Shown one piece after another: positions 1 to 64,000 of a stretch of 64,000 bases of DNA (position 1 is its first letter; the number at the start of each line of letters is the position of its first letter). Below the pieces are notes generated by a model, which saw only the letters and a program-made list of their open reading frames with translations, made no database searches and was not told where the DNA came from. The stretch is from the NCBI GenBank assembly GCA_964187785.1, contig OZ076413.1, positions 42,036,001 through 42,100,000 on the forward strand. The letters are read 5' to 3'. The stretch is from Amphiscolops sp. MND2022 (Eukaryota). Both the position numbers and the translations under genes were made by a program.

Positions 1-3000
1 GTTTCTCCTAGAAAAAAAAGCGGCTAAAGTTGATTCCAGGAACAAACTAAAAATGGTGGGAAAACTACTTTACTACAAAGAAAAGGGAAAGCTCCACAAT
101 TGTCTTGGACACTTCGTTCATTCAAAAACCAAAATAATTCGAGGACCGAACGCGAAAATGGAGAAGAAAGAAGAAAATATATTTTTAAAACCTAAAAAAC
201 GCCGAATTTGGTTCGAAAATTGGCACTGGTAAAATTAAGGAAAATTAGGTCAAATTTTGCTAGCAGAGGCTTGAAATAGAGCCAACGGTTTCAAGGTAAA
301 TTGAAATTTTATAAAAACTTGGGTTTGTTTTCCGAAGTGAAGTAATTCATGAAGTAATTAAACCGAAATTGTTTCAAAAAGTAGATAAATCCAACTTTCT
401 GCGAAATTTTCAAATATAATTGATGTAAATACTGGGTTATACCTCCTTGTTATTCAGACTAGTCCGATTCCAGCAAAGCAACAGCACATTGTCAATCGAA
501 GAAGTTTCTTTGAATCGAAAATTATTTCAACTTTTACTCAATTACACGTATAATCGAGTAAAAGGTAATTATAACTTTAACGTACGTTGAAAATTTGAAA
601 TTACCTGTTGAAAAAAAAATGAATTAAAATGTATAAATAAGTTTAAATAGTGCCATCAGAAAGCAAAGCATTATGAACAAGCGTTGAACGAAAATGACAA
701 TCAGAATATAAAAACCAATTTCTCTATTTTTGCAGAACAACTGCAAACTTTCCCTTACCATGATGCGGGAAATAAATAACAGGTGATTTTGAGTTAAGAA
801 TAAAAATTACATGTATTATTTACAAAAAAAAACCATAAAATCCATAGAAAACGTACATTCTCCAGATCGCTTTTCAAAATATTGCGACAGAAATTTTCAT
901 TTTCATTAATGAAATTTCTCGAAGATCTCTCTTCATGCGCTCTCGGGGTCACTTCATGCTCAGAAGGGTTATTCGGCATTCTATATTTCCTTGTCATTAC
1001 GTGCGATGCATGTTCTCACAATTGGTAACAAACTGCGTCCCATTTTCCCAAAAGTCCTTTTCCATCTTTAGTTACATTGTCTAGAAAATCCATAACCCAA
1101 TATAACTGAATTAAATTCCGTAACTTATAAATTGTCATCTTGACTAAATTACATTATCGTGAATAATAATAAAATTGTAAAGAAAATTGGAAATTATTTT
1201 AGGCATGATCCATAGGGATTTGCGGGACGCCAATACATATTATAATTTAGCACAAGCTCGTGATAGGCACAAGCTCACAGTCCTTGAACAACAGGTCAAG
1301 TGATTTAGAGGCTTAATCAGTTAATTGCCCAGGTTTTACTGGCGTTTTTTGGGAAAATATTAAAGATAATTTAATTCAGCTGTTGAATAAAAGGACAATT
1401 TCAATGAAAAAATACATAATAGAAATTCAACAGAAAAGACTTCCAAAGGCAAACGCTCGCTTGACGGAAGCCTTTTTACACGCAATAGAAATGAGTTGGG
1501 CCTATTATTGTTTTTTATTTGTGTTTTTTTCCTTTTTCTTGAATGGTCCTAGATTCTTCCATTGCAGATTAGCCAGTGAGAAAGAAAATGGAGTTCTTAC
1601 AAAATCTTAAAAAGCTTAGAGACCGAATCTAGAAGCGACAGTAACTGTTCCGGTGAAACACCCCTACTAAAAATATCACGCGTGGATATAACTTCTTGTA
1701 AACAACAAAAAATTCAATTTATCCACAATTTTTGTCAATGAGAAAGGAAGTATCCAAGTCTAGTTGAAACATCTTGATGAAAGGTTTTCATCCTGTGAAA
1801 TACCTTTATGTGGGAGGAGTCACCATTGGCAGGGGAGACGGAAAATGACTGAAACCATCTCGAAAAGGGTGAAAAAATTCGAGACCACTGATAAACACTA
1901 TCATAATAACAGCTTCCGTACACCTGATACCCGACTTTACTCGCCCAAGATGATCACGGGGACCATAGATAAGAGCTCATTGGAACATTAACGCGGGATT
2001 TTTTAGTTTTTTCGCATCAGGGGCGGACGCTTATGGGAGATGAAGAGATTCCAATGGTCTCTTTTTGTCCATCCTCCCCACAGAAAATGACAGAAGAATT
2101 AGTGTTCGATGCTCTGAAAACGATCATTTCCGGACATCGAAGACGAAGTCTACCAACTCTGAATTACCTAATATGAAGCTTTTGGAAATATTATGATGAT
2201 ATCGATTAATCTGATAGAGACTGTAGGATTAAATTGTAGAATTGTCAGGTGAAATACCATTCTTCGACAAGTTATTGTACAATTTAGGAATCCGTTTCGC
2301 TAACGAATGATTGAATTTCTTCGTGTTTACCAAAAGAACCGAAGACTTTAGGGTGTTCCCATTTCATTGAGCGATTTATGCGAATGTCCTCCACGGATGC
2401 AAGCCAAAACAAATTTGAAAAGCTCATAAATGAGTAGGAGTGAAAAAGGAGCAGGCTCTCGGTGAATAGTTTTTTCTCTAACCTCACTCAGTTGTGTCCA
2501 TTTTGTTGTTTAATTTTTGAAAGGTTCCTCTGTTTTGTAGCGGTCGATTTCGATAGAACTCGCACTAAACCAAACAAAATTTTTATGCCCCGATGAGAGC
2601 CTAAAGGGTCCGCGCGTTTAATTTAGTCGGCATTAAGCAGCTGTTTTGTGACTTCTCAAGAAGACGTGTGAAGTAGGGGGCTTGTGTATTTTCAGCCTAA
2701 ACAGCGGACGTCCATTGTTTTTTGGAATACACTGAAATGACCACTTTTTGGCGCACTTTAAGGATTCCTGTCTTCGCAGAGCATATAAAATACCGTATTG
2801 CGAAACGACAATAAAGGATTAGTTTTGATTTTTGATGCGTCAAGATTTGTCTGCAAGATATGGAATTTTTAGTTAGATAACTTTGAAAAATCATACTTTG
2901 TATTTCATAATAATTTTGTGTATAATTTTTGTTTATAACACTGTGCCATCACAAAACTAGCCCTTTATTTGGCTGAGAGGATTTGCTGTAACTTGCGACA

Positions 3001-3105
3001 GGTTTTCGGCTTTATATTTCTACTAGTTGTTTTTGGCGAGCTGTTTTTGACCACTCGTATTCGACAAGTTTTCCTACATTCTCGTGTTCAAAGGGTCCTT
3101 CTTGT

Positions 3106-3560
3106 GTTTTTAGTCGGCGCTTTCCTTTTAAGGAAAAGAGTCCGACTATTACAGTGACTAGTATTTTTGCCAGTCTCACTTTGAATGGACCACTTTTTCT
3201 GCACTGTGAACTTTGACCATAGGTACCTTGATTTTGAACGCATCCAAAGCTTCTAACATGAAATACAAAACCATTCCAAAGCAGAAGGGTCCCCCTTTCG
3301 ATTTTTTGGCACTGTGAGAGGAACTCCCCCTTTTTCGGCTATGTGGGACTTTTTTCAAACATTTACCAAAGCCTCCAAGGGTTTTTGATATTTTACAACA
3401 ATGGATGTTAAAAAATCCCAAATGGGCCCCCATTTAAATTTTTTGACACTGAGATGGTTCAAAATTCTCATTTTTTGTCTGACATTAGGTTTTCTCAACA
3501 TATATTCACCAATATTTTTTTCAATACTTCACCTCAAATCTTCGGACGCATGAAGCTCCG
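3106..3560 (+). repeat. Interspersed repeat family A, copy 1 (non-autonomous element with internal AAGGGTCCCCCTTT...GGCACTGTG subunits)
   Basis: Shares TTTTAGTCGGCGCTTT...CCGACTATTACAGT and GGGTCCCCCTTTCGATTTTTT(C)GGCACTGTG blocks with 7178-7668, 19855-20185, 62020-62260 and, in reverse, 14895-15245 and 39128-39620. Boundaries approximate. Confidence 0.75.
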
Positions 3561-6500
3561 AAAATGGCATGAAGTTTTGGCATAAAAATGGTTACTTCGA
3601 ACGGATTGAAAAAGTCGCCGACTAAAGATAGGTTTCTGCTGTTTTATAATCCCTGTATTCTAAAGAGATTGTAAACAATGTAACCTAGAAATAATAAGAA
3701 GTATATACCTATCCTTGCACTTCTTTACAATTATGGGCTGGATAAAATTCCCTTTCCAATAAAATATGCAAATTGTGGTTCAACATGAACGATTGTTCCA
3801 TTTTTCAAAAAGATCACAATATTGAACCCAAATGAAATTCACGTATGCAGCCTTGAAAGTTTAGGAGAACTTTTTTCTGAATAATTGATTTTGAAAGTAG
3901 GAAATAATTTATTGACAAATTTGTTTCATTCCTTGGAGAGGCTATCCCAAATTGGTTCCACCTGCATGGTAAGGAAAAAAGAAGTGATGACAGGTACCTA
4001 CGTACCCGTACACACATCTACAAAATGCTTTCATGTTGTACCGCCTTGATACCAACAGTATATTTATAAGTGTTTCCACAACAGCAATCTATACATCAAT
4101 CTATTTATATCACAACCAATCTCATCTTCATAGTTCCTTCAAATCTTATGAACCCAGGGGGGGGGGCAACTTCAAAGTCTAAATACGAACTGATCGTCAT
4201 GGCAATACTAAAAATATTTCGTTGTAGAAATCTGAAATTCTGTCACGTACTTAATTTGTGCGGCAAAAAATATGCTCTGGTTGATGTCACACATCTTTTT
4301 AAGTTTGTACAGGAATAATTTTTGTTACTTGGCGATAAAAATGGTTTTGTTTGTTTGTATGTATCAAGTAGATATTTAAATTTCATAAAACAGAAGCTTG
4401 AAAACTGTGATTCACACTTCATATTTCTCAGTCTGTTTCGAAAGAGTAGAAATTTTCAGAAAACTCTGGGAGCACACAGTAAGTAACTGACAAGATGTCC
4501 GCTCAGCACCGGAAGATTTTCCGCCCAACTTATTTTTGCAACAACATAATTTTACGCCCCGAGGGTTACCAATCAATTCATACGAACGAAAATGCTCTAA
4601 AATTGCACAAAAACACTGATACTTCTGCAACTGCAAAAACTTGTGAATATTTTTCAGAATACATTATTAACACCTCAGTTTTTGGGATAAAATCATTTAT
4701 TAAATTTGCAGAAGTAAAGCTTCCAATTTCAAACATTTCAAACTGGAAAACATTTTTAGTTTTTGATTTTTCTAAACTTAGTGCATTTTGAGTGAAAGTG
4801 TCCAATCTTGGACTAATCTTCGTAGTAAACGGTAATGACCGTTTGCGTTTTCATTTGAATGCGGGCGACGCTTTCAGTGGAAGCTTACTTCTTGATACAC
4901 TCATTTGCCTTATGTAAATAAAAATGTCCCAAAAATTGGCTGCTAAAAAAAGTTAGACTAGATGAAAAGAAAAAACAAATGGCACAATTTTTAAGAGAAA
5001 AGAAAAGGTGAGCTAGCAACGGAAAAAATCCAGCATGAAAATTCCGCAGAAATATGAATGAATGCTACAAAATTTAATTGGGGGCTTCAAGATGATAAAA
5101 AGTGAACTTTTCAGTGTGGAAATTGTCCTCGTACAAAAAAACATGTCATTGTAAAAGTTGGGCAGTTTTTCTCGGGCGCGAAAAATCGTCTAAAAAGGAC
5201 CCGTGCATACTGCAATTCTGTTTACGTTGTAAAAACTGTCGAGGAGAGTCCATGACGCAATTTCTTGCATATTTTTGTTTGCTCCTATCGGGCCCTTCAT
5301 AAAGAAAACCCTGTTTTTCTGCGAAGTTTTGAATTTCTAGTTGAGAATTCTGTTCAGAAAATTAACGAGAGTTCAAGATTTTACTGCTAAGATTCTTGGC
5401 AAGATTCTGATGAGTAATTTGCACGTTGAGTAACATTAATTTTCAGTATATATGAGAGTATTGAAAAGAAATAAACTCAAAACGCCCAAATTAGTATTTT
5501 GCTTTTTTCATAGACATAGGTCCATGATTTAGACAGTTCAACATGCATTGGAGTGTTATGACAATCGAATCTAGGTTGAATCATTACTTCTGGGTCCTTG
5601 GCATGTCTTTCACTAATATTTACCGCCTTGATACAGAAAAATTGTATTGCACGAAAAAAAACTGTTCAAAAATGCAAATCACTTGAAAACTTTTTTGAGC
5701 CAATCATCTGTCGGTCAATTATCTGGGCCTGGAAAAATATTTAAAGATTTCTCTGAATGATAAAAACTATGATATCATAAAAATCAAGTAAATGTCACAA
5801 ATTGTTTTTCTAAGTTCTGAGTATTTTTCGGTATATATTGTTGGCCATTTTGAGTTTCGATGGACAAACAATAAACGAGCAGCATGTAATTCTGTCTAAC
5901 TAATAGCAGCTTCAAAGGAAGAAAACCTTAAAGACTGTTTTTTCAACACATTCTCCTTCTACCTCTATTTCTTTCGGAATTCTAATCCGTGATTGGTGGA
6001 AATTTGCATTTTCATCAGACGGTATTGGTACCTTTTTTGTTGGAAAATAATGCAACCATCCACATTCTGTTATTTCATTGTCATCAATCAAGGTAAGCTA
6101 CGGAATAATAAATTATCCTTTCATCTGTTTATTATAACTAGAATTATAACTACACAAAACTTTCTTGTCGTTTTTGAACTAAATTGCCATGAACTTGATA
6201 ATTCAAGTCACTTTTTTGAGGATTTGATAAGTTTCAGTGTTGATGTTGAGAATTCTTACCATCAATGCGCAAAAATTTTCAAAATTTCGCAAATATAACA
6301 TTACAAAAAAAATTTCAAACGTTATCAGTGGAGCGCAACGGAAGTTTCGATTGGAAAAAAGACGTTTCTATAACACAAATTCTAATTGAAAAGTACCAAA
6401 GGGGCCCCACTTTTGTTTGGCTCCTCAGCTTATTTCCATCACTTTTTGATGGACAAAATTATTTCTTGTAATTACTTCAAACCGGACTCGTGAAGAAAAA

Positions 6501-7177
6501 AAACCTGGAGAGAATTTTAATTCAATTTAACCCCAATTGAACTGGGCGTTTTTTGAAATACTCAAAAAATTTGATTAAAAAAATAAATTATCAACATCTC
6601 CACAACTACGCGTACCAGAGGAACGAACTAAAGCGCGTTTGAAACGTCTGGATTTGGGCTTTCATTTTCATCAGGTGAGCCTCTGTCGCCGCGCGCCCCT
6701 TCCTTCAGAATTTTAGTCCCTTTTTCCGGTACTTCGTGCGGCCCGCTGCGCGGGGGCTTGTAGTAACAACTGAATATTATTGGGGTTTGTTGCACCTGGA
6801 CTTGCTGTGGAAGGATAGGTGGTTGGTTTTTTCTATTGATCAAAGACTTTTTAGAAAACAGGATTTCATCAAAAACTGAGTTTTGGGAAAATATAACTAT
6901 TTTTTGTGCAAAAAAATACATTTTTCTCAGTTTTGGAGACATATTCCCTTTTTTTATTGCTTGTGCCATTCAAATCAATCAAGATACCAAGGAATTGTTG
7001 AAAAAAACTGCTACTGGCAGAGAAAATGGGCTACTGGCAAAAAGAATCAGAAATTGGAAAAAAGATAGGCTGCTTTAAAGCACCGCTAGGTTCCGACCGG
7101 CGAAAGATGATTCATCCTAATTTAGATCAAAAATGGAAAAATCTTTCTTGAACAATTCTACGGAGTAGATTAACATT

Positions 7178-7668
7178 TTTAGTCGGCGCTTTTCTTAAGA
7201 AAAGAGCCCGACTATTACAGTCACTCGTTTTTTTCTTTTTTTTTTATTTAAGACAGACTTGAAGCGACGAACGTTAACGTTCAACTAAAGGAAACTAAAT
7301 ACCAGGGAAACGCATGTAAATTATTCCAAAGGATCCTCCCTTTGGTTTTTTACTTTTTAAAGTTACCTACAAGCCCGGACGGGACTAAAGGGTCCCCCTT
7401 TCGATTTTTTTTCGGCACTGTGCGACTTTTTTTTGAAATTTTTTTAATGTCCCCAAAGGATCCTCCCTTTGAGTGTTTTGTTATTTTGCTACAGAATGCG
7501 TGTTTATAAATCAAAAAGGGTCCCCCCTTTTACATTTTTCGGCACTGTGCAACATTTTCCGGAAGAAAATTTTTTTCGAAAATTTCAAGTTTTTTTTCCA
7601 AAAAAATGTTTTACGCTTTTTGAGCCTTAGATATAGCGCCGACTTGAGACGTTCCCGTCTTGTTATAT
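7178..7668 (+). repeat. Interspersed repeat family A, copy 2
   Basis: TTTTTAGTCGGCGCTTTTCTTAAGAAAAGAGCCCGACTATTACAGTCACT start, several GGGTCCCCCTTT/GGATCCTCCCTTT subunits, ends ATATAGCGCCGACTTGAGACGTTCCCGTCTTGTT. Confidence 0.8.
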
Positions 7669-10430
7669 TTCTTGGAAAATAGTTTCGTGAGCAAAAATAA
7701 CCCGAGCTATTATAACTACTTATAAGTAGTAGGGCGAGTTCTAAGAACAGCTTTTTCACTTTCATCTTTTTCACTACAATTGAGCAATATTCGTGTTTTA
7801 CAAGTTGCACTTCAGTTTTATGCATCAATTCGGCCAAAACTAGCTTTGTTTCAAGAGTTTTTCAAGACATACTTTCAATAAATCTAACAACAAGTCGATA
7901 AAAAACCAAACTTCGAATTAGTAAACGGCGTTAAGAAAAATGTTCGCCATTACTGCTTTTTTATTATGTTTGCATGATTGATTAATAATTGCATTTGATG
8001 CGTCCAAATAGAAAACTAAAGATTCGAACAAAATACTCGGCTGCGTGACTTCAATCAATCAAAGTTTGACAAGAGTATAAAAGGGGCACATCCTGTTACA
8101 CGTGAAGAACACTTGAAAACATTCTACCTGTCAAGAGCCGGTTATTAAAATCAAAAGTCTGCCGCCATTTTGGCTCAGGACTTACCAACCATTTAATACC
8201 AATCAAAGAGAATCTAAAGTGTTTTCAAACAATAGTAAACAAGTGAAAGTTTAACAATCGGCTGGAGGTTTTGGTCCTATACATCAATAGAAAAAAAAGC
8301 ATTTTCACTGGTACGTTGATTTATATCTGACCATAAAATGGAAATAAAAGAAAACTTCACCAGTGAGTATAGAAGCGGTGAGTCAATTTTTTGTGTTCTC
8401 TAGATTTTTTTGCTGTGAAAATATTCAATGGCGGCTTGTTTACGGGGAAAATGCGGCATTTACATCAAGTGAATTTAAATCGCTCAACAAACTCGACTAG
8501 AAAAACGATTATAACCTTTTCTTCAAATTCGAGGTTTTAAACCAGAAAAGGTTTATAATTTGATTTTTCCCTAACTGTAATGGTGCCAGTGAAATCGGAG
8601 ACTCTTCAATCTTGGGTATTTGATTCATTTTTGAATCTATACCATTTTTTTTGGTTTCTTTCAAACATGCCAAAATTGATTTTCGTAAAAATTTTTTCTT
8701 AACTTTTGGTATTGGCTGTTGAAAAAAATAGAAAAACGCAAAAAATTAATTCTGCAACTTCTCAATCTAACAATCGGAAACTACCTTAATTTGCACCATA
8801 GGCATCATATACCCAATAAATATCCCAAGAAATTGCCGTTCAGGTTCTGTAAGAGCCTATTTTCATTTTATAATGCTTTTTCATAAAAAGAATTTCCCCA
8901 AGTTTTGAAAAGAAATACTTTTTTCATTTTTTCAGGAACAATTTAGTCATTTATGACAAATTAGGGTGCCTTTCTTTATGTTACCTCCAGGTTAGGTTCT
9001 GCCTAAAAGCTACTCCCCAATGGTGAATTAGAATTCGGATTATTAAAATTGGCCCCTCCGGGACTCACTCTGCAACTGCAAAAAACTTGCTAATAAATTT
9101 CAGGAAACTCCTCAATTTCCACATGCTTTCGGGATAAAAACATCCATAATTTTTTCCGGGAGTAAGTCTTCCAATTCCAAACAAATTTCGCGGAAAATTT
9201 TTGCGGAAGTGCAAGTAATTATGACTGGAGGCAGGGACGAAAAAATATATTGTATTTAAATATATTGCTAATAAATAAATAAAATAGTTATTTTTAGTTT
9301 TGTACAATAGAACATATTTATTTTTTGTTCCAATGTAAGGTGTTTTGGACCAATATATTTTGATATTCGTTTTTAATGTTGGCAAGTATTAAAACAAATG
9401 TATTATTTTGATTTTTGCGCGAAATACACGGAACTCAGTTCAATTTATCGGCCAACTGTTAAAAAGTATTTGGATTTAGTTACTAGTCGTGTAGAAAAAT
9501 CGATTCAGTATATTTGGTAAAAATTAATGATGGTTATAAATACAGTCCTAGAGGTGTACAAGCGAAATCCTGCTCACACAATATTGGACAATATATTTAA
9601 TGTATTTATTGTTAGCAGCAACAAATAAATATATTTATTTTCGGACCACGTGTCGCATTTCCCCCCAAGCGGCCGCAGGGGGGAAATAAGACACAAGGTT
9701 CAAATACCATATGCCAATATCGTTTGCGTTGAAATTTTGGTCAATAAAATAATTGATGTCGACATAATACTATCCATTACATTTACTGTCAGTTAAAAGT
9801 TGCTCATTAGATTTTGACACGGAGAAAATTTTCCGTTGAAATACGGGCCTTTTCAGAAGACTTTAGCTTGTTCCAAGCGTGACGTTTTGCTATTTTGGAC
9901 AATAGTATCAAAAAATTAGGGTATTTTTTTGCCTGAAGTGTCAAAACAGTTTGAGACAATCCTCTAAGCATTTACATTCATATAATATTTTCTAATTAGT
10001 GAACTATTTTTATTGAAGAACAAAATGTGCTTTCGTGTTGGGGGGAAATTAGCAACAAGGTGTACCTGGGGGTTATAGAACACATGCTCCTTATTTTTGA
10101 GAAAATATTATTTAAATTTAAAAAAAAAACAAATATTAGAGAGAAGTTTAATTTCCACATTACCGCGGGGTGGACGCCGAATAAGCAGTTCTGCTTTTCT
10201 AAGTCGGCGCCCGTTCGGACACTATTTCCCAATAGCAAACTATGGTACCATATTTGCAGCCAAGTGGTCAACCAATGGTGGGCTTGAAGCTATGGTTTCA
10301 AAGTAATTGCTCAAAGGTCACAAAGGTCTGACCGTGCTCTTTTTGTTTCGCTTTTCTCAGCCAAATGCGTTTTTTTGTCATTGGCATTTCTACTAAGCTA
10401 GGGATGAAGGACTTGCTTACGGACCAACAA

Positions 10431-10506
10431 TGGAGAGTTGAGAGAGATTCGAACCTGATACCGCCTCAATGCAGGCCGAATGCTTTAACCATTACGCCAT
10501 GCTCCC
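10431..10506 (-). pseudogene. tRNA-like sequence (TGC anticodon, Ala-like); probable tRNA pseudogene or SINE head
   Basis: Reverse complement GGGAGCATGGCGTAATGGTTAAAGCATTCGGCCTGCATTGAGGCGGTATCAGGTTCGAATCTCTCTCAACTCTCCA has a Pol III A-box (TGGCGTAATGG) and B-box (GGTTCGAATC), but acceptor and anticodon stems pair poorly. Confidence 0.55.
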
Positions 10507-12489
10507 TGACTGGAAGCATCCAAATCTTGGATTATAAGTTTTGTTGCCTAAGTTTTTTTTTATTCAATTGAATAGAAAATAATACTCGTCAACGGCAATG
10601 AGCGGACCGTTTTTTTTCACTTTTTTCGCCGGTAACACTCTCAGCTAACTATTATCAAGTGTACACTCGTTCGCTTTGTCAATAAAAGTGTCCCCCTTTG
10701 CTTCTGAGAGAGTTAGACTAGTTACCAAGAGAAAACCGGTCACTGTTTTCATAATACGCCAGCTCACAAAAAAATATTAAAAAGCGTTTTTGTATCACCT
10801 GAGTTCTCACCTCATTATATTCTGAAGTAAATTCACGCCTAGTCGAAATTGAATTTGAAAAAACTGACAGTAGTTTTACAGAAAATGAAACAAGATATAA
10901 AAACTGACCATTTAGGAAGCAAGTGTCAATGCAGCTTAAAACCGGAATTTCACCAGGTGATTTATTGTCAAACAAGACGCCCACTGAGTGTGTATTTTCC
11001 GCCCAGAATTACTTTTGTTACCACATGATTTCAATGGTCGAGCGGAGTCAAAAGAATTATGCCAACGAAATCATTCAAAGTTTGCACAAAAAACAACTGA
11101 ACTGTTAAGGCGTTTTTCAAAGAAACTTCAAACTTGGACATGAATAAATATTTTACAAAACTATTTTTTTGGCCGTTTAATTCCGTGGAAGTAGCTCATG
11201 AAATATGTGGAATACGGGCGGAAAATGAAAAGTGTTACAAAAAAAACAGCATGTAAAAACACTGGGAAAGGATTTGGTTTACGGGAGGGACATTTTTAGT
11301 GAACCAGTTCAAAAAGCAATTTCAAAGTTTACTCAGCCGCCTGCAGTTACAAGATAACAAAAAGTGAAATGAATGCATAAAATCGGGGATTTGACATAGC
11401 TACTTTTCAGCTGATCGCTAAACCACTAATTCCAAAATTGCAATTTCGCTGAAATGTTTTTCTCCAAACAATAGAATGCTTGACTTCAAGTACATTTTAC
11501 AATTAAACGATAACTTAATTCAGTTTTTGCAAGAAAAGAGACGGGAATGTTTCATACTGTGTGGGTTTTACAAGGGTAAGAGTTTGAATTTTTTGAATAA
11601 CATTTTGAAACTCCGTGCATACTCTGAGTAAATTTTAAGTTTGTACAATCTATTAGTAGCTGCTAATTTGAATCGCTCATGAAATTGCTGAAAAATTCCT
11701 GCGCGACCGCTTATTCACTAAATCGCTTATTAGCGGTGTCAAAACTGCATCAAATGAAGTTGAAGTACATAAAAGATACATCAAAATTTGAACTCGAATT
11801 TCAAACTGTGTAATTACATAATCTAGGATTCTGACGTCACAGAGAGAACCTGAGCACTTCCAGTGCGCTGGCAAATAGGGCACTTTGTTGATTTTGCTGG
11901 TCATTTGAGGAAATCGTTTCCAAATCGTCAGCTTTTTCTGTGAATTATTTCTCCTGGATGTTTCGGTGGCATGACAAAGAATGCGCTCGACAATGCTAAA
12001 TGGCAGCGAGGTTATCAAGAAAACAAGGACAAAACAAAAGCATTTTTGAGAATGTGCAAAAAACAATATTTGCAGAGTGAATAATTGATAGCCTTGCATA
12101 ATCAAACATAAATAGGCGCAAAATGTGAAAACACGAACAGCTGCACAATTAGCGAAAGCTTTACAAATCAGCCATTACAGACAAAAGGTGCAAACAAAAA
12201 AAGAAGTGCCTCGCTGCGCCTCGAAACAAAGAAGTCTTGGTGACCATGCAACTTTTGAAACGAGAGCCATACCGACGAGAATGTTATCATAAATGAAGCA
12301 CAAAAAAGATTTTTTACTGAAAATGTAATGGAATCTATTCTATTCCATTTGTCTGGATTGTAGCAAACTATTGCTGGCTCTCATCGAATGTAATATTAAT
12401 CGTGGAAGAATGAGTCGTGAAGCAATTTTACGGGATGGAGTGGTAGTAGGCTGACCTTGAACTCCATTTATAACCGTTGTTTTTAGCTG

Positions 12490-12600
12490 GTCCCCTCAGA
12501 ATATTTTTCGGCACAGTGAGATTTTTCAATTTTTTTCACATTAACACATTTGTAACATTTAAAAGATTTCGAATTTTTTAAGTCTTAGACAGGGCGCCCA
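12490..12600 (+). repeat. Repeat family A fragment
   Basis: GGTCCCCTCAGAATATTTTTCGGCACAGTGAGATTTTTCAA resembles the family A subunit. Confidence 0.5.
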
Positions 12601-12789
12601 TTTGAGATATTCCTGTCTAGCTAATCTATATATGGAAGCAATTTAACATTTATTGAAGGTTCATGTCCAATGATTTGAAAAAAAAATAATTACGAAAACT
12701 TTAAAAAGAGACACCAGCAAAAATCTGAGGTTGCTTAAGACTGACGCGACTACTTTTCATGAGGCCTGAAATTTTAAGAAAAAACTGAC

Positions 12790-13075
12790 CGAAATTGAGA
12801 AACCTAAAAAAGTGCTCAAAAACGGATAAGAGACAAGAATGAAAATAATTGGAAAGAAAAAGCGGATTTTCAAAAGCGGAAATTGTACCTAAAAAGAAAG
12901 TGCTCAAAAACGGATAAGAGACAAGAATGAGAACACTTGGAAAGAAAAAGCTGACTTTTCAGTCACGGAAATGGTGCCTAAAAAGAAAGTGCTCAAAATG
13001 GGATTAGAGAGAAAATAATGAAACTAATTGGAAAAAAACCCGAATTTTTTAATCTTAGAAATTGAGAAACTCGAG
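12790..13075 (+). repeat. Minisatellite, ~3.3 copies of an 88-89 bp unit
   Basis: AGTGCTCAAAA recurs at 12811, 12899 and 12988; the first two units share AACGGATAAGAGACAAGAATGA. Confidence 0.85.
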
Positions 13076-14894
13076 AAATGAGGCAAAAATGATTTTCAAG
13101 ATCTCCCTACTGCGGTATTGACATGGAGGTTTTTATTCAAAAAGAAAAGCTAATTAACTAGTGGTGGGGCTCTTACTGTTTGACTTTTTACACCGCGGGT
13201 TAAGAAATTGTTCGTGCATTATTTTGCGCAGTTGGGTTTTCTGTGTCCGGAAACGTGTTAACAAAGAAAAGCAATCTAGAAAAAAATTGCAAAAACAACA
13301 GTTAAAAATTCATGAGAATTATTTGGACGAATACAGAAATTCTCTCTCAGAAGAACAGAAAATAAGTCACCCAAATTTGTTTGTAAACAAAAACTAACAT
13401 CTGTCATTCTTAAATCGCTACTCACTTCACACTTCTGTATAAAACTGAAGAATGAAATATTTATAAAAATCAAGCTTTACAAACAAAATTACATTACAAA
13501 ATTTTGGGAAAAATATCAATATAAATTTTATATTATAAAATGAATCGAAATAGTGCTTTTTGGAACAGATGAACAAAAATCAAAACTTCGGTCCGTCATT
13601 AACATGGTCGAGCCGTAAAAACAATTTGAAGAAATCTCAAACCGATCTTCACCGGTAAAACTTGAGGAAATCCGGATTAAACTGACATTGAAGCATTAAA
13701 ATTTGATCAGTTTGTTGGAATTTAAAAATTTCCAGTCTCTCCATCTTCCAAAACGACAACTCTTGGGGGCGGAGCCTATTTTGAGCAGGTGATATTGTAT
13801 ACACCCACTGGTAGTCTAATAACTAATTTAAAATTCATGAGCCAAAGTATTATCAACTAAATTTTTGTCACAATGTCAACAAGGGTCCTCAACTATCTCG
13901 CAACTATCTAGAAGTATGCAAATATTATGAATTTAGTGGTCTTTCTATATTTTTTTCTCATGATTGGTTCCGCCTCCATGTTTGAGTGAGGAAACATATC
14001 GTCCACCCTCGTTGGTCGAAACAAAAACCACCCATAACGCATTTTGTGTAATTTGCATGTATAAGTCCCACACTTCTGCAAGCAAAGTAAGGATAAATGC
14101 AAATTTTCTTTAGTTTAGCAAATATTTCGGCATCTTAATGATTCATGAGGCCTGGTTACGAAATCTCAAAACTGAAAAACTCCATTTGATGAAACGCTGA
14201 ACATAACTGCATTATCCTTATCTGTGCAGAGCTGTTCCACAAAATAAATTCTGTTTACATTTAATTGCCCTAAATGAATAATTTTGGCATTTTTCTTCGA
14301 TTAAAAACAATTCTTTTTTAAACAAATTGTCTACGACAACTATTCATATTTCAGAGCAATAAATACATCACAGTTTTCGGAAGCCCTGTTCGATAGTTAT
14401 CTAATGCAATCTGAGATACATGAGTTGATTTCGTAATTGGATTACTTTTTGAATCCAAATTTACGCTTTTATGTACTATTTCAGTAGCACTTTGAAAACT
14501 ATTTCCGCCTTTGGTGCGATTTTCAAAAATCATATGGCAAGAAAATTCGATAAACGTGTTCCGATTTTGGTCCCAATGGTAATTAGATTTAATAAAGTTG
14601 ATAAAGCGTTATTTTCCAGTTAGAGAATGAAAATATTGATAAGAGCTAGATAAATGAGATTATTTCTGAATCATGTGCTCCCAATTCCTAAAAAAGCTCA
14701 GCTAATTAAATAATGATAAACACAGAAGATACTATGTACACTAGAAAAACAAAATTTCCACGGGGTTGTTTCTATCAAATGATTTTCAGGAAAATGTCTA
14801 CAAAGATATCGCGAGTGAGGTAAAAATTAGAAAAATCATGTTGGTCAAATTGACTCTGGATAGTCGAAAGTTACAATCAAACAGTGAAAAGAAA

Positions 14895-15245
14895 CAAACT
14901 GGGAACAGCCCGAGTCGGCGCCCCGCTCAAGGTTCAAAAAGAGCAAAGTGTTTTGAATATGCAAAGGTACACTATTGTAAAACATTTGTATCAAACTTAC
15001 AGCGCCAAAATACCAAAAGGGATACCCATAAGATTTGAAAACAGCCTTTCCCCAAACCCGAAACATCAAAGAACCCAATTTTTCGGAAAAATCTCATTGT
15101 GCCAAAAAGCCCAAAAGGAGACACTCTCAATTCGCAAAACGATTTTTCCAAACCAAAGACGTCCGAAAAAGTAAAGTACTTTTTGTCCAAATGATTTTTC
15201 CTCGAAAAAAAGTCGCACAGTGCCGACTAATCAAAAATATTAGAA
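14895..15245 (-). repeat. Interspersed repeat family A, reverse-orientation copy
   Basis: GGGAACAGCCCGAGTCGGCGCCC...CTCAAGGTTCAAAAA and AAAAAAGTCGCACAGTGCCG are reverse complements of family A end and subunit sequences. Confidence 0.65.
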
Positions 15246-16237
15246 CCTAGACAACAGAATTCGTACAGGGACCAGGGGCTGTTCTTCAATTGGGATGCCC
15301 GGAGGAGGAGAGGGTTGTTTTTATTGATAAGCTCCAAAATTTTTTGCAATTCAGTAAGTAATTGATACTTAGAACCCTTAAAACTACTTTCACATACTTC
15401 TTACATTCGACAAGCCTTTCAAAATTACAAGATTCTGTCAATTTTGGGAACTAAATTTCTTGTCTCCAAATCGCCAGTTTTGGAAACCGGCATGTCAAAA
15501 ATGTTTTCCATGAGCAAATGTCGGTAAGAACCCAAAAGTGGTTAGAAAATTTTAAATTCAATAAAGTGCTTCATTATCAAAGTTCAGGTACACCAAGACA
15601 GCAAATCCCTATTCCAAACGTTAAAACTTCAATAAGGGTTCCCACATTTAGGATTTTCGAACATGCAACCGAAAAATGCGAAATTCAATTTCAATAGCAC
15701 CTAACTTTCTCTCACTTTTTTGACAGACGCAAACTTACTGTTAATTTAATAACCCATGAAATGTTTTACGCAAGAAACTCTGATGCCCTAATAGTAGTCA
15801 TTAAAATTTCTTTCCAAAAGAAAGGGTTTACTAAATGAGGCTGAGGGTACATCTTGTTAACACCTTGCTTCATTTCAGGCACTGTGTCCAATATAAATCA
15901 AAATTGAACAACCTGATTACGTAATACTTCAGCTATGGATTATCAATGCGCCTCAATTGAACCAAAAAACCCTGGTGCAACAATATTCATGGAATGAATT
16001 GAACCCTTCACAATTTTCTTCACTTTGATTCAATTCGAAACTTTTATTCTCTAATTGGTTTAGTTTTTCACTCAGCATATTACGTGTCAACGTTTTCAAT
16101 ATAGTTAAATTCATGCTGCAAATGCAACTTTCAATTACTTTCTTCAATTAACCCTCGCTTGGGTGTTTCGAAATAAGCTCTGTCAAATCCAGCGATTGTG
16201 AATAATTGAGCTGAGAGATGATTCGACATAACCGACT

Positions 16238-16476
16238 ATGCGCTATTCAGTAATTGGCACAAGTTTCGCAATTTTACTTTCCTTCCTGCATTTTTCCCAC
16301 ACTTCTGACCTTATTACATGCATCCCTATTTACCTCATGGCCAACGAGTTCAAGTCCCTCCGCTGGGCCACAAGTTCAGGTCATCTGAGTGAACTGGTCA
16401 TTTCGGAAGACAACCTCGATTTCGACAAACTCAACAAAATTTGCGACATCAGACATGTCAGGTTTTTCAACTTCAG
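16238..16476 (+). CDS. Probable exon 1 of a secreted LRR protein (signal peptide + LRR-like motif)
   Basis: ATG at 16238, hydrophobic N-terminus MRYSVIGTSFAILLSFLHFSHTS, LRR-like LSELVISEDNL, canonical donor CAG|GTAAT at 16476/16477 (phase 2) that is frame-compatible with the acceptor at 18972/18973. Confidence 0.5.
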
Positions 16477-18972
16477 GTAATTTCCAAATGTTTCCAGGAT
16501 ATGACTTTTTTCTATTAATCCATTAATTCCCCGATTCATCCCCCCCCGATTCATCAGACCCCAAACTTTTTCAGATGGTGTTTTTCTTCAGATAGTATTA
16601 ATCCAAAAAAGAATCTTGAAATCATTGAAAAAATAAACTCCAATGGATTATAATTTACGATCCAGTTATTACAAACGTTAATCATTCATCACGATGACTT
16701 TTTAACTGCAAAATACATTTCAACTATGACACACACCATGCCAGTAACAGATTATGTAATTTTGAGATTAATGACGCAATTTGATACCTGTCAAAAACCA
16801 AAAAAACATCATTATCTGTAATAACTTATATAGCATTAACTCAGCTGAACATTGTCTCCGGTCAAGTCAGAAATTTATCCTTCTGTGATACACTTACGGC
16901 GAATAAAAGGACATATAAAATGGATTGCTGTATTCAAAGTAAGAAAAAAACTTTTCATGAAACTTATAAAAAACAAAGGCAATTAAATGTTTATTCGAAA
17001 TTAATTGACTGATGGTAATTTCTAAGAAAAACTTCAATGATTCGTCTCAAGAAATACTTCTTATTACACTGGTAGTATTCTTTCATCAAATTAACATGTG
17101 TTCAAACTGAATCAATTACAATTAGCTAAAACAACCTCGAAAATTCAATAAGCACTTTCGGACACTGATGCAATGTCTCCCGTAATTCTTCTCATTAACT
17201 TTGTCCCATTATCTTGCCTTGTCCACAGTTGCAATCCCAAAACAACGTGAAAGAATTGTTTCGTCGTATTGGTTACAGAAGTACACCCACAATTCGCAGT
17301 AAAGTCTGTTTGTGACACCGATTCTGTTGTCAATCTCAATACAGTTGTTGATTTGGCAATTTTTGAATAAGAATTCATAGCAAAATCGCTCTGTCCGAGG
17401 GTTTTTCATTTGGTAGTTCATGGGTCTACGTGCGCTACTAATTAACTACGTTCATATGTCCAGTGTTGGCGAGGTTTTCCTCAGTGAGCGACGAAAAAAG
17501 TGAAAGATCGTTCAACTGCACCTACATTGGTAACGGTAGAATGTTCAGTAGTCTCAAATTGTTCGCATAACTGGTCTGCGTTACCAAAAATTAATTCAAC
17601 CGTTTTCTTTCGGAGCTTTTCCAGATACTTTATCGTTCCTTTCGACAGTTTGGAAATAAATAATTGGCAAAGTGGAATGAATTCCATTTTTTAAAATTAA
17701 AATTAGAATAGTACCTAAGATACGACTAACGCTATATAGTTCAAAAATGGTTCAGAAACTGAAAAAAACAACTGTTCAGAATTATGATTTTAATGTAACA
17801 GAAATAAGCTTTTCCGCGAATGATAAGTTGCAAGAAACCCTCAGGCAAAAATTGAACTATCGACTTTTCAACGTGTTAATTCCTTATAGGGCCCAAGGTT
17901 TGAAAGCAATGATTGAAGAAAAACCAATTAAAAAAATTCAACAGACACTCAGAATGTCAAGATTACTTTTTTTCAAACTGAACAAAATCATCAAATAAAT
18001 TTGATGTTTTTTTGTGAAAAGGGGACTTTGATTTCGTTGGAAGTTTAAATTGAGGAGTCGGGAAGGGTTCGAAAAAATGCGCTTATGTAAGCACCCGGTG
18101 AAAAAGTTCCTCCAATTAAAAATTGATACAGATACAGATAAACTTCGAAGGCCTAAATAAAGCAGCCAATTAGGGTTAATGTTCCAAAACGACACCTTAA
18201 CTACAACAAAATGACTCAACCAAAATCCACGGCTCGGTTGAGTTACAAAATTGGATTCGATTGACTTTGAGAACTCAGTTGAAACAGTTTGGAAATCTAC
18301 ACAAAGCCGTCTCCATTTCTATCCCAGCAGCTGAATTGATTTTTTCTCGCAGTCAGGGCAAACATTGAAATGTATGGATGTCTAGATATATGTGTAGTAA
18401 AGCCCGCCTCGGTATCTACGGAAGCGGTCAGGGGTTTCCATTTAATTTTCAGATACGTCATCAAAAAATAAGTTGACCTTGGAAAAGATAATCAATCTGC
18501 CATCCCTGAAGAATGTAACACGTCGTAGGCATTATTGAGTAACCAAAAGTTTTTGTAAGGAGCTTTCAAAATAAATAATAAGGAAGAGTTTTGAGGCATA
18601 CATTTTGAAGACAGTACCTGAAAATTTCAACCCTGGGAAAAGCAGGAGGGTATAATGGCTCATCAAAGTTCACGGAAAAATGATGAAATATCGAACTAAG
18701 TTAACTGCCAATTGCTGATTCAATTTTTTTTCAGATAAAAGGTATTAGCCTAGAACATGATCATTACCACCGGACTAGCTAAAGTTCGGCAATATAGTTG
18801 GCATGGTGTGACTTGCGTCAAGGTGATATCAATTGACACAAGCAGCGGAGCTGTTATGATTTTATCAGATGTTTTGGGCGCAACTTTTAAGATGTTTTTA
18901 CTTTTTTCTTCCAATTTGTCCTAATTGTCCTTTCCGAGCGATGACTGAGTGAAATAATTATTTTTGTTCCAG

Positions 18973-19594
18973 TGGAAGCCGAATTTTGGTGCTCCGCAAG
19001 AACTCCATATCCAGGTTCAAGATGCAAAAAAGCGACAAGAACCAGGCACTGCAAGCGACCCTGGATTTATCTAACACAGGTCTGCAGTACATAGAACTAG
19101 GGGCCCTGGAGCCAGTACGAGAAAGTGTTAAAACCATCTACCTACAAGGCAACCATCTGCGCAGTTTTCCGGAAGAGCTTTGCTACCTGAAAAAGCTGGA
19201 AAACCTCATCCTGGATTCAAACTCCATTGCCGCCAAGCAAATCAAAATCCCATATTACTGCAGAATAGAGTCCTTGACGAGCCTTTCTTTGACAAACAAT
19301 GGGATAGAAAACCTGGGACCTCTTTTTTGTTCACATTTTCCCAATTTGAAGCAACTGAATTTGCGGGAAAACTCGTTGACAGGGACCAATTTGAGGGATA
19401 TCAATGGGTGTTCACAACTCAGTACAATTTATTGGCCCCAAAAGACAATGCCATGTTCGTGTGAAGATTTGAGAAAAACTAGTTTCGAAGTGATTGGTCC
19501 ACAAGACAAGGAGAGCAGTCGAAACACAGTTTCAAGCCTTTACACGTCAAAGTTAGTTAAGTTTTTGAAACAATACAGAACTAAAATACTTTGA
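18973..19594 (+). CDS. Leucine-rich repeat protein, main exon
   Basis: Repeated LxxLxLxxNxL motifs (TLDLSNTGL, TIYLQGNHL, LENLILDSNSI, LTSLSLTNNGI, LKQLNLRENSL), C-terminal PCSC cap-like motif; preceded by a pyrimidine-rich acceptor TTATTTTTGTTCCAG. An alternative single-exon start exists at ATG 19022. Confidence 0.8.
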
Positions 19595-19854
19595 TACAAG
19601 AAGACTATGATCAACGAATACTTTCGACTTAAAATTTCAGATTTTTCACAGACCATTCAATTCCATTTCATGATTTCATTAAAATTTTTCGAACAGAATT
19701 TCATGTAAACCACCATCATCAATGCCATCATTGTTCAATTTTACGATTAAAAAATCTTAATGAAAAGGTAACTTCATCCATTTTCATCTGTATCATGAAC
19801 CAAATGCAGTAGTTCATAAGATTTTCTTAAGACATCCGCGTTGTTCTCATTTGA

Positions 19855-20185
19855 ATGTTTCCAAAGTTCAATCTGTTTCCAAAAATTGCCCGAAAAGCTT
19901 TTCGTTTTGCTGGATCTAAAAAACTGTATGGGACCAAAGGGTCCCTCCCACCTTTGCGGTTTTCCTGGAAATGTCCAATGTTTCTGATTTTTTTCTCTCA
20001 ACATTCTCACCCTTTGTTTTTTGCCTTCAGTGAAAACGCTTTTTTAGAACCCAAAAGGCTTAGAACCTTCCTTCAATAATAGTTGACACTGAGATTTTTC
20101 AAAAACCACGCCTGAGCATACTTAGGAGACTCCGCCCTTTTTGAGCCTATAGCGGGGAGTCGACCTATGCCGATCCCAGCTTGTT
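19855..20185 (+). repeat. Interspersed repeat family A copy
   Basis: GGGACCAAAGGGTCCCTCCC, GACACTGAGATTTTTC and TTTTTGAGCCTATAGCGGGGAGTCGAC blocks match family A. Confidence 0.65.
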
Positions 20186-23067
20186 TTCATTTGATCACTG
20201 AATGAATATTGGATTACCACCAGGGAAATGATCCTTCTCATTTTACTCTTTAAAATGATCAAAAAAACTGGAGAAAACATTTCCTGTGCGCCAAACAGTT
20301 CGTAGGTGTCAAATTTCCATTTTGCTTTGCATCGCATTTGATGATCGGATTTGATTGGGTTTATAAACAGTGTTTATTTCGAGTTTATTCCTTGCATGTA
20401 ATCTGAGCATTTCCTGATTTAAAAAACTTTTTTGCATCAGTTGCAAGCTGAGATAACCCAGATTGGCCATTATAACTCACTCTCGGCTTTTCATCCATGA
20501 TAACGGCTTTTTGCTGGTGATTTTCATTACATTCGGATCATGGCTAGTAATTCATGATCTTGGCTATGATGAGAACCCATGATTCATCCATCAAGATCCA
20601 TGACAGAAAGCTAGATGTTTTGTTAACCATAAAAGCCTTTAGCAAGTCTGTGATAATTTATGCATTTCAGCAAAAACAAATCAAGACCGTTAGAATGAAA
20701 CGAATTTTATTCACAAGAAAATTTCCGGCGGAAATATGGGAAAACAAAATATTACACCTATGAAACTTCCAAAAATAGTTTCGAAATTAACTTGTTAAAT
20801 CAAATTCATAACATTGTAATTATATAAAACAAAGTTGGGTACGAAATACCATGTCTTTCACTTTCAGAAGTGGGATTACTAATTTTAACAGCATCACTAT
20901 TACAAAGTAAATGAAAATGTAGGCCTTTCCAGCTTAAATTCGTGGCTTTTCATTCATAATGACCCATGGCATCAAGGCTCTTTATCTGTACGACCAGGCT
21001 TGAAGAATTAGCAGAAAACTTTCTTCAAGAACCTACTATAACTTTTGAAATGTGATTGGTTGAATTTCAGCTGGCCGTTGACCAATCAGGATGTACGATG
21101 TGACTCATCACTTAGCAGCAAGGAGTTCCAACAGCCAATCATAATCCACAGAACGGACGTGGCATATCAACTTCATTGTTCTACGGTGCTACAATTCGAC
21201 CCTGATTTCAAATTACTAATTTTGTCAATTCTTGTTATAATCAGATGCTACTTTTAGTAATGAACGGAGTAATACTCGGCAAAACTTACATAATTTTCCA
21301 ATACATTCTTTATTTTGTCAGCGTTTTTTCAATTCAAAATTGGCGCACAACGTGAAAATATCGAGAAGACAGTGGCACTGCGATATTTTTCGTATACTGT
21401 TACAACAGAGCATTTCCAAGGGGACCTTCCAGGTTTTCTCAACTGGAAATACCACAAAACCCGAATTTGTGTTTTTAGTTCGAAAAGTCACACAGAGCCG
21501 AAATTACCCAAAGGTATGCCCCTTTAGGCTCAAAAAACGCGTCTAAACTACAGATAGTTCGAAAGATAGAACGGCAAGATTATCTCGAATTAGTGCAAAT
21601 AGTCGTGAATTGTTCGAATTCCGCCTTTTGCGCACAATTTACCGATTATACAACTTTCGTATTTGTTATTACAAAGTTTGTTATCCAAAACAATGCTGAA
21701 CAAGAAAAACTCAAGAGCAACATTCGGAATAAACAACTAAACACAATTGAACGCTATTTATTCAATGAATTTTCTATTTGATCACTGAATCATGATCCGA
21801 AGCATTTGTAAAAGGCAAAGTAATCTTTAAAGGGTTCAAATATATCTCATGAGTAATGTTGGCTAATAAAACGAAAAGCTTGAAACAACTTTTTAGTAAA
21901 CAATAAACTCTTTCAATCAATTACAGAAGTTTCCAGTATTCAGTTGCAATTTTAAAAAATTTTGTTCGTTTCACGCAGCTCAGCGTTAGAAAACTTGAGA
22001 AATTCCGGGTTTGCAAGTACCGAAAAAGCAATTTGCAGAGATTTTTCAGTATTTTGGCTTGCTGGAAAATTTCGTCAATTTAAATTACTTTTTATAGCTT
22101 TTTCATATGCAATTTTTCAACATGACTAAAAGTCATGAAATGGAAAACAGGAAACAGTTAAGGTAATGTCTTAATATTTAATGTATCACAGACCAGATTT
22201 TAGGGAGGGTAATAAACATAATTCTCAATCATATACCAGACTCAATTTTATTGCATTGAGAACAAATAATTATCAAAATCCCATCTTTAGTTTTACGACT
22301 TTGGATTTCCGAGAAAAATGACTATGAAGCTAGTTTTTTGACTGACTGATGTCAACGTTCGAGAAATCATCGTAAACATTGTTTGCGGCTTTTCGAAAAT
22401 TTTGATGATAAACTTTTAGTTGATGAGTTTTAGTTTTCAGAGAATTTTAAGTTCTTATTTACGAGTCACTCGTATCACAATGAACTTCAATGAAACTGAA
22501 CTAAACAGGTGACTGAACAAACAGGTGACTTTTTGGGCATCCGGAAAAAATAGACAAATTTTGGGCAAAACACTAGAGGACAAAATACCAAAGGACAGAA
22601 CAATGAATAGAAAAAATGCCAGCGTATGCTGATAAGTCACGTTGACAAGTTAACTTCAGTGCATCATTAACTACGTCTGGTATTTTGGGCGGAAATTTCG
22701 TTGTATTGATAAAAATTAACAACCTTCACGAAAACATACCAATTTGTTTCTTCAATTGTTTTATGATTAAACTGAGATCTTGATAAAAAGCTTCATCAAT
22801 GACACAAATTTTGAGGCAATTACATTTAATCAACTCATCGAGACGCTTATTGAGCAACGGAATATTTTCAGCCCTGACTATTTTACCAAAATACATTCGG
22901 AAAAATGTTTTCTATGGATAGTTAAAATTTGTTTTGGAAACGTTTTTCAACACCATAATTGATAGTAGTCAATGATAGCAATTATTTAACAATTAACGAT
23001 AATCATTAAGACAAGTAAACTCAATAAGAATTCACTTAAGATTCCTGAAAGATAAGCTAAAATGCGA

Positions 23068-23224
23068 GTTTTATAGAACGTTATTACCGACGACGAAATT
23101 TCTGGTAATCGTATTTTGTCCCTGTGATATTTTGACACTATAGTGTGAAAATATCCCAGGCACATAACGGGGACAAAATACGATTGTCAAAAATTTCGTC
23201 GTCGGTAATAACGTTCTATAAAAC
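23068..23224. mobile_element. 157-bp palindromic MITE-like element
   Basis: GTTTTATAGAACGTTATTACCGACGACGAAATTT at the left end is the perfect reverse complement of AAATTTCGTCGTCGGTAATAACGTTCTATAAAAC at the right end; nested inner arms AATCGTATTTTGTCCC/GGGACAAAATACGATT and GATATTTT..ACAC/GTGT..AAAATATC. Confidence 0.8.
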
Positions 23225-23526
23225 AGTACCAAAAAATACGGATCCGTATTTTTTGCGCTGATATTGTGTTCTCTGGTATTTTGACTCGTAACCAATTTTG
23301 AGTAATATAAAGTTGAAAGGCGACTATCAAAGTGTTTGAGCCAGTAATATGAATTTCAAGACTAGAAAAACAATTCAATTTCTCAAGTTTTCCATGACTC
23401 TTCAAGTTCCATGTCCGTCCGGGGTTCCGAGAAAGCTTCCCCGAAAGATGTAATGAAAATGGTGGAAAATCGTGTGAAGTAGATGGCACAGAAAACAAAT
23501 TGAAAACTAGCAATTTATTACAAGAG

Positions 23527-26500
23527 ATGGATCCAAGCAATTTCAAAGTTTGCGAAAATTGCACGATAAAAGTAACAGAACTTCACATCTGCACCCATTG
23601 CAAGAAATCTTTTTGCACAGAATGTGGCAACGAGCATTTGCAAGCCATTTTCGGGAAGCTAGACGATCTACAGGAAAAACTGCAGAAAAAACTTACAGAA
23701 TGGACACAGCTGAAGGTTACTTTTCAAACATCTTGCCAAGAAACGTTGATAAAAATTGCAGAGCTAGAAAAAGCGTTGCTGGAACTGGTCGGGAATCGAA
23801 CCTCGAACCTTCTGGATGACTGTGGGTTAGTGATGCAACGACGAATGTGGGACTATGAGAACCAAGTAGAGTTCATGCAAGAGGTTCAGAACAAACTTAA
23901 TAATGCCTCCAATGGGCTGGCGTACGATGAAATTTCATTGGGGGATGCTGATAATGCAATCCAGGAAGTGGAAAAACTGTTAAAGGAAGCAGAAAGATGG
24001 AAAAACGAATACCAAATGGATCTGAATTACGACCCAATGGATATACAGCGGGTCAACTGGTGCTTAATGACAACCGGCCACCTGTACACAAAACCCAGTG
24101 AAGAAGAAGAAAAGCTGAAAAACCGGAAGTTGAGGATAGAAAGAGCCCAACAACAGCTGGATGAGGGACTTAGCATGACACCTCTCAACAAGGACGAAAC
24201 AAAATTTGATCAGCATGACCAAGAATTCAGAAGAAATGTCACATCATCAGGTTTGAGATCTAACAATTTGAGCCCATGGTGGTCAGCTACAACAACCGGT
24301 TGGAGATCCAGTGCTTTGAACAGTAGTAATTTAAGACCCAAATACGATTCCATAAAGTCGAAAATTGTAAGACCCAGAAATTCAGTTTCTGCAGGAACAT
24401 TGGGGGATTTCTCGGAACTAACTACAAAAAGTTCTTCGGAAGGTTTGAGAAACTTGCAGATACAAGGAGGCTCCACTCCCGGAGGATCCATCGATAACTT
24501 TTTGAGGATAGGAACAGATGAAACTCTAGGTACTCTGAGTTTTCCTGGTAGAAAATATGAGCCAATTGAGTTGGGTAGTTTTTGGAGAAGCAAGTACTCA
24601 GAAGCTCAATCTCAGAGCGCTGAAAAAATGAATGAAATGTCACTGAAAGCTGAAAAAGATGAGGAGCTTCCTAGAAACAGAGTGAGTTCTTTTCTCAATC
24701 AGAATGAATGTCTTCTAACTCAGCCTTACTTAAAAGAAAGGTGGAGAGAAAGTGGTTGGTGGAAAAAGAAACCAACTCATGACTGTAATGAAAAACAACA
24801 AAGGACAGGGAAAAGTTACGAAACCCATGTGAGTTCCTCAAAAGAGGAAGAAAGAAGAACTTCATTTGATCCCAACACGCATGATCGGAGATACCCCAGT
24901 TCTTCAACTGGGACCCAAATAACAAAACCGACAACAAAGAAACCCAATGACAGTAACTCAGATTACTCTTCAGATTCTTCAATTAACTCAGAAGATTCCA
25001 AGCAGAAAGGTCAAAGTTCAAAGAAACGTTCAGACAAGGAAGCGAACGCGTCGCAAGTTCAGAAAAACAGAGTCAACGGAAATGGATTATCGTCCAAGGC
25101 AAGCTCTTGGATGGATTCAAGTGACTTCAGCAAGCATGATCGGAGAAAACTTGGAAAACAAAAAAATACATCAACAACACATGAAACAAAAACACAAAAA
25201 ACTACACAACCACAATCAAAAATAGGAAATGAGCTGAACATAGCAAATAACATTTCCAGTATGAAGGGTCAAAAAATGGGATATTCAAAAACCTTGGATG
25301 AAAAACAGAACAGTCTCTCTGGAACTTTTACCAGACATCCGGATAGACCGACTGAATTGCCCGAATGCAATACAATAGAACCAAAAATGAAGAATGCTCA
25401 ATGTCAGATAACACAGCTCGGTAGAGGCAAAATACATTTCAGCAGCAAAAGATTTCGCCAGCCAGTTAACATCGCGTCAAACAGAAAAGAGGCACAGTGT
25501 CAAATATCCAGCTCTTGGAACCGGGTAGTCGATTTCACATACCAGAAGTTTCCCGATTCCTACCCAAGATACGAAAGCAGAGGAGTTTGTTCAAGCAGAG
25601 ATACTCAAACTCAATGCCCAAGCGAGAGTCTCAGTGACCTTTTGAGACCAGAAGGTCGCCTTATAGCATCTCAATTGCAGCAGTCATCATCTAGGGAAAC
25701 TTACGCCCCGCAACAGCCAAGATTTTCGGAAAATTATGACAGGATTCAAACTGGAGACACTGAAAACACAGATTCTTGGGAAAACAAGAATCCATGGGTG
25801 TCTGCTTTCAGAGCATCGTTGAGGAATGCAACGTCATTCATGTTACCGGAGAGACAAGATGGAAGGCCTAGCCATGGCGTCTTTCAAGGGATTCCGTGTA
25901 GACAAACAGTTTCTGGAAGAAACAGAATCAATGAAAGGTCGGAAAATGATAGCAATAATAGAACCACATCTAAGAGAAGACATAGTATGAAAAAAACTCA
26001 ACAAACTCAAACAGAAGAAGTGCCTGTAAGGAATTCAGCACAGAGTCAAAATTCAACGAAGCATAAAGAGAAAGAGTTGAATATTCGTGGTGTTGAGTTG
26101 GCACATGGAACTCACAGCCTTCGTTATTCGGAAAGTCAAAATACATGCAATATACATAGCCGAAACCGCGAGAACAGCACCAATTTGGACAACTTTCAAA
26201 ACGAGAAAGTGGATGAACCGAGTAGACGGCAACGAAGAAATGATTCATCAATTCATCGAGGAACACGTACCGTTTTTGCTCCAAGTACAAGCGGAATGAT
26301 TGCAACACAACCTGTCAGAAGTGAAGGAAATGAAACAGCATTTAAATCAGAGAGAGGAAACAATTCTTGTGAAGATCGGCACATTAAAACAAGAGAAAGA
26401 CTTGGGACTTCAAGCAGCATTGGAAGCAGAATGAAAAGCTCCAGTATCACACCGACCCAGGACATAGGTGGGGACAATTGGTTGAGACATATTGCAACGG

Positions 26501-29500
26501 ATGAAGCTAAACTCAGCAAAAAAGATAGTCAACACGATAAAATAGATCAAGAGAGAGTCTCAAACGGTATCCAAAAACCTCAAACTAAAGCACTTGAAAC
26601 TGAAGATGTCTCACAGTTAGATAAAAATATTAATATTGCAGACGCTTTCTTGGAATTTGGACATGTTCCAAAAGGTGAAAAGCCTATTGATGCAAAGGAA
26701 ACAGGAGATCGTAATTTTATTGACTCCATTACAACAGTGAATGAACGACAACCGGAACTCGAGAACATAAAATCAGACCAAATAACAGAGAATCTTGACT
26801 ATATGAAACAGCCGATTTCCAAAAAAGACCCCAGAGTTTCACAAGAACTTGAAGCCCATTATGAACGGAACAAGGGAGATCAAGAAGGCGCGGATCAAAA
26901 AAATGAAGACATCTCCTACAGAACCCAATCGAGTGGTAGTGCTTTTAGTACCAGCAAAAGTGATCCGTCTGAAACTCCGAGTACTAGCGACGATTTCAGC
27001 TACCGCGGAAGTTTCAGAGGCTTAGAAGCTGAGGACCTCAGTGATCAAATAGAGGAAAGCAGTGACAACTCAGTTCGCAATCGAAGTTTCCAAGGCAAAG
27101 GAATTGACAGAGCAAATGACGGTTCTCGGTTACAAGAAACCAAAAACCTGGCAGTAGCAGTAGAACACGAAAAAATAATATCTGCGGAATCCGAAATTAT
27201 GAAAACAAATATAGAAGAACAGGTCGAAGATGAAACTGATGCCAGTATATCACCAGAACAAATTTCATCGAAGTTGCTGCAAGGCGTCTGTTCACCTGGA
27301 AACAAGACTTGTGATAACGAAACAACTCCGAATTTTGATAGCTCTCAGATTATTTCGATGGCAAGAAGCACCAAAGTCCTGTCAAATGATGAGCTATCGT
27401 GCACAAGCTGGGATAAAATTAGTGATTTGGAAAGGAGTGATTCATTAGAAAATGGCTCCCCAAATGATTCAAATGAGCGATCATCGAGCCCGCAAAAGAG
27501 TGATTCACCAGAGGAGAGACATGAGCATCTTTGTAGGAAAGATACATCTGATAATTTCGAAAAAACACAGACGACAGAAAATCATCAAAATCAAGAAGAA
27601 GAAGAAGAAGAAGAAGAAGAAGAAGAAGAAGAAGATGAACAAAATCAAGAAGAATGTGATCAAGAAGAAGAAGAAAATGAACAAAATAAAGAAGAATGTG
27701 ATCAAGAAGAAGAAGAAGAAGAAGAAAATGAACAAAATAAAGAAGAATGTGATCAAGAAGAAGAAGAAGAAGAAGAAGAAGAAAATGAACAAAATCAAGA
27801 AGAATGTGATCAAGAAGAAGAAGAAGAAGAAGAAGATGAACAAAATCAAGAAGAATGTGATCAAGAAGAAGAAGAAGAAGAAGAAAATGAACAAAATAAA
27901 GAAGAATGTGATCAAGAAGAAGAAGAAGAAGAAGAAAATGAACAAAATAAAGAAGAATGTGATCAAGAAGAAGAAGAAGAAGAAGAAGAAGAAGAAGAAG
28001 AAGAAAATGAACAAAATCAAGAAGAATGTGATCAAGAAGAAGAAGAAGAAGAAGAAGAAGAAGAAGAAGAAGAAGAAGAAGAAGCAGAAGAAGATTCAGA
28101 GACTTCAGGTGAATCATTTGAAAGAAAGACGCGAGATATTCTACACAGCAACAATGATCATGAAAAACATTCGGATGTCTGCAATTTGCAAGATCTAAGT
28201 GAACAAAAAAATAGCCAAACAACCCCAAGTGAAACTGACAACGTAACAGAACGAGAAAATAGGAGTAGTTCTTCTAATAGTTGTTATGTCGACCTAGACA
28301 ACTCAGACTTCAATTCGAACCAGCATGGGGATTCAGATGAAATGGATAAAGAAAATAATGGGCAATCAGATGTCAGTCCAGAAATAACAGGAGCATCGGG
28401 TTTGGAAACCAATGATCCAGAGCCTAATGATTTAACTGAAAGAGTCGAAGAGCCAGACATTCTCAACAATGGCATGTATTTATCACAATCGGCTACAAAA
28501 CCGGATGAATTCAGGGAAAAACAGCAAAAGCACGAAGAAATTCAAAGCTTGTCATCAAGTCAACCTGAATCGTATCCAACCAATACTTCTGAAACAGCGA
28601 ATGATGCAGCTGAAACGTCAACTGATTCGACAACAACTCATCCAATCGAAATAACCCAGAATTCTACGGGAACTTTAAACCACGACGTTGAAAATAATCA
28701 TGATGCAACTTCTGGTAATCAATTATTTGTAAATGTTGAGCATGAAAATATATCGAACAGAAAGGATCCGATTGAAGCACCGGGACTAGAAGCAGATCAA
28801 GTCACGTCCGAAGTTGTATCTAGGGATCTAGGCATTGAAACAGAAATGAAGGCTAAAAGCAACCAATCTCAATCACCAGAAAAAAGTCTTGACGGTGAAT
28901 TAAGAAGCACAGAATGTGAAACTGTTTCTATCGAAAATACCATCGACAAACAATACCATGACATTACAAATTCACGATCGAACGAATCAGACGCGAAAGA
29001 ATTGAGTAGAACTAGCTGTGAAGAAAGCGAGGAGACAGAAGAAAAAGAAAACAGTAGCAGCACCCACAACAGTAGTTATGTCGATGTAGGACAACACTCG
29101 GAGGATTTCAGTCCAATACAAAGTGTGGATTCTGACGAGTTCGACAGAACCCACGAACATACTTCACAGTTGCAACCAAAGGAAGAGGAGTCAGATCCAA
29201 ACGAAGACCTCACGGCATCCAAAAACGCCAATGAAATCTTTGACCATTCAAATAACTGCTTAGGTACAGAAGGTATAAAAGGATCTGACTCTGATCTCAA
29301 GGGTTTTAGCAACCTTGAAAAATTCCGACAAGATGAAAACAACTCGACAAACAAAAAACACGTGCCCGGACATTCTCAAGAATCATTTGGATGTACTGAA
29401 ATCATTTTGACTGAGACAGTACCAGAGCCTCAAAGTGAAAATATGAACATAGAGTTCACAGAAACCTTGAAAGAAGATGAAGACAGCAACAAACTGAATG

Positions 29501-30342
29501 ATGTAATGATAGATAGACCAGATGTGGGAAGTTTTCAGACCAGAAAAATGGTCAAATCTAACGATACAGAAGAAAACTTGGAAAAGGCGAATGAAGAAAA
29601 AGCGCAATACACTCAATGTGTATTATTAGACACCAAGTCATCGAATTATGAGATACAGAATCAGGAAACTAAATTTGGAGAAACAAACGTATCAACGACG
29701 AAGGAAGTCTCTGGAACTATTTCCCTTGAAAAACATGATCGGACAGAAACAAGCGTACCAGAGAACCAGCATGACGTTAAAATCGGAAACAATGATGCAA
29801 AAACGATCAGCGAAAATGGGAGCATTCTTAACGATGTTAATGAAGATACAAAAGTTCACCTTTTTACACTAGATTTGAAATCCAACCACCAATCTGAAAC
29901 GATAAGACCAAGTTCTGCAGAAAGCCGGGAACAAGACGACGAAAGCAGCGATCATGGCAGCAGTTATGTTGACATAGGCAACTCGGATTCGAGTCCGACG
30001 CAAAGTGGTGGATCAAGTGGATCTTCTAAAGAGCATGCAAAGGTATCGGACTTGAACCCGGAGGAAACCGAAGCCGAGACCCGCCATTCGGAGTCAGAAG
30101 AAAATCCGAAGTTGAGAGACGCTTCGGGTTGTACAGAAGGTCTCTTGAACACAACAACTAAATATCAAATTAAAGACGAATCGGATCAATTGAAGGACAT
30201 CAACGAGCATTCAAAACGCCGTACTGGTCAAAAACAATCGGATCATCTACAACAAAAAACGGAGCGAGCTGATTGTAACATTACGCTAGCCACCAACAAC
30301 TCAGAGCAGGAGCGAGATTCAACTTCGAGCGCCATGCTCTAG
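23527..30342 (+). CDS. Large B-box-like zinc finger / coiled-coil protein (TRIM-like N-terminus) with ~2000-aa acidic low-complexity tail
   Basis: Uninterrupted ~2270-codon ORF (first ATG 23527; frame open from 23398). N-terminal CxxC-x9-CxxC-x4-CxxC-x3-H (CENCTIKVTELHICTHCKKSFCTECGNEH) followed by a heptad-rich coiled coil; the rest is S/E/N/D/T/K-rich. Upstream exons are possible. Confidence 0.85.
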   Translation: MDPSNFKVCENCTIKVTELHICTHCKKSFCTECGNEHLQAIFGKLDDLQEKLQKKLTEWTQLKVTFQTSCQETLIKIAELEKALLELVGNRTSNLLDDCGLVMQRRMWDYENQVEFMQEVQNKLNNASNGLAYDEISLGDADNAIQEVEKLLKEAERWKNEYQMDLNYDPMDIQRVNWCLMTTGHLYTKPSEEEEKLKNRKLRIERAQQQLDEGLSMTPLNKDETKFDQHDQEFRRNVTSSGLRSNNLSPWWSATTTGWRSSALNSSNLRPKYDSIKSKIVRPRNSVSAGTLGDFSELTTKSSSEGLRNLQIQGGSTPGGSIDNFLRIGTDETLGTLSFPGRKYEPIELGSFWRSKYSEAQSQSAEKMNEMSLKAEKDEELPRNRVSSFLNQNECLLTQPYLKERWRESGWWKKKPTHDCNEKQQRTGKSYETHVSSSKEEERRTSFDPNTHDRRYPSSSTGTQITKPTTKKPNDSNSDYSSDSSINSEDSKQKGQSSKKRSDKEANASQVQKNRVNGNGLSSKASSWMDSSDFSKHDRRKLGKQKNTSTTHETKTQKTTQPQSKIGNELNIANNISSMKGQKMGYSKTLDEKQNSLSGTFTRHPDRPTELPECNTIEPKMKNAQCQITQLGRGKIHFSSKRFRQPVNIASNRKEAQCQISSSWNRVVDFTYQKFPDSYPRYESRGVCSSRDTQTQCPSESLSDLLRPEGRLIASQLQQSSSRETYAPQQPRFSENYDRIQTGDTENTDSWENKNPWVSAFRASLRNATSFMLPERQDGRPSHGVFQGIPCRQTVSGRNRINERSENDSNNRTTSKRRHSMKKTQQTQTEEVPVRNSAQSQNSTKHKEKELNIRGVELAHGTHSLRYSESQNTCNIHSRNRENSTNLDNFQNEKVDEPSRRQRRNDSSIHRGTRTVFAPSTSGMIATQPVRSEGNETAFKSERGNNSCEDRHIKTRERLGTSSSIGSRMKSSSITPTQDIGGDNWLRHIATDEAKLSKKDSQHDKIDQERVSNGIQKPQTKALETEDVSQLDKNINIADAFLEFGHVPKGEKPIDAKETGDRNFIDSITTVNERQPELENIKSDQITENLDYMKQPISKKDPRVSQELEAHYERNKGDQEGADQKNEDISYRTQSSGSAFSTSKSDPSETPSTSDDFSYRGSFRGLEAEDLSDQIEESSDNSVRNRSFQGKGIDRANDGSRLQETKNLAVAVEHEKIISAESEIMKTNIEEQVEDETDASISPEQISSKLLQGVCSPGNKTCDNETTPNFDSSQIISMARSTKVLSNDELSCTSWDKISDLERSDSLENGSPNDSNERSSSPQKSDSPEERHEHLCRKDTSDNFEKTQTTENHQNQEEEEEEEEEEEEEDEQNQEECDQEEEENEQNKEECDQEEEEEEENEQNKEECDQEEEEEEEEENEQNQEECDQEEEEEEEDEQNQEECDQEEEEEEENEQNKEECDQEEEEEEENEQNKEECDQEEEEEEEEEEEEENEQNQEECDQEEEEEEEEEEEEEEEEAEEDSETSGESFERKTRDILHSNNDHEKHSDVCNLQDLSEQKNSQTTPSETDNVTERENRSSSSNSCYVDLDNSDFNSNQHGDSDEMDKENNGQSDVSPEITGASGLETNDPEPNDLTERVEEPDILNNGMYLSQSATKPDEFREKQQKHEEIQSLSSSQPESYPTNTSETANDAAETSTDSTTTHPIEITQNSTGTLNHDVENNHDATSGNQLFVNVEHENISNRKDPIEAPGLEADQVTSEVVSRDLGIETEMKAKSNQSQSPEKSLDGELRSTECETVSIENTIDKQYHDITNSRSNESDAKELSRTSCEESEETEEKENSSSTHNSSYVDVGQHSEDFSPIQSVDSDEFDRTHEHTSQLQPKEEESDPNEDLTASKNANEIFDHSNNCLGTEGIKGSDSDLKGFSNLEKFRQDENNSTNKKHVPGHSQESFGCTEIILTETVPEPQSENMNIEFTETLKEDEDSNKLNDVMIDRPDVGSFQTRKMVKSNDTEENLEKANEEKAQYTQCVLLDTKSSNYEIQNQETKFGETNVSTTKEVSGTISLEKHDRTETSVPENQHDVKIGNNDAKTISENGSILNDVNEDTKVHLFTLDLKSNHQSETIRPSSAESREQDDESSDHGSSYVDIGNSDSSPTQSGGSSGSSKEHAKVSDLNPEETEAETRHSESEENPKLRDASGCTEGLLNTTTKYQIKDESDQLKDINEHSKRRTGQKQSDHLQQKTERADCNITLATNNSEQERDSTSSAML
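27595..28092 (+). repeat. Coding compound repeat: (GAA)n tracts interleaved with eight [DN]EQN[QK]EECDQ units
   Basis: Directly visible: eight GAAGAATGTGATCAA cores separated by variable pure GAA runs. Confidence 0.95.
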
Positions 30343-31519
30343 AACTTGAACACGACTGCAGTGCTCTGGACTCAAGACAGAAAACAAAGATCGATGAACA
30401 AGACCGAGATGTCAATCAAAAGAGCATAGAATCAAAAGGACAATGCCAATGATAATCAATTATTGAGCTGGACAAGAAGTAAACCAAGACAAGAAATAGC
30501 GGGTTAGAGCAAGAAAATGACTGGGAAAGTGCACAAGAAAAGCAGATCTACGATTTTAACTGTAGACAGCAGATCAAAATAAAAGGCCGACCAGAAAAAA
30601 TGAAACTGAGCAGGAAAAAGAAGCACGTCATGTCTCAACAACACAACGATGGATGGAGCAACAAAAGTCTGAAGTTTGTGATATTTCATTTCAATTACAA
30701 ATTATTTATAATAACAGGCATTGGGTTATATTTGTTGATTCGATTAGACATTGAAGCAAGGGTGCCAAAACCCGTCTTATACTGTTGGGCAGTTCCAACC
30801 AGTTGTTGAACCGTCTCAATATTGGAAATTTTCCAACCGTTCTAATTAAACAATTTCTGCGCTCAAAATTAAAAAAAAAGTTAAAATCATTAGAAAATAA
30901 AAACTTTTTGTAAAAATAAACGAACGCCTATTTGCTCACGAGTAAAATTTTTGGAAGGCTAATCGAAGTGTGAATGTTGGGAGTCAATGTGTTCTCCTAA
31001 TAATTCAGAATGAGGAAAACTATGACAGCTGTTTTCCAATTGAGAGTTATTCGATTGATGCTCATCAGTAGAATTTTTATAGTTTGGCGTTTTCATGAAA
31101 ATCCCATTATTCTCGCGCGAAGCCCAGACTACAGACAGAACTATGTTTATCACGCTTCTAGACCGTAATATTATTGGAAGCAGCGGAAAAGGCGGTCTAT
31201 AGCGTTTTGTGTTAAGGCTTCTTTAGAAAAGTTGGTGTTGTCTCATTAGACGATACTTTTCACCGCTTAAATTGAAATTGTAAGTGACGTCAGCATTGTA
31301 ATGGTTCGAACCGGTCACGACAGAGATGATCACAGAACTTGAAAGTGTCGAGCTCCAGAGCGTTTTTTCAACATGATAAGTTTCTTGAAAATGAAAAAGA
31401 CACTAATGATAAACTTCTATCTACAGTGCCGAAAAATCTCGAACTGATACGCTCAAAACTCGAACCCCACTCTTTCACCTACAGGAAACGGTAGGAAAAC
31501 TTAGAATTAACTAATCTCG

Positions 31520-32001
31520 TATGAAGGGATACGGATTCCAACCCTTGAACCGAAAGTTAAGGGACACGTCCCTTTCGAAGGGTCCAATCGAAATGAGTCC
31601 CGCCGCCATCGGCACTTTTTAGTCCCTGAGGATAGTTCCCATCGGCAGGTCGTTTACTTGTACCGGCGAAGTACTCATTGAAATTGATTACCCGCTCCCG
31701 AGCTAAAATCTTCAAGTCTCATGGAGGGAGTTACATTGGAAACATCATACAGAAAAACCCCTGTACAATAGCATCATATGTCTTGTGAAGGGAGATGACA
31801 AAATTTTTGTTCGAGGGTTGGAGAGAAATCCCAAAAGCTCATTTCTAACAGAAAAAGTTTAGTGTTCGGGGGAAAGTTTCGTCCTTTCACGTAACTCTTT
31901 GCGCAAAGTCTCTCCGTCTCGCAAGGTAGTAAGGAAAAGTTACTTGCGGTTGAAACTGTATTGCAGAAACTATCCGGAAATTTCAAGGTGCAGATTTCCA
32001 C
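31520..32001 (-). pseudogene. Unknown retroelement-associated ORF family Y, copy A (frameshifted)
   Basis: Translated pieces (ETERLC, LYDVSNV, LKILARERVINFNEYFAGT) match copies at 33529-33985 and 39690-40020. Confidence 0.55.
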
Positions 32002-32229
32002 AGTACGTAACTACTCAATCCAGAAATAGCACAGCAGGTGAACGAAATAAAAAGAACAACTCGACAAAAAGTTAGCACTTTTATTAATTTTCTTACACTC
32101 TCCCCTCCTGCACTTATATTTTACTGAATGAACTGAACAAAACGAGATTTCTGTTTTTTTTTTAAAAAATAAGATTATCACTCATAATCGATAAAGAATT
32201 AGGCCAGCACCAGTTTAGGGTTAAGTCGT

Positions 32230-32704
32230 CGTGTGTCCTTCAGTTTTCTTGAGCTGAGAACAAATCAGTTCAGGTCAAGGTCAGGTTCGTCAAGTCCGTA
32301 CCTTGGGATGGCTGCTCCGCGGCTCGTCGTTCTTTTGTTTCCTTTGGAATTCACAGCTGGGGTCTCCTCCTCGTGCTGGCTTCGCTGGGTTCCGCGACGA
32401 TTTCGACCGATGGAGTCTTCACCTGAATCATGATCCTTCCCTGCTCATTCAATTGGTCTCTGTCTGCTTGGCAAGTAATTTCCTCAGTGAAGTCGGTGTT
32501 CGTGAGGCGGGTCGCAACGTGTGGGATTTCCACCCTTCCTGACCTGCTGACTCAATCGGGCACCTTTTGTCCGCAAGGAGTACGACCTTCCATGTCCTCC
32601 ATCACGCAATTAGTTTGCTCTACGACGTCTCCCGGTATGTCGAACGTTAAGGTTTCGAAAAGTGGCCTGTCACCAGGGGCATTTTCATTACTTTCTGACG
32701 TCAT
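32230..32704 (-). pseudogene. Unknown ORF family X, copy 1
   Basis: MTSESNENAPGDRPLFETLTFDIPGDVVEQTNCVMEDMEGRTPCGQ aligns with 37087-37431 MTPVGIDEKRTERPLFETLSRELPGEGTSRENCTMGEWDGRTPYGQ; the upstream non-coding DNA is also similar. Confidence 0.55.
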
Positions 32705-33528
32705 CTGGTTAATGTTTCGTGTCAACTCCGGTTTTCAAACGTGCTGAGAACGGAGCAGTTAACTAATACGTGTCCATTTGTACTATTCGGTGTTGAGCGC
32801 TCAAGGAATTTATTTGCCGACGACGAGTCACTCTCCTAAAAAGCGGTTTTATCGAGCTACTAAAATCTCAGGCTGATACCAGCACAATACTTGATTATAC
32901 GGCATTTCGGTGAATCGTTAAGCGACAATCATCAGAAGATTCTAAGGTACATTAAATAAACCCGGCAATTGAGTGATTAACATATCAGGCCAGGAACACA
33001 TTGGTATATTGTTTCAACTAGGCCAAGGGTGACTGAACACCCCTTTAAGTTAAACTAGGTGTTACATGAAAATCGTCAAAATACGCCAGAGATCCAAAGA
33101 TCCTCCTATGGAGAAAAATTGACGACGTCCGTGAAAGAAGACACGTTTGATGCTGTCATTAGAGTGCATAGGCAAGCTTAATTTGCTCAAAGCGCAATTT
33201 GTGCTTTCAATACCTCGGATTCCACGACCATACCTTTACCCGTGCAAAATTGGCAAATTACGTCATAAGTCCCGGATTCCACAAACAAGCATTCCACACA
33301 GAACGGTTCATCCACACAGGTTTCAAATCAGATTCCTGTTCGTCAAATTTTCTGCATAGGAACTCGGTATCGTGTATAAATGCAGGTTATTATGGGCAAC
33401 TTGGGAATAGGACAGTTAGAGAACTGGGAGAGGGTTCATTCTAGACTAACAAAATGGCGTCAGACCGGTTAACATCATTTTTTAAAATTTTGGTTCATAG
33501 AGACCCTTTTCCCACTTTTTCGTCTTCA

Positions 33529-33985
33529 TTATCCTTCCAATATGATGTGCGTTGATTTTTTCATATCTATTTCCAGCTTCCGAGCCAAAAATTTCATGGT
33601 TGTTGGAGTAGTTACGTAGGAAACGTCATCCAGAGAATCTGAGACAAAACCACTAAAAGTTTTCGGAAGGGAGCTCTGGGGACCAATTCCAACTTTCTTC
33701 ACTCTTCGATGGCAGCTAACATTTGGCAAGAGCCCGACAAAACGTACAATAATTTGATATTGTAAGAAATTTTTGCTACTAGGGTTGGAGAGAAAACCCA
33801 AGGGCTCAACTCTTAACAGAAAGGCTTGAATTTTTGGTGAGTAAGCTTCGTTCTATCAGCGTGCGATTCCCTTCACAAAGTCTCTCCGTGCTCAAGTGTT
33901 TCGACTCACTGGAACTATGGAAAATCACTGGCAGTTAATAGTATAATTTCGAAATTATCCAGATAATACAATTGCAGACTTCCAC
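33529..33985 (-). pseudogene. Unknown ORF family Y, copy B
   Basis: LYVLSGSCQMLAAIEE..VKKVGIGPQSSLPKTFSGFVSDSLDDVSYV..MKFLARK, matching copy C with synonymous third-position changes. Confidence 0.6.
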
Positions 33986-34925
33986 GGTACGTAATTATTC
34001 AATCGAACTAGCAGCAAATGAAGGTTGTATAAAACAGTCCAACAAAACTGTGCCCAAGCCGATTACAACTTTCTACGGTTGACAAGTCCCGGACTTGAAA
34101 TTCAATTCGTCTGCTCTCACTAAGCAGTCTCAGTAAATTCGGTTTTGAGTAGGTCTCTTGCCTTCTCGCGCCTCAACGTACTCGTCACGTCGTTCTACTT
34201 CTTGTGTCGAGCGGTTCCTTCAGTTATTTTCTCCTTTTTGTTTATTTGATCATAGCCCGGAAATTTGTTGTACCAATGTCACTCTTTTATTTGCATGCTT
34301 TTAACTTCATGTAGCTTCATTCCTTTTTTGGCATGGCAGCGCCCTAGTTATTTTTCAAGCAGACATACTTCGCCGCCAACGACAAACAATTCAACAATGG
34401 TCGTACGAAGTTCACATTTCAATAATAATTCAATTCACTCGAGATATTTTTAATTTTACTTCCACGGTACGTAATTATTCAATCAAACTAGCAGCAAATG
34501 AAGGTTGTATATAACAGTCCATTAAAACTGTGCCCAAGCCGATTACAATTTTCTACGGTTGCCAAGTCCCGGACTTGAAATTCAATTCATCTGCTCTCAC
34601 TAAGCAGTCTAAGTAAATTCGGTTTTGAGTAGGTCTCTTGCCTTCTCGCGGCTCAACTTACTCGTCGCGTCGTTCTACTTCTAGTGTCGGGCGGTTCCCT
34701 TAGTTATTTTTCTCCTATTAGTCTATTTGCTCATAGCCAGCAAATTTGTCATTAGGCGTCGGTCTCACATTTGCATGCTTTCACATTCATGTTTATCCAT
34801 TCCTTTCATGGCATGGTGAACGCCACTGGTTATGCTTCGTCTAAACAGTCCTTGCCGCCAACGACAAATAGTTCACATCTTGTCCGAAGTCCACATTTCA
34901 ACAATTCAAGTCACCCGAGAAATTC
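33978..34925. repeat. Tandem duplication with 480-bp period
   Basis: ACTTCCACGGTACGTAATTATTCAATC begins at 33978 and 34458; the first ~240 bp are near-identical and the remainder clearly more diverged. Confidence 0.9.
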
Positions 34926-35838
34926 TTAACGTCGAAGAAATTGCTCAATGACCTTCAACTACATGGTTTACATGTTCTCTACGTGTAAGGGGTACCTTTT
35001 CGCCATACTAAGTGCGTTGCATTGCAAATCCTTTCGCCTGACTGAAATGCATAAATTACCACGCAAAGAGCGCTGATTCACATGTTTTATGGTAAGTTTC
35101 TCTGTATGTTCAGGGGTCGCATCTAAAATGACCTTGAGGCCCATCAGTGACCTTGAAGTTATTTGTAATCATCCAATGTTACTACATGCCAAGTTATATC
35201 GTCCTCGGGCCTTAAACAAACATTTCTCCGCGCGTTATGTATCCTTCATGTATATTAGTTAGGGTTACCATCTTAGGCAAGTTTCGTGATCCTCGGGTCG
35301 TCCGTTGGCTATTTAAATAACGTTCGGGGTTCATTTACATAGGGTCCGTACTCCTCCTACCCGCGTCGTAGGGTTCCGAAAATATACGCAAACGGCTTGA
35401 GATCATGTGGGCTATCAATTCCATATATATTACGACTTATTCCGTGCTTGGCCGACGAGTTGGTAAGGGGGTCGACCTAGGTCTTTTCCGGTGCTAATAG
35501 CCCGGGACTGAGGGGAGGTACGAGGTCGGGTACTTCGAGTCGAAAGTTGAGTTAACACCTCTAGTTTATGCATGTCACATTTCAGCTCGATCGGACTAGC
35601 CCTTCCCAAAAATGGGGGGTGGTGTATTTTGGGGATGCCTCTCCTTTCCGCATAAAATGAAAACTTAGTAAAATTCGCTCGAAGCGGTCAATTCTAACGT
35701 AGCGAATTCGAACAATTTCGTTGTTGACATTAGTTCTACCTTGCTCAAACAATCAAATTTACTCTTTCCACATTCTGTTTGCCATCCGCAGTTCTATTCT
35801 CGCACGCAATTGCATTGCAATGTAATAATTAATCTAAT

Positions 35839-36709
35839 ATGGATCTTGAAAGTTACAACGAACGGGTAAATTATCTCCGATCCAGTGCCCTGCCTTCCCA
35901 TATGGATGCCCGTCAACGGTACCGCTTTAAGCAAGCCATGAAAAGGTACTCTTCAGATCACTGTCTCCGCCTCCTCTTCAATTCCCGCCGAGTTCATGAT
36001 GAGGGGAAGGTGGATCAGGAGTTGAAACTCTTTCATGAAGAACTTGGCCATTGCAACCGGGATGATTTTATCGGTGCTGTTCGTGCGCGCTACTCCATCG
36101 TTGGCCTCGAAGGACGTTGCCGTAATCTGGTCACAACATGTGTGGCGCGTCTGGACGACCTCATTGGGTGTCGACTCGACGGGCCTATGATTCCTTACCC
36201 GGAGGGACGGAGGAAGGCCTTGTGCTGTGCAAGAAGGTGGGTATCCCTTGGGTGCGCCATTTCCCACCTTGGACCACCCTTGTCTCGACGTAACCAAGTT
36301 CCGTCCCGACACGCTGGACACCCAGTCCATTCACAATTGCGTCTGCTCGGCGTTGAGTGCCGTTCTGTATGGGACGCCCGCCCATGCAAATATTTTGGAG
36401 GATGTTGTTCGCCGGGAGCGTACTGGACCAGCCGGGCAACTGACGGTCCGCTTCGATGGAGACCTCCCGGAGGGCGACGTTGATGACCTCTTCTCGGTCA
36501 CAGCGACGGACACCAAGTTGCTGTCTCGTCGGCTTGGTGTCAACGTCTACAAGTATTATAATGGGTGCGGCGATAGTCCACCTGGCTGGATTACATATTC
36601 GGGCAACCATCGGGGTCACGCTGACGGAGGGATTTATTTAGCTGTGCGATGGCTCCGGTCTCGCAGATTGTTCCATTGTGTGGCCGTCACGGGACTAAAA
36701 CCTTTGTGA
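35839..36709 (+). pseudogene. Integrase-type zinc-binding (H2C2/GIN-like) domain + OTU-like cysteine protease, copy 1 (frameshifted)
   Basis: YNERVNYL...FHEELGHCNRD...RYSIVGL...LVTTC (integrase Zn-binding domain pattern) then HNCVCSALSAVLYGTPAH (OTU Cys loop, Cys codon 36338), LLSRRLGVNVYKY, GWITY, GIYL...LFHCVAV (His loop, His codon 36674). Confidence 0.65.
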
Positions 36710-37086
36710 ATTGTTCTTGTCTTCCAGCTGACTTCTCGTGGGGCAATTGCAGCTTTGGTAAGTTAAAATATCATTTTCACATTCCCCTTTCTAGACTCTT
36801 ATTCTCTTGAATAAGAAAGATAATTTGTTAGTGTTGTCGTCGTATGAAGTTAGTTGGGCAGTGCACTCTATTACTATAGGTAATGACATTAATAAACAGT
36901 AATAAAACATCCTTCCATTACTCGTTCTCGTCACTAATGCTTTCCTCCCTTTGCCTTTCCTTCGATTTAATGAAAAACTCCGGATCGTCGGGGTTGAGCC
37001 CCTCTGCGTTCTTCCAACCCCGCTGATCGTGCTCCGCTGGGGCCGATATCCTTTGACTGCGTCTTCCCGTCGCGGTGTTCTTTGAT

Positions 37087-37431
37087 TTAATTTCGTTTTC
37101 CCGGTGCTGCGTTTTTCATATTGGGTATGACCTTATCGGCCACCATCGTTCTCCCAATAGTCCTCTTCCGGTTTGTGACTTTTTCGGGATTGGATGACGA
37201 CTGACTTGGCACCTCGATGTCATGGGATCTCTGAGGGGGCGCGGCCTGGGTTACCTCGGCCCGTGTGGAGCGCAGGACTCCATCGCTGCTCACTTGTCCA
37301 TAGGGGGTGCGACCGTCCCATTCCCCCATTGTGCAGTTCTCCCTGCTCGTACCCTCCCCCGGAAGTTCTCGGGATAACGTTTCGAATAAAGGTCTTTCGG
37401 TGCGTTTCTCGTCAATTCCCACCGGGGTCAT
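37087..37431 (-). pseudogene. Unknown ORF family X, copy 2
   Basis: RPLFETL...PG...NC.M...GRTP.GQ conserved with 32230-32704. Confidence 0.55.
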
Positions 37432-38329
37432 TGGATTTCGTTTTCGAAAGTAAGGTTACTATTTAGCTTAAGGCAATTTAACGCGCAAGTTTTCCTCAGT
37501 AAAATCGCGAGAGTTAATCTAGTTAACAAATTAGTATCTATATGTACTGTTCGGCCTTGATTGCTCGAGAGATTTTTCCACCGGGGGCAACCGAGTCTCC
37601 TAATGAGGCACAGTTCAGTTGACCTAATAAATATTAACCCTCCACGAAAGTTATGGGGGTGATCAACATTAAGGCTAATTACATAATTACAGGTATGAAA
37701 GTAAATAAACGGGTCGGGTCAGAAGGGTCATCTTGAATAAATACGCTCCCATAAACTGCTTCATTAAGGTATTCGTAATAATATTTATGATGCTTTTCGG
37801 GTCTACGGCAACCGGGTATAGTTCAAATGAATGGGAGTGAAACGCCATGGTTCCAACTTCGTTTCTATTGTTGATAAACAAGTTAAAGCTTTTGATAAAA
37901 CTCGTTTGAAATTTTGACGCATTTGAGTGTAACTTTGACGGTATTCAATTTTACAGGTGGGGGGGGGTTGGGGAAGAGTTGAGGAAGCCACCTAAATGAT
38001 AATGCGTCACCCAAACGTATCTCATCTGAGTTCATCTCACGCATCTGCAACTCTCCTCATCATGTGTATAATGAAATATAAAAGAAGTTTAAACAAGGTT
38101 TTAGGATATAAGTAGGCATCCAGAATACTCTTCAGGTACATTTATAGTGTTTAGGATACCTCCCCCTTGCCGTATCTCACTTTTTTTTCACCCGCTTTGG
38201 CATTATAGATTGATACCGAAAGTTCTTATTCATTTTCTCATCAGAGTTATCCAAAGGGGCGGCGACCTCACTAGGTCCTTCTTCCTTCAGTTGGGGTTGG
38301 CTTGGGTGTGAAACTGATCCCTTAGTCTT

Positions 38330-39121
38330 TCATTTCGTACGAGTCAGAGGATCTAGAATTTCCGGGCTCGTCTGCTGAACTTTCTTGAAAGTGTCCCGAA
38401 GCATTTTCCAGTATCTTCCCGTTTTACAGAGGCAGGTCGTTAACATCGTCTGCACGAATCGTCGAGGGCCCATGTGTATTATCACTGCTGCTGGCACCAG
38501 TAGGATAATTGCGAAGAGTGTGAGCAGGACAGTGCCCACTACCGGGTGAGCCACTTCCTTCCAGTGAAAGGGCCCGTGACGCTTCAGGACTGATTCTGCA
38601 AAGGGGCGGGAGATCTTTTTTAACTCCTCGTCGTCAATTTCGTTTTCTGGTAACTCGATCACGTTCATTTTCAGGCCTTTTAACGGATCTTCATGCGCCA
38701 ACGCCCTGTATTCCTTTTGGAACTTCCAATCCGGATTCTGTCCTTGAAATTCCTGAAAAAGTTTGAACATTGACGCCAACACGGTATTCTGCTTGATGGT
38801 TATGTGCAGACCGGCTTCATGGTGGCACTTCCTGGGGTCCGGATTTAGCACTAGGCTTCCATCAGGGGTCTCAATACTCCCGTTGCAGGCTGGTCGGAGG
38901 AGGCAACTTTTGCACCCGCGAATCCTTTCTCCTTCGAGGGCTCGTCCTCCAGTGTAGTAGTAAAGTTGGTAGATAGTACTCCGGGAGGTCAGCAAATAGG
39001 TGGAATCGCCAAGGTATTCTGCTACTGGCTCTTCCGACAGCGCCACCACTTCTTGAGGGCATAACTTCAGTGCAGTATTCTGGAGGTTAAACAAGACGGG
39101 AAGGTCCCAAGTCGGCTCCAT
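38330..39121 (-). pseudogene. env: env-like fusion glycoprotein family 2, C-terminal part (Cys-rich ectodomain, TM, tail); 5' end cut by repeat A
   Basis: 263-aa open frame with GCKSCLLRPACNG and KCHHEAGLHITI, TM VVGTVLLTLFAIILLVPAAVIIHM; aligns with 59430-61175 and with the GCQICINTLECG region of env family 1. Confidence 0.7.
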
Positions 39122-39127
39122 ATATAA

Positions 39128-39620
39128 GGCTCAAAAATATTCAAGGAACAACTATTGGAAAGATTTGGAATTTTTTTTTCAAAAAAAGTATTTTTTTTAA
39201 AAAAAGTCGCACAATGCCGAAAAACTTAGAAAAGAGGCCATTTAGGCTTATGAAACGTTTTTAGAAACCGAAAACTTCGAAAAAATGCAAGGGGGTACCC
39301 TTTGATAGAATTCGAAAATTTTCGAAAAAAAGTCGCATAGTGCCGAAAAAAACCCAAAGGGGGACCTTTTGGTCTCGCCTCTACTTTTGGAAGCATCAAA
39401 AACTTGTGGTTTAGAGCGAGAATCGAACCCACGACCTCCTGCTTCTCAGAAAATTAGTTGTGAAAAACTAAGCTTCTCAGAAAACAAAGGAACAAAAGAT
39501 TGTAAAAAAGTGGACCACTCAGAGTGAGATTGCCAACTGAAAAAAAATTAAGAAAAAACTACTCACTGTAAGAGACGGGCTTTTTACCTTAAGGGAAAAG
39601 GCGCCGACTAAAAACAGGCT
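39128..39620 (-). repeat. Interspersed repeat family A, reverse copy inserted into the retroelement nest
   Basis: ATATAAGGCTCAAAAA start, AAAAAAGTCGCA(C/T)AGTGCCG subunits, ACTGTAAGAGACGGGCTTTTTACCTTAAGGGAAAAGGCGCCGACTAAAAA end; contains a B-box-like GGTTCGATTC on the - strand near 39420. Confidence 0.8.
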
Positions 39621-39689
39621 TGCCAAACACGGGGACTTACTGCTCCGTGACATCGCTACCGGCCTTAGGCATAATCTGTGTCTCGACGT

Positions 39690-40020
39690 TCCTTGGTAGT
39701 GGGTGGTCAGTTGCTGTTCGGTGGCTTCTGCATAACTATCCCTGTAGCGGCAAAGTGCTCATAGAAAATGATTCCGAGCTCCCGAACGGTAATCTTCATA
39801 TCTGTTAGAAATACGTACGAAACGTCATCCAGAGAATCCGGACAATAGCAACGAAGGTCTTGTAAAGGGAGCTGTGGCTATCAAGTCGGATTTTCTTCAC
39901 CCATTCCTCGATGGCGGCTACATTTTGGCCAGTCCCCGACATAACGTACGATAGTATGATACAGAGGCATCCCCTGGTGCCGGCAAAGTCGACTGTAATG
40001 GAGCAGAATTTGGAAGGGCC
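39690..40020 (-). pseudogene. Unknown ORF family Y, copy C
   Basis: SYVMSGTGQNVAAIEEWVKKIRLDSHSSLYKTFVAIV.DSLDDVSYVFLTDMKITVRELGIIFYEHFAATG. Confidence 0.6.
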
Positions 40021-41975
40021 GGCTTCGGTGCGTTTCCTATGTGCTGATGGATCAGAGTCGGCGCCCGCTCAAATTTCGAAGAACCAAATAATGGTAAATT
40101 TTTATTGGTTTTCCGTGTCAAAATATACCCGAAGTGATACGCAAAAAACTCGAGAATCATTTTCCCTGACATAAGATCTTAAAAATTGTTTTGAATGAAC
40201 TAACCTCGTTCAAAAGGAAACTGTTCCAACACTTGACCTAAAGGAGATGACCCGCCCGATCGGCACCGTTTCCATTCCCCGAGGGTAGTTACTTTACTGT
40301 GGCAATAAAAACACTGCACTATCTGAATTGATCTGAATTACAGTTTTAATTCCAAACAGCTTTTTCCCTTAAGTACTGGTGAGTCGAATGACGTGAGCTA
40401 ATGGAGAGATGTTGCATAAGCACTACACGATAGAGCCTCACTTACTCACCATAAACAGTTTTTTTGCGGGAGTTGAGCATATAGTAATTCTACTTGACAC
40501 TACTGCTGAAGTTACATAATCGAAATAAAGCCACGATGCTCGAACAGTAGCGAGTCTATCCAAAGACTGATTGCTGGTTGGGCACCGTGGGCAGGATTAC
40601 CTTCCAGTCTCTTCCATTCTCCGATCATGCCTGTTGAGGTCTCTGGAATTAGCAAGATTTCTCAAGGTACAATTTAAAAACTTTGATCAGTGGCCTTTGA
40701 CCAGTTTCTTCTTCCGGTTCAAAGTCATCAAGCCTCGCATCCCATTTACCTTCCTAAAAATTGCCATGTGAAGGTAACCGTGTAAGTTGGTACAGGTCAG
40801 CTCGACGAACTCTCCAAAGGAACCGAAAAAAACTTCCATGGAACATTCGCGTTCAATCAATCAGGTTTTTTCATTGTAGCGCATCAAGACCTCGAAATGA
40901 TAGTTTGCAACACCAGCCTGGGCTTCCAGTGTTTTTTGTAGAACTTGAACAGAATTCCCTCATTGAGCCTGCGCGTCTGTCTTTTCACTGTTGTGTCTTC
41001 TTTTATTTTGCAAAGTTGCATCCTTCCTTTTTCGCTTTCTATCTCGCTGCAATTTCTGAGTGTGCCGTGACTTCTTCAAGCCTACATGGCATTTGTGAAC
41101 TGGCAGACGCTCAACACTATCAGTTTGTTCTCATTGAAAAACTAATGGAAGCAAACGGAAAAAAATTCACTGTTGAAACACCTGGAGCACACAACCCAGC
41201 CAGACAGTTCTTTCCAATAAAAATATGCCTGACGTAGCTTTGCGGCATGATTGCTTTCCGCAAGCGTCCCATTGAGCTCACCTATATTGGTTTATCATGA
41301 GTATATCAAAAAATGTTTCCTCAAAAATCTCTTGTTCATAGCAATTATTAATCGAAAAACAAAATTGCACAAAACAAATGGAAACAAGCTTTTTTGTCTA
41401 CTCGGCAGCTTCGCATTCCAAGGTCCTATTTTTTGAAGCAAAAAAAGCTCAAAGGCACCTCCGACAAATACTAACTAATCTCTAAAGTCGAAATTGAGAG
41501 TAATACATTGAGAGATCAAACGGTACCGACTCTATTCAAAGACTGAATGCTGGTTGAAACTCGGTAAAAAGGGTTCTTCTAGGCTCCTCTTTCCGTCTCT
41601 ACTCTCCGATTAGGCACGTTGAGGTCACTCGATTTGGCAAGGTCATACCCAAAGTAAAACATGATCATTGGCGATGAAACAGTTGGTTCTACCAGTCCAA
41701 GTTCAACATAAAAGAGACCTTAGCAGCAATATCTCGAACGAACCACAATGACGGACGTTGTCGACTTCTAGCACGAACATACTTAGAAAAGAGGCAATAT
41801 ACATACTTATCTACGACATGGAACCTCTTTTTCCTATACAACATGTGAAACTGCACGAACTTTCTTCCAGGCTTTTTTTGTGTGTGAGTTCAACATTTAA
41901 AAATCTTATTGAATTTTTCTTAGGAATTACAATTCATTTATAATGAATGAGAAGCGTTGATTACGAAAGCACTAA

Positions 41976-42307
41976 AATATCCTCTTTTCAGACATATTGT
42001 AGTTTTGGAATTATGGATTCTATTTGTATCTCGCGGACGAGCGATCTCTTCTGATGCATGGATCACAATCAACACTTTGAATGTTTCACTCTATTGAAAG
42101 GCGACTATTAAATATTCGAAAAAATTTTCTTAGGTTCTAAATATTATTCTCTTCGGATGATTGTAGTTCAAGTGAACAATTAGCTCACAGTTTGAAAGTG
42201 GATGATTATTTAAATGTCAAATACTTTTGAAGTCTAAATGTCATCAATTCGGAACTTGGAATTTGTCCTCAACTATGTTCTTGTTTAGGTCATGGGATAC
42301 TAAGTCA
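41976..42307 (-). mobile_element. LTR copy 1 (diverged member of the 326-bp LTR family)
   Basis: GGACGAGCGATCTCTTCTGATGCATGGATCACAATCAAC and downstream blocks shared with the LTRs at 46962, 58256 and 58745; termini degraded. Confidence 0.8.
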
Positions 42308-42919
42308 TTTTCCACTCAGAAAAATTCGGAGATGGTTCGGATATTTTCCGCATTGGCTTTGGATTGGTCATGAAAACCACCAAAGATTCCTCGTAAGCCA
42401 CAAGAGTCGGAGTTGCGCATGGCGACTCGGCTCCAAAAAGACCAACGGCTGCAAGGGCAGCTATACCTACTGCGGCCCCACGCCTTCGCCGGGTTGCGTC
42501 CGGCTTCAGTGGCGAAAGGAACATTGATGTTTCGTTGCGGTTAACCAGTAGATCATTTTGAGTTTCAGCAATTTCATTTTCAAATTGCAAAAGCATCCAG
42601 TTGACATTAACACCTGATGAAATGGTGGCAAAAACACTCGAAAAATTCAACGGACAAAAGAGTGATGGGACTTGCTACAAGTGAGAAAGCCTGTGAAGCA
42701 TGGCTTCGATATCCGGTTTCATCGAGAAGGCATACTGAGGAAAAGCAATCGAAAATCGACTAAAATAAATTTCTCGGACAATATGATTGTGCTACGTTCA
42801 TATAATAAAATTCTTCTCTCGAGTAGAGCATTTGGAACCGTAGAAGTCGCAATGTTAGAATTCCAATCACGCTAAACGGAATAAGGGACAAAAAGCAGAA
42901 GTAGGAGAAAGGAATACAT
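42308..42919 (-). pseudogene. env: env family 1, N-terminal fragment of element E2 (signal peptide, RRRR furin site, fusion peptide), truncated at LTR1
   Basis: MYSFLLLLLFVP..WNSNIATSTVPNALLE..SEKFI; ATRRRR|GAAVGIAALAAVGLFG, matching 47693-49744. Confidence 0.8.
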
Positions 42920-43206
42920 CGTGTCGAAGAAAAGCAAGAAAGGAAAAAAAGGTCGCTGAGTCACGCCAGAAATCTTGATGACACAGAAATTTCCTGTTGA
43001 AAATGTCAATTCTGAGCAGGATGTATTCGAAAAGCGACGCCATGAAACTCTAAATGTCTAAGAGTCATAATGATGAAATTTAAACTAAGAGTTTGGTAAA
43101 GTAGGCGGGCGTTTGGTCAACAAAACTTTATCGGTCAAGGATGTTCAAACTGAACTTTGTACGAAAAGCAACGCTAATCTTGACTTCGAGCTTTTCAGTT
43201 ATCAAA

Positions 43207-43590
43207 ATGAAAACCAAAATTCTTGTCGCTTTTTGTGTGGTATTCGCTATGTATTCGTCATGCGAAAAAAACAGTGCCGTAGCCAAACGTTCTGGTGCTG
43301 TTCGAATGCCACAAAATATGAAGTCAACGAAAGAGTTGTCTGGAGTGCGCTTTTGCCTTCAATGTGTAAAAAAGAGAAACGTTTGGTGGAAGAAGAAAAC
43401 AATGCAGTCACCTACGTCACGTTGACTTTGTAATTGGAAGTTTTGTCTGTTGTGGCCTGTGCGGGCACTGGTACCAGGGACGTAATCGAAAAAACTGAAT
43501 CGACAGCGAAAAGACAAAGACTGTTAAAAAGACAAAACACCCCAACCTTGACTGAACATTTATCCAGCAGTTTAATGTCTAGCAATTAAG
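43207..43590 (+). pseudogene. Antisense small Cys-rich membrane protein (ORF U), E2 copy
   Basis: MKTKILVAFCVVFA signal-like start, FWCCSNATKYEVNERVV, VTYVTLTL; conserved with 50017-50395. Confidence 0.5.
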
Positions 43591-43720
43591 TGCATGGACT
43601 TTTGGGCAGACAGTTTTTGTGGGACCAAAAACGGTTTGCAGTTGCTTTTGAAAAAGGCAGGAAAATGAAAAAACTAACAGTGAAGCCGTGAAACGTTTGA
43701 AGAGAGAAAAAAGTTTTAAA

Positions 43721-44059
43721 TTAGAAGAGTAAAAAAATGATGAAGTAGCGAAAAGACATCCGAACAGGCAATAAGGAAATTAGAGTTAGGTACAATTGTT
43801 CATATTGGATTCCAGCATCAACGTGACAGTGTATGTAATCCTCTGCATAGTGAATTCCTGTGACAAAGTATTCATGACCGGTCTTGAAACAGGTCCATCG
43901 TAATTGAATAGGAGAATTTTGAGTTAAGAGACCCATTGCAGGAGAGACGAATGTTGAAAGAATGTTAACAGGTGACATCGAACTGGCAAGTGGAGAGGAT
44001 GTGAAAAGAATGACTACCTCAAATTGAGGTACGTAAACAAAAAATATAAATTTCATCAC
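43721..44059 (-). CDS. Unknown accessory ORF V, E2 copy (112 aa, open)
   Basis: STFVSPAMGLL...FKTGHEYFVTGIHYAEDY...QYEQL conserved with 50661-51054. Confidence 0.55.
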   Translation of the reverse strand: MMKFIFFVYVPQFEVVILFTSSPLASSMSPVNILSTFVSPAMGLLTQNSPIQLRWTCFKTGHEYFVTGIHYAEDYIHCHVDAGIQYEQLYLTLISLLPVRMSFRYFIIFLLF

Positions 44060-44159
44060 AAAAAGTCGTCAACTCCGAAAGTGACAAGTTAATGTCAGAG
44101 TCAAATCGAACGTTCGATGAAAAAATGGGAAAAAGACATCAAATATGGTATTAAAATGC

Positions 44160-45078
44160 ATGGGTAAATTTCGAAGGAAGTAAAACAGCATATTTAGAAA
44201 ACAAGGGAGCCTTGTTTATATCAAGAATGTGTGCGATTTATGAAGCAAAAAGAGTGGATTAAAACGGAACTGAGAATGGAGGAAAGAATAAAATGGGTAA
44301 AACGAAAGTCGCGATGTAATATCGATGAAACTGGAGCCTTATTAAGGAAAGGTAGCCAAGTATTGACAAATGCAGAAATGGAAGAAATATTTGGACCAGT
44401 GCATTACAAGGGAGGCAAGCTTATGCGAGACGTTCGTTTGTTACGAAAAAAACTTTAGTCAGAAAGGGTATGTTTTTTCGTCATTTTTGGAAGGGCTAGG
44501 AAGAGCGTGTCAGCAGTAATTATTAACGATAATAACTTGTGAGATTTGATGACATCGAGATGTTATGTAAGAATTTACGTACATGCTCGAGTGCGAGAAC
44601 AGCTTGTGGGCTTTCCATGAAGGATATCAATTGGAAAGAGCGTCACCAGTTACCGATCAGTACCGCAGGCAGAACTGCTCTCAATTGAACTTTCAGTATG
44701 TAAAGGCTCCCGATGCGGAGTGTATAAAGATGGTATGATTCCGTGTTAGCTGAAGCAGGTGGAAAGTGCTGGTTTTCAGCAATTTGGTTTCTACTAGTTG
44801 GCAAGAAAAGCGGTGATTAAACTTTAAGGAGAAGCTACTAATATTTATGTAATATTCGGTTTTAAACTGTGTCTTTGTGGAGAATAAAGAACATGAATGA
44901 TCTGAACAACTTGAGAAAAGGTATCGAGAAACGCAGAAAGGAGCCTGATTCTGAGGAAATTTGCCTCAGGGTATTGAAGTACGCCACAATTCCCCGAGAG
45001 ATAGACGCGGTGACAAATTCGAACCAAGCCGTTCGAGAGCCTTGGGTGTGTAGTCTACTGGCCTTATTAGTCTACTAG
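44160..45078 (+). pseudogene. Integrase-Zn-finger-like + OTU-like gene, copy 2 (3'-truncated)
   Basis: VLTNAEMEEIFGPVHY..SFLEGLGRAC, GGKCWFSAIWFLLVGKKSG (Cys codon 44767), YATIPREIDAV..EPWV; each block aligns with 51154-52334. Confidence 0.65.
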
Positions 45079-45303
45079 CCTTATTAGTCTACTGGCACGA
45101 CGAAGACAATCAAGGGTGGATTCGCTGTCCAGCAGCGGGGCGCTCACCGACGTCTACTGTTCGAGGGACGTTGTTACTGCACTGGACACACTCAAGAAAG
45201 TATAAGATGTTCCATTGTGAGTCAATAATAAAATGGCCAATAGGAGAGATAGTTTGCTATTTTTAATGCATGTAAAAATCGGTGTAATGAATTGATTTGG
45301 CTG

Positions 45304-46337
45304 TTAGGGCTGACAAGTCATAAGAAAGAGCTCATGAAACGGAGCCAGTGAAAAATACAAAAAATGCTCGAGCACGTTGTTCTTAGTAGTCAAAACACAC
45401 TGAAAATGATTACACTCATGAACTGTCATCTGAGGAATTATCTCAGGAAAAGGTTTACTCAGGAAAGCTACTTTCAATTGATTAGAATTCTGACCACGAA
45501 TTTGGTTATAAGCACATCTTTGGACTTGCTGCGTTTGATTATCCTGAAGGACTTTCAGTTGATTTGTAAGTTTTAGGTTGCGTTCTTCAAACTGTTTAGA
45601 CATTTCATCTAGTCGATTGTCCAGCGCCTCTTGACTAGTACTCAATTTAGTCAGGGCAGTAACAAATGTGTCTGTTACTGATAATGTGTCTGTAACTGAG
45701 AAGCCGATTTCACTAAATGCATCAATGACTGCATCATCTGTTTTAAAGAAAAAATGGATTGAAAAATGTTTAAATGCAAAAATACAAATACATAAATCGT
45801 CAACTGTAATATTTTCTAGTTGTCTGGTATAATTTTAGGAACTGTCGCCGAATTGGCTTTGAAAGGGCCCTTTGAGGTGATCTATTGATATCTGGAAGAC
45901 GTGCAGTATCTTGATTAAAGCGTGTCTGTTCCGCAGCACCATCAGCTGCTGCGCCGTTTATTGGTGCGGCCGCTGGAGGATTAGGTTCCGGATACGCTTT
46001 AAAAGCGTTTGTCTGTAAAATTACGAGAGAGTTTTCCGGATTATCTGTTTTTGGATCGAACTTAAGGTTTTCGAGATTCAAAACCGATAACTCTTGTAAT
46101 TGCGGGTTGCAAGAATGGTTTTTATGTGCTTCAAGTGACAAAGCTAAATCATTTCGCATTGCCAATGATGAAGTTTTAAAATAGCAAAAAGCGGCATCAC
46201 GCAGATTCAAATGTAAAAACTTGCCTGTTGATTAGGGCAGCGACAGCAATAATACTCTGGAGCAAGTGCTCAAATTCTCGAAATTTTTCTTTTCCGATTC
46301 CAGAACAAGGAGTAAGAGTGGGGTGAGGTTGAGCCAT
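45304..46337 (-). pseudogene. gag: gag-like capsid ORF (frameshifted)
   Basis: MAQ..SGIGKEKFREFEHLL..FLHLNLRDAAFCYF..LENLKFDPKTDNPE..AYPEP, Ala/Pro-rich linker, coiled-coil and N/Q-rich C-terminus with Cys/His remnants; lies 3' of an LTR on the same strand. Confidence 0.6.
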
Positions 46338-46961
46338 AGTTTTCAGTTAAGACTGAGAGTTGAGAAGAAACGATTATAGGAAGAATAAGAGGATGAAAAT
46401 AGAAAATGATAAGTTAGTGAACTTCAAAACAAAAGTTTGGGATCTGAGAACCAAGAAAAGGAACTTGAAGCAAAAAGCAAAAATTAGACAAGGTTGCGTA
46501 TTCAAAAATCAGTTGTTCGAGACGTCCAATGACAAAAGGAAGAAATTTCATCAGTTATGAATGAATTGATCGATTCCAGAAAGTTTCCAGGACTTTCAGT
46601 GTTCTTCAAAAGGAGATTAGAAATGCGAAATATCTGTGAAAATTAAATCAGTCAGAATGAGTTGAGACCCAAAAAAGAACATCAATATCAAATTACTACT
46701 TCAAAACTGGCTTTAATCGCACCAATCGCATTTCTGTTGTAGTTGTGAAGTCATCGTGGAAGCCGATCGCATTGATCAAACCGAAAATAGTCGTCGAAAC
46801 ATCAACAACGAAGTCATGTAATTGAATTCTTTCACCCAAGACAGTTGCATTGAATATAGGCATTTCGTAAAATTTGAAGAATTCTTGTAGAAAACAAAAG
46901 CGAAGAACACGTTTTCTCAATGTTCAGTGTTTGTAGTTACAAAGATACTACCGGCCACTAA

Positions 46962-47287
46962 TGTATCCTCCTTTCAGACATATTATTTTGGAATCACAAT
47001 TTCTTTTTGGATCAAGAGGACGAGCGATCTCTTCTGATGCATGGATCACAATCAACTCATCTGTTTTACTCTATCGAAAAGGCGACTGTTCAATATTCGA
47101 GTTAGTCTCTGTTCTGTTTTAAATATTATTTACTTCGGATGATTATAATTTAGGTAAATAAACAACTCAAAGTTTGAGAGTGAATGATTATTTAAATGTC
47201 AAATAGTTTTGTAAATGTCATCAATTCGGAACTTCAGGAATTTATTCTCAATTATGTTCTTCTGTTTAGGTCATGGAGTACATGACA
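46962..47287 (-). mobile_element. LTR copy 2 (3' LTR of element E1), 326 bp
   Basis: On the - strand begins TGTCATG and ends GGATACA; 8 mismatches versus 58256-58581; immediately preceded by a polypurine tract. Confidence 0.9.
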
Positions 47288-47298
47288 CTTCCTCCCTT
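47288..47298 (-). promoter_or_regulatory. Polypurine tract (PPT)
   Basis: AAGGGAGGAAG directly abuts the TGTCA start of the 3' LTR on the - strand. Confidence 0.8.
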
Positions 47299-47692
47299 GA
47301 AAACACTTCCGGCGTCTAGAAGAAGCCATCATCTGGTTGGAGAAAGAGTACAGGTGGTATGCGACAGACCCAAAGTTGAGTAATCCCATATAGTTCCAAA
47401 TCCAATGAATATTGAATGTAAAGCCAGCACAAGATCCAAGTTGGCCCAAAAAGAAATTGTTGTCATCAAAGAAGTTGCATGGTGTCCAGTCCAGGAGTTG
47501 TTGTGCCAGAAATTTACTACTTTCGTATTTTACATGATACTGCAAGAAATATATGATTGAAATGAGTTTTATGAGAAAATAGATGATGATAGGAGAGGTA
47601 ATGCGGCAACAAGTCATTTTGAAAACAGTTCGTCAAGTCAAGCAAGTGGGAGTTTCATGCTGGTTATGATCATTGATATCAACCGGGACAGA

Positions 47693-49744
47693 TCATATTG
47701 ATGAAGTATCATACTGACGAGTATGTTTTGCTAATGATACGGAGGGATTAGAAAAATTACTCGACGCTTTGTTAGTAGCGTCTGTCAAATATTCGGGCGG
47801 TGGTTGAGGACGAACTTCTGGTTCAGCATTGAATTTGCCAAGCAGTTTCTTAAGACGACCATTTTTATGAAAGCGGTGGTAAAGGTACATGAAAAGAAAA
47901 TGAAGGGCAGTTGACACAAAGAAAACAACAATAGATAAAGTCAAAGAATTTTGAATGGAACAAACTGATTGAATTCGCGAGTCAAGGATGGTTTCATAAG
48001 TTTCATGTTTTTCGCAAAAGGACGTGCGATGTCTACCAATTGGTTGACTTGGCGAATTGGGGGTTGCTTAACAGTTCTTTTCTTACAGTGCCTAAGAAGT
48101 TTGCTCCTGTTTCTGCTTTCGTGGTGAAAAGAGGCAGATCCTCAAGAGGAGGAAATTCCATGATCAATGATTGTAAAGGATCAGGCAATGATAATCTCAA
48201 TTTAAATGCTGGAATTTGAGAACAGCTTGATAAGTCTGATCTTATTTTGATGTTATTAGTGCGAATAGTCATACCGCACTCCAATGTATTGATACATATT
48301 TGACAACCGGAGAATGATTTTGTTGATGATGATATTAGTTTCGCAAACTGATAGGGCTTCAAGAGAAGTGTCAAAAAACAAAGACGCAATACAGGAAGAA
48401 TGTCCTAACTCCGTTGTAAAAGTTTTGGAACAAATTCGGTATTTGGACGAACCGAGGCATTGTTCAAACTGGTCCTTGGATAAAACAGAAGATTCCATAT
48501 GGTCATCAGATAAGGCTAAATATGTTGCCTCAAGTTTCCAAGTAATAGCTAACTGAGGGTCATCTGGGTAAGGCATAGAAATAGTTTTTGCCTCATATAA
48601 AACAAAGACTGTTTGTTTCGACGCTAACGGTATGTTAAGGGTCAATAAGAGTCCTTCTGATATCGTGACAGCGTCTGCCAAAAGTCGAGAGTCGTAGTAC
48701 GACAAAAGATCCGAGGTCGGAATGGCCAAAGAAAGTCGGTCTGCTGCTTTGGCTTGCTGAAAAGCAACGTGATCCAAAATCACTAAAAGCGATTCCATAG
48801 GATTAAGCGACATCGGAAAATGTCCCTGCAGTAAAACTGGGATAGAATTTAAAAGGTTCATGCGGAAGCTTTTAACGCTGGCATGAATCATGGCCAATAG
48901 CGAAGAAATAGTATCGAAGTTGAAATTCAGTTGCTGATTGGCGAACAAAAGTTGGTCGCAATCCCGAAGGATGTTAAAATTGTCGGCATAAATGTCGAAT
49001 TGTTCTTGGGTAATAGCCCAATTAGTATTTTGGGTACGGCTCATTTCGGCTTGAATAGCTTGCAAAGCGGCAAGCTCGTTTTCCACTAAAAAAAATTTTC
49101 GTCCGTGTTAGTAGAAAGTTCCGTAACAAAATCCGTGAGAACATCTTGAAATTCCGAAATAATTCGAAAATTTTCCGCATTAGCTTTGGTCTGGTCATGG
49201 TAACCACCAAAGATTCCTCGTAAGCCGCAAGAATCTGAATTGCCCATGGCGACTCCGCTGCCAAAAAGACCAACTGCAGCCAGAGCGGCCATGCCTACCG
49301 CGGCCCCACGCCTCTGGCGGGTGGTCTCCGGCTTCGGTGGCGAGAGGAACATAGAGGTTTCGTTGCAGATAACCAGGAGGTCTTTTTGAGCTTCAGCAAT
49401 TTCGTTTTCGATTTGCAAAAGCCTCCAATTGACATTAAAACCCGATGAGTTGGTGGCAAAAACACTCGAAAAGTTTAACGGACAAAAAAGTGATGGTACT
49501 TGCCACAAAGTGGAGAGCCGATAAATCATGGCTTCAATATCCTGTTCATCGAGAAGTCATACTGAGGAAAAGGCACTTCTACTCGAATAAATTTTTCGGA
49601 AAGTAAGATTTTACTTCGTTCATTAAATAGAACTCCTTTTTCTAGGAGGGCATTTGGATCCGTTGAACCCTCAATATTAGAATTCCATTCACTCTGAACG
49701 GAAGCAGGAGCAAAAAACAAAAGTAGAAAAAGGAAATGCATCAT
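47693..49744 (-). pseudogene. env: env family 1: class I viral fusion glycoprotein (full length, several frameshifts)
   Basis: Signal peptide MMHFLFLLLFFAPASVQS; furin site RQRR (49319-49308) then fusion peptide GAAVGMAALAAVGLFGSGVAMG; heptad region ENELAALQAIQAEM; Cys-rich ectodomain; TM LSIVVFFVSTALHFLFMYLY and cytoplasmic tail. Confidence 0.85.
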
Positions 49745-50016
49745 GGCACTTTGAAGCAAAATTTGAAATAGTTCCAAAAGTCACGCTTGAAAACTTGATG
49801 TGAAAGAGATTTCCTGTCTGAAATGTCAAGCGTAGGCGATTATGGTTTTGAAAGTCACGCCATAATTTGTCAAATGTCATAGAGTCAGGATGTTGATATT
49901 TGATTCAAATACAGAGGTTTCCAGTAGGCGGAATTTGGTCAACAAAGTCTTCTAGTTGAACTGAGCTTTGGACTAAAACAATACTAATGTTGACCTCGAG
50001 CGTTTCAGTCATCAAA

Positions 50017-50395
50017 ATGAACTTGAAAGTTGTTGTGGCATTGGCCAACATCATGACTGTGTGCTTGTGTTGCCAAAGGCACAAATGGCGAAACAAAAAT
50101 GTCTGGTGCTGTGAAAACGGAACAAAAGTTGAGATTGATGGAAAAGTTGTATACTTATAAAGCGCCAATATGTCTCCGGAAAGAACTCATCAAAAAGGAA
50201 GAAAAAAGTCATGTTGTTTCCTACCTCATGTTAACGCTATTCCTGCTGGGAAGTTTCGTTTGCTGTTTGTTGTCTCTGTGGTCGCTGGTATCGGCGACGT
50301 CGGCAAGAAGAGTAAAGTTTAAAGTTCGACAAATACCAAAAACAAAAAACAGTTACAGTGTAGTGGAATGCGCAGTGAACAGTTATGGCAGTTGA
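50017..50395 (+). pseudogene. Antisense small Cys-rich membrane protein (ORF U), E1 copy
   Basis: MNLKVVVALANIMTVCLCC..VWCCENGTKVEIDGKVV (frameshift) ..VVSYLMLTLFLLGSFVCCLLSLWSLV (TM-like). Confidence 0.5.
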
Positions 50396-50660
50396 AAAGT
50401 TTGACATTGAATATTTTAAAATGAAGTTTTAAAAGTGAATGAAAGTTAAGCTACTGGTAAAAAAGTGTTCGCAGTTTTTAGTTTCTTTTGTTTAAAAAAG
50501 TTTTTACAGTTTGTTTTTTTGAAGAGTCAGGAAAAACAAGACGAAAACTAACAGAATGTGGAAAAAACCAAAAGAGCAAATAAATAGTTGAAATTAGAAG
50601 AGTATAAAGAAGGAAATAGGAAAGTTACTGCCAAATATACGAGGAGTTAATGAATGTTTG

Positions 50661-51054
50661 TTAAAGTTGTTCATACTGATATTTCAATGCTCTGCGGAGT
50701 CGAAGCATTTTAATGATGCCCCTGAGACCATGTGATTTGGGCATGGTAAAATTTTTTGAATGCAGGAGGAGAGTAAATTCAATCCACCGAGGGGATCCAT
50801 ATATCAGGACCACATCAGGTCCGGAAGTCAACGTCAGAGTTACGGTGTAGTCCTCCGCATAATGAATGCCGGTGACAAAATAGTTTTGGCCTGTCTTGAA
50901 AGTGAATAGGAAAGTCAAGAATGAGAAGACCCATTACCGGAGAGTGAAAAGTTGAATGAATGCTAAGAGAGGATGATCCAACAAGCAAGTGACGAAAATT
51001 CTAAACAAGTGACTGACTCCGGTCGAGTGGAATAAATAAGACGATAAATGTCAT
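50661..51054 (-). pseudogene. Unknown accessory ORF V, E1 copy
   Basis: STFHSPVMGLL..FKTGQNYFVTGIHYAEDY..QYEQL, with one stop and one frameshift relative to 43721-44059. Confidence 0.55.
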
Positions 51055-51153
51055 GACAAAGTCATGAACTTTAAATATGTCAACAAAATATGAACGAAAA
51101 GCGATCGTTCGAAAAGGAGAAGAGAAAAAACATCAATCAGGGCTGGAGGTGAC

Positions 51154-52334
51154 ATGACGAAAATTCAGAAAGAATTAAACAAAATTATTTCAGAGAAAAC
51201 GGAGCCTCTAATGAATGCTGCTATTTTGGAAATGATAAGGAGTGACAAGTTGGATCCACTCGTAACGCAAACACAACAGATGAAAGATATGTGGCAGAAA
51301 AGAATGAAGATGTTCAACAGAGAAGGAGAAACCTTGTTTTTTTTGGGGGGGGGGGGGCAAGGTTGTGCCTACCATCAAGAAGATGGAAAATATAATTTTG
51401 CCACTACATTATGAAAAGGATCATTCCATTGATATACGAGTGATGAGGGATGCCTTAACTGCAAAAAGGTACGGGTTGCCGTCGTTTCTAGGGGGCCTGG
51501 ACAGAGCTTGCAAACTGTAAGTTTAGTGTAAATATGATTGGAATCATAAATCATCTCACTTCACAACTGTTTAGGGTGTTACATGACTGTCCGCAATGTT
51601 TCTGGAGATTGCATCAAGGCAATCAATGGCAGAGGGCAGTAAGTGTGCCTTATGAGAGAAGAAAAGAAATATGCAAGCCATTGAGAATGAATTTCCGGAA
51701 AGAAACGGACGCATATTTCAGAGAATGGGCAATGTGGGGATCGGAGCCACCTTTTGCCACATGTAAGGCAAGATATGCACAGGGAGCCGGAGCATGCTGG
51801 TTTTCTAGTGTATTCTACCTACTATGTGGTAAGAAGAGCGGTAAGTAGTTGCTAGATGAGCAAAGAAATTTCCAAACAAGGACTAAACACGGTATTGCTT
51901 TTAGAGAAAAAGAAAGTTGGAAAAGTTTTGCAGAAGTTGCGAGATGAGATAGCGCAAGTAATGAGTACTGTGGCTTTTGAGGAGGAAGCAGTACGAACAT
52001 TGGGATACTCGACCAATGTGTTTGAAATTGAGGCGGTGCGGCAAAAGAATGCCTATGTCAGTGAACCATGGGTCAGTATCGAGTAGCCATGAAGAAAAAA
52101 CTTGGTCAGAATGAAAAAGCATTGTGAAAAATTTAGATGTTGGGTACAGCAAAGTGGCTCCAACATGACATATTAGTCTTCTGGAGATATGATGCCGGGA
52201 GGAGCTGGATTCGTTACCCAGCTTGGGAACGAAAAGGAGGGCCAAGATCGGCTTTCTTGTTTCACGTCATCCATTCAGAAAAAGAAAAACTCTTTCATTG
52301 CGAGCCCTTAGTGGAGTGGCCGGTAGAAAGGTAG
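51154..52334 (+). pseudogene. Integrase-Zn-finger-like + OTU-like cysteine protease, copy 3 (antisense within E1)
   Basis: VVPTIKKMENIILPLHY..H..RYGLPSFLGGLDRAC; QGAGACWFSSVFYLLCG (Cys codon 51795); KLRDEIAQVM; LGTAKWLQHDILVF..WIRY; AFLFHV..LFHCEPLV (His codon 52296). Confidence 0.7.
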
Positions 52335-52894
52335 GTGTCTGTTTAAGAGTCAAGTCAAAATGGTTGAAAAAGAAAAATTGTAAAGAAATGCAATTTAGCA
52401 AGGATGAGTCATATTGCGCTCATGAAGAAAGCGAGAAACCGCTAGCAAAAAGCGCAAAAAACTCATGGAGAGAGGGTGTGTAAGCAGCAAAACTCAAAAT
52501 TGATATCATGAAGTCATATTTCCTCCAAATTCAAATGATTAAACCCCAATAATTTTGTGCAGCAAACGCTAGCGGGAAGCAAAAGGAAGTCATGCAGACC
52601 CATTGAGGCCATGTGGAGGGAAGAAAGGTACAATTTTTGGACACTAAAAATCAAGCAAAATTGAAAAACAAACAGCTCACGCTGTCTACGGTTATTTTAA
52701 AATTTTTCCTCTGGGATTCTGGATTTGTACTCATTTTCAGATTCTCCATGAAAAGTTAGGCTCCCGCCCTTTTTTCTTAAGTCCGTAGATAAATTTTAAC
52801 ATAAGAGTTTTCATGTTGAAAGTTCGAATTTTTCACTTATAGCGTAAGTCGGAAAAAAAATGTCAGTCAATCTGACAGGGAGCAACGCTGTGGC

Positions 52895-53395
52895 TCAAAG
52901 TGGAGAGCGTTCCAAAGAGCAGAGAGCAATGCTCGAGCGTACCGGTTGGCAGATTGTATTTGTGATGTTAAATTGCGAAAAAACTTGAAAAAGAAGAGAG
53001 AAAACTGTTGGCCAATGAAGCTCGTCATAGCCGCTTCCAAGTCTCGGAATGTTCAATGCTCGAATATTGTGGCGTTCCATATGGCGCTTCAGGGCCGTAA
53101 GGCCAACTGCAGGCTGTTGTGGGTAGTACAATGAAAAAAATTTTGTTTGGTGACTAGAGCATAAACCAATTTTTGCGTTTGTTGATCATAATAAGCTATC
53201 AGTGAGCCCGGCGGCGAAGATCTTGAAGTTATTTGTGCTAAATTTTGGAGAGCAGGGTAACGACTGGCTATAGCAGAAGCAAGGCTGAAGCAAGGCTCTG
53301 AAGAAAATCAGAGGATGTGCTGTATGCGAAAGACTCATTAGAAGTTAAAAGACTAGACTGCGAAAAACAAATTTTAGGATAAACTGAAGTTGCTA
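52895..53395 (-). pseudogene. TARG1/OARD1 (Poa1p-like) macrodomain, two frameshifts
   Basis: Reconstructed PKICFSQSSLLTSNESFAYSTSSDFLQSLASAIASRY..LVYALVTKQNFFH..LQLAL.ALKRH..LNIPRLGSGYDELHWPTVFSLLFQVF aligns with human TARG1 (YLITK84..SMPRIGCGLD125RLQW). Removing an 11-bp tandem duplication (53276-53297) restores the frame. Confidence 0.75.
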
Positions 53396-53404
53396 TGATA
53401 GCAT

Positions 53405-56400
53405 TTACATCATTATTTGAAGGGCGTTTTTCAAATTTTTCAACGAATAACGTGATTTAATTTCCTTCTGTCGCCGGAGATATTCAAGCGGCATTTCTGC
53501 TTGAGTAGGTTGCGCAATCGGACGTGGAGAAGTCGTAGACTGAGATGGTCCACTCAGATGTGAAGAAGACAAACCCATTGTTTCACGTGTACGTTCTAAT
53601 GATTCCAAAATTGATTGTCGTTTCTGTTCTTGAGTAGTAGTAGGTGATTCGCGCATAATACTCGAGGATGGAAGATAGCGTTCTCGATGTGGAATTTTGG
53701 CTTCACTTTTAAATCGAGTTTCAGAGTATTGAACTGGATGTAACCGCGGGCGCAAGTTTCTAGTCAGTGGTTGTGTATTAGCCGATTCAACCTGTACTGG
53801 AGGATCTGGCGACAGTGGTGGACCGGAGGTGTCCAGATTTATGTCCGAAAGGTCAGTTCGAACTGTATTCTCGCCCTCCGAGTCCTCTGATAATATTGGA
53901 GTATTCGGGGGATCTTGTACTAAGAGTGGTGGAGGACCTCCCACTGCCACTTCGGGTGCTGGCACTGGCGGAACAACCGGCCCAGGTGCAGGGGCAGCTG
54001 CTGGAGCAATCGGAAAGTGCAGCGACATCGTAAGTGGAGGAGGATCATCCTCAACAACTGGTGTGGAAATTAGCTGTGGAGGGGCTTCCAATAATGAAGG
54101 AAGACTTTCATCAAACAGGTCAGGTTCACCTCTAAATTGACCTAATGACGGGTCGCATTGAAAATTTTCGAAAGTTATTACAGGTATGTCACCTACACGA
54201 CTTTGAGGTGTTATTGGGCGGAGACGAAAGCGATGAACGCATTGAGTATAGTTTGTGCCCACTTTACGAATAATATAAATAGAATTAGTCAAAATTTTTT
54301 CTTTTCGATATAAGGAAAGCCAAATTGGTAAAGATTTACTAGCAGAATCGGATTGCGTCATTAATTTCGGGTTGAGCAACAGACAGTATAAAAAAAGCGA
54401 AAGCGGTTTGGCTTCAGCTTTATAATCATAATATGTGCGATATTTGTTGTACATGTCAGTAAGTTTTTGTCGCGTTTCTGAAAACTTTTTATTCATTGCG
54501 TCTTGTAGAGCAAAAACGTATTCGCTATTTGGCGAGTACCTTTCAATCATACAGTTGTTAAAGCGTACATCTAAGGGTTTAATCGGTTCACGGCCATGAA
54601 AAAGAACAGTTGGACTACATCCGATCGCTGAATGATAGGATGTATTATGTCATTCCATTGATCATTCGTGTTAAGTTTAAGAATTCGTTTGAGTGCACCA
54701 TGCGATCTTTCAACAACACCTACTGTTTGTGGGTGTTTCAGGCTCGCGTGTTTCAGTTTGACTTCAGGGAGTTTAGCTAATTCATGCATTAATTCAGAGA
54801 CAAAAGATGTGCCTAAGTCTGAGAGAATAGTGCCTGGGATGTAACTATGACGAAAAATTATTAGTGTTAATTCACGAGCTATAGTATCGGCGCGGACATT
54901 TGTCAATGGAACAGGGAAAAGATATTTAGTGAAAACATCGATTGCTGTTAAAACGTAATGATCATGTGGTGACTGAAGAGGACGCACTATGTCAATTTGA
55001 AGAGTTTCGCCTAGATAGGATGTTTATGACGAAAGTGGTTGCAATGGGGGTTTTAAGTATTTTGACGGGGCACATTTTAATTGAAGACAGGTGAGACAAT
55101 TTTTGATCGATGACAGTAAAAATTCTGTAAAATTAGGAAAATAAAATCGTTTTCGGAATTCGGCGATTGTTTTTCCGATGCCAAAATGCCCTGCTGTTTT
55201 AGCGTTATGAAGTCGAAAAACAACCTCACGCCAGAGATGTTTAGGAACACAGAATTGCTTGTTTTGTACTTTGCCACAGTCGTCATAAAATAGACGATAT
55301 AAGACATCGTGTTCAAGAATCAGGCGATTGAACTGTTTTTTTATATTTTCTCAGTGCGATAGGAAGATTTGGGGACTGATCAAGGCTGCCTCGAGCAAGC
55401 CAGAAAATAACTTCAGAAATTACTTCATCTTTTCGTTGTTCTTGAGCCAAGTCAAGAGATAGCGATCGGTCCGGCAAAGCATTAATATTATCTTCAAAAT
55501 CATTGTTTTCAATATGGTTCACCTGGGGGACTTGGGTTAGCGAAAAACGTCCAGTTATGGAATCAGCGGGATCTTCTTTAGGTTGACTTGCTAAGAAATG
55601 GTCATAAAGACCATGTTTTCGAAGTTGTTCAAGGAATTGTGCATCAACCGGTTCAGTAGTGTTGTCTGGAAAGTTTTGGACACTCTCAATATTGGACAGA
55701 GAAACATCCGGGGATTTAGCTGCCGTTTCAATTTCAATTTCCCTAACTGGGACACGATCTGTTAATTTAATTTGGAGACTCAGACTTGGATCGGTTTGCA
55801 TGCGGGAAAGAAAATCGGCTGCTGCATTTGCCTTGACAGGAATATGTGCTAGTAAAATGTTAAACGACAAGACTCGATCAAGGCAATTCCATAGAGAGGG
55901 GTGAATGCTTTTAGATTGAAAAAACTGCGTAAGACTACGATTATCAGTTAAGACAAGAACAGGTTTTGTGGCGCCCCAAATAAAATGTGCAAAATGCTCA
56001 AGAGAAAAATAGAGCGCTAAAAATTCCTTGTAGTACACAGAAAAATCCAATTGAGTAGAAGTAAAAAGTCGTGAACCGAAGGAAACTGGAGCATATGTTT
56101 TTTGTTGTTTACCATTTTGATCTATCAAATAGTCTTCAATCATTAGAACAAAACCAGTGCCATGAAAACTGGCGTCGCAAAGTATTACATATTGAAGACC
56201 GGGTTTAGGTAATTGTAATGTAAGATTGGTAGCACGTTTCAGGTCAGCTTTTAACTATTCAAGGTTTTTATAGTGGTCATCAGTGATCAAAAAGTTATTA
56301 TCTTTTCGTAAAGGGCGGTAAAACGGTAAAAGTTTGTCGCCAAGATTCGGCATGAAAGTTCGAAAGTCGAAAACTGCACAAGGCCAATGAGTCGTTTAAC

Positions 56401-58230
56401 TTGTGTCACGGTGTTTGGCATTCTGATTTGACCCAAGAATTTTTCGATTTTTGCACTTTCAGGCGTGATGCCTTGGGGGTTATTGTATTGCCTAAGTAAT
56501 CAATTTTTGTTGTGCCAAATTCGCATTTATGGGCGGAAAGCTTCAGACCAGAGGCTCTCAAACAATCAAAAATTTTCCTCAGAGCAGGGATCAATTCTTC
56601 AAAATCATTGACACCTGCGGCAATATCATCCATGAATTGAGTGCATATGTTGGCGGCTAAGCATGGGTCAAGGTAGTGCTTGATAAAGGAACTAAATCCT
56701 GTGACAGATTTATTAAGCCCTTGAGCCAAACAATTGTAGGCGAAAGTTCGAGAGGCAAAATTAAATGCCAAAAGTTGGACAGAAAGGTCATCCGCCATTT
56801 GTACACAATGATATGCTTGTGAACAATCGAGTGTGCAAAACAACTTTTTCCCGGCGAAGTGATTTGTGGCATCAGTCATGGCGTAAAAGATGGTTCACTC
56901 GTCGCAAGTCAATTAAAATTCGCATTTTGCCAGATGCTTTGCGGTGAACAAATATTGGGCTACTGTATTTGGAATGTGGCAAGGTCGTTATTATATTAAA
57001 GTATTGTAACAATGCCAATTCAACCAAAAGTTCGTCGCGTAGGTGAATTGGAGCAGGTGGACCTTGAACGTAAACAGGAAGTGGATGTTCGGGCGTTAAT
57101 TTGATCTTTAACTCGGTATCATATCCTACGTCAAATCGATGTTTAGCAAACACATCGTGGTACTCAACCACGAATTTGTCCAGGTCCTGTTTTTGGTCAT
57201 GACTCGAAACACAAGTATCCCATGAAAATTTCTTCAAAAATGCCTGTCGATCAGACTCATTTTCAGCAGGATTCTTTTTTCCTAGGCGTTGCATTTGTAG
57301 GATCTGATCATCAATTTCGCGTTGTAAGGGAGTTAATGACGAAAAGTCAATACAGGTTTCCAGTGTGGGAAACCATAGTTTAGAATAATCTGGGGGCGAA
57401 CGACCTGTAGGTGTATCAATTTTTTTGAAATGAAAATCTTGAATTAACTGATTGAGTTCACTCTCAAAGTCATCAGGATTTCTCATTTTCGCTAAGGAAA
57501 TCAACTGAGGGTCAATCGGGATAAGATCATCTGCATCGGATTCGTTCAAAATTTGGATTTGAGCAATTTCAGTTTTGTTGTTAAATATAATTCGTGTATC
57601 GGAAAAATTTATAGCGGATATGAAAACTTTGCCACTATCATCAATAGTATTAAGTGAAGAGGTTAAAACTACGCTGCTTTTATCTTCCATTGGCGGACTA
57701 GGTATAACAAGTCCAGTACAATTTTTGTATTCATCGTTGTCAAGTTGGCATTCCAAAAGAGCTTGAGACTGAGGCGGAATATGCACCTTTTTTGTCAAGA
57801 GAAGAGAAATTTTTGGTAACTTTTTCGTGAAATGTGACTTTTTTCCTTGTTCAGGAAAATTTTGATTAGGTTGTACAGTTAATTCGGGCAAATGTAACTG
57901 ATTGCTTTTTGGGTCAATCGTAATATTATGTTTCTTGAAAAAAAGGGTTTCCAAGAATGATACTATTCATAGTAGGCATTATCAGAAAGCTATCTTGGAA
58001 GGTATGCTGTCCGATTTGAAATGCTATTTGGCTTGTTTTTCAATAGAAACTCGCTGGCCTGCTGCCATTCGGACTGAGTGGAAAGAAGGTTCTTGTAGAA
58101 TAATTTGATCCGGTATTGATTTTTCCAATTCTAAGAAAAAGCATTGAGGCAGTGCATATGCACAAGAGCCTGTATCGATTAAGACTCGCCTTTTTAATTG
58201 ATTATGAAATTTTAGACGGACATAAGATAA
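53405..58230 (-). pseudogene. pol: pol polyprotein remnant: aspartic protease, RT, RNase H, integrase, Pro-rich C-terminal extension
   Basis: Protease LIDTGS; RT YSSPIF..KMRILIDLRRVN, LDCSQAYH, QFMDD; RNase H KEFLALYF..VLTDNRSL; integrase AIDVFTKY..SDLGTSF..HPQTVGVVERSH. Ty3/gypsy order; many stops and frameshifts. Confidence 0.92.
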
Positions 58231-58237
58231 GTTTTCT

Positions 58238-58251
58238 CCTTCTGTCACCCA
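58238..58251 (-). promoter_or_regulatory. Primer-binding-site-like motif (tRNA-Leu-like)
   Basis: TGG(G)TGACAGAAGG follows the 5' LTR after a TTAG spacer; a similar GTGACAGAAAG follows LTR4. Resembles the common TGGTGTCAGAAG Leu PBS of gypsy elements. Confidence 0.55.
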
Positions 58252-58255
58252 CTAA

Positions 58256-58581
58256 TGTATCCTCCTTTCAGACATATTATTTTGGAATCACGATTTCTAT
58301 TTGGATCAAGAGGACGAGCGATCTCTTCTGATGCATGGATCACAATCAACTCATCTGTTTTACTCTATCGAAAAGGCGACTGTTCAATATTCGAGTTAGT
58401 CTCTGTTCTGTTTTAAATATTATTCACTTCGGATGATTATAATTTAGGTAAATAAATAACTCAAAGTTTGAGAGTGAATGATTATTTAGATGTCAAATAG
58501 TTTTGTAAATGTCATCAATTCGGACCTTCAGGAATTTATTCTCAATTATGTTCTTCTGTTTATGACATGGAGTACATGACA
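58256..58581 (-). mobile_element. LTR copy 3 (5' LTR of E1), 326 bp
   Basis: TGTCATG...GGATACA on the - strand; 318/326 identical to 46962-47287. Confidence 0.9.
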
Positions 58582-58744
58582 CGGCCCTTTTCTGTTCCGT
58601 TTCACGAGCAGTGGATGTGGATGTGGACATGGATGCAAGTAGTGGGCGTCCGGGCGTGGCCTGTATATTCCATTCAGACAGAAAGAAGATAAGTATTATA
58701 TAGTGTGATTTGAAGTTGATTGTTATCTTTCTGTCACTAACTAA

Positions 58745-59080
58745 TATATCCTGTTTTCAAACATATTTTAGTTTTGAAATTATGGAGGATTCTGTTCAGA
58801 TCAAGAGAACAAGAGATCTCATCTGATGCATGGATCAGAATCAACACTTCGAATGCTTCACTCTATCGGAAATCGACTATTCAATATTCGGGTTAGTCTT
58901 TATGTTGTAAAAACTATTCGCTGCGGATGATTATAATTTAAGTAAACAAGTAGCTCAAAGTTTGAAAGTGGTTGATTAAATAAAAGTCAAAACGTTTTGA
59001 AGTCTGAATGTCATCAATTTCAGACTTCAGGAATTTATCCTCAACTATGTTCTTCTGTTTACGTCACGGAATACAAGACA
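58745..59080 (-). mobile_element. LTR copy 4 (diverged)
   Basis: Same family, starts TGTCTTG on the - strand, followed by a PBS-like TTAGTTAGTGACAGAAAG. Confidence 0.8.
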
Positions 59081-59429
59081 TAAGCTTACAAGTTGACAAC
59101 GGCAAAGTTGACTGTTAAAATTTTTCTGTGTGCAGTTAAAACGCTGCGGGCACGATCTGGCGGGCTTCTCCTCTCTTCCTACGAAACTTTTTTCCGATTC
59201 AGCTTCGGAATTATGAACAAATATGTACAGGGCCTTTTGCGTCAGGTCATCTGCTTGCTCTTACGCGACTAGACTAACCACGTGTCTCTAACCACAGTAC
59301 CTTCATCGACTATGGTGGCCGTCTTGGCGTCCGGTTGCGATCTAGGACGCTCTCTCATGCATCTCTATTTGATCCACAGTTCCTGACGAGTTCGCTCTGT
59401 CAAATAAAATCTATCGGACCTGACATCCA

Positions 59430-61175
59430 TTCTTCCTACTTTTCTTCCGTCCACGACAGGGGCAAGGTTTCAGCTGAAAGGCCAAAAACCGGTGTCTCAA
59501 ATTCGCCACCAGACCCCCGATCCCCTAGAGGAAGGGCGTCACCAGCGTGAGGAGCACGGCGCTGATTACTGGGTGTACCATTGCTTGCCACTGAAGTGGT
59601 GCATGTCGCTTCATCATGATCAATTCAGCGGAGGGGCGCTTGATTCGCTTCAGTTCTTCTTGATCAAACGCATTCTCTGGTAGTTCCAAAAAATTTATTT
59701 TCAAACCACACAGGAGGTCTACATGTATGGTAGTTCTAAGTTCTTTTGGAAGGGTCCAATCGGTGTCTTCGGCAAGAAATGCTTCTGGAACCGTGAACGT
59801 GGATGCAAGTTCGGCCTGATGGTAACATGCAGCCCTGCCTCATGCTGGCATTCTCTTGGATCGGGATTCAGCACAAGGCTGTCATCCGGGATCTAAAGTC
59901 GTTCTCCACATGCGGGTCCTAAGAAGCAGCTCCTGGAACACTTCCTCTCTCCACGACTCTTTGCTTAAGAAAAGCTGTTCCTTCCATCTGATTGGAGGAA
60001 CTCTGGTTCTGCTCAAATACATGCCTGGTAGCGGTTTTTCCGTGGCCTATGAGCAGTCGGAATGGCACCGTTTCGTAAACCCTGTATAAACCATTTGCAT
60101 AATGCATCAGTATAATTAAGAGCACGTTTATGGACGAGTCTGTCATAACCACAGTCTCCACCAATTCAAATCCGAAATACGCAGATAGCTCCGCCCGAGG
60201 TATCGCTTCCTGCTTTCCATCATTTTGAATGCTGTTCACTACTTTCAAGAGGGCTTTCCTGGGAATCAGCGCCGCCGCAGGTGTGAACCCCTTCGCTGAA
60301 TGAAATCGCTTCCAGAGCGTCATCAAAATGTCCCTAGAGTTGTGCAGTCCTACCTGAAAATGCAAAAAAATCAGCACAGAGCGTCTGAAGCTATTGAGGA
60401 TGGTTGAATGGGATAAAGGTCTATCGTGCCGCTTCGACAATTTCATGCTCACGTTTGCCACAAACATCCGCAAATTCTGCATGAGACTTTCCACCAGACA
60501 TTGTCTCGAACATTGTTCTCATTTATTGAAGTGTCAATTCAAGTCGTATTCGAGAAGGCGCTGTCTTGCTTGGGTTCTGTTCAGTCAGAGGCCCGCCGGT
60601 GGTTCGTTCGACAGACTCCAATATAACTGTTCGGGCGAAAATGTCCGTGTCTGTGAGTTTTTGGGTAAACTCATCACAGCGGCCAAAACATCGCACACAA
60701 ATGTGAAAGGACAGAAGCCGTCCAAGGCAGTTCGAGGTAGTAACGACACTGCGGCCGCTCTCGCTATTAACAATGTCATCGGACCTTGTGTATCTCAGCC
60801 TGAATGGGATTCAGTGTGTCTAATGTATGTTTCGGCTAGCTTGCGCATTTCATTGACGTTTTCATTACTTCCAAATAGGCTTTCTCTACATTCTTCAATC
60901 CCAAAAACGTCACATTGTAGAGTACGTGTGTGTGATCTCGTCATTCGCGCGAATTTTCACCATAACAGTTTCAGGAGACACGAGATTTGTACTGGAATTA
61001 TTGAAACACTAGACCCAATTGTTTAGAGAAAGGAGTAACCCATGCAGCTTCCAACGAATTAGCTACGATAACATGGTTTTCTGGGTGAAGGCCACCCCTG
61101 CAGTACTGTTGTAATCCAAAAGTTTTGCTGTTGCGGAACCCCAACAAATCAGCAACAAGATCGAAACAGATTTTA
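59430..61175 (-). pseudogene. env: env-like fusion glycoprotein family 2, near full-length decayed copy
   Basis: Signal-like SVSILLLICWGSATA; ALIPRKALLKVV..AIPRAELSAYFGFELV (cf. env1 LAIPTSDLLSYYDSRLL); ECQHEAGLHVTI and PENAFDQEELKRI..HPVISAVLLTLV align with 38330-39121. Confidence 0.7.
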
Positions 61176-62019
61176 CCAAGCAACTGTTTTGAGCTTGGTT
61201 AGTCTACTAAATGATGGCGACTTATAAACTTTTCGAACTATCGAACGACCCGGTGTCCTGCAATTCAATGTCCCACACAAACAGGATCTCGATCTTCCAA
61301 GTGATACGGAGTAGAGGCATATGGGACCAGTATCGCGGCAGAGGGTGTACGAACAGAGGGTTAAACCACATCACCTTATAAAGTCATTCTGAGAGCTAAG
61401 CACACGTGAAGTCAAAGGTAGTGTGAGCATTTTGGTTACATCTTAGTTCTATCATACAAGCAATGGCTTTGAAGAAAGGACTTATAAACAAGAGGTGGTT
61501 CGGCTAAGTTAACCAGCTACTGAGTGATCTCAGTTATGTAATTGTTCATATTGATCAACGTATAATTAGATTTTTTGAGCGAACTTTATAAAATATTATA
61601 ACATACTAAATTGAAAAACCTAGTGTGACAAGCCGAAAAACTTCCATTCGGAACTTCTCAAAGACTACTTAACGCACAGACATGAAGGTTGGAACATGAG
61701 CAGATGAGCTACTTGTTTATGAAGTAGGAAGTGGGTCACCGGCTATTAGCACCGGAAGTGCAGCAGGTCGACTCCCTACGGACGCATCGGCAAAGCTCGT
61801 AGTAAGTCATATTATATAGATAAGGATATGACAGCCCATAGAATAGTAAACCATTCGCGTATTTCTTCAGAACCCTAAGACAGGCATAGGGGGAGCACAG
61901 AGCCTATGTACACAACCCCGAATGTTATGTAAACCTTCACCAGTTGATCCAATGATCATCGAACTTATCGTTTGTACACTATCAACGAACAAATGTCGAA
62001 CATATAGCTTTAGTTAGAA

Positions 62020-62260
62020 TACGGATCCCCCTTTCAGTTTTTTCCGCATTGTGACTTTTTTCGGAAAACTTTTGTCTTCAAAGGGTCCTCCTCAATTCTT
62101 TGATATTTTGCGACAAAATGGATGTTAAAAAATCCGAAAGAGTCCCCCTTTTAGCGTCCCAGTAGCCCACGAGCGCGCCCATTCGGTCCAACTTTTGGGT
62201 TTTTCGAGTACTGTAGAAGAGAATACTTGACATTTTGGCTATTTTGGAGCCCTTGATATG
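62020..62260 (+). repeat. Interspersed repeat family A fragment
   Basis: GGATCCCCCTTTCAGTTTTTCCGCATTGTGACTTTTT, AAAGGGTCCTCC and AATGGATGTTAAAAAATCC match copy 1. Confidence 0.7.
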
Positions 62261-62502
62261 GCACCAACTTATGCTGGTCTCGGCTTGTTCTATTATCATA
62301 TTGCATTGAAGTCATCAATAAATTTCACAGGAAAACTTTTTTTAAAATCAGTGGAGCCATTTATCGGATGTAAATTATTGACAATATTCCGATTGATATT
62401 ATTGAGCTCTAATTGACTGTATTTTCAGCTCTGCTTGACTGATCAACTCGTCGAAGCCTCAAGAAAAAAAGACAGTAGCAAAACAGCAATCAATTGATCG
62501 CA

Positions 62503-63410
62503 TAGGGTCCAAAGCGGACCGGTGTCGTCCGCCGTCCGCACTATCGGTCCGCCGTCCGCAGTCCGCATTTCTCAGAAATGCGGTCCACCGCTTTATGTGC
62601 ATGGCCGTACATTTCTGAGAAATAGGAATTAGGAATGTCACTTTAGCTGCTGCGTTATTTATATAGCTACGTTGCGGATCAAATTTACTCTCTTTGCTTT
62701 TAAGAATTGTGCTTTTGGCTTTCAAGAATTGTGCATGGCTGCAAAAATTGTGCTGATTGGGTTACATTTTGTCAAAAGTACACATCCTTGAAGAATGGGG
62801 TAACCACGCCAGGAATCGGTACAAATGAGTTAGCATTTTACGAAAAGTATACTGTTATTTTCGTAACGGAAATTTTGCATTGTATTAACGGAAATTGTTC
62901 TGATATCTCTCCCAAAGCTAGACACTGGCTGGAATTGCTTTCCAATGACAGATTACAGGATTTAGATGAATTGGTAATGCAGCGCATGATTTCCTCAACC
63001 CCTGCCGATGAAACTGTTTCACGATTGAAACGATTTGCGGATTTGGTTCTATCAAAAATCATTCTGAGCGAAGCTGAAGTGGAGCGAGTGTTTTCGCGTC
63101 ACAAAAGTATCCACACGAAAATGAGATCCAAACTTGATCCAAGTATTGTTGAAAAAATTGTATTTGTAAGGTACAATGGTAAGAATGTAAAAATTGCGCC
63201 TCCTGAATTTTGTGCGGATGACACTTGCGCTGATGATGAATTTGAGGCACTTGAAAATGATGAATAATTTGTACTTTCATTATCAGTTTTGAAAATTAAT
63301 CTTCTTTTGAAGTTGTTTTTTTAAGAATGGTCCGCATGTTCGGTCCGTAGTCCGCGCCCTCCCGTCCGCAGTCCGTGAATTTATGGCGGACCGGACCATT
63401 TTGGACCAGT
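62503..63410 (+). mobile_element. Internally deleted hAT DNA transposon retaining the C-terminal dimerisation domain
   Basis: 8-bp direct flanks TGATCGCA (62495-62502 and 63411-63418), imperfect TIRs with GGTCCAAA core, many subterminal GTCCG(C) motifs, ORF 62707-63267 containing SEAEVERVFS..HTKMRSKL..VEKIVFVRYN. Confidence 0.85.
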
Positions 63411-64000
63411 TGATCGCATATTTCGGACCGTCTTCTCCAGAATTGATAATGGAAGTCAAAGAAAACATCTACAGGAACTTTATGAGAAACGCTTGAACAA
63501 ACATGGCCTAAAAACTCGAAAACCGCTAAGTATTGCGAAAAATGATCGAAACAAAAATCCCTTATATTTATTATAATTACTATTCATTCGATTTGGATCA
63601 AATGAGGTTTGAAAGATGATTAAACGCTGTCTTTAACTGTTCACTATTTTCTCATTTCAAATAGTGGCTATTTAGAATGAACCCAATGCCTTTCCTCGTG
63701 TATTGTGCTTTTCAGCCTCAATAACTCGCAATACATTCAATACTCGCAATGTAACTTTAACCTTTTCAATAATCAGATGTGATAATAATAAAGTTTCTGT
63801 GTTGCTCTTTTTTTAATTGTAAAACTCAAATAATTGTAAATGATTTCTCGCTTGCATTTAATTATTTTATGTATTCAAAATGAACAACTCGAAAGGTTTC
63901 AACAGATTGGCTTTTAAAAAGTAGTATCAGGTGGAATTACTTCCTCTTTGCTAACTGTCTGTATACGAGTCTTTTCGATGCACAAATGTCCAAGATGTTT

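Follow-up and report, generated by a model that had tools for sequence, protein, structure and literature searches.

An antisense zinc-finger and OTU-like protease gene carried by gypsy and BEL/Pao retroelements of the acoel Amphiscolops

Relatives already described

The closest described match to the gene reported here is found among transposases. Ginger1 transposases, in the available portions of PMC2836005, have YPYY, H2C2, DDE, GPY/F and OTU segments, and one to four introns. The retroelement gene is like them in its YPYY-like N-terminal region (judged by eye), its H2C2 finger, its C-terminal OTU domain and its GT-AG introns; it differs, as far as that account goes, in having neither DDE core nor GPY/F, in the 62–66 aa that separate finger from OTU cysteine in families B and C, in having no inverted repeats, and in being carried antisense by LTR retroelements.

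Other systems have one or another of these features. Plant Retand/Tat LTR retrotransposons carry a conserved antisense gene between pol and the 3′ LTR that derives from a transposase domain (TRP28); the acoel genes belong instead to animal elements of two viral families, have a protease domain and introns and, in family A, lie inside the LTR, and the accessible text of the Retand/Tat paper mentions no OTU, protease or intron (PMC11963269). Accessory enzymes common to diverse retroelement types are found among bdelloid LTR retrotransposons, too, but the ORF3 enzymes there are a GDSL esterase and a DEDDy nuclease, and ‘OTU’ has 0 occurrences in the part of that paper at hand (PMC5408684). OTU domains ride on mobile DNA in Helitrons/Helentrons and in Polinton (adintovirus) PolB, fused, in what is available of these sources, to the replication proteins of DNA elements, whereas here the domain belongs to a separate gene of retroelements (PMC6431247; bioRxiv 10.1101/697771). 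The family A profile matches OTU proteins of the Helitron/Polinton type, and a pre-OTU helix is common to both. In fold, the best matches are the cellular OTUD1/OTUD3 and the nairovirus vOTU, which have their Cys and His loops in the same order; identity is 7–26%, and the acoel retroelement protein is fused to an integrase N-terminal domain.

Our literature search—supplements, Repbase/Dfam and subscription papers, where an annotation may exist, lay outside its scope—turned up no OTU gene in an LTR retroelement, in agreement with an earlier note on this DNA that knew of no description of the arrangement. Apparently it is; its parts, mobile-element OTUs and antisense accessory ORFs, are known.

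The genes in the window

The window is the whole stretch of DNA analyzed, 64,000 nucleotides of Amphiscolops sp. MND2022 (contig OZ076413.1, positions 42,036,001 to 42,100,000). The earlier note, made from the sequence alone, described three + strand genes in it, each with a zinc finger followed by a Cys loop, and the motifs it quoted are all present in the sequence, on the + strand. Each gene joins an integrase-type N-terminal/zinc-finger domain to an OTU-fold cysteine protease domain without a DDE core: there is no rve match, nor room for such a core in genes of the window type, as the note maintained. It was right, too, that the genes run antisense to the frames of their elements, which proved true across the elements fetched. 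The putative catalytic Cys codons are at 36338 (copy 1), 44767 (copy 2) and 51795 (copy 3), and the putative catalytic His codons at 36674, 45213 and 52296, respectively. The His loop is real, but it is not confined, as was thought, to two complete copies; copy 2 has one at 45213 also.

The idea that these are three diverged copies of one gene has to be abandoned. By tblastn, copies 2 and 3 match each other and copy 1 matches neither. They form two families, A (copy 1) and B (copies 2 and 3), homologous at the profile level only: hhalign aligns A with B over the full length, with Cys and His at corresponding positions (probability 96%, E 2e-9). Decay by frameshift alone, the first reading of copies 2 and 3, is likewise rejected, since conserved GT-AG introns explain most of their frame changes. 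Two gene extents have grown: copy 2 runs to about 45254 and copy 3, by way of a fifth exon, to 52483, beyond the ends given before. The features are as follows.

33761–36781, − strand: family A 3′ LTR of about 2.7 kb, enlarged by an internal duplication of 480 bp
35839–36709, + strand: copy 1, family A zinc-finger and OTU-like gene, intronless; frame broken at about 36219–36260
37087–37455, − strand: what remains of ORF4 of family A, a sense frame of about 185 aa that lies between env and 3′ LTR
38330–39743, − strand: family A env-like ORF remnants, split by an insertion at about 39095–39610
39710–40068, − strand: degraded piece of an OTU-like gene from another family A subfamily
41971–59080, − strand: element 2 (family B), pol deleted, element 3 nested inside; 3′ LTR 41971–42300, env remnant 42322–43232, copy 2, gag remnant 45574–46351, 5′ LTR 58740–59080
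44160–45254, + strand: copy 2 of the family B gene, decayed; matches to exons at 44294–44507, 44580–44811, 44887–45048 and 45081–45242
46957–58581, − strand: element 3 (family B), with LTRs of 334 bp that are 97.6% identical and a target duplication of 5 bp
51196–51516, + strand: copy 3 exon 1, N-terminal domain, two zinc His at 51407 and 51422; start uncertain
51517–51574, + strand: copy 3 intron 1, GT-AG, phase 2
51575–51840, + strand: copy 3 exon 2, zinc CxxC at 51588/51597, putative catalytic Cys at 51795
51841–51904, + strand: copy 3 intron 2, GT-AG, phase 1
51905–52071, + strand: copy 3 exon 3
52072–52136, + strand: copy 3 intron 3, GT-AG, phase 0
52137–52330, + strand: copy 3 exon 4, putative catalytic His at 52296 and Glu at 52302
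52331–52398, + strand: copy 3 intron 4, GT-AG, phase 2
52399–52483, + strand: copy 3 exon 5, a short tail, basic and NLS-like in several other copies

Copy 1 occupies the U3-side first kilobase of its 3′ LTR, beyond which comes the complement of a polypurine tract, and is 85% identical to an uninterrupted ORF elsewhere in the genome (locus L002). Its element is 5′-truncated: ORF4 and env remnants are kept, and no gag or pol was found after the env remnants. Copy 2 is heavily decayed, and reaches past a 17-bp tandem repeat to its His loop. In copy 3 all eight splice sites are retained and exons 2–5 are open, the one clear lesion being a T/G homopolymer in exon 1 near 51337–51357. Its carrier, element 3, has broken pol (about 53000–57966) and env (about 47700–49700) frames and no gag match.

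The region around the copies is a nest of insertions, and more decayed fragments of family A LTRs, OTU genes and env lie at 31560–31718, 33532–33852, 39710–40068, 60097–61238 and 61735–61967. Elsewhere in the window, a single open frame of 2314 aa (23398–30342), with an N-terminal Cys/His cluster, a coiled coil, long acidic repeats and weak Pfam matches only, is probably a host TRIM-like exon. There is also a leucine-rich-repeat ORF at 18953–19594, and a remnant of a hAT transposase dimerization domain at 62704–63267.

Family A: an intronless ORF inside the LTR

Across the 1.07 Gb of genome searched, the OTU half of family A has at least 117 matches (161 candidates, 150 scored). Among 44 matches entered there are 16 same-strand pairs spaced 11.7–14.7 kb apart, and all seven of the pairs fetched proved to be the two LTRs (2.7–3.5 kb; 95–99.9% identical) of one element each. 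Frames for gag, pol, an env-like protein and ORF4 lie between these LTRs, on the strand opposite to the OTU-like gene, and 5-bp target duplications are present in 3/3 elements checked. The gene is an intronless antisense ORF of 283–291 aa within both LTRs, spanning about 34–72 to 891–941 in the LTR, which in element orientation is the U3 end.

Retroviruses have accessory genes in this position, too: HIV nef and MMTV sag are LTR-encoded, and their ORFs, being located in U3, occur twice per provirus, once at each end. The family A gene is like them in its U3 placement, but it is antisense, and unrelated in sequence. Because this enzyme-like gene is part of the LTR, it can also be dispersed by solo LTRs.

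ORF4 (window 37087–37455; L040:5520-6065) is a conserved sense frame of about 185–215 aa between env and 3′ LTR, for which no Pfam match was found. At G000:C1:40652293-40676987, three copies of the family A gene lie 12.1 kb apart, which fits a tandem element sharing its middle LTR.

Family B: introns in a retroelement

Exon 2 of family B has at least 151 genomic matches (287 candidates, 150 scored) of 34–100% identity, and 134 of the 150 matches listed are stop-free. The gene is sited between pol and env of env-bearing gypsy elements and is split by four conserved GT-AG introns. It is opposite to pol/env at 44 of 46 loci, neither being in view at the other two, and LTR pairs of 331–393 bp were found for 5/8 and 3/3 of fetched elements.

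Splice sites were counted at the anchorable ones among 50 loci looked at. Intron 1 has AG at 43/46 and GT, by a looser search, at 37/46; intron 2 has GT at 27/29 and AG at 28/29; intron 3 has both at 34/34; and intron 4 has GT at 43/46. The background frequencies are 6.3% for GT and 7.9% for AG. The introns are fixed in position and phase, and their lengths, 55–174 nt, fall into all three mod-3 classes. Because GT-AG ends are conserved at fixed positions and phases, the frame changes are taken to be introns, and spliceosomal ones as predicted from genomic DNA. A protein search with exon 2 for longer proteins returned six, of which the one looked at, P0079, looks like unspliced read-through; no spliced product was seen there.

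Antisense placement explains how introns survive reverse transcription: they, and the gene's own 3′ end, can be kept without damage to the genomic RNA. Family B would thus be a clear case of spliceosomal introns that outlive retrotransposition.

One 11.9-kb family B element (L078/L079), whose LTRs are identical and whose gag, pol and env frames are long, retains only exon 4 of the antisense gene, so the gene is dispensable in cis. At its end, family B pol also has a segment resembling a macro domain (Pfam Macro E ∼0.02; L030:1-894, L024:3316-3834, window ∼53000–53400), possibly a second counter-defense enzyme, for ADP-ribose removal, beside the OTU gene, and it has a dUTPase-like segment before RT.

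Family C: the same design without env

A Pfam OTU scan of the genome gave nine matches, and these led to a third family, C, outside the window. Its ORF, 295 aa and intronless, has the same two-domain layout, lies tail-to-tail with the integrase of BEL/Pao elements, and starts about 50 nt from the LTR. There are 105 genomic matches; the gene is opposite to the BEL integrase at 20/20 loci (7 by script, 13 by hand), and LTR pairs were found in 4/4 elements and in a further one, L178. This last is complete, with 312-bp LTRs 99.4% identical, a 5-bp duplication, one 1741-aa gag-pol and the antisense ORF, and it has no env. Its gag-pol combines DUF1759, Peptidase_A17, rve and DUF5641, and belongs with Belpaoviridae (BEL/Pao). 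The family C carrier is therefore of a different superfamily from those of A and B, which by their LTRs, target duplication and PR-RT-RH-IN order with RVT_1 and rve are Metaviridae (Ty3/gypsy); the RTs of the latter two are about 25–32% (about 28%) identical to each other. The earlier note had remarked that absence from other copies of the retroelement would tell against its reading. Instead, each family has more than 100 genomic matches, and recent LTR pairs.

The env-like ORFs of the A and B carriers are homologous (L040:6757-9003 versus L074:2612-4993: 24% over 747 aa, E 4e-31). They are assigned on motifs to the class I fusion type, having a signal peptide, furin site, fusion peptide and TM; no PDB sequence matches them.

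That env-bearing gypsy elements keep the gene is true of A and B, but since env-less BEL/Pao elements carry it as well, dependence on env is rejected. This bears on one possible use of the protein, as an innate-immune antagonist in an infectious, env-mediated cycle, like the OTUs of nairoviruses and arteriviruses. Related env ORFs in two carriers and viral OTUs among the fold matches speak for such a use; we nevertheless consider it very unlikely, for family C has the gene and no env, the cellular OTUD1/OTUD3 match equally well or better, and an N-terminal domain of DNA- or integrase-binding type points to the nucleus. The analogy with ISG15-based immunity drawn in the earlier note is weak for a gene not tied to env, and ill-suited to an invertebrate host: ISG15 is, to our knowledge, specific to vertebrates. 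The env-less carrier argues, rather, for a role inside the cell.

The OTU fold and the N-terminal domain

Assignment to the OTU fold rests on profiles, folds and family C. Pfam by itself gives no OTU match on the window pieces or on family A and B proteins, and Integrase_H2C2 is below threshold on single window pieces (E 5e-4). Three family C proteins pass the Pfam OTU cut-off of 23.3 bits (27.2–27.9 bits), other C members scoring below it, and family C can be aligned with A (E 6e-6) and with B (E 7e-7). Matched against 1.84 billion proteins, the family A profile found 58, two of them Pfam-OTU proteins, from anchovy and sea urchin; the profile link to these (E 6e-7 and 1e-4, whole library) aligns their Cys loop with the first Cys of the family A N-C-x-C motif. 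In PDB sequence searches the family A profile found nothing meaningful, and family C found only OTUD1/OTUD3, at E 0.28; the ESM Atlas yielded no usable match.

The predicted structure of the family A protein has an overall pLDDT of 69, with about 90 for residues 1–100 and about 45–85 for the OTU part. Its N-terminus resembles that of Ty3 integrase (Z 9.3; rmsd 4.0, 92 aa) and of foamy virus integrase (Z 8.6), its C-terminal part OTUD3 (Z 9.1; rmsd 4.1, 120 aa), DUBA and OTUD1 (Z 8.6 each). Family C yields a poorer model (Z 7.5 and 6.7), its His strand drawn as a helix. Both models have the integrase N-terminal fold, and HHCC finger residues are present. With the family A model, OTU proteins fill the Foldseek list, headed by OTUD1 at E 0.002; with either model, none reaches 0.001. 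The hits foreseen in the earlier note have thus appeared in part: OTU dominates by fold, above that E value, and Integrase_H2C2 remains sub-threshold by Pfam on the window pieces. Taken together, the profile links, fold matches and Pfam scores bear out its OTU-like domain, and the Ty3 match and HHCC residues its integrase-like N-terminus. We hold it very likely that the encoded domain has the OTU fold.

Cys and His are conserved and in register across the aligned A, B and C sequences; the third residue is Glu in B (putatively), Asp in C, and absent in A. In family B, Cys is invariant in 21/21 exon-2 rows and His-x-Glu in 18/18 exon-4 rows; in family C, His-x-Asp is invariant in 8/8 rows and Cys in 7/8. 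In family A the Cys loop is missing its canonical Asp, and no acidic residue follows His; in subfamily A1, to which copy 1 belongs, the final Cys of CxxC is absent as well. The proteins of B and C are probably active proteases, and that of A may well be. A non-catalytic or self-limiting regulator instead—a dominant-negative binder of ubiquitin or integrase, or an antisense RNA that curbs copy number—seems to us quite unlikely. The degenerate Cys loop and missing third residue of family A would suit it, as would antisense transcription that overlaps the genomic RNA, and so would P0073 of the acoel Convolutriloba macropyga, the only named close homologue, a full-length ORF whose finger exceeds the Pfam H2C2 cut-off and whose catalytic Cys and His are both lost. 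Against it are the near-invariant residues of B and C, and selection at the codon level, which implies a protein.

Three unnamed homologues find matches of just 26–40% in this genome, so other species probably carry the family. Scans of metagenome and viral contigs found no relative.

Selection, and the origin of the gene

Seven unsaturated family A pairs have dN/dS values of 0.07–0.17; of the others, one near-saturated pair has 0.32 and one very close pair 0.61, close pairs giving higher values (0.35, 0.61). Copy 1 compared with L002 has 0.21–0.31, and copy 3 compared with its nearest relative, 0.15. Family B is saturated at synonymous sites in 26/28 pairs, with pN 0.15–0.39, and between subfamilies of family C pN is 0.30–0.42 against pS 0.79–0.86. 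We have little doubt that this is a real gene under purifying selection. Selection was surmised in the earlier note, as a thing of the past; that restriction falls away, as many intact recent copies exist.

The sole named match to family C is a crab protein, P0098, which shares the N-terminal motif and also has a GPY-like segment (by eye) and a Pfam OTU domain. Both termini of family C align with it (hhalign 96%, E 1e-9), and it looks like a Ginger1 transposase model. That the closest named relative outside acoels is Ginger1-like supports an origin by loss of the DDE core, and descent from a Ginger1-like transposase, the source proposed in the earlier note, is probable. On this view the core would have been lost, and the OTU domain and the N-terminal integrase domain, with its YPYY-like/NED region and HHCC finger, retained; the gene would then stand alone as an accessory gene of LTR retroelements. 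Derivation of the finger from the carrier's own integrase found no support: there is no significant match in the three pols compared, and no detectably greater closeness to the integrases of the carriers. A search of this genome for a Ginger1 donor yielded nothing beyond weak matches to the OTU part.

Could the genes be functionless passengers, remnants of Ginger1 insertions? Ginger1 transposases do share the two domains and have 1–4 introns (PMC2836005, available portions). Yet synonymous sites are saturated while the protein is conserved, and position and orientation are fixed in each family. In families A and C the genes abut LTR ends: the stop of family A is 34–72 nt away from one, and the start of family C is about 50 nt from its LTR. 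No inverted repeat of 40 nt or more surrounds the window copies; Ginger1 is marked by TIRs of 40–270 bp and a 4-bp target duplication. A nested Ginger insertion is rejected, the window copies not being flanked by inverted repeats of that kind, which the earlier note had named as contrary evidence, and passenger status, largely refuted already, is improbable in the extreme.

In a tree of 31 OTU rows, A, B and C each form one clade, and support for their joint origin is 86/83. A joint origin is neither shown nor rejected by this, and a single capture followed by exchange, or several captures, are both compatible with it.

Two further OTU frames were noted. One, of 2244 aa (L141 / L155:1217-7948), has a canonical OTU domain, is Helitron-like by appearance, and represents another mobile source of OTUs; the other (L139, contig C1676) is on a short contig of composition unlike the host, and is possibly from a symbiont or contaminant.

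What the protein might do

Our preferred reading, which we favor by a modest degree, is that the gene encodes an antisense accessory deubiquitinase that shields its element, inside the cell, from ubiquitin-dependent host control. The gene would be transcribed antisense, probably from the 3′ LTR side. Its integrase-type domain would bring the protein to element DNA, to chromatin or to integrase complexes, and there the OTU domain would take off ubiquitin, or a ubiquitin-like modifier, whose presence would otherwise lead to breakdown of element proteins or silencing of the provirus. These steps carry different weights. That the substrate is ubiquitin or a ubiquitin-like protein is rather likely; counter-defense as against some other use is, for us, evenly balanced.

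The other use to be reckoned with is in the mechanics of transposition, the OTU enzyme being active and serving, for example, to adjust the ubiquitin signaling of DNA repair where the element integrates. Bao et al. propose a role of this kind for the OTU/Ulp1 domains of Ginger1 (PMC2836005, in the part available). The partner domain is that of an integrase N-terminus, and the gene occurs both with and without env, as such a role would allow. LTR retroelements mostly integrate with no OTU accessory gene, however, and separate, antisense expression would uncouple the protein from particle-borne integrase. We regard this role as unlikely.

The deubiquitinase reading may be taken one step further. 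The gene may be a mobile counter-defense cassette: a DNA- or integrase-targeted deubiquitinase, taken from a Ginger1 transposase, that has spread among two gypsy lineages and BEL/Pao elements of acoel-like, retroelement-rich hosts, and erases a ubiquitin-based mark for the silencing or degradation of elements. We offer this tentatively, and would not be surprised to find it wrong. If true, the cassette would be an enzymatic anti-silencing gene common to several families of animal retrotransposons.

Few animal retrotransposons have been documented to encode counter-defense proteins of their own. In the present case, selection has maintained one enzyme-like gene in three lineages that differ in superfamily, env, gene position and introns, and its retention by all three points to one strong pressure from the host, exerted by way of ubiquitin. 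The candidate enzyme is small and directly assayable, and its substrates would show how an animal restricts its LTR elements.

What the first reader, a model, noticed from the sequence alone, without database searches (positions are those of the whole stretch)
46962..58581. A complex retrovirus-like Ty3/gypsy element with env plus at least four accessory genes on both strands
Seen: element order LTR-PBS-PR-RT-RH-IN-macrodomain-(antisense ZnF-OTU)-ORF V-(antisense ORF U)-env-PPT-LTR, with the OTU/V/U/env block repeated in the same order in the diverged element at 42308-45078. Established: typical Metaviridae encode only gag, pol and sometimes env; pairing an ADP-ribose-removing macrodomain with a deubiquitinase is a counter-defence strategy of large RNA viruses such as coronaviruses (nsp3). 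Inference: an invertebrate endogenous retrovirus-like lineage with a dedicated arsenal against host ubiquitin and ADP-ribosylation defences; the best candidate here for an undescribed system.
Basis: partly seen in the sequence, partly recalled or inferred. Interest (0 to 1): 0.92.

Follow-up and report, generated by a model that had tools for sequence, protein, structure and literature searches.

The report
Decayed env-bearing gypsy element with extra genes
This is a dead, gag-less copy of an envelope-carrying Ty3/gypsy retrovirus-like element, nested inside an older relative, whose family carries an ADP-ribose-removing macrodomain on its polymerase and a spliced, probably OTU-like gene on the opposite strand, a gene set I found described nowhere for such elements.

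Summary
The element is real but lies on the minus strand (46957-58581). It has 331-nt LTRs with 8 differences, a perfect 5-bp target duplication and a polypurine tract.

- **Damage.** It is defective. The leader and gag are missing, and pol, env and three small genes carry about 16-18 frameshifts and a few stops in all.
- **Nesting.** It sits inside the leader of an older, pol-less relative (41971-59080).
- **Macrodomain: confirmed.** It is TARG1/OARD1-type, keeps both catalytic residues, and is fused in frame to the end of Pol in a relative.
- **Env: supported.** It has a signal peptide, RQRR, a fusion peptide and a membrane anchor. Fold matches are almost all class I fusion proteins: paramyxo/pneumovirus F, baculovirus F, chuvirus glycoproteins.
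- **Antisense gene: real.**
  - Its apparent frameshifts are four short GT-AG introns shared by relatives.
  - Across the exon joins it shows the substitution pattern of a protein under selection.
  - Its OTU nature is only moderately supported: the Cys box matches an OTU protein, the His box is unverified.
- **ORF V and ORF U.** V is a sense gene of about 90 codons. U is an antisense gene for a small membrane glycoprotein. Both recur in relatives.
- **Cassette.** It recurs in the same order in six more copies, so it belongs to the family.

The counter-defence role is inference. Verdict: a new variant of a known kind.

The parts
46957..58581 (-). Main element: a gag-less, decayed copy of an env-bearing Ty3/gypsy-like family
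   Evidence: LTR pair, target duplication and domain order. L006 is a 92.6% identical paralogue over 9.7 kb.
58251..58581 (-). 5' LTR, 331 nt, starting TGTCATG
   Evidence: There are 8 mismatches to the 3' LTR. The repeat finder extends it 2 nt further by chance identity.
46957..47287 (-). 3' LTR, 331 nt
58582..58586 (-). Target-site duplication GGCCG, 5' side
46952..46956 (-). Target-site duplication GGCCG, 3' side
58236..58251 (-). PBS-like remnant and first bases of the leader (TGGGTGACAGAAGGAG). The rest of the leader and all of gag are absent.
   Evidence: L003 has TGGTGACAG two bases after its 5' LTR. The older copy has TAGTGACAGAAAGAT.
47288..47298 (-). Polypurine tract AAGGGAGGAAG abutting the 3' LTR
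   Evidence: The same tract precedes the 3' LTR of L003.
52937..58235 (-). pol: PR, dUTPase-like, RT, RNase H, IN, macrodomain. Broken by about 8-10 frameshifts and 2-3 in-frame stops.
   Evidence: Pfam RVT_1 1.3e-20, RT_RNaseH 7.9e-13, rve 5.4e-6. Break counts and by hand from the list.
57567..57816 (-). dUTPase-like domain between PR and RT
   Evidence: Pfam dUTPase scores 21.5 bits against a cut-off of 22. L002 gives a hit at the same place and the same part of the profile. For a 3-sequence profile, all 7 PDB matches are dUTPases, best E 0.022.
56481..56864 (-). Reverse transcriptase core, the part matched by Pfam RVT_1
55886..56110 (-). RNase H
54745..54960 (-). Integrase catalytic core
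   Evidence: L003 has Integrase_H2C2 and rve in the matching ORF.
52937..53444 (-). TARG1/OARD1-type macrodomain, the C-terminal domain of Pol
   Evidence: The window piece matches human OARD1 (4j5r) at 4.3e-5. The L002 ORF matches OARD1 at 1.1e-28 over the whole domain. It is in frame with IN in L003. The TK and PxLGxGxD catalytic motifs are kept (pattern from PMC6397177).
51154..52483 (+). Antisense five-exon gene with an H-x-C-x2-C-x4-H motif and an OTU-like Cys box. One frameshift, in the first exon.
   Evidence: Splice model. Introns shared with relatives. Codon-position test p = 9e-11. OTU link.
51517..51574 (+). Intron 1 of the antisense gene, 58 nt, GTAAGT...TTTAG
51841..51904 (+). Intron 2, 64 nt, GTAAGT...TTTAG
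   Evidence: Many independent copies end their open frame just after this donor.
52072..52136 (+). Intron 3, 65 nt, GTCAGT...TTTAG
52331..52398 (+). Intron 4, 68 nt, GTAGGT...TTTAG
52538..52543 (+). Poly(A)-signal-like hexamer 55 nt after the stop of the antisense gene
   Evidence: This is a consensus match only.
50661..50934 (-). ORF V, a small sense-strand gene of about 90 codons. One frameshift.
   Evidence: Start and stop are conserved in 4 of 5 aligned copies. Identity to L001 and L003 is 40-43% aa, with fewest changes at codon position 2 and most at position 3, p = 0.004-0.04. No Pfam match.
50017..50395 (+). ORF U, an antisense gene for a small type I membrane glycoprotein: signal peptide, Cys motif with NG[ST], membrane span, basic tail. 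One frameshift.
   Evidence: Intact in L001a and L001b (103 aa) and in L003 (118 aa) with the same layout. The codon test is only suggestive.
47693..49744 (-). env, class I F-type: signal peptide, RQRR, hydrophobic fusion peptide, membrane anchor. Broken by 5 frameshifts.
   Evidence: At least 213 homologues. Full-length relative P0159. Foldseek matches to viral F proteins.
41971..59080 (-). Older, internally deleted relative that hosts the main element in its leader
   Evidence: LTRs 82% alike, target duplication GCTTA/GCTTT.
58740..59080 (-). 5' LTR of the older element, followed by a degenerate PBS (TAGTGACAG)
41971..42307 (-). 3' LTR of the older element
45481..46337 (-). gag remnant of the older element
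   Evidence: tblastn with the L003 gag gives 52-64% identity, E 1.7e-62.
42308..45250 (-). Older element: antisense gene, V, U and the start of env, in the same order. pol, the macrodomain and most of env are deleted.

Best explanation
**Shown**
- The locus holds a decayed copy of an abundant env-bearing Ty3/gypsy-like retroelement family. The copy has lost its leader and gag.
- It is inserted in the leader of an older copy that has lost pol.
- More complete relatives read, on the sense strand: LTR, PBS, about 1 kb of leader, gag with a CCHC knuckle, Pol (PR, dUTPase-like, RT, RNase H, IN, TARG1-type macrodomain), small ORF V, an F-type class I env, PPT, LTR.
- On the opposite strand, between pol and env, lie two more genes. 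One is a five-exon gene whose product has a Cys/His motif and an OTU-like Cys box. The other (U) encodes a small membrane glycoprotein.
- The four introns are antisense to the genomic RNA. Splicing of that RNA therefore cannot remove them, and they are copied at each round of retrotransposition.

**Inferred**
- As part of Pol, the macrodomain would be made with the replication enzymes. With its TARG1-type Lys and Asp it would remove ADP-ribose from proteins or nucleic acids, against PARP-type restriction.
- The antisense gene would be expressed from its own antisense transcript, as retroviral antisense genes are. If it is an active OTU enzyme, it would remove ubiquitin-like marks.
- V and U have no assignable function.
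- The window copy itself can do none of this.
For: - **Element anatomy:**
- **gag and leader in relatives, absent here:**
- **Nesting:**
- **Macrodomain:**
  - OARD1 matches at 4.3e-5 (window) and 1.1e-28 (L002).
  - Catalytic Lys and Asp kept.
  - In frame with IN in L003.
  - 64 related ORFs.
- **Antisense gene:**
  - Four GT-AG introns of 58-68 nt join all frames into one open frame.
  - The introns sit at the same positions in L003, L001, L006 and the old copy.
  - Differences at codon positions 1/2/3 are 105/74/176, p = 9e-11. RT gives 36/23/79 and env 71/38/134.
- **OTU link:**
  - A whole-library HMMER hit at 8.9e-5 to a protein with Pfam OTU at 2.5e-15.
  - The family profile scores 30.8 bits against a maximum of 5.7 in 2000 shuffles.
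  - hhalign gives 72% probability over 137 columns.
- **Env:** sequence features and Foldseek matches.
- **Cassette recurrence:**
Against: - No Pfam or PDB sequence match supports OTU.
- The OTU His box and acidic residue could not be aligned.
- The OTU link rests on one protein with no further relatives.
- The env models are of low confidence (pLDDT 38 and 51).
- The dUTPase signal is borderline.
- I could find no transcript, protein or activity data, so splicing, expression and the counter-defence role are inferred.
- The more distant lineage L002 keeps macro and env but has an unrelated 371-codon antisense ORF in the slot. The OTU-like gene is therefore not universal in the wider group.
- Comparison with the closest paralogue shows only neutral decay.
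Confidence: 0.7

Rival explanations
1. The extra genes are passengers. They would be host gene fragments (an OARD1-like gene, an OTU-like gene, a small membrane protein) picked up by transduction or template switching and carried along without serving the element.
For: - LTR retroelements do capture host sequences (reviewed for plants in PMC7264820).
- The macrodomain is close to cellular OARD1.
- The antisense gene keeps introns like a cellular gene.
- The slot between pol and env holds different genes in different lineages.
Against: - Between lineages about 50% diverged in protein, the antisense coding sequence and ORF V show the same codon-position pattern as RT and env.
- The catalytic residues of the macrodomain are kept in two lineages whose PR-to-RT stretch is only 46% identical.
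- U stays open in three copies.
- The macrodomain is fused in frame to Pol.
Confidence: 0.15
2. The antisense gene is real and selected, but it is not an OTU deubiquitinase. It could be a cysteine protease of another specificity, or a non-enzymatic regulator that uses its Cys/His motif to bind zinc or nucleic acid, like the nuclear antisense proteins of plant elements or of deltaretroviruses.
For: - No Pfam or PDB sequence match.
- The match to the OTU protein covers the Cys box and the region before it, not the His box.
- A conserved H-x-C-x2-C-x4-H motif precedes it.
- Plant antisense ORFs have no enzymatic assignment, and some are nuclear.
Against: - The aligned stretch runs over 137 columns, including the helices after the Cys box.
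- The Cys is kept in 16 of 21 family fragments.
- A conserved F-H-C-E-P-L stretch lies where an OTU His box would be.
Confidence: 0.25
3. The opposite-strand open frames are nested insertions of an unrelated element or gene, specific to this locus.
For: The main element is itself a nested insertion, and the window is rich in transposon remnants.
Against: - The same block lies in the same order and orientation between macro and env in the older copy and in L001 (duplicated), L003, L004 and L006, from two other assemblies.
- No repeats or target duplications bound the block.
Confidence: 0.02

Closest known systems
Env-carrying Ty3/gypsy elements of non-insect metazoans ('ancient errantiviruses' with F-type env; Chary and Hayashi, eLife 2026, PMC13524379)
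   Same: - LTR, gag, pol and env layout.
- Env has a signal peptide, furin site, hydrophobic fusion peptide and membrane anchor.
- Fold matches are to paramyxo/pneumovirus-type F proteins.
- Many copies per genome.
   Different: That paper mentions no macrodomain, OTU, dUTPase or antisense genes (0 occurrences). Here about 3 kb with three further genes lie between pol and env, and Pol has two extra domains.
Bdelloid rotifer Juno/Vesta/TelKA LTR retrotransposons (Rodriguez et al. 2017, PMC5408684)
   Same: - A dUTPase domain between PR and RT.
- Capture of varied extra ORFs after pol.
- One lineage carries a paramyxovirus-like env.
   Different: - Their extra ORFs are env, DEDDy exonuclease, GDSL esterase, coiled-coil and membrane ORFs. 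No macrodomain or OTU is reported, and neither are antisense genes or introns.
- Their LTRs end TG...CA. These start TG but end ...AGT.
Antisense extra ORFs between pol and the 3' LTR of plant Ty3/gypsy elements (Grande, RIRE2, Retand; PMC7264820), and retroviral antisense genes such as HBZ of HTLV-1 (the latter from my own knowledge)
   Same: A protein-coding gene on the strand opposite gag-pol, located between pol and the 3' LTR. HBZ is likewise spliced.
   Different: - The plant ORFs have no recognisable domain, and the review calls for a search for spliced antisense transcripts.
- This case is in a family whose env and introns look animal-like.
- It has four introns and two antisense genes.
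- One product has a recognisable enzyme-like motif.
Human TARG1/OARD1 macrodomain (PDB 4j5r, 2lgr)
   Same: Full-length similarity in relative L002 (1.1e-28). The TK...PxLGxGxD pattern, with catalytic Lys84 and Asp125, is kept.
   Different: It is fused to the C-terminus of a retroelement Pol instead of being a free cellular protein of about 150 residues. Its activity is untested.
OTU cysteine proteases carried by mobile elements and viruses: Helentrons and Ginger1 transposons (PMC6431247, PMC2836005); nairovirus and arterivirus OTU deubiquitinases (own knowledge)
   Same: A G-x-G-x-C-W-[FY] Cys box with a similar sequence before it. The nearest match is a three-fold OTU protein of the ctenophore Pleurobrachia bachei.
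   Different: - There is no direct Pfam OTU match.
- The His box is unverified.
- The gene is separate, spliced and antisense within an LTR retroelement, an arrangement for OTU that my literature searches did not turn up.
Macrodomain plus papain-like deubiquitinase of coronavirus nsp3
   Same: An ADP-ribose-removing domain is paired with a cysteine protease that may remove ubiquitin-like marks, in one genetic parasite.
   Different: - The folds and origins differ. The nsp3 macrodomain is MacroD-like and its protease USP-like. Here they are TARG1-like and OTU-like.
- The two are on different strands and in different proteins.
- This is an analogy of function only, and no activity is shown here.

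Membership tests
Ty3/gypsy (Metaviridae-like) LTR retroelement | Two LTRs flanked by a short target-site duplication | tested here: met
   331-nt LTRs with 8 mismatches; GGCCG on both sides.
Ty3/gypsy (Metaviridae-like) LTR retroelement | pol domain order PR, RT, RNase H, IN | tested here: met
   Pfam RVT_1, RT_RNaseH and rve occur in that order, with a D-T-G-S protease motif upstream.
Ty3/gypsy (Metaviridae-like) LTR retroelement | gag with a zinc knuckle; PBS and PPT | tested here: inconclusive
   - gag is absent from this copy.
- gag is present in L003 (307 codons plus a CCHC piece) and as a remnant in the older copy.
- The PPT is present.
- Only a remnant of the PBS remains, and no tRNA was matched to it.
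F-type (class I, paramyxovirus/baculovirus F-like) retroelement env | Signal peptide, short N-terminal subunit, multibasic cleavage site directly followed by a hydrophobic fusion peptide, C-terminal membrane anchor | tested here: met
   The window has MMHFLFLLLFF..., then RQRR followed by a hydrophobic stretch, and a membrane span near the C-terminus. Full-length relative P0159 has the same layout.
F-type (class I, paramyxovirus/baculovirus F-like) retroelement env | F-protein fold | tested here: inconclusive
   - There is no Pfam or PDB sequence match.
- The AlphaFold models are weak (pLDDT 38 and 51).
- With the better model, all top 50 PDB matches are pneumo/paramyxovirus F or foamy virus Env (best E 4e-4).
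- The viral library gives chuvirus glycoproteins (4e-14) and baculovirus F.
- TM-scores are low.
TARG1/OARD1-type macrodomain | Sequence similarity across the macrodomain | tested here: met
   - L002 ORF against OARD1: 1.1e-28, residues 40-182 against 17-158.
- Window piece: 4.3e-5.
- Pfam Macro scores 21.5 bits against a cut-off of 22 in L002.
TARG1/OARD1-type macrodomain | Catalytic Lys84 and Asp125 in the pattern TKx(30,35)Px[IL]GxGxD (PMC6397177) | tested here: met
   - The window keeps LVTK and PRLGSGYD, which now lie in different frames.
- L002 has TK, 33 residues, then PQMGCGLD, with Met in place of Ile/Leu.
TARG1/OARD1-type macrodomain | ADP-ribosyl hydrolase activity | not testable with these tools
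   No biochemical data.
OTU cysteine protease | Match to the OTU family profile | tested here: not met
   No Pfam hit for any exon piece or family fragment, even at E up to 1. No PDB hit with the piece or the family profile.
OTU cysteine protease | Homology to a bona fide OTU domain, including the Cys box | tested here: met
   - A hit at 8.9e-5 among 1.84 billion representatives to P0144, which has Pfam OTU at 2.5e-15.
- 30.8 bits against at most 5.7 in shuffles.
- hhalign gives 72% probability, E 3.3e-5, over 137 columns.
- The Cys is kept in 16 of 21 fragments.
OTU cysteine protease | Catalytic His and acidic residue in the C-terminal box; OTU fold | tested here: inconclusive
   - A conserved F-H-C-E-P-L stretch lies at about the right distance.
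- Neither the local nor the global profile alignment pairs it with the His box of P0144.
- The joined-exon product could not be handed to the structure tools, because it has no reference.
dUTPase domain of retroelement Pol | Match to the dUTPase profile, placed between PR and RT | tested here: inconclusive
   - 21.5 bits against a cut-off of 22 in the window, and 15 bits in L002 at the same profile region.
- All 7 PDB matches of a 3-sequence profile are dUTPases, including those of FIV and EIAV, best E 0.022.
- The window piece alone gives no PDB hit.
Antisense accessory gene of a retroelement (plant aORF-3R, HBZ-like) | Conserved coding gene on the strand opposite pol, between pol and the 3' LTR | tested here: met
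   Same position in 7 copies. The codon-position pattern on the antisense frame gives p = 9e-11, and the controls on other frames behave as expected.
Antisense accessory gene of a retroelement (plant aORF-3R, HBZ-like) | Antisense transcript, spliced as predicted | not testable with these tools
   No expression data are available. Only sequence signals support it: GT-AG, frame continuity, and a poly(A)-like hexamer.

The most novel reading that the evidence does not exclude
The window samples an undescribed lineage of 'complex' errantivirus-like retroelements of about 14-16 kb that code on both strands.
- Its Pol carries a TARG1-type ADP-ribosyl hydrolase.
- An intron-bearing antisense gene encodes an OTU-type deubiquitinase.
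- A second antisense gene encodes a small membrane glycoprotein.
- Together these would act as accessory factors against host ADP-ribosylation and ubiquitin-like restriction. That would be a retroelement counterpart of the accessory genes of complex retroviruses, with introns preserved because they are antisense to the genomic RNA.
Probability: 0.4. Interest if true: 0.85.

Novelty: new variant of a known kind. Interest (0 to 1): 0.7.

Why it matters
Env-bearing Ty3/gypsy elements outside insects have only recently been catalogued, and they are described as gag-pol-env. This family would change that picture in three ways.

- **A polymerase-borne defence enzyme.** It shows that such elements can fix host-derived enzymes of the ADP-ribose system onto their polymerase.
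- **A multi-exon antisense gene.** It shows how a retroelement can maintain several introns in one gene. Because the gene is antisense to the genomic RNA, its introns survive reverse transcription.
- **Testable questions.** If the macro and OTU-like products are active, PARP-type and ubiquitin-type restriction of retroelements in this host group, and its evasion, could be studied from sequence, expression and structure data.

It also carries a caution for annotation. Frameshift-like breaks on the antisense strand of a retroelement may be introns.

Tried and rejected
- **Pfam on the window's open pieces.** Nothing for the macro, OTU-like, V, U or env pieces. The macrodomain emerged only through PDB sequences and a better-preserved relative.
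- **PDB sequence searches.** Empty for the OTU-like piece, the family profile A2, the env piece and the env profile.
- **First env model.** 30 sequences gave pLDDT 38, which is unusable.
- **Search for relatives of the ctenophore OTU protein.** Meant to build a broader OTU profile, it found only the protein itself.
- **Global profile alignment.** It did not pair the putative His boxes.
- **Comparison with the 92.6% identical paralogue L006.** No codon-position bias in any gene, RT included. That pair records only neutral decay and says nothing about constraint.
- **Host identification.** It failed. Relatives come from ENA assemblies ERZ25074608 and ERZ26859043 and from NCBI GCA_029980085.1, and no paper in the library cites the latter.
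- **First automated break count.** Unreliable because long alignments ran through frame changes. It was replaced.
- **tRNA search.** No tRNA gene in the window to match the PBS remnant.
- **Joined-exon product.** It could not be given to Pfam, PDB or the structure tools, because a long string without a reference may not be typed.

2. A brute-force splice-site picker chose a non-shared 'intron' in L001a that bridged an indel, and it printed that product. I discarded the model and used only introns shared in position.
3. Places of breaks appear outside this report:
   - One search printed the bounds of all open frames.
   - My reasoning went through them by frame.

Full report
**1. What is at the coordinates**

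The large open frames between 46.9 and 58.6 kb are nearly all on the minus strand. Two direct repeats bound the region. Read on the minus strand, each is a 331-nt LTR starting TGTCATG. The pair differs at 8 positions with no indel, and a perfect 5-bp duplication, GGCCG, flanks the element. A purine tract, AAGGGAGGAAG, abuts the 3' LTR, and the same tract is found in relative L003.

Pfam finds RVT_1 (1.3e-20), RT_RNaseH (7.9e-13) and rve (5.4e-6) in that order, downstream of a D-T-G-S protease motif. The element is therefore real, of Ty3/gypsy type, and spans 46957-58581 on the minus strand.

**2. It is a defective copy**

The protease frame starts a few bases after the 5' LTR. Only about 16 nt of PBS-like and leader sequence remain (TGGGTGACAGAAGGAG). 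L003 has TGGTGACAG two bases after its 5' LTR. L003 then has about 1 kb of leader, a 307-codon gag and a CCHC knuckle before the protease. The window copy has lost all of that.

The break counts, from open pieces that match the true reading frames of relatives, are:

| Gene | Breaks | Calls |
|---|---|---|
| pol (PR to macro) | about 8-10 frameshifts, 2-3 in-frame stops | 84, and by hand from 7 |
| env | 5 frameshifts | 83 |
| antisense gene | 1 frameshift | 52, 56 |
| ORF V | 1 frameshift | 75 |
| ORF U | 1 frameshift | 80, 107 |

This load fits neutral decay since insertion, given 2.4% LTR divergence.

**3. Nesting**

A third and a fourth LTR-like copy lie at 58740-59080 and 41971-42307.
- They are 82% alike.
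- The right-hand one is followed by a degenerate PBS (TAGTGACAG).
- The pair is flanked by GCTTA and GCTTT.

Between them lie about 150 nt of leader, the main element, a gag remnant (45481-46337, 52-64% identical to the L003 gag, E 1.7e-62), and then the antisense gene, V, U and the start of env.

The main element inserted into its leader.

**4. The family**

The longest env piece finds at least 213 proteins, nearly all from ENA assemblies. I fetched six loci.

| Locus | Source | Content |
|---|---|---|
| L001 | ERZ25074608 | About 60-80% protein identity. Same order, with the antisense gene/V/U block duplicated in tandem |
| L003 | ERZ26859043 | A 16.3-kb element with 327-nt LTRs, gag, pol, macro, antisense gene, V, U and env |
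| L004 | ERZ26859043 | Macro, antisense gene and env |
| L006 | ERZ25074608 | 92.6% identical to the window copy over 9.7 kb |
| L002 | ERZ26859043 | A more distant lineage, 46% identical in the PR-to-RT stretch. Keeps dUTPase-like, macro and env |
| L005 | NCBI GCA_029980085.1 | An env relative on a 5-kb contig |

The cassette is a family trait and not a local insertion.

**5. Macrodomain**

- The window piece after IN matches human OARD1/TARG1 at 4.3e-5.
- The intact 243-codon ORF at the same place in L002 matches OARD1 at 1.1e-28 over the whole domain. It misses the Pfam Macro cut-off by half a bit.
- The TARG1 pattern TKx(30,35)Px[IL]GxGxD, with catalytic Lys84 and Asp125, comes from PMC6397177. 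The window keeps it as LVTK and PRLGSGYD. L002 keeps it as TK, 33 residues, then PQMGCGLD.
- In L003 the IN C-terminal region and all three macro segments are in one frame with a single stop. The macrodomain is therefore the C-terminal domain of Pol.
- Sixty-four related ORFs were found. Beyond the family itself, the only match that carries a source's name is a giant-virus (Hokovirus) macrodomain at 41% identity.

**6. dUTPase-like domain**

The segment between PR and RT hits Pfam dUTPase at 21.5 bits (cut-off 22) in the window. L002 gives 15 bits over the same part of the profile. A three-sequence profile finds only dUTPases in the PDB: 7 of 7 matches, including the FIV and EIAV enzymes, best E 0.022. 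The domain is probable, and its activity is unknown. Bdelloid rotifer Juno, Vesta and TelKA elements have a dUTPase at the same position.

**7. The antisense gene**

On the plus strand, four successive open pieces in different frames match relatives. Many independent copies end their open frame at the same spot, just after G-K-K-S-G. That pattern pointed to splice sites and not to mutations.

The DNA alignment of five copies shows conserved GT(A/G)AG donors and (T)TTAG or TTCAG acceptors. They bracket short, poorly conserved stretches between well-conserved blocks.

In the window the four introns are 58, 64, 65 and 68 nt long. All have GT and TTTAG. Removing them joins every block in frame into one open reading frame that ends at the TAA at 52481-52483. 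The same four positions give an open frame in L003, with introns of 74, 67, 63 and 81 nt. GT and AG are kept at all four in L006. One frameshift in the first exon separates the N-terminal part, which is itself conserved with L003.

Codon-position test, window against L003:

| Sequence | Differences at positions 1/2/3 | p |
|---|---|---|
| Antisense gene, joined exons | 105/74/176 | 9e-11 |
| RT | 36/23/79 | 7.8e-9 |
| env | 71/38/134 | 1.8e-13 |

When the antisense gene is read one base out of frame, the excess moves to the expected position. On the opposite strand the alignment collapses.

This is a genuine protein-coding gene that evolved under constraint while the family diversified. Its introns are antisense to the genomic RNA, so splicing of that RNA cannot remove them. 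That explains how a retroelement keeps them.

**8. Is it OTU?**

*Against*
- There is no Pfam or PDB sequence match.
- The putative His box (F-H-C-E-P-L) was not paired with the His box of the one OTU relative, P0144, by either the local or the global alignment.
- P0144 has no further relatives from which to build a better profile.

*For*
- A search of 1.84 billion representatives with the second exon found 29 short pieces of the same family and one outsider, P0144 of the ctenophore Pleurobrachia bachei. P0144 has three Pfam OTU domains (2.5e-15). The E-value of the hit is 8.9e-5.
- The match covers the G-x-G-x-C-W-[FY] Cys box and the 40 residues before it.
- A family profile scores 30.8 bits on P0144, against at most 5.7 on 2000 shuffles.
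- hhalign gives 72% probability, E 3.3e-5, over 137 columns, running into the helices after the Cys box.
- The Cys is present in 16 of 21 family fragments.

I rate 'OTU-like cysteine protease' at about 0.65. It is conserved but matches no family.

In the distant lineage L002 the slot holds an unrelated, unspliced 371-codon antisense ORF with no match.

**9. ORF V and ORF U**

- **V** (sense strand, about 90 codons) has a conserved start and stop in four of five aligned copies. It is 40-43% identical to L001 and L003, with the codon-position pattern of a coding gene (p = 0.004-0.04). It has no match.
- **U** (antisense) is intact in L001a and L001b (103 codons) and in L003 (118 codons). All share one layout: signal peptide, C-x5-W-x5-CC-x-N-G-[ST], membrane span, basic tail. 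Its codon test is only suggestive (p = 0.075). A TTTCAG just before its ATG is invariant in five copies.

**10. Env**

The window pieces carry, in order:
- a signal peptide;
- RQRR followed directly by a hydrophobic Gly/Ala-rich stretch;
- long helical segments;
- a C-terminal membrane span.

A 671-residue relative, P0159, has the same layout. Sequence searches find no known family.

The second AlphaFold model (113 sequences) has pLDDT 51. With it:
- All 50 best PDB matches are pneumovirus or paramyxovirus F, or foamy virus Env (best E 4e-4).
- The viral library gives chuvirus glycoproteins (4e-14), baculovirus F, and nidovirus (torovirus, coronavirus) spike proteins.
- TM-scores are low, so this is supportive and not conclusive.

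It agrees with the F-type env described for non-insect 'ancient errantiviruses'.

**11. Mechanism**

*Shown:* the gene content, the splicing signals and the constraint.

*Inferred*
- As part of Pol, the macrodomain would accompany the replication enzymes and reverse ADP-ribosylation.
- The antisense gene would be expressed from an antisense transcript, as retroviral antisense genes are. A poly(A)-like hexamer lies 55 nt after its stop. If active, its product could strip ubiquitin-like marks.
The folds differ, and here the two activities lie on different strands.

*Neutral decay:* the nearest paralogue shows no codon bias in any gene. The window copy and L006 are dead products of one burst.

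**12. Novelty**

Already known:
- env-bearing gypsy elements in many animal phyla (PMC13524379);
- dUTPase between PR and RT, and capture of extra ORFs (PMC5408684);
- antisense ORFs in plant gypsy elements (PMC7264820);
- OTU in Helentrons and Ginger1 (PMC6431247, PMC2836005).

I found no report of a macrodomain on a retroelement Pol, nor of a multi-intron antisense gene with an OTU-like product in an LTR retroelement. The library covers only open-access papers. Verdict: a new variant of a known kind.

**13. Slips**

A splice-site picker bridged an indel in L001a and printed the product, and I discarded that model. Places of breaks appear, in my reasoning and in notebook entry 2. This report gives counts only.

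Noticed in passing
window 23500-30342 (+): A single open frame of 2280 codons with no Pfam match. It is rich in Glu, Ser and Asn, and has a B-box-like Cys/His cluster and coiled-coil-like sequence at its start. An internal AAG-rich array lies at 27593-28095 (periods 3, 51 and 108). It is probably a giant exon of a host gene.
   Followed up: partly
window 18986-19591 (+): An open frame with leucine-rich repeats (Pfam LRR_8, 8.8e-15). It is probably a host exon.
   Followed up: no
window 62707-63264 (+) and 35839-36480 (+): Remnants of other mobile elements: a hAT dimerisation domain (5.7e-5) and a weak Integrase_H2C2 match (0.0015). The window is rich in transposons.
   Followed up: no
L001 4576-7003 and 7146-9271: In this relative the antisense gene/V/U block is duplicated in tandem between macro and env.
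   Followed up: partly
L003 3982-7182: Internal direct repeats (95-98% identical, spacings of 1248 and 2189 nt) duplicate part of env in this relative.
   Followed up: no
L002 8134-9246 (-): The more distant lineage has an unspliced 371-codon antisense ORF between macro and env. It is unrelated to the OTU-like gene and has no Pfam or PDB match. The slot seems to be modular.
   Followed up: partly
window 50001-50016 (+) and the same place in four other copies: A TTTCAG just upstream of the ATG of ORF U is invariant in all five aligned copies. It could be a splice acceptor for an upstream antisense leader exon, as in spliced retroviral antisense transcripts. Untested.
   Followed up: no
L001 19765-21458: A non-LTR retrotransposon (Exo_endo_phos_2 plus RVT_1) lies next to that copy. 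The host genome carries several retroelement classes.
   Followed up: no
Nearly all relatives come from two ENA assemblies filed as metagenome analyses, with contigs of 0.1-0.9 Mb at 30-120x coverage. These look like eukaryotic host contigs inside 'metagenome' records.
   Followed up: no

Follow-up and report, generated by a model that had tools for sequence, protein, structure and literature searches.

TARG1-type macrodomains are fused into Pol in at least three separate reverse transcriptase (RT) lineages of gypsy retroelements, which we regard as the more notable point of this analysis. The window (the whole stretch of 64,000 nucleotides that was analysed) holds a broken copy of such a domain, in three pieces spanning 53381-52940 on the minus strand, and its host there is a dead Ty3/gypsy element with an F-type env. 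In unbroken members of the same family, the sequences show a Pol with the order protease, dUTPase-like region, RT, RNase H, integrase, flexible linker and macrodomain. The Pol-borne domain may serve as an eraser of host ADP-ribose marks on element proteins, RNA or cDNA, a reading that draws on conserved residues and a predicted fold and that we believe about as much as we doubt. In invertebrates, ADP-ribosylation has not been established as a defence against LTR retrotransposons; RNA-virus macrodomains are a proven counter to PARP defence. The fusion, kept whole in many relatives, hints that hosts tag such elements with ADP-ribose and that the elements erase the tags, and a high-copy gypsy family with the TARG1 catalytic pair on Pol, together with the other lineages, makes the ADP-ribosylation-defence question directly testable with natural domains.

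The features of the host element are collected in Table 1. The unit has paired LTRs, identical at 325 of 333 aligned nucleotides, and the pol order PR-RT-RH-IN of Ty3/gypsy elements. The type of element suggests an animal host. Several frame changes and nonsense codons interrupt its pol: in-frame stops follow the protease piece at 58026-57969, and the RT/RNase H stretch contains frame changes and one stop. Pfam gave no match for the protease piece. Residue 23 of the related Pol P0001 aligns at 58242, and pol begins within about 15 nt of the upstream LTR; because it starts almost directly at the LTR, there is no gag between the two in the macrodomain-bearing unit. A gag-like match is found in the next unit, at 46297-46004. 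Four related LTR copies (59081-58740, 58581-58256, 47287-46962 and 42308-41971) lie within 41971-59081 of the window and bound a tandem of partial units, one with pol, macrodomain and env and no gag, followed by one with gag, an antisense remnant and env and no pol.

Table 1. Features of the macrodomain-bearing unit, with positions in the window
Feature	Position	Strand	Basis or remark
LTR 5′ of pol, TGT...ACA	58256..58581	-	nearly adjacent to pol
pol, protease piece, D-T-G motif	58027..58251	-	motif level
pol, dUTPase-like region between protease and RT	57556..57804	-	PF00692 E 2.2e-4, 21.5 bits, slightly below the cut-off of 22
pol, RT and RNase H	55316..56894	-	PF00078 E 9e-21, PF17917 E 5e-16
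pol, integrase zinc-binding domain and core	54574..55350	-	PF17921 E 3e-14, PF00665 E 1e-7
pol, integrase C-terminal part and Pro/Ser/Thr-rich linker	53408..54649	-	43 Pol relatives
Frame break at Pol/macrodomain junction	53420..53440 (near 53430)	-	in frame in relatives
Macrodomain N-terminal piece, first strand to S-x-D loop	53274..53381	-	profile E 1.6e-5
11-bp tandem repeat and frame break in ligand-binding loop	53276..53297	-	
Macrodomain middle piece with T-K	53092..53283	-	profile E 7.4e-19
Macrodomain C-terminal piece with P-x-L-G-x-G-x-D	52940..53098	-	PDB TARG1 E 1.4e-4; profile E 3.6e-22
Broken antisense frame between pol and env, OTU-like Cys (codon 51795) and His motifs	51094..52331	+	motifs
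Broken env, F-type fusion glycoprotein: basic cleavage motif, hydrophobic peptide, membrane segment	47700..50186	-	Atlas
LTR 3′ of env	46962..47287	-	also 5′ of the next unit's gag-like frame

The first-pass annotation had proposed a profile search as a check on the macrodomain. A profile of natural relatives finds exactly three matches among the 3,218 six-frame segments of the window, all at the macrodomain and in order, whereas Pfam had no match for either of the two macrodomain pieces searched. Against 177,635 PDB sequences, the C-terminal piece alone matches human TARG1/OARD1, and the middle piece alone has no match. The Lys of VTK (codon 53148-53146) and the Asp of GSGYD (codon 53026-53024) are both there as claimed, at the positions equivalent to K84 and D125. 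The claimed 11-bp tandem duplication is the only exact adjacent 11-mer duplication of at least three letters in the 64 kb, and the claimed break near 53095 agrees with the spacing of the Lys and Asp codons, which are 122 nt apart in the window and 41 codons apart in all six relatives checked. The count of only two lesions does not stand: at least three frame breaks are present, the third, near 53430, severing the domain from a Pol with which it is continuous in relatives.

The loop around the tandem repeat is altered by more than a plain duplication, measuring 20 nt against five codons in relatives, and the loop glycine kept in 39 of 41 family domains is absent from the window copy. The ligand residues of loop 1 (H32, C33, S35 and M40-G43) are not intact, being represented by Tyr, Ser, Ser and a disrupted loop, with the Ser at the C33 equivalent standing where 38 of 41 family domains have Cys. 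The N-terminal piece keeps the equivalents of S35 and D37 and has 67% identity to P0001 over 42 aa. Both halves of the published TARG1 pattern are found in the window with a frame break between them, and the window copy is a dead remnant.

Assignment to the TARG1 family, as the annotation had claimed, is upheld by the C-terminal window piece together with a profile search and a structure model of natural relatives. A profile built from seven relatives matched human TARG1 best in the PDB (E 6.6e-34), with DarG at E 5e-11 and PARP9/14 at E above 0.02. In the profile alignment the Lys and Asp of the domain fall in register with K84 and D125 of TARG1, again as claimed; these are positions 78 and 119 of the 4j5q chain, the numbering offset of 6 being taken from the chain length and from the spacing in PMC6397177. 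The model predicted for a natural relative (pLDDT 82.5) has its best matches among TARG1 structures (Foldseek E 2e-12), with a TM-score of 0.83-0.86 to TARG1 4j5r. Sixty cluster members, the ones listed for four clusters of 47, 25, 121 and 61 sequences, include 29 complete domains, every one of which has the TARG1 pattern as given in PMC6397177, TKx(30,35)Px[IL]GxGxD.

Of 41 complete domains of the family, 39 have Lys at the K84 position and 38 have Asp at the D125 position; most of the departures are in the decayed domains of P0017 and P0021. The loop-1 residues are retained to differing degrees (His in 29, Cys in 38, Ser, the S35 equivalent, in 39 and Gly in 39). Only 10 of 147 columns show no variation among 39 rows; the Lys is one of them, as are Ser, Asp, Gly, Pro, Gly and Gly of the ligand loop. 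The subfamily nearest to the window copy (9 of 41 rows) has Tyr at the H32 position and Asn at the M40 position, and Asn occupies the D20 position in 21 of 41 rows; because of these changes, ligand binding may differ from that of TARG1. Between subfamilies, identity is 31-59% in the domain, 23-42% in the linker (about 20% when shuffled) and 61-83% in the integrase, so that the domain evolves faster than the integrase. In each of the 15 pairs compared, which are not independent of one another, it is better conserved than the adjoining linker.

The first-pass annotation had offered a C-terminal pol domain or an adjacent gene as alternatives, and the relatives settle the matter in favour of an in-frame C-terminal Pol domain. 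Our search with the integrase tail gave 43 Pol relatives. A macrodomain profile seeded from the eight of these that have the published TARG1 pattern places the domain at the Pol C-terminus, 3′ of the integrase, in 13 of the 43; the pattern is thus present in 8 of the 13, these eight being the seeds themselves. Unbroken copies, which the annotation had suggested inspecting for fusion to integrase, are fused in frame through a linker of about 230 residues, and in six relatives the linkers measure 158-247 aa with 24-34% P+S+T. A tree of RT-RNase H with 34 rows (16 were left out for want of that region) places all domain-bearing family members in one 16-row clade with 98% support. The 12 outer relatives on this tree have no domain, an absence that is not firm because many of the domain-less rows are truncated frames. 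Four sequences of the same RT clade or family (P0017, P0021, P0018 and P0023) combine long Pol frames with a domain that has decayed and no longer fits the TARG1 pattern, so that catalysis is dispensable in some lineages. The decayed copies have also lost residues of the glycine-rich binding loop.

Beyond this family, our profile search gave 7,756 representatives at E <= 0.001, with the TARG1 pattern in 122 of the best 150. A Pfam scan of 91 of those best 150 found LTR-element domains in 12 and a viral helicase in one. The domain takes several places in Pol. In P0146 and P0177 it lies 3′ of the integrase; in P0065 (Athalia rosae), P0154 (Harmonia axyridis), P0097, P0111 and L007/L008 it separates RNase H from integrase; P0155 and P0185 have it between protease and RT, and in P0187 it is N-terminal to the protease. 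On an RT tree of 87 rows the domain-bearing Pols fall in three separate lineages. The domain itself is scattered on a tree of 41 rows, on which a single origin is not rejected (p-AU 0.074). Among gypsy loci chosen by RT motifs only 2 of 85 have the domain, and one of these is the source of a query sequence. The closest viral folds include Kadipiro virus VP8 and those of flavi-like, negev-like and virga-like RNA viruses of invertebrates (insects), and the RNA viruses with a TARG1-type domain do not integrate.

Further TARG1-type domains were seen in other settings. P0064, P0070 and P0077 have flanks that resemble, by eye, the pre-RT region of another retroelement, and they group near the window family on domain trees. 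L010, L049, L051, L052 and P0184 have the domain and its catalytic pair within long virus-like frames. In P0085, P0170, P0188, P0189 and P0087 the domain is fused to NADAR, uracil-DNA glycosylase, polynucleotide kinase phosphatase, TBP and SLOG domains.

There are possible explanations for the retention of such a domain on Pol. In TARG1, K84 is the nucleophile and D125 resolves the intermediate on Asp/Glu-linked ADP-ribose, and TARG1 also reverses thymidine ADP-ribosylation (PMC9967889, PMC10789625) and ADP-ribosylation of RNA bases (10.64898/2026.03.31.715305); RNA-virus macrodomains counter PARP-mediated defence (PMC7232374). Being part of Pol, the domain would be packaged with it and would move with the replication and integration complex, either staying on the integrase or being freed by the protease. 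Judging from the conserved residues and the fold, its Lys would attack ADP-ribose linked to an acidic residue or to a base of DNA or RNA, and its Asp would resolve the resulting intermediate, the most likely purpose being to remove inhibitory PARP-family marks from the proteins, RNA or cDNA of the element. The first-pass annotation had likewise proposed that the domain may protect against PARP-type defence. An active hydrolase could instead do housekeeping, clearing the ADP-ribose that PARP1/2 lay at the gapped integration intermediate or on nearby chromatin so that repair is clean, with no part in defence. The lineages in which the domain lies elsewhere, N-terminal to RT or to the integrase, speak against such a role, as do the non-integrating RNA viruses with a domain of this type, and we hold it to be unlikely.

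The domain might alternatively act chiefly as a reader: it would tether integrase to ADP-ribosylated chromatin and so influence where the element inserts, as chromodomains do in that slot. Related elements do have chromodomains C-terminal to the integrase (PMC13524379), and decayed copies of the domain stay in frame; the catalytic Lys and Asp, however, are among the best-kept residues and would not be needed by a pure reader, the decayed copies also lack the residues of the glycine-rich binding loop, and we find this quite unlikely. Clearing of small metabolites (e.g. O-acetyl-ADP-ribose) or of ADP-ribose attached to the primer tRNA within the particle is suggested by the name of the best PDB match, O-acetyl-ADP-ribose deacetylase 1, and by the dUTPase-like region, another nucleotide-housekeeping module in Pol. 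We judge it highly unlikely, as there is no sign that such metabolites limit reverse transcription and the Lys required for protein and nucleic-acid substrates is invariant in the 39 non-decayed rows. That a host TARG1 exon was captured and is hitch-hiking without benefit would fit the decay of the domain in several lineages and its absence from most gypsy elements, yet the domain stays in frame and keeps its catalytic residues even in subfamilies between which linker identity has fallen almost to that of shuffled sequence, which makes passive carriage a very long shot. Removal of host ADP-ribose marks is the role that we favour for the Pol-borne domain, at about even odds.

A lead, rather than a result, concerns the errantiviruses. 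A 'pseudo RNase H' N-terminal to the integrase, with a flipped strand order, has been reported in almost all insect errantiviruses (PMC13524379). In our collection, insect-type Pols have TARG1-type domains in the slot between RNase H and integrase, frequently a decayed one beside one that keeps the catalytic pair. The four decayed copies are matched by a profile of 106 non-retroelement domains (E 7e-24 to 3e-6), and a weak model of one of them matches macrodomains best. L059 and L065, both three-frame errantiviruses, fall in the RT clade of the TARG1-bearing Pols with 100% support; their bridge domains gave no profile signal either to macrodomains or to RNase H. The reasons for reading the 'pseudo RNase H' as a decayed macrodomain are the shared Pol slot and RT clade, the occurrence of tandem copies in both groups, and a flipped order of strands, which we take to be that of the macro core. 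It is possible, if somewhat doubtful, that TARG1-type erasers are a recurring counter-defence module of invertebrate gypsy elements and RNA viruses and that the 'pseudo RNase H' is a decayed TARG1-type macrodomain and not a copy of RNase H. The former, if true, would imply that invertebrates have an unrecognised defence against retrotransposons that works through PARPs; the latter would call for a new interpretation of a feature only recently published for a major group of insect retroelements. As a separate observation, 80 loci (L062-L141) are eukaryote-type gypsy pol genes in prokaryotic genome assemblies, probably through host contamination, and L065 lies inside a Wolbachia assembly.

The first-pass annotation had placed the novelty in a combination with OTU and env. 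Its env part stood: the first Atlas matches of the env pieces are to Baculo_F-bearing clusters (score 0.95-0.96), in which PF12259 is found on 28-44% of members, at a low recognition value (1335). Support for an F-type env is moderate because Pfam gave no match on the env pieces. The OTU part stood at the level of Cys and His motifs only, the antisense frame having no Pfam or PDB match. These motifs, which we take to resemble those of OTU proteases, recur in an antisense remnant of the neighbouring unit (about 44730-45260, plus strand), and an OTU identity of the frame is plausible from its sequence. Another antisense frame, 36191-36706, scores 0.92 with an Atlas cluster that is 19% PF02338 (OTU); its similarity to the 51094-52331 frame is weak, with 15 of 1,000 shuffles as high.

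Several other features were seen in the window. At 35833-36706 (plus strand), in a different element, an antisense frame encodes an H2C2-like zinc finger (PF17921, E 0.0015) and, after it, an OTU-like region; the Atlas clusters closest to the latter come mostly from large DNA viruses. Another family is represented by two related env-like fragments, both C-terminal and on the minus strand, at 38333-39130 and 59525-60518. A single frame of 2314 residues at 23398-30339 (plus strand), whose N-terminal region is Cys-rich (B-box-like) and coiled and which includes a long Glu-rich repeat, is probably a host gene, and a hAT transposase dimerisation domain (PF05699, E 6e-5) is found at 62704-63267 (plus strand).

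In the full-text literature, which leaves aside most subscription journals and Repbase, we found no TARG1-type domain fused to a gypsy Pol, and passages of 10.1101/2021.11.30.470311 held nothing relevant. Given that coverage, and because one database labels P0146 a transposase/O-acetyl-ADP-ribose deacetylase fusion, earlier notice of the fusion is possible. Virus-borne ADP-ribose erasers are known, then, and the Pol-fused TARG1 form in gypsy elements is what we did not find in print. Coronavirus, alphavirus and hepatitis E virus macrodomains are likewise ADP-ribose erasers that sit within a replication polyprotein and counter PARPs (PMC7232374), but they belong to another class with only 12-13% identity, and no reverse-transcribing element is covered there. 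Viral genomes also hold TARG1-like homologues, according to PMC4245714. Among LTR retroelements, fish epsilon-like endogenous retroviruses carry macro domain frames (Basta et al. 2009, as cited in PMC4977317); these are additional ORFs in Retroviridae, their class unstated in the citing passage, whereas the domain described here is an in-frame part of a Ty3/gypsy Pol.

Env-carrying Ty3/gypsy elements (errantiviruses in the sense of PMC13524379) share the gag-pol-env layout, LTRs and F-type env, but the main text of that survey does not mention macro, OTU or dUTPase domains. The macrodomain of the DarG2 antitoxin (PDB 5M3E, 5M3I) is of the same class with the catalytic lysine, and DarG2 removes thymidine ADP-ribose from DNA; it differs in its bacterial toxin-antitoxin setting and in its weaker profile match (E 5e-11 versus about 7e-34 for TARG1). 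Human TARG1/OARD1/C6orf130 (PDB 4J5R, 4J5S, 4J5Q and 2LGR; ALC1-like class) resembles the domain at a TM-score of 0.83-0.86 and 33-35% identity, with the T-K and P-x-[IL]-G-x-G-x-D motifs and the K84/D125 pair. It differs at the H32, M40 and D20 positions, which are changed in the subfamily nearest to the broken window copy, and it is a stand-alone cellular enzyme, whereas its relative here is the last Pol domain of a retroelement.
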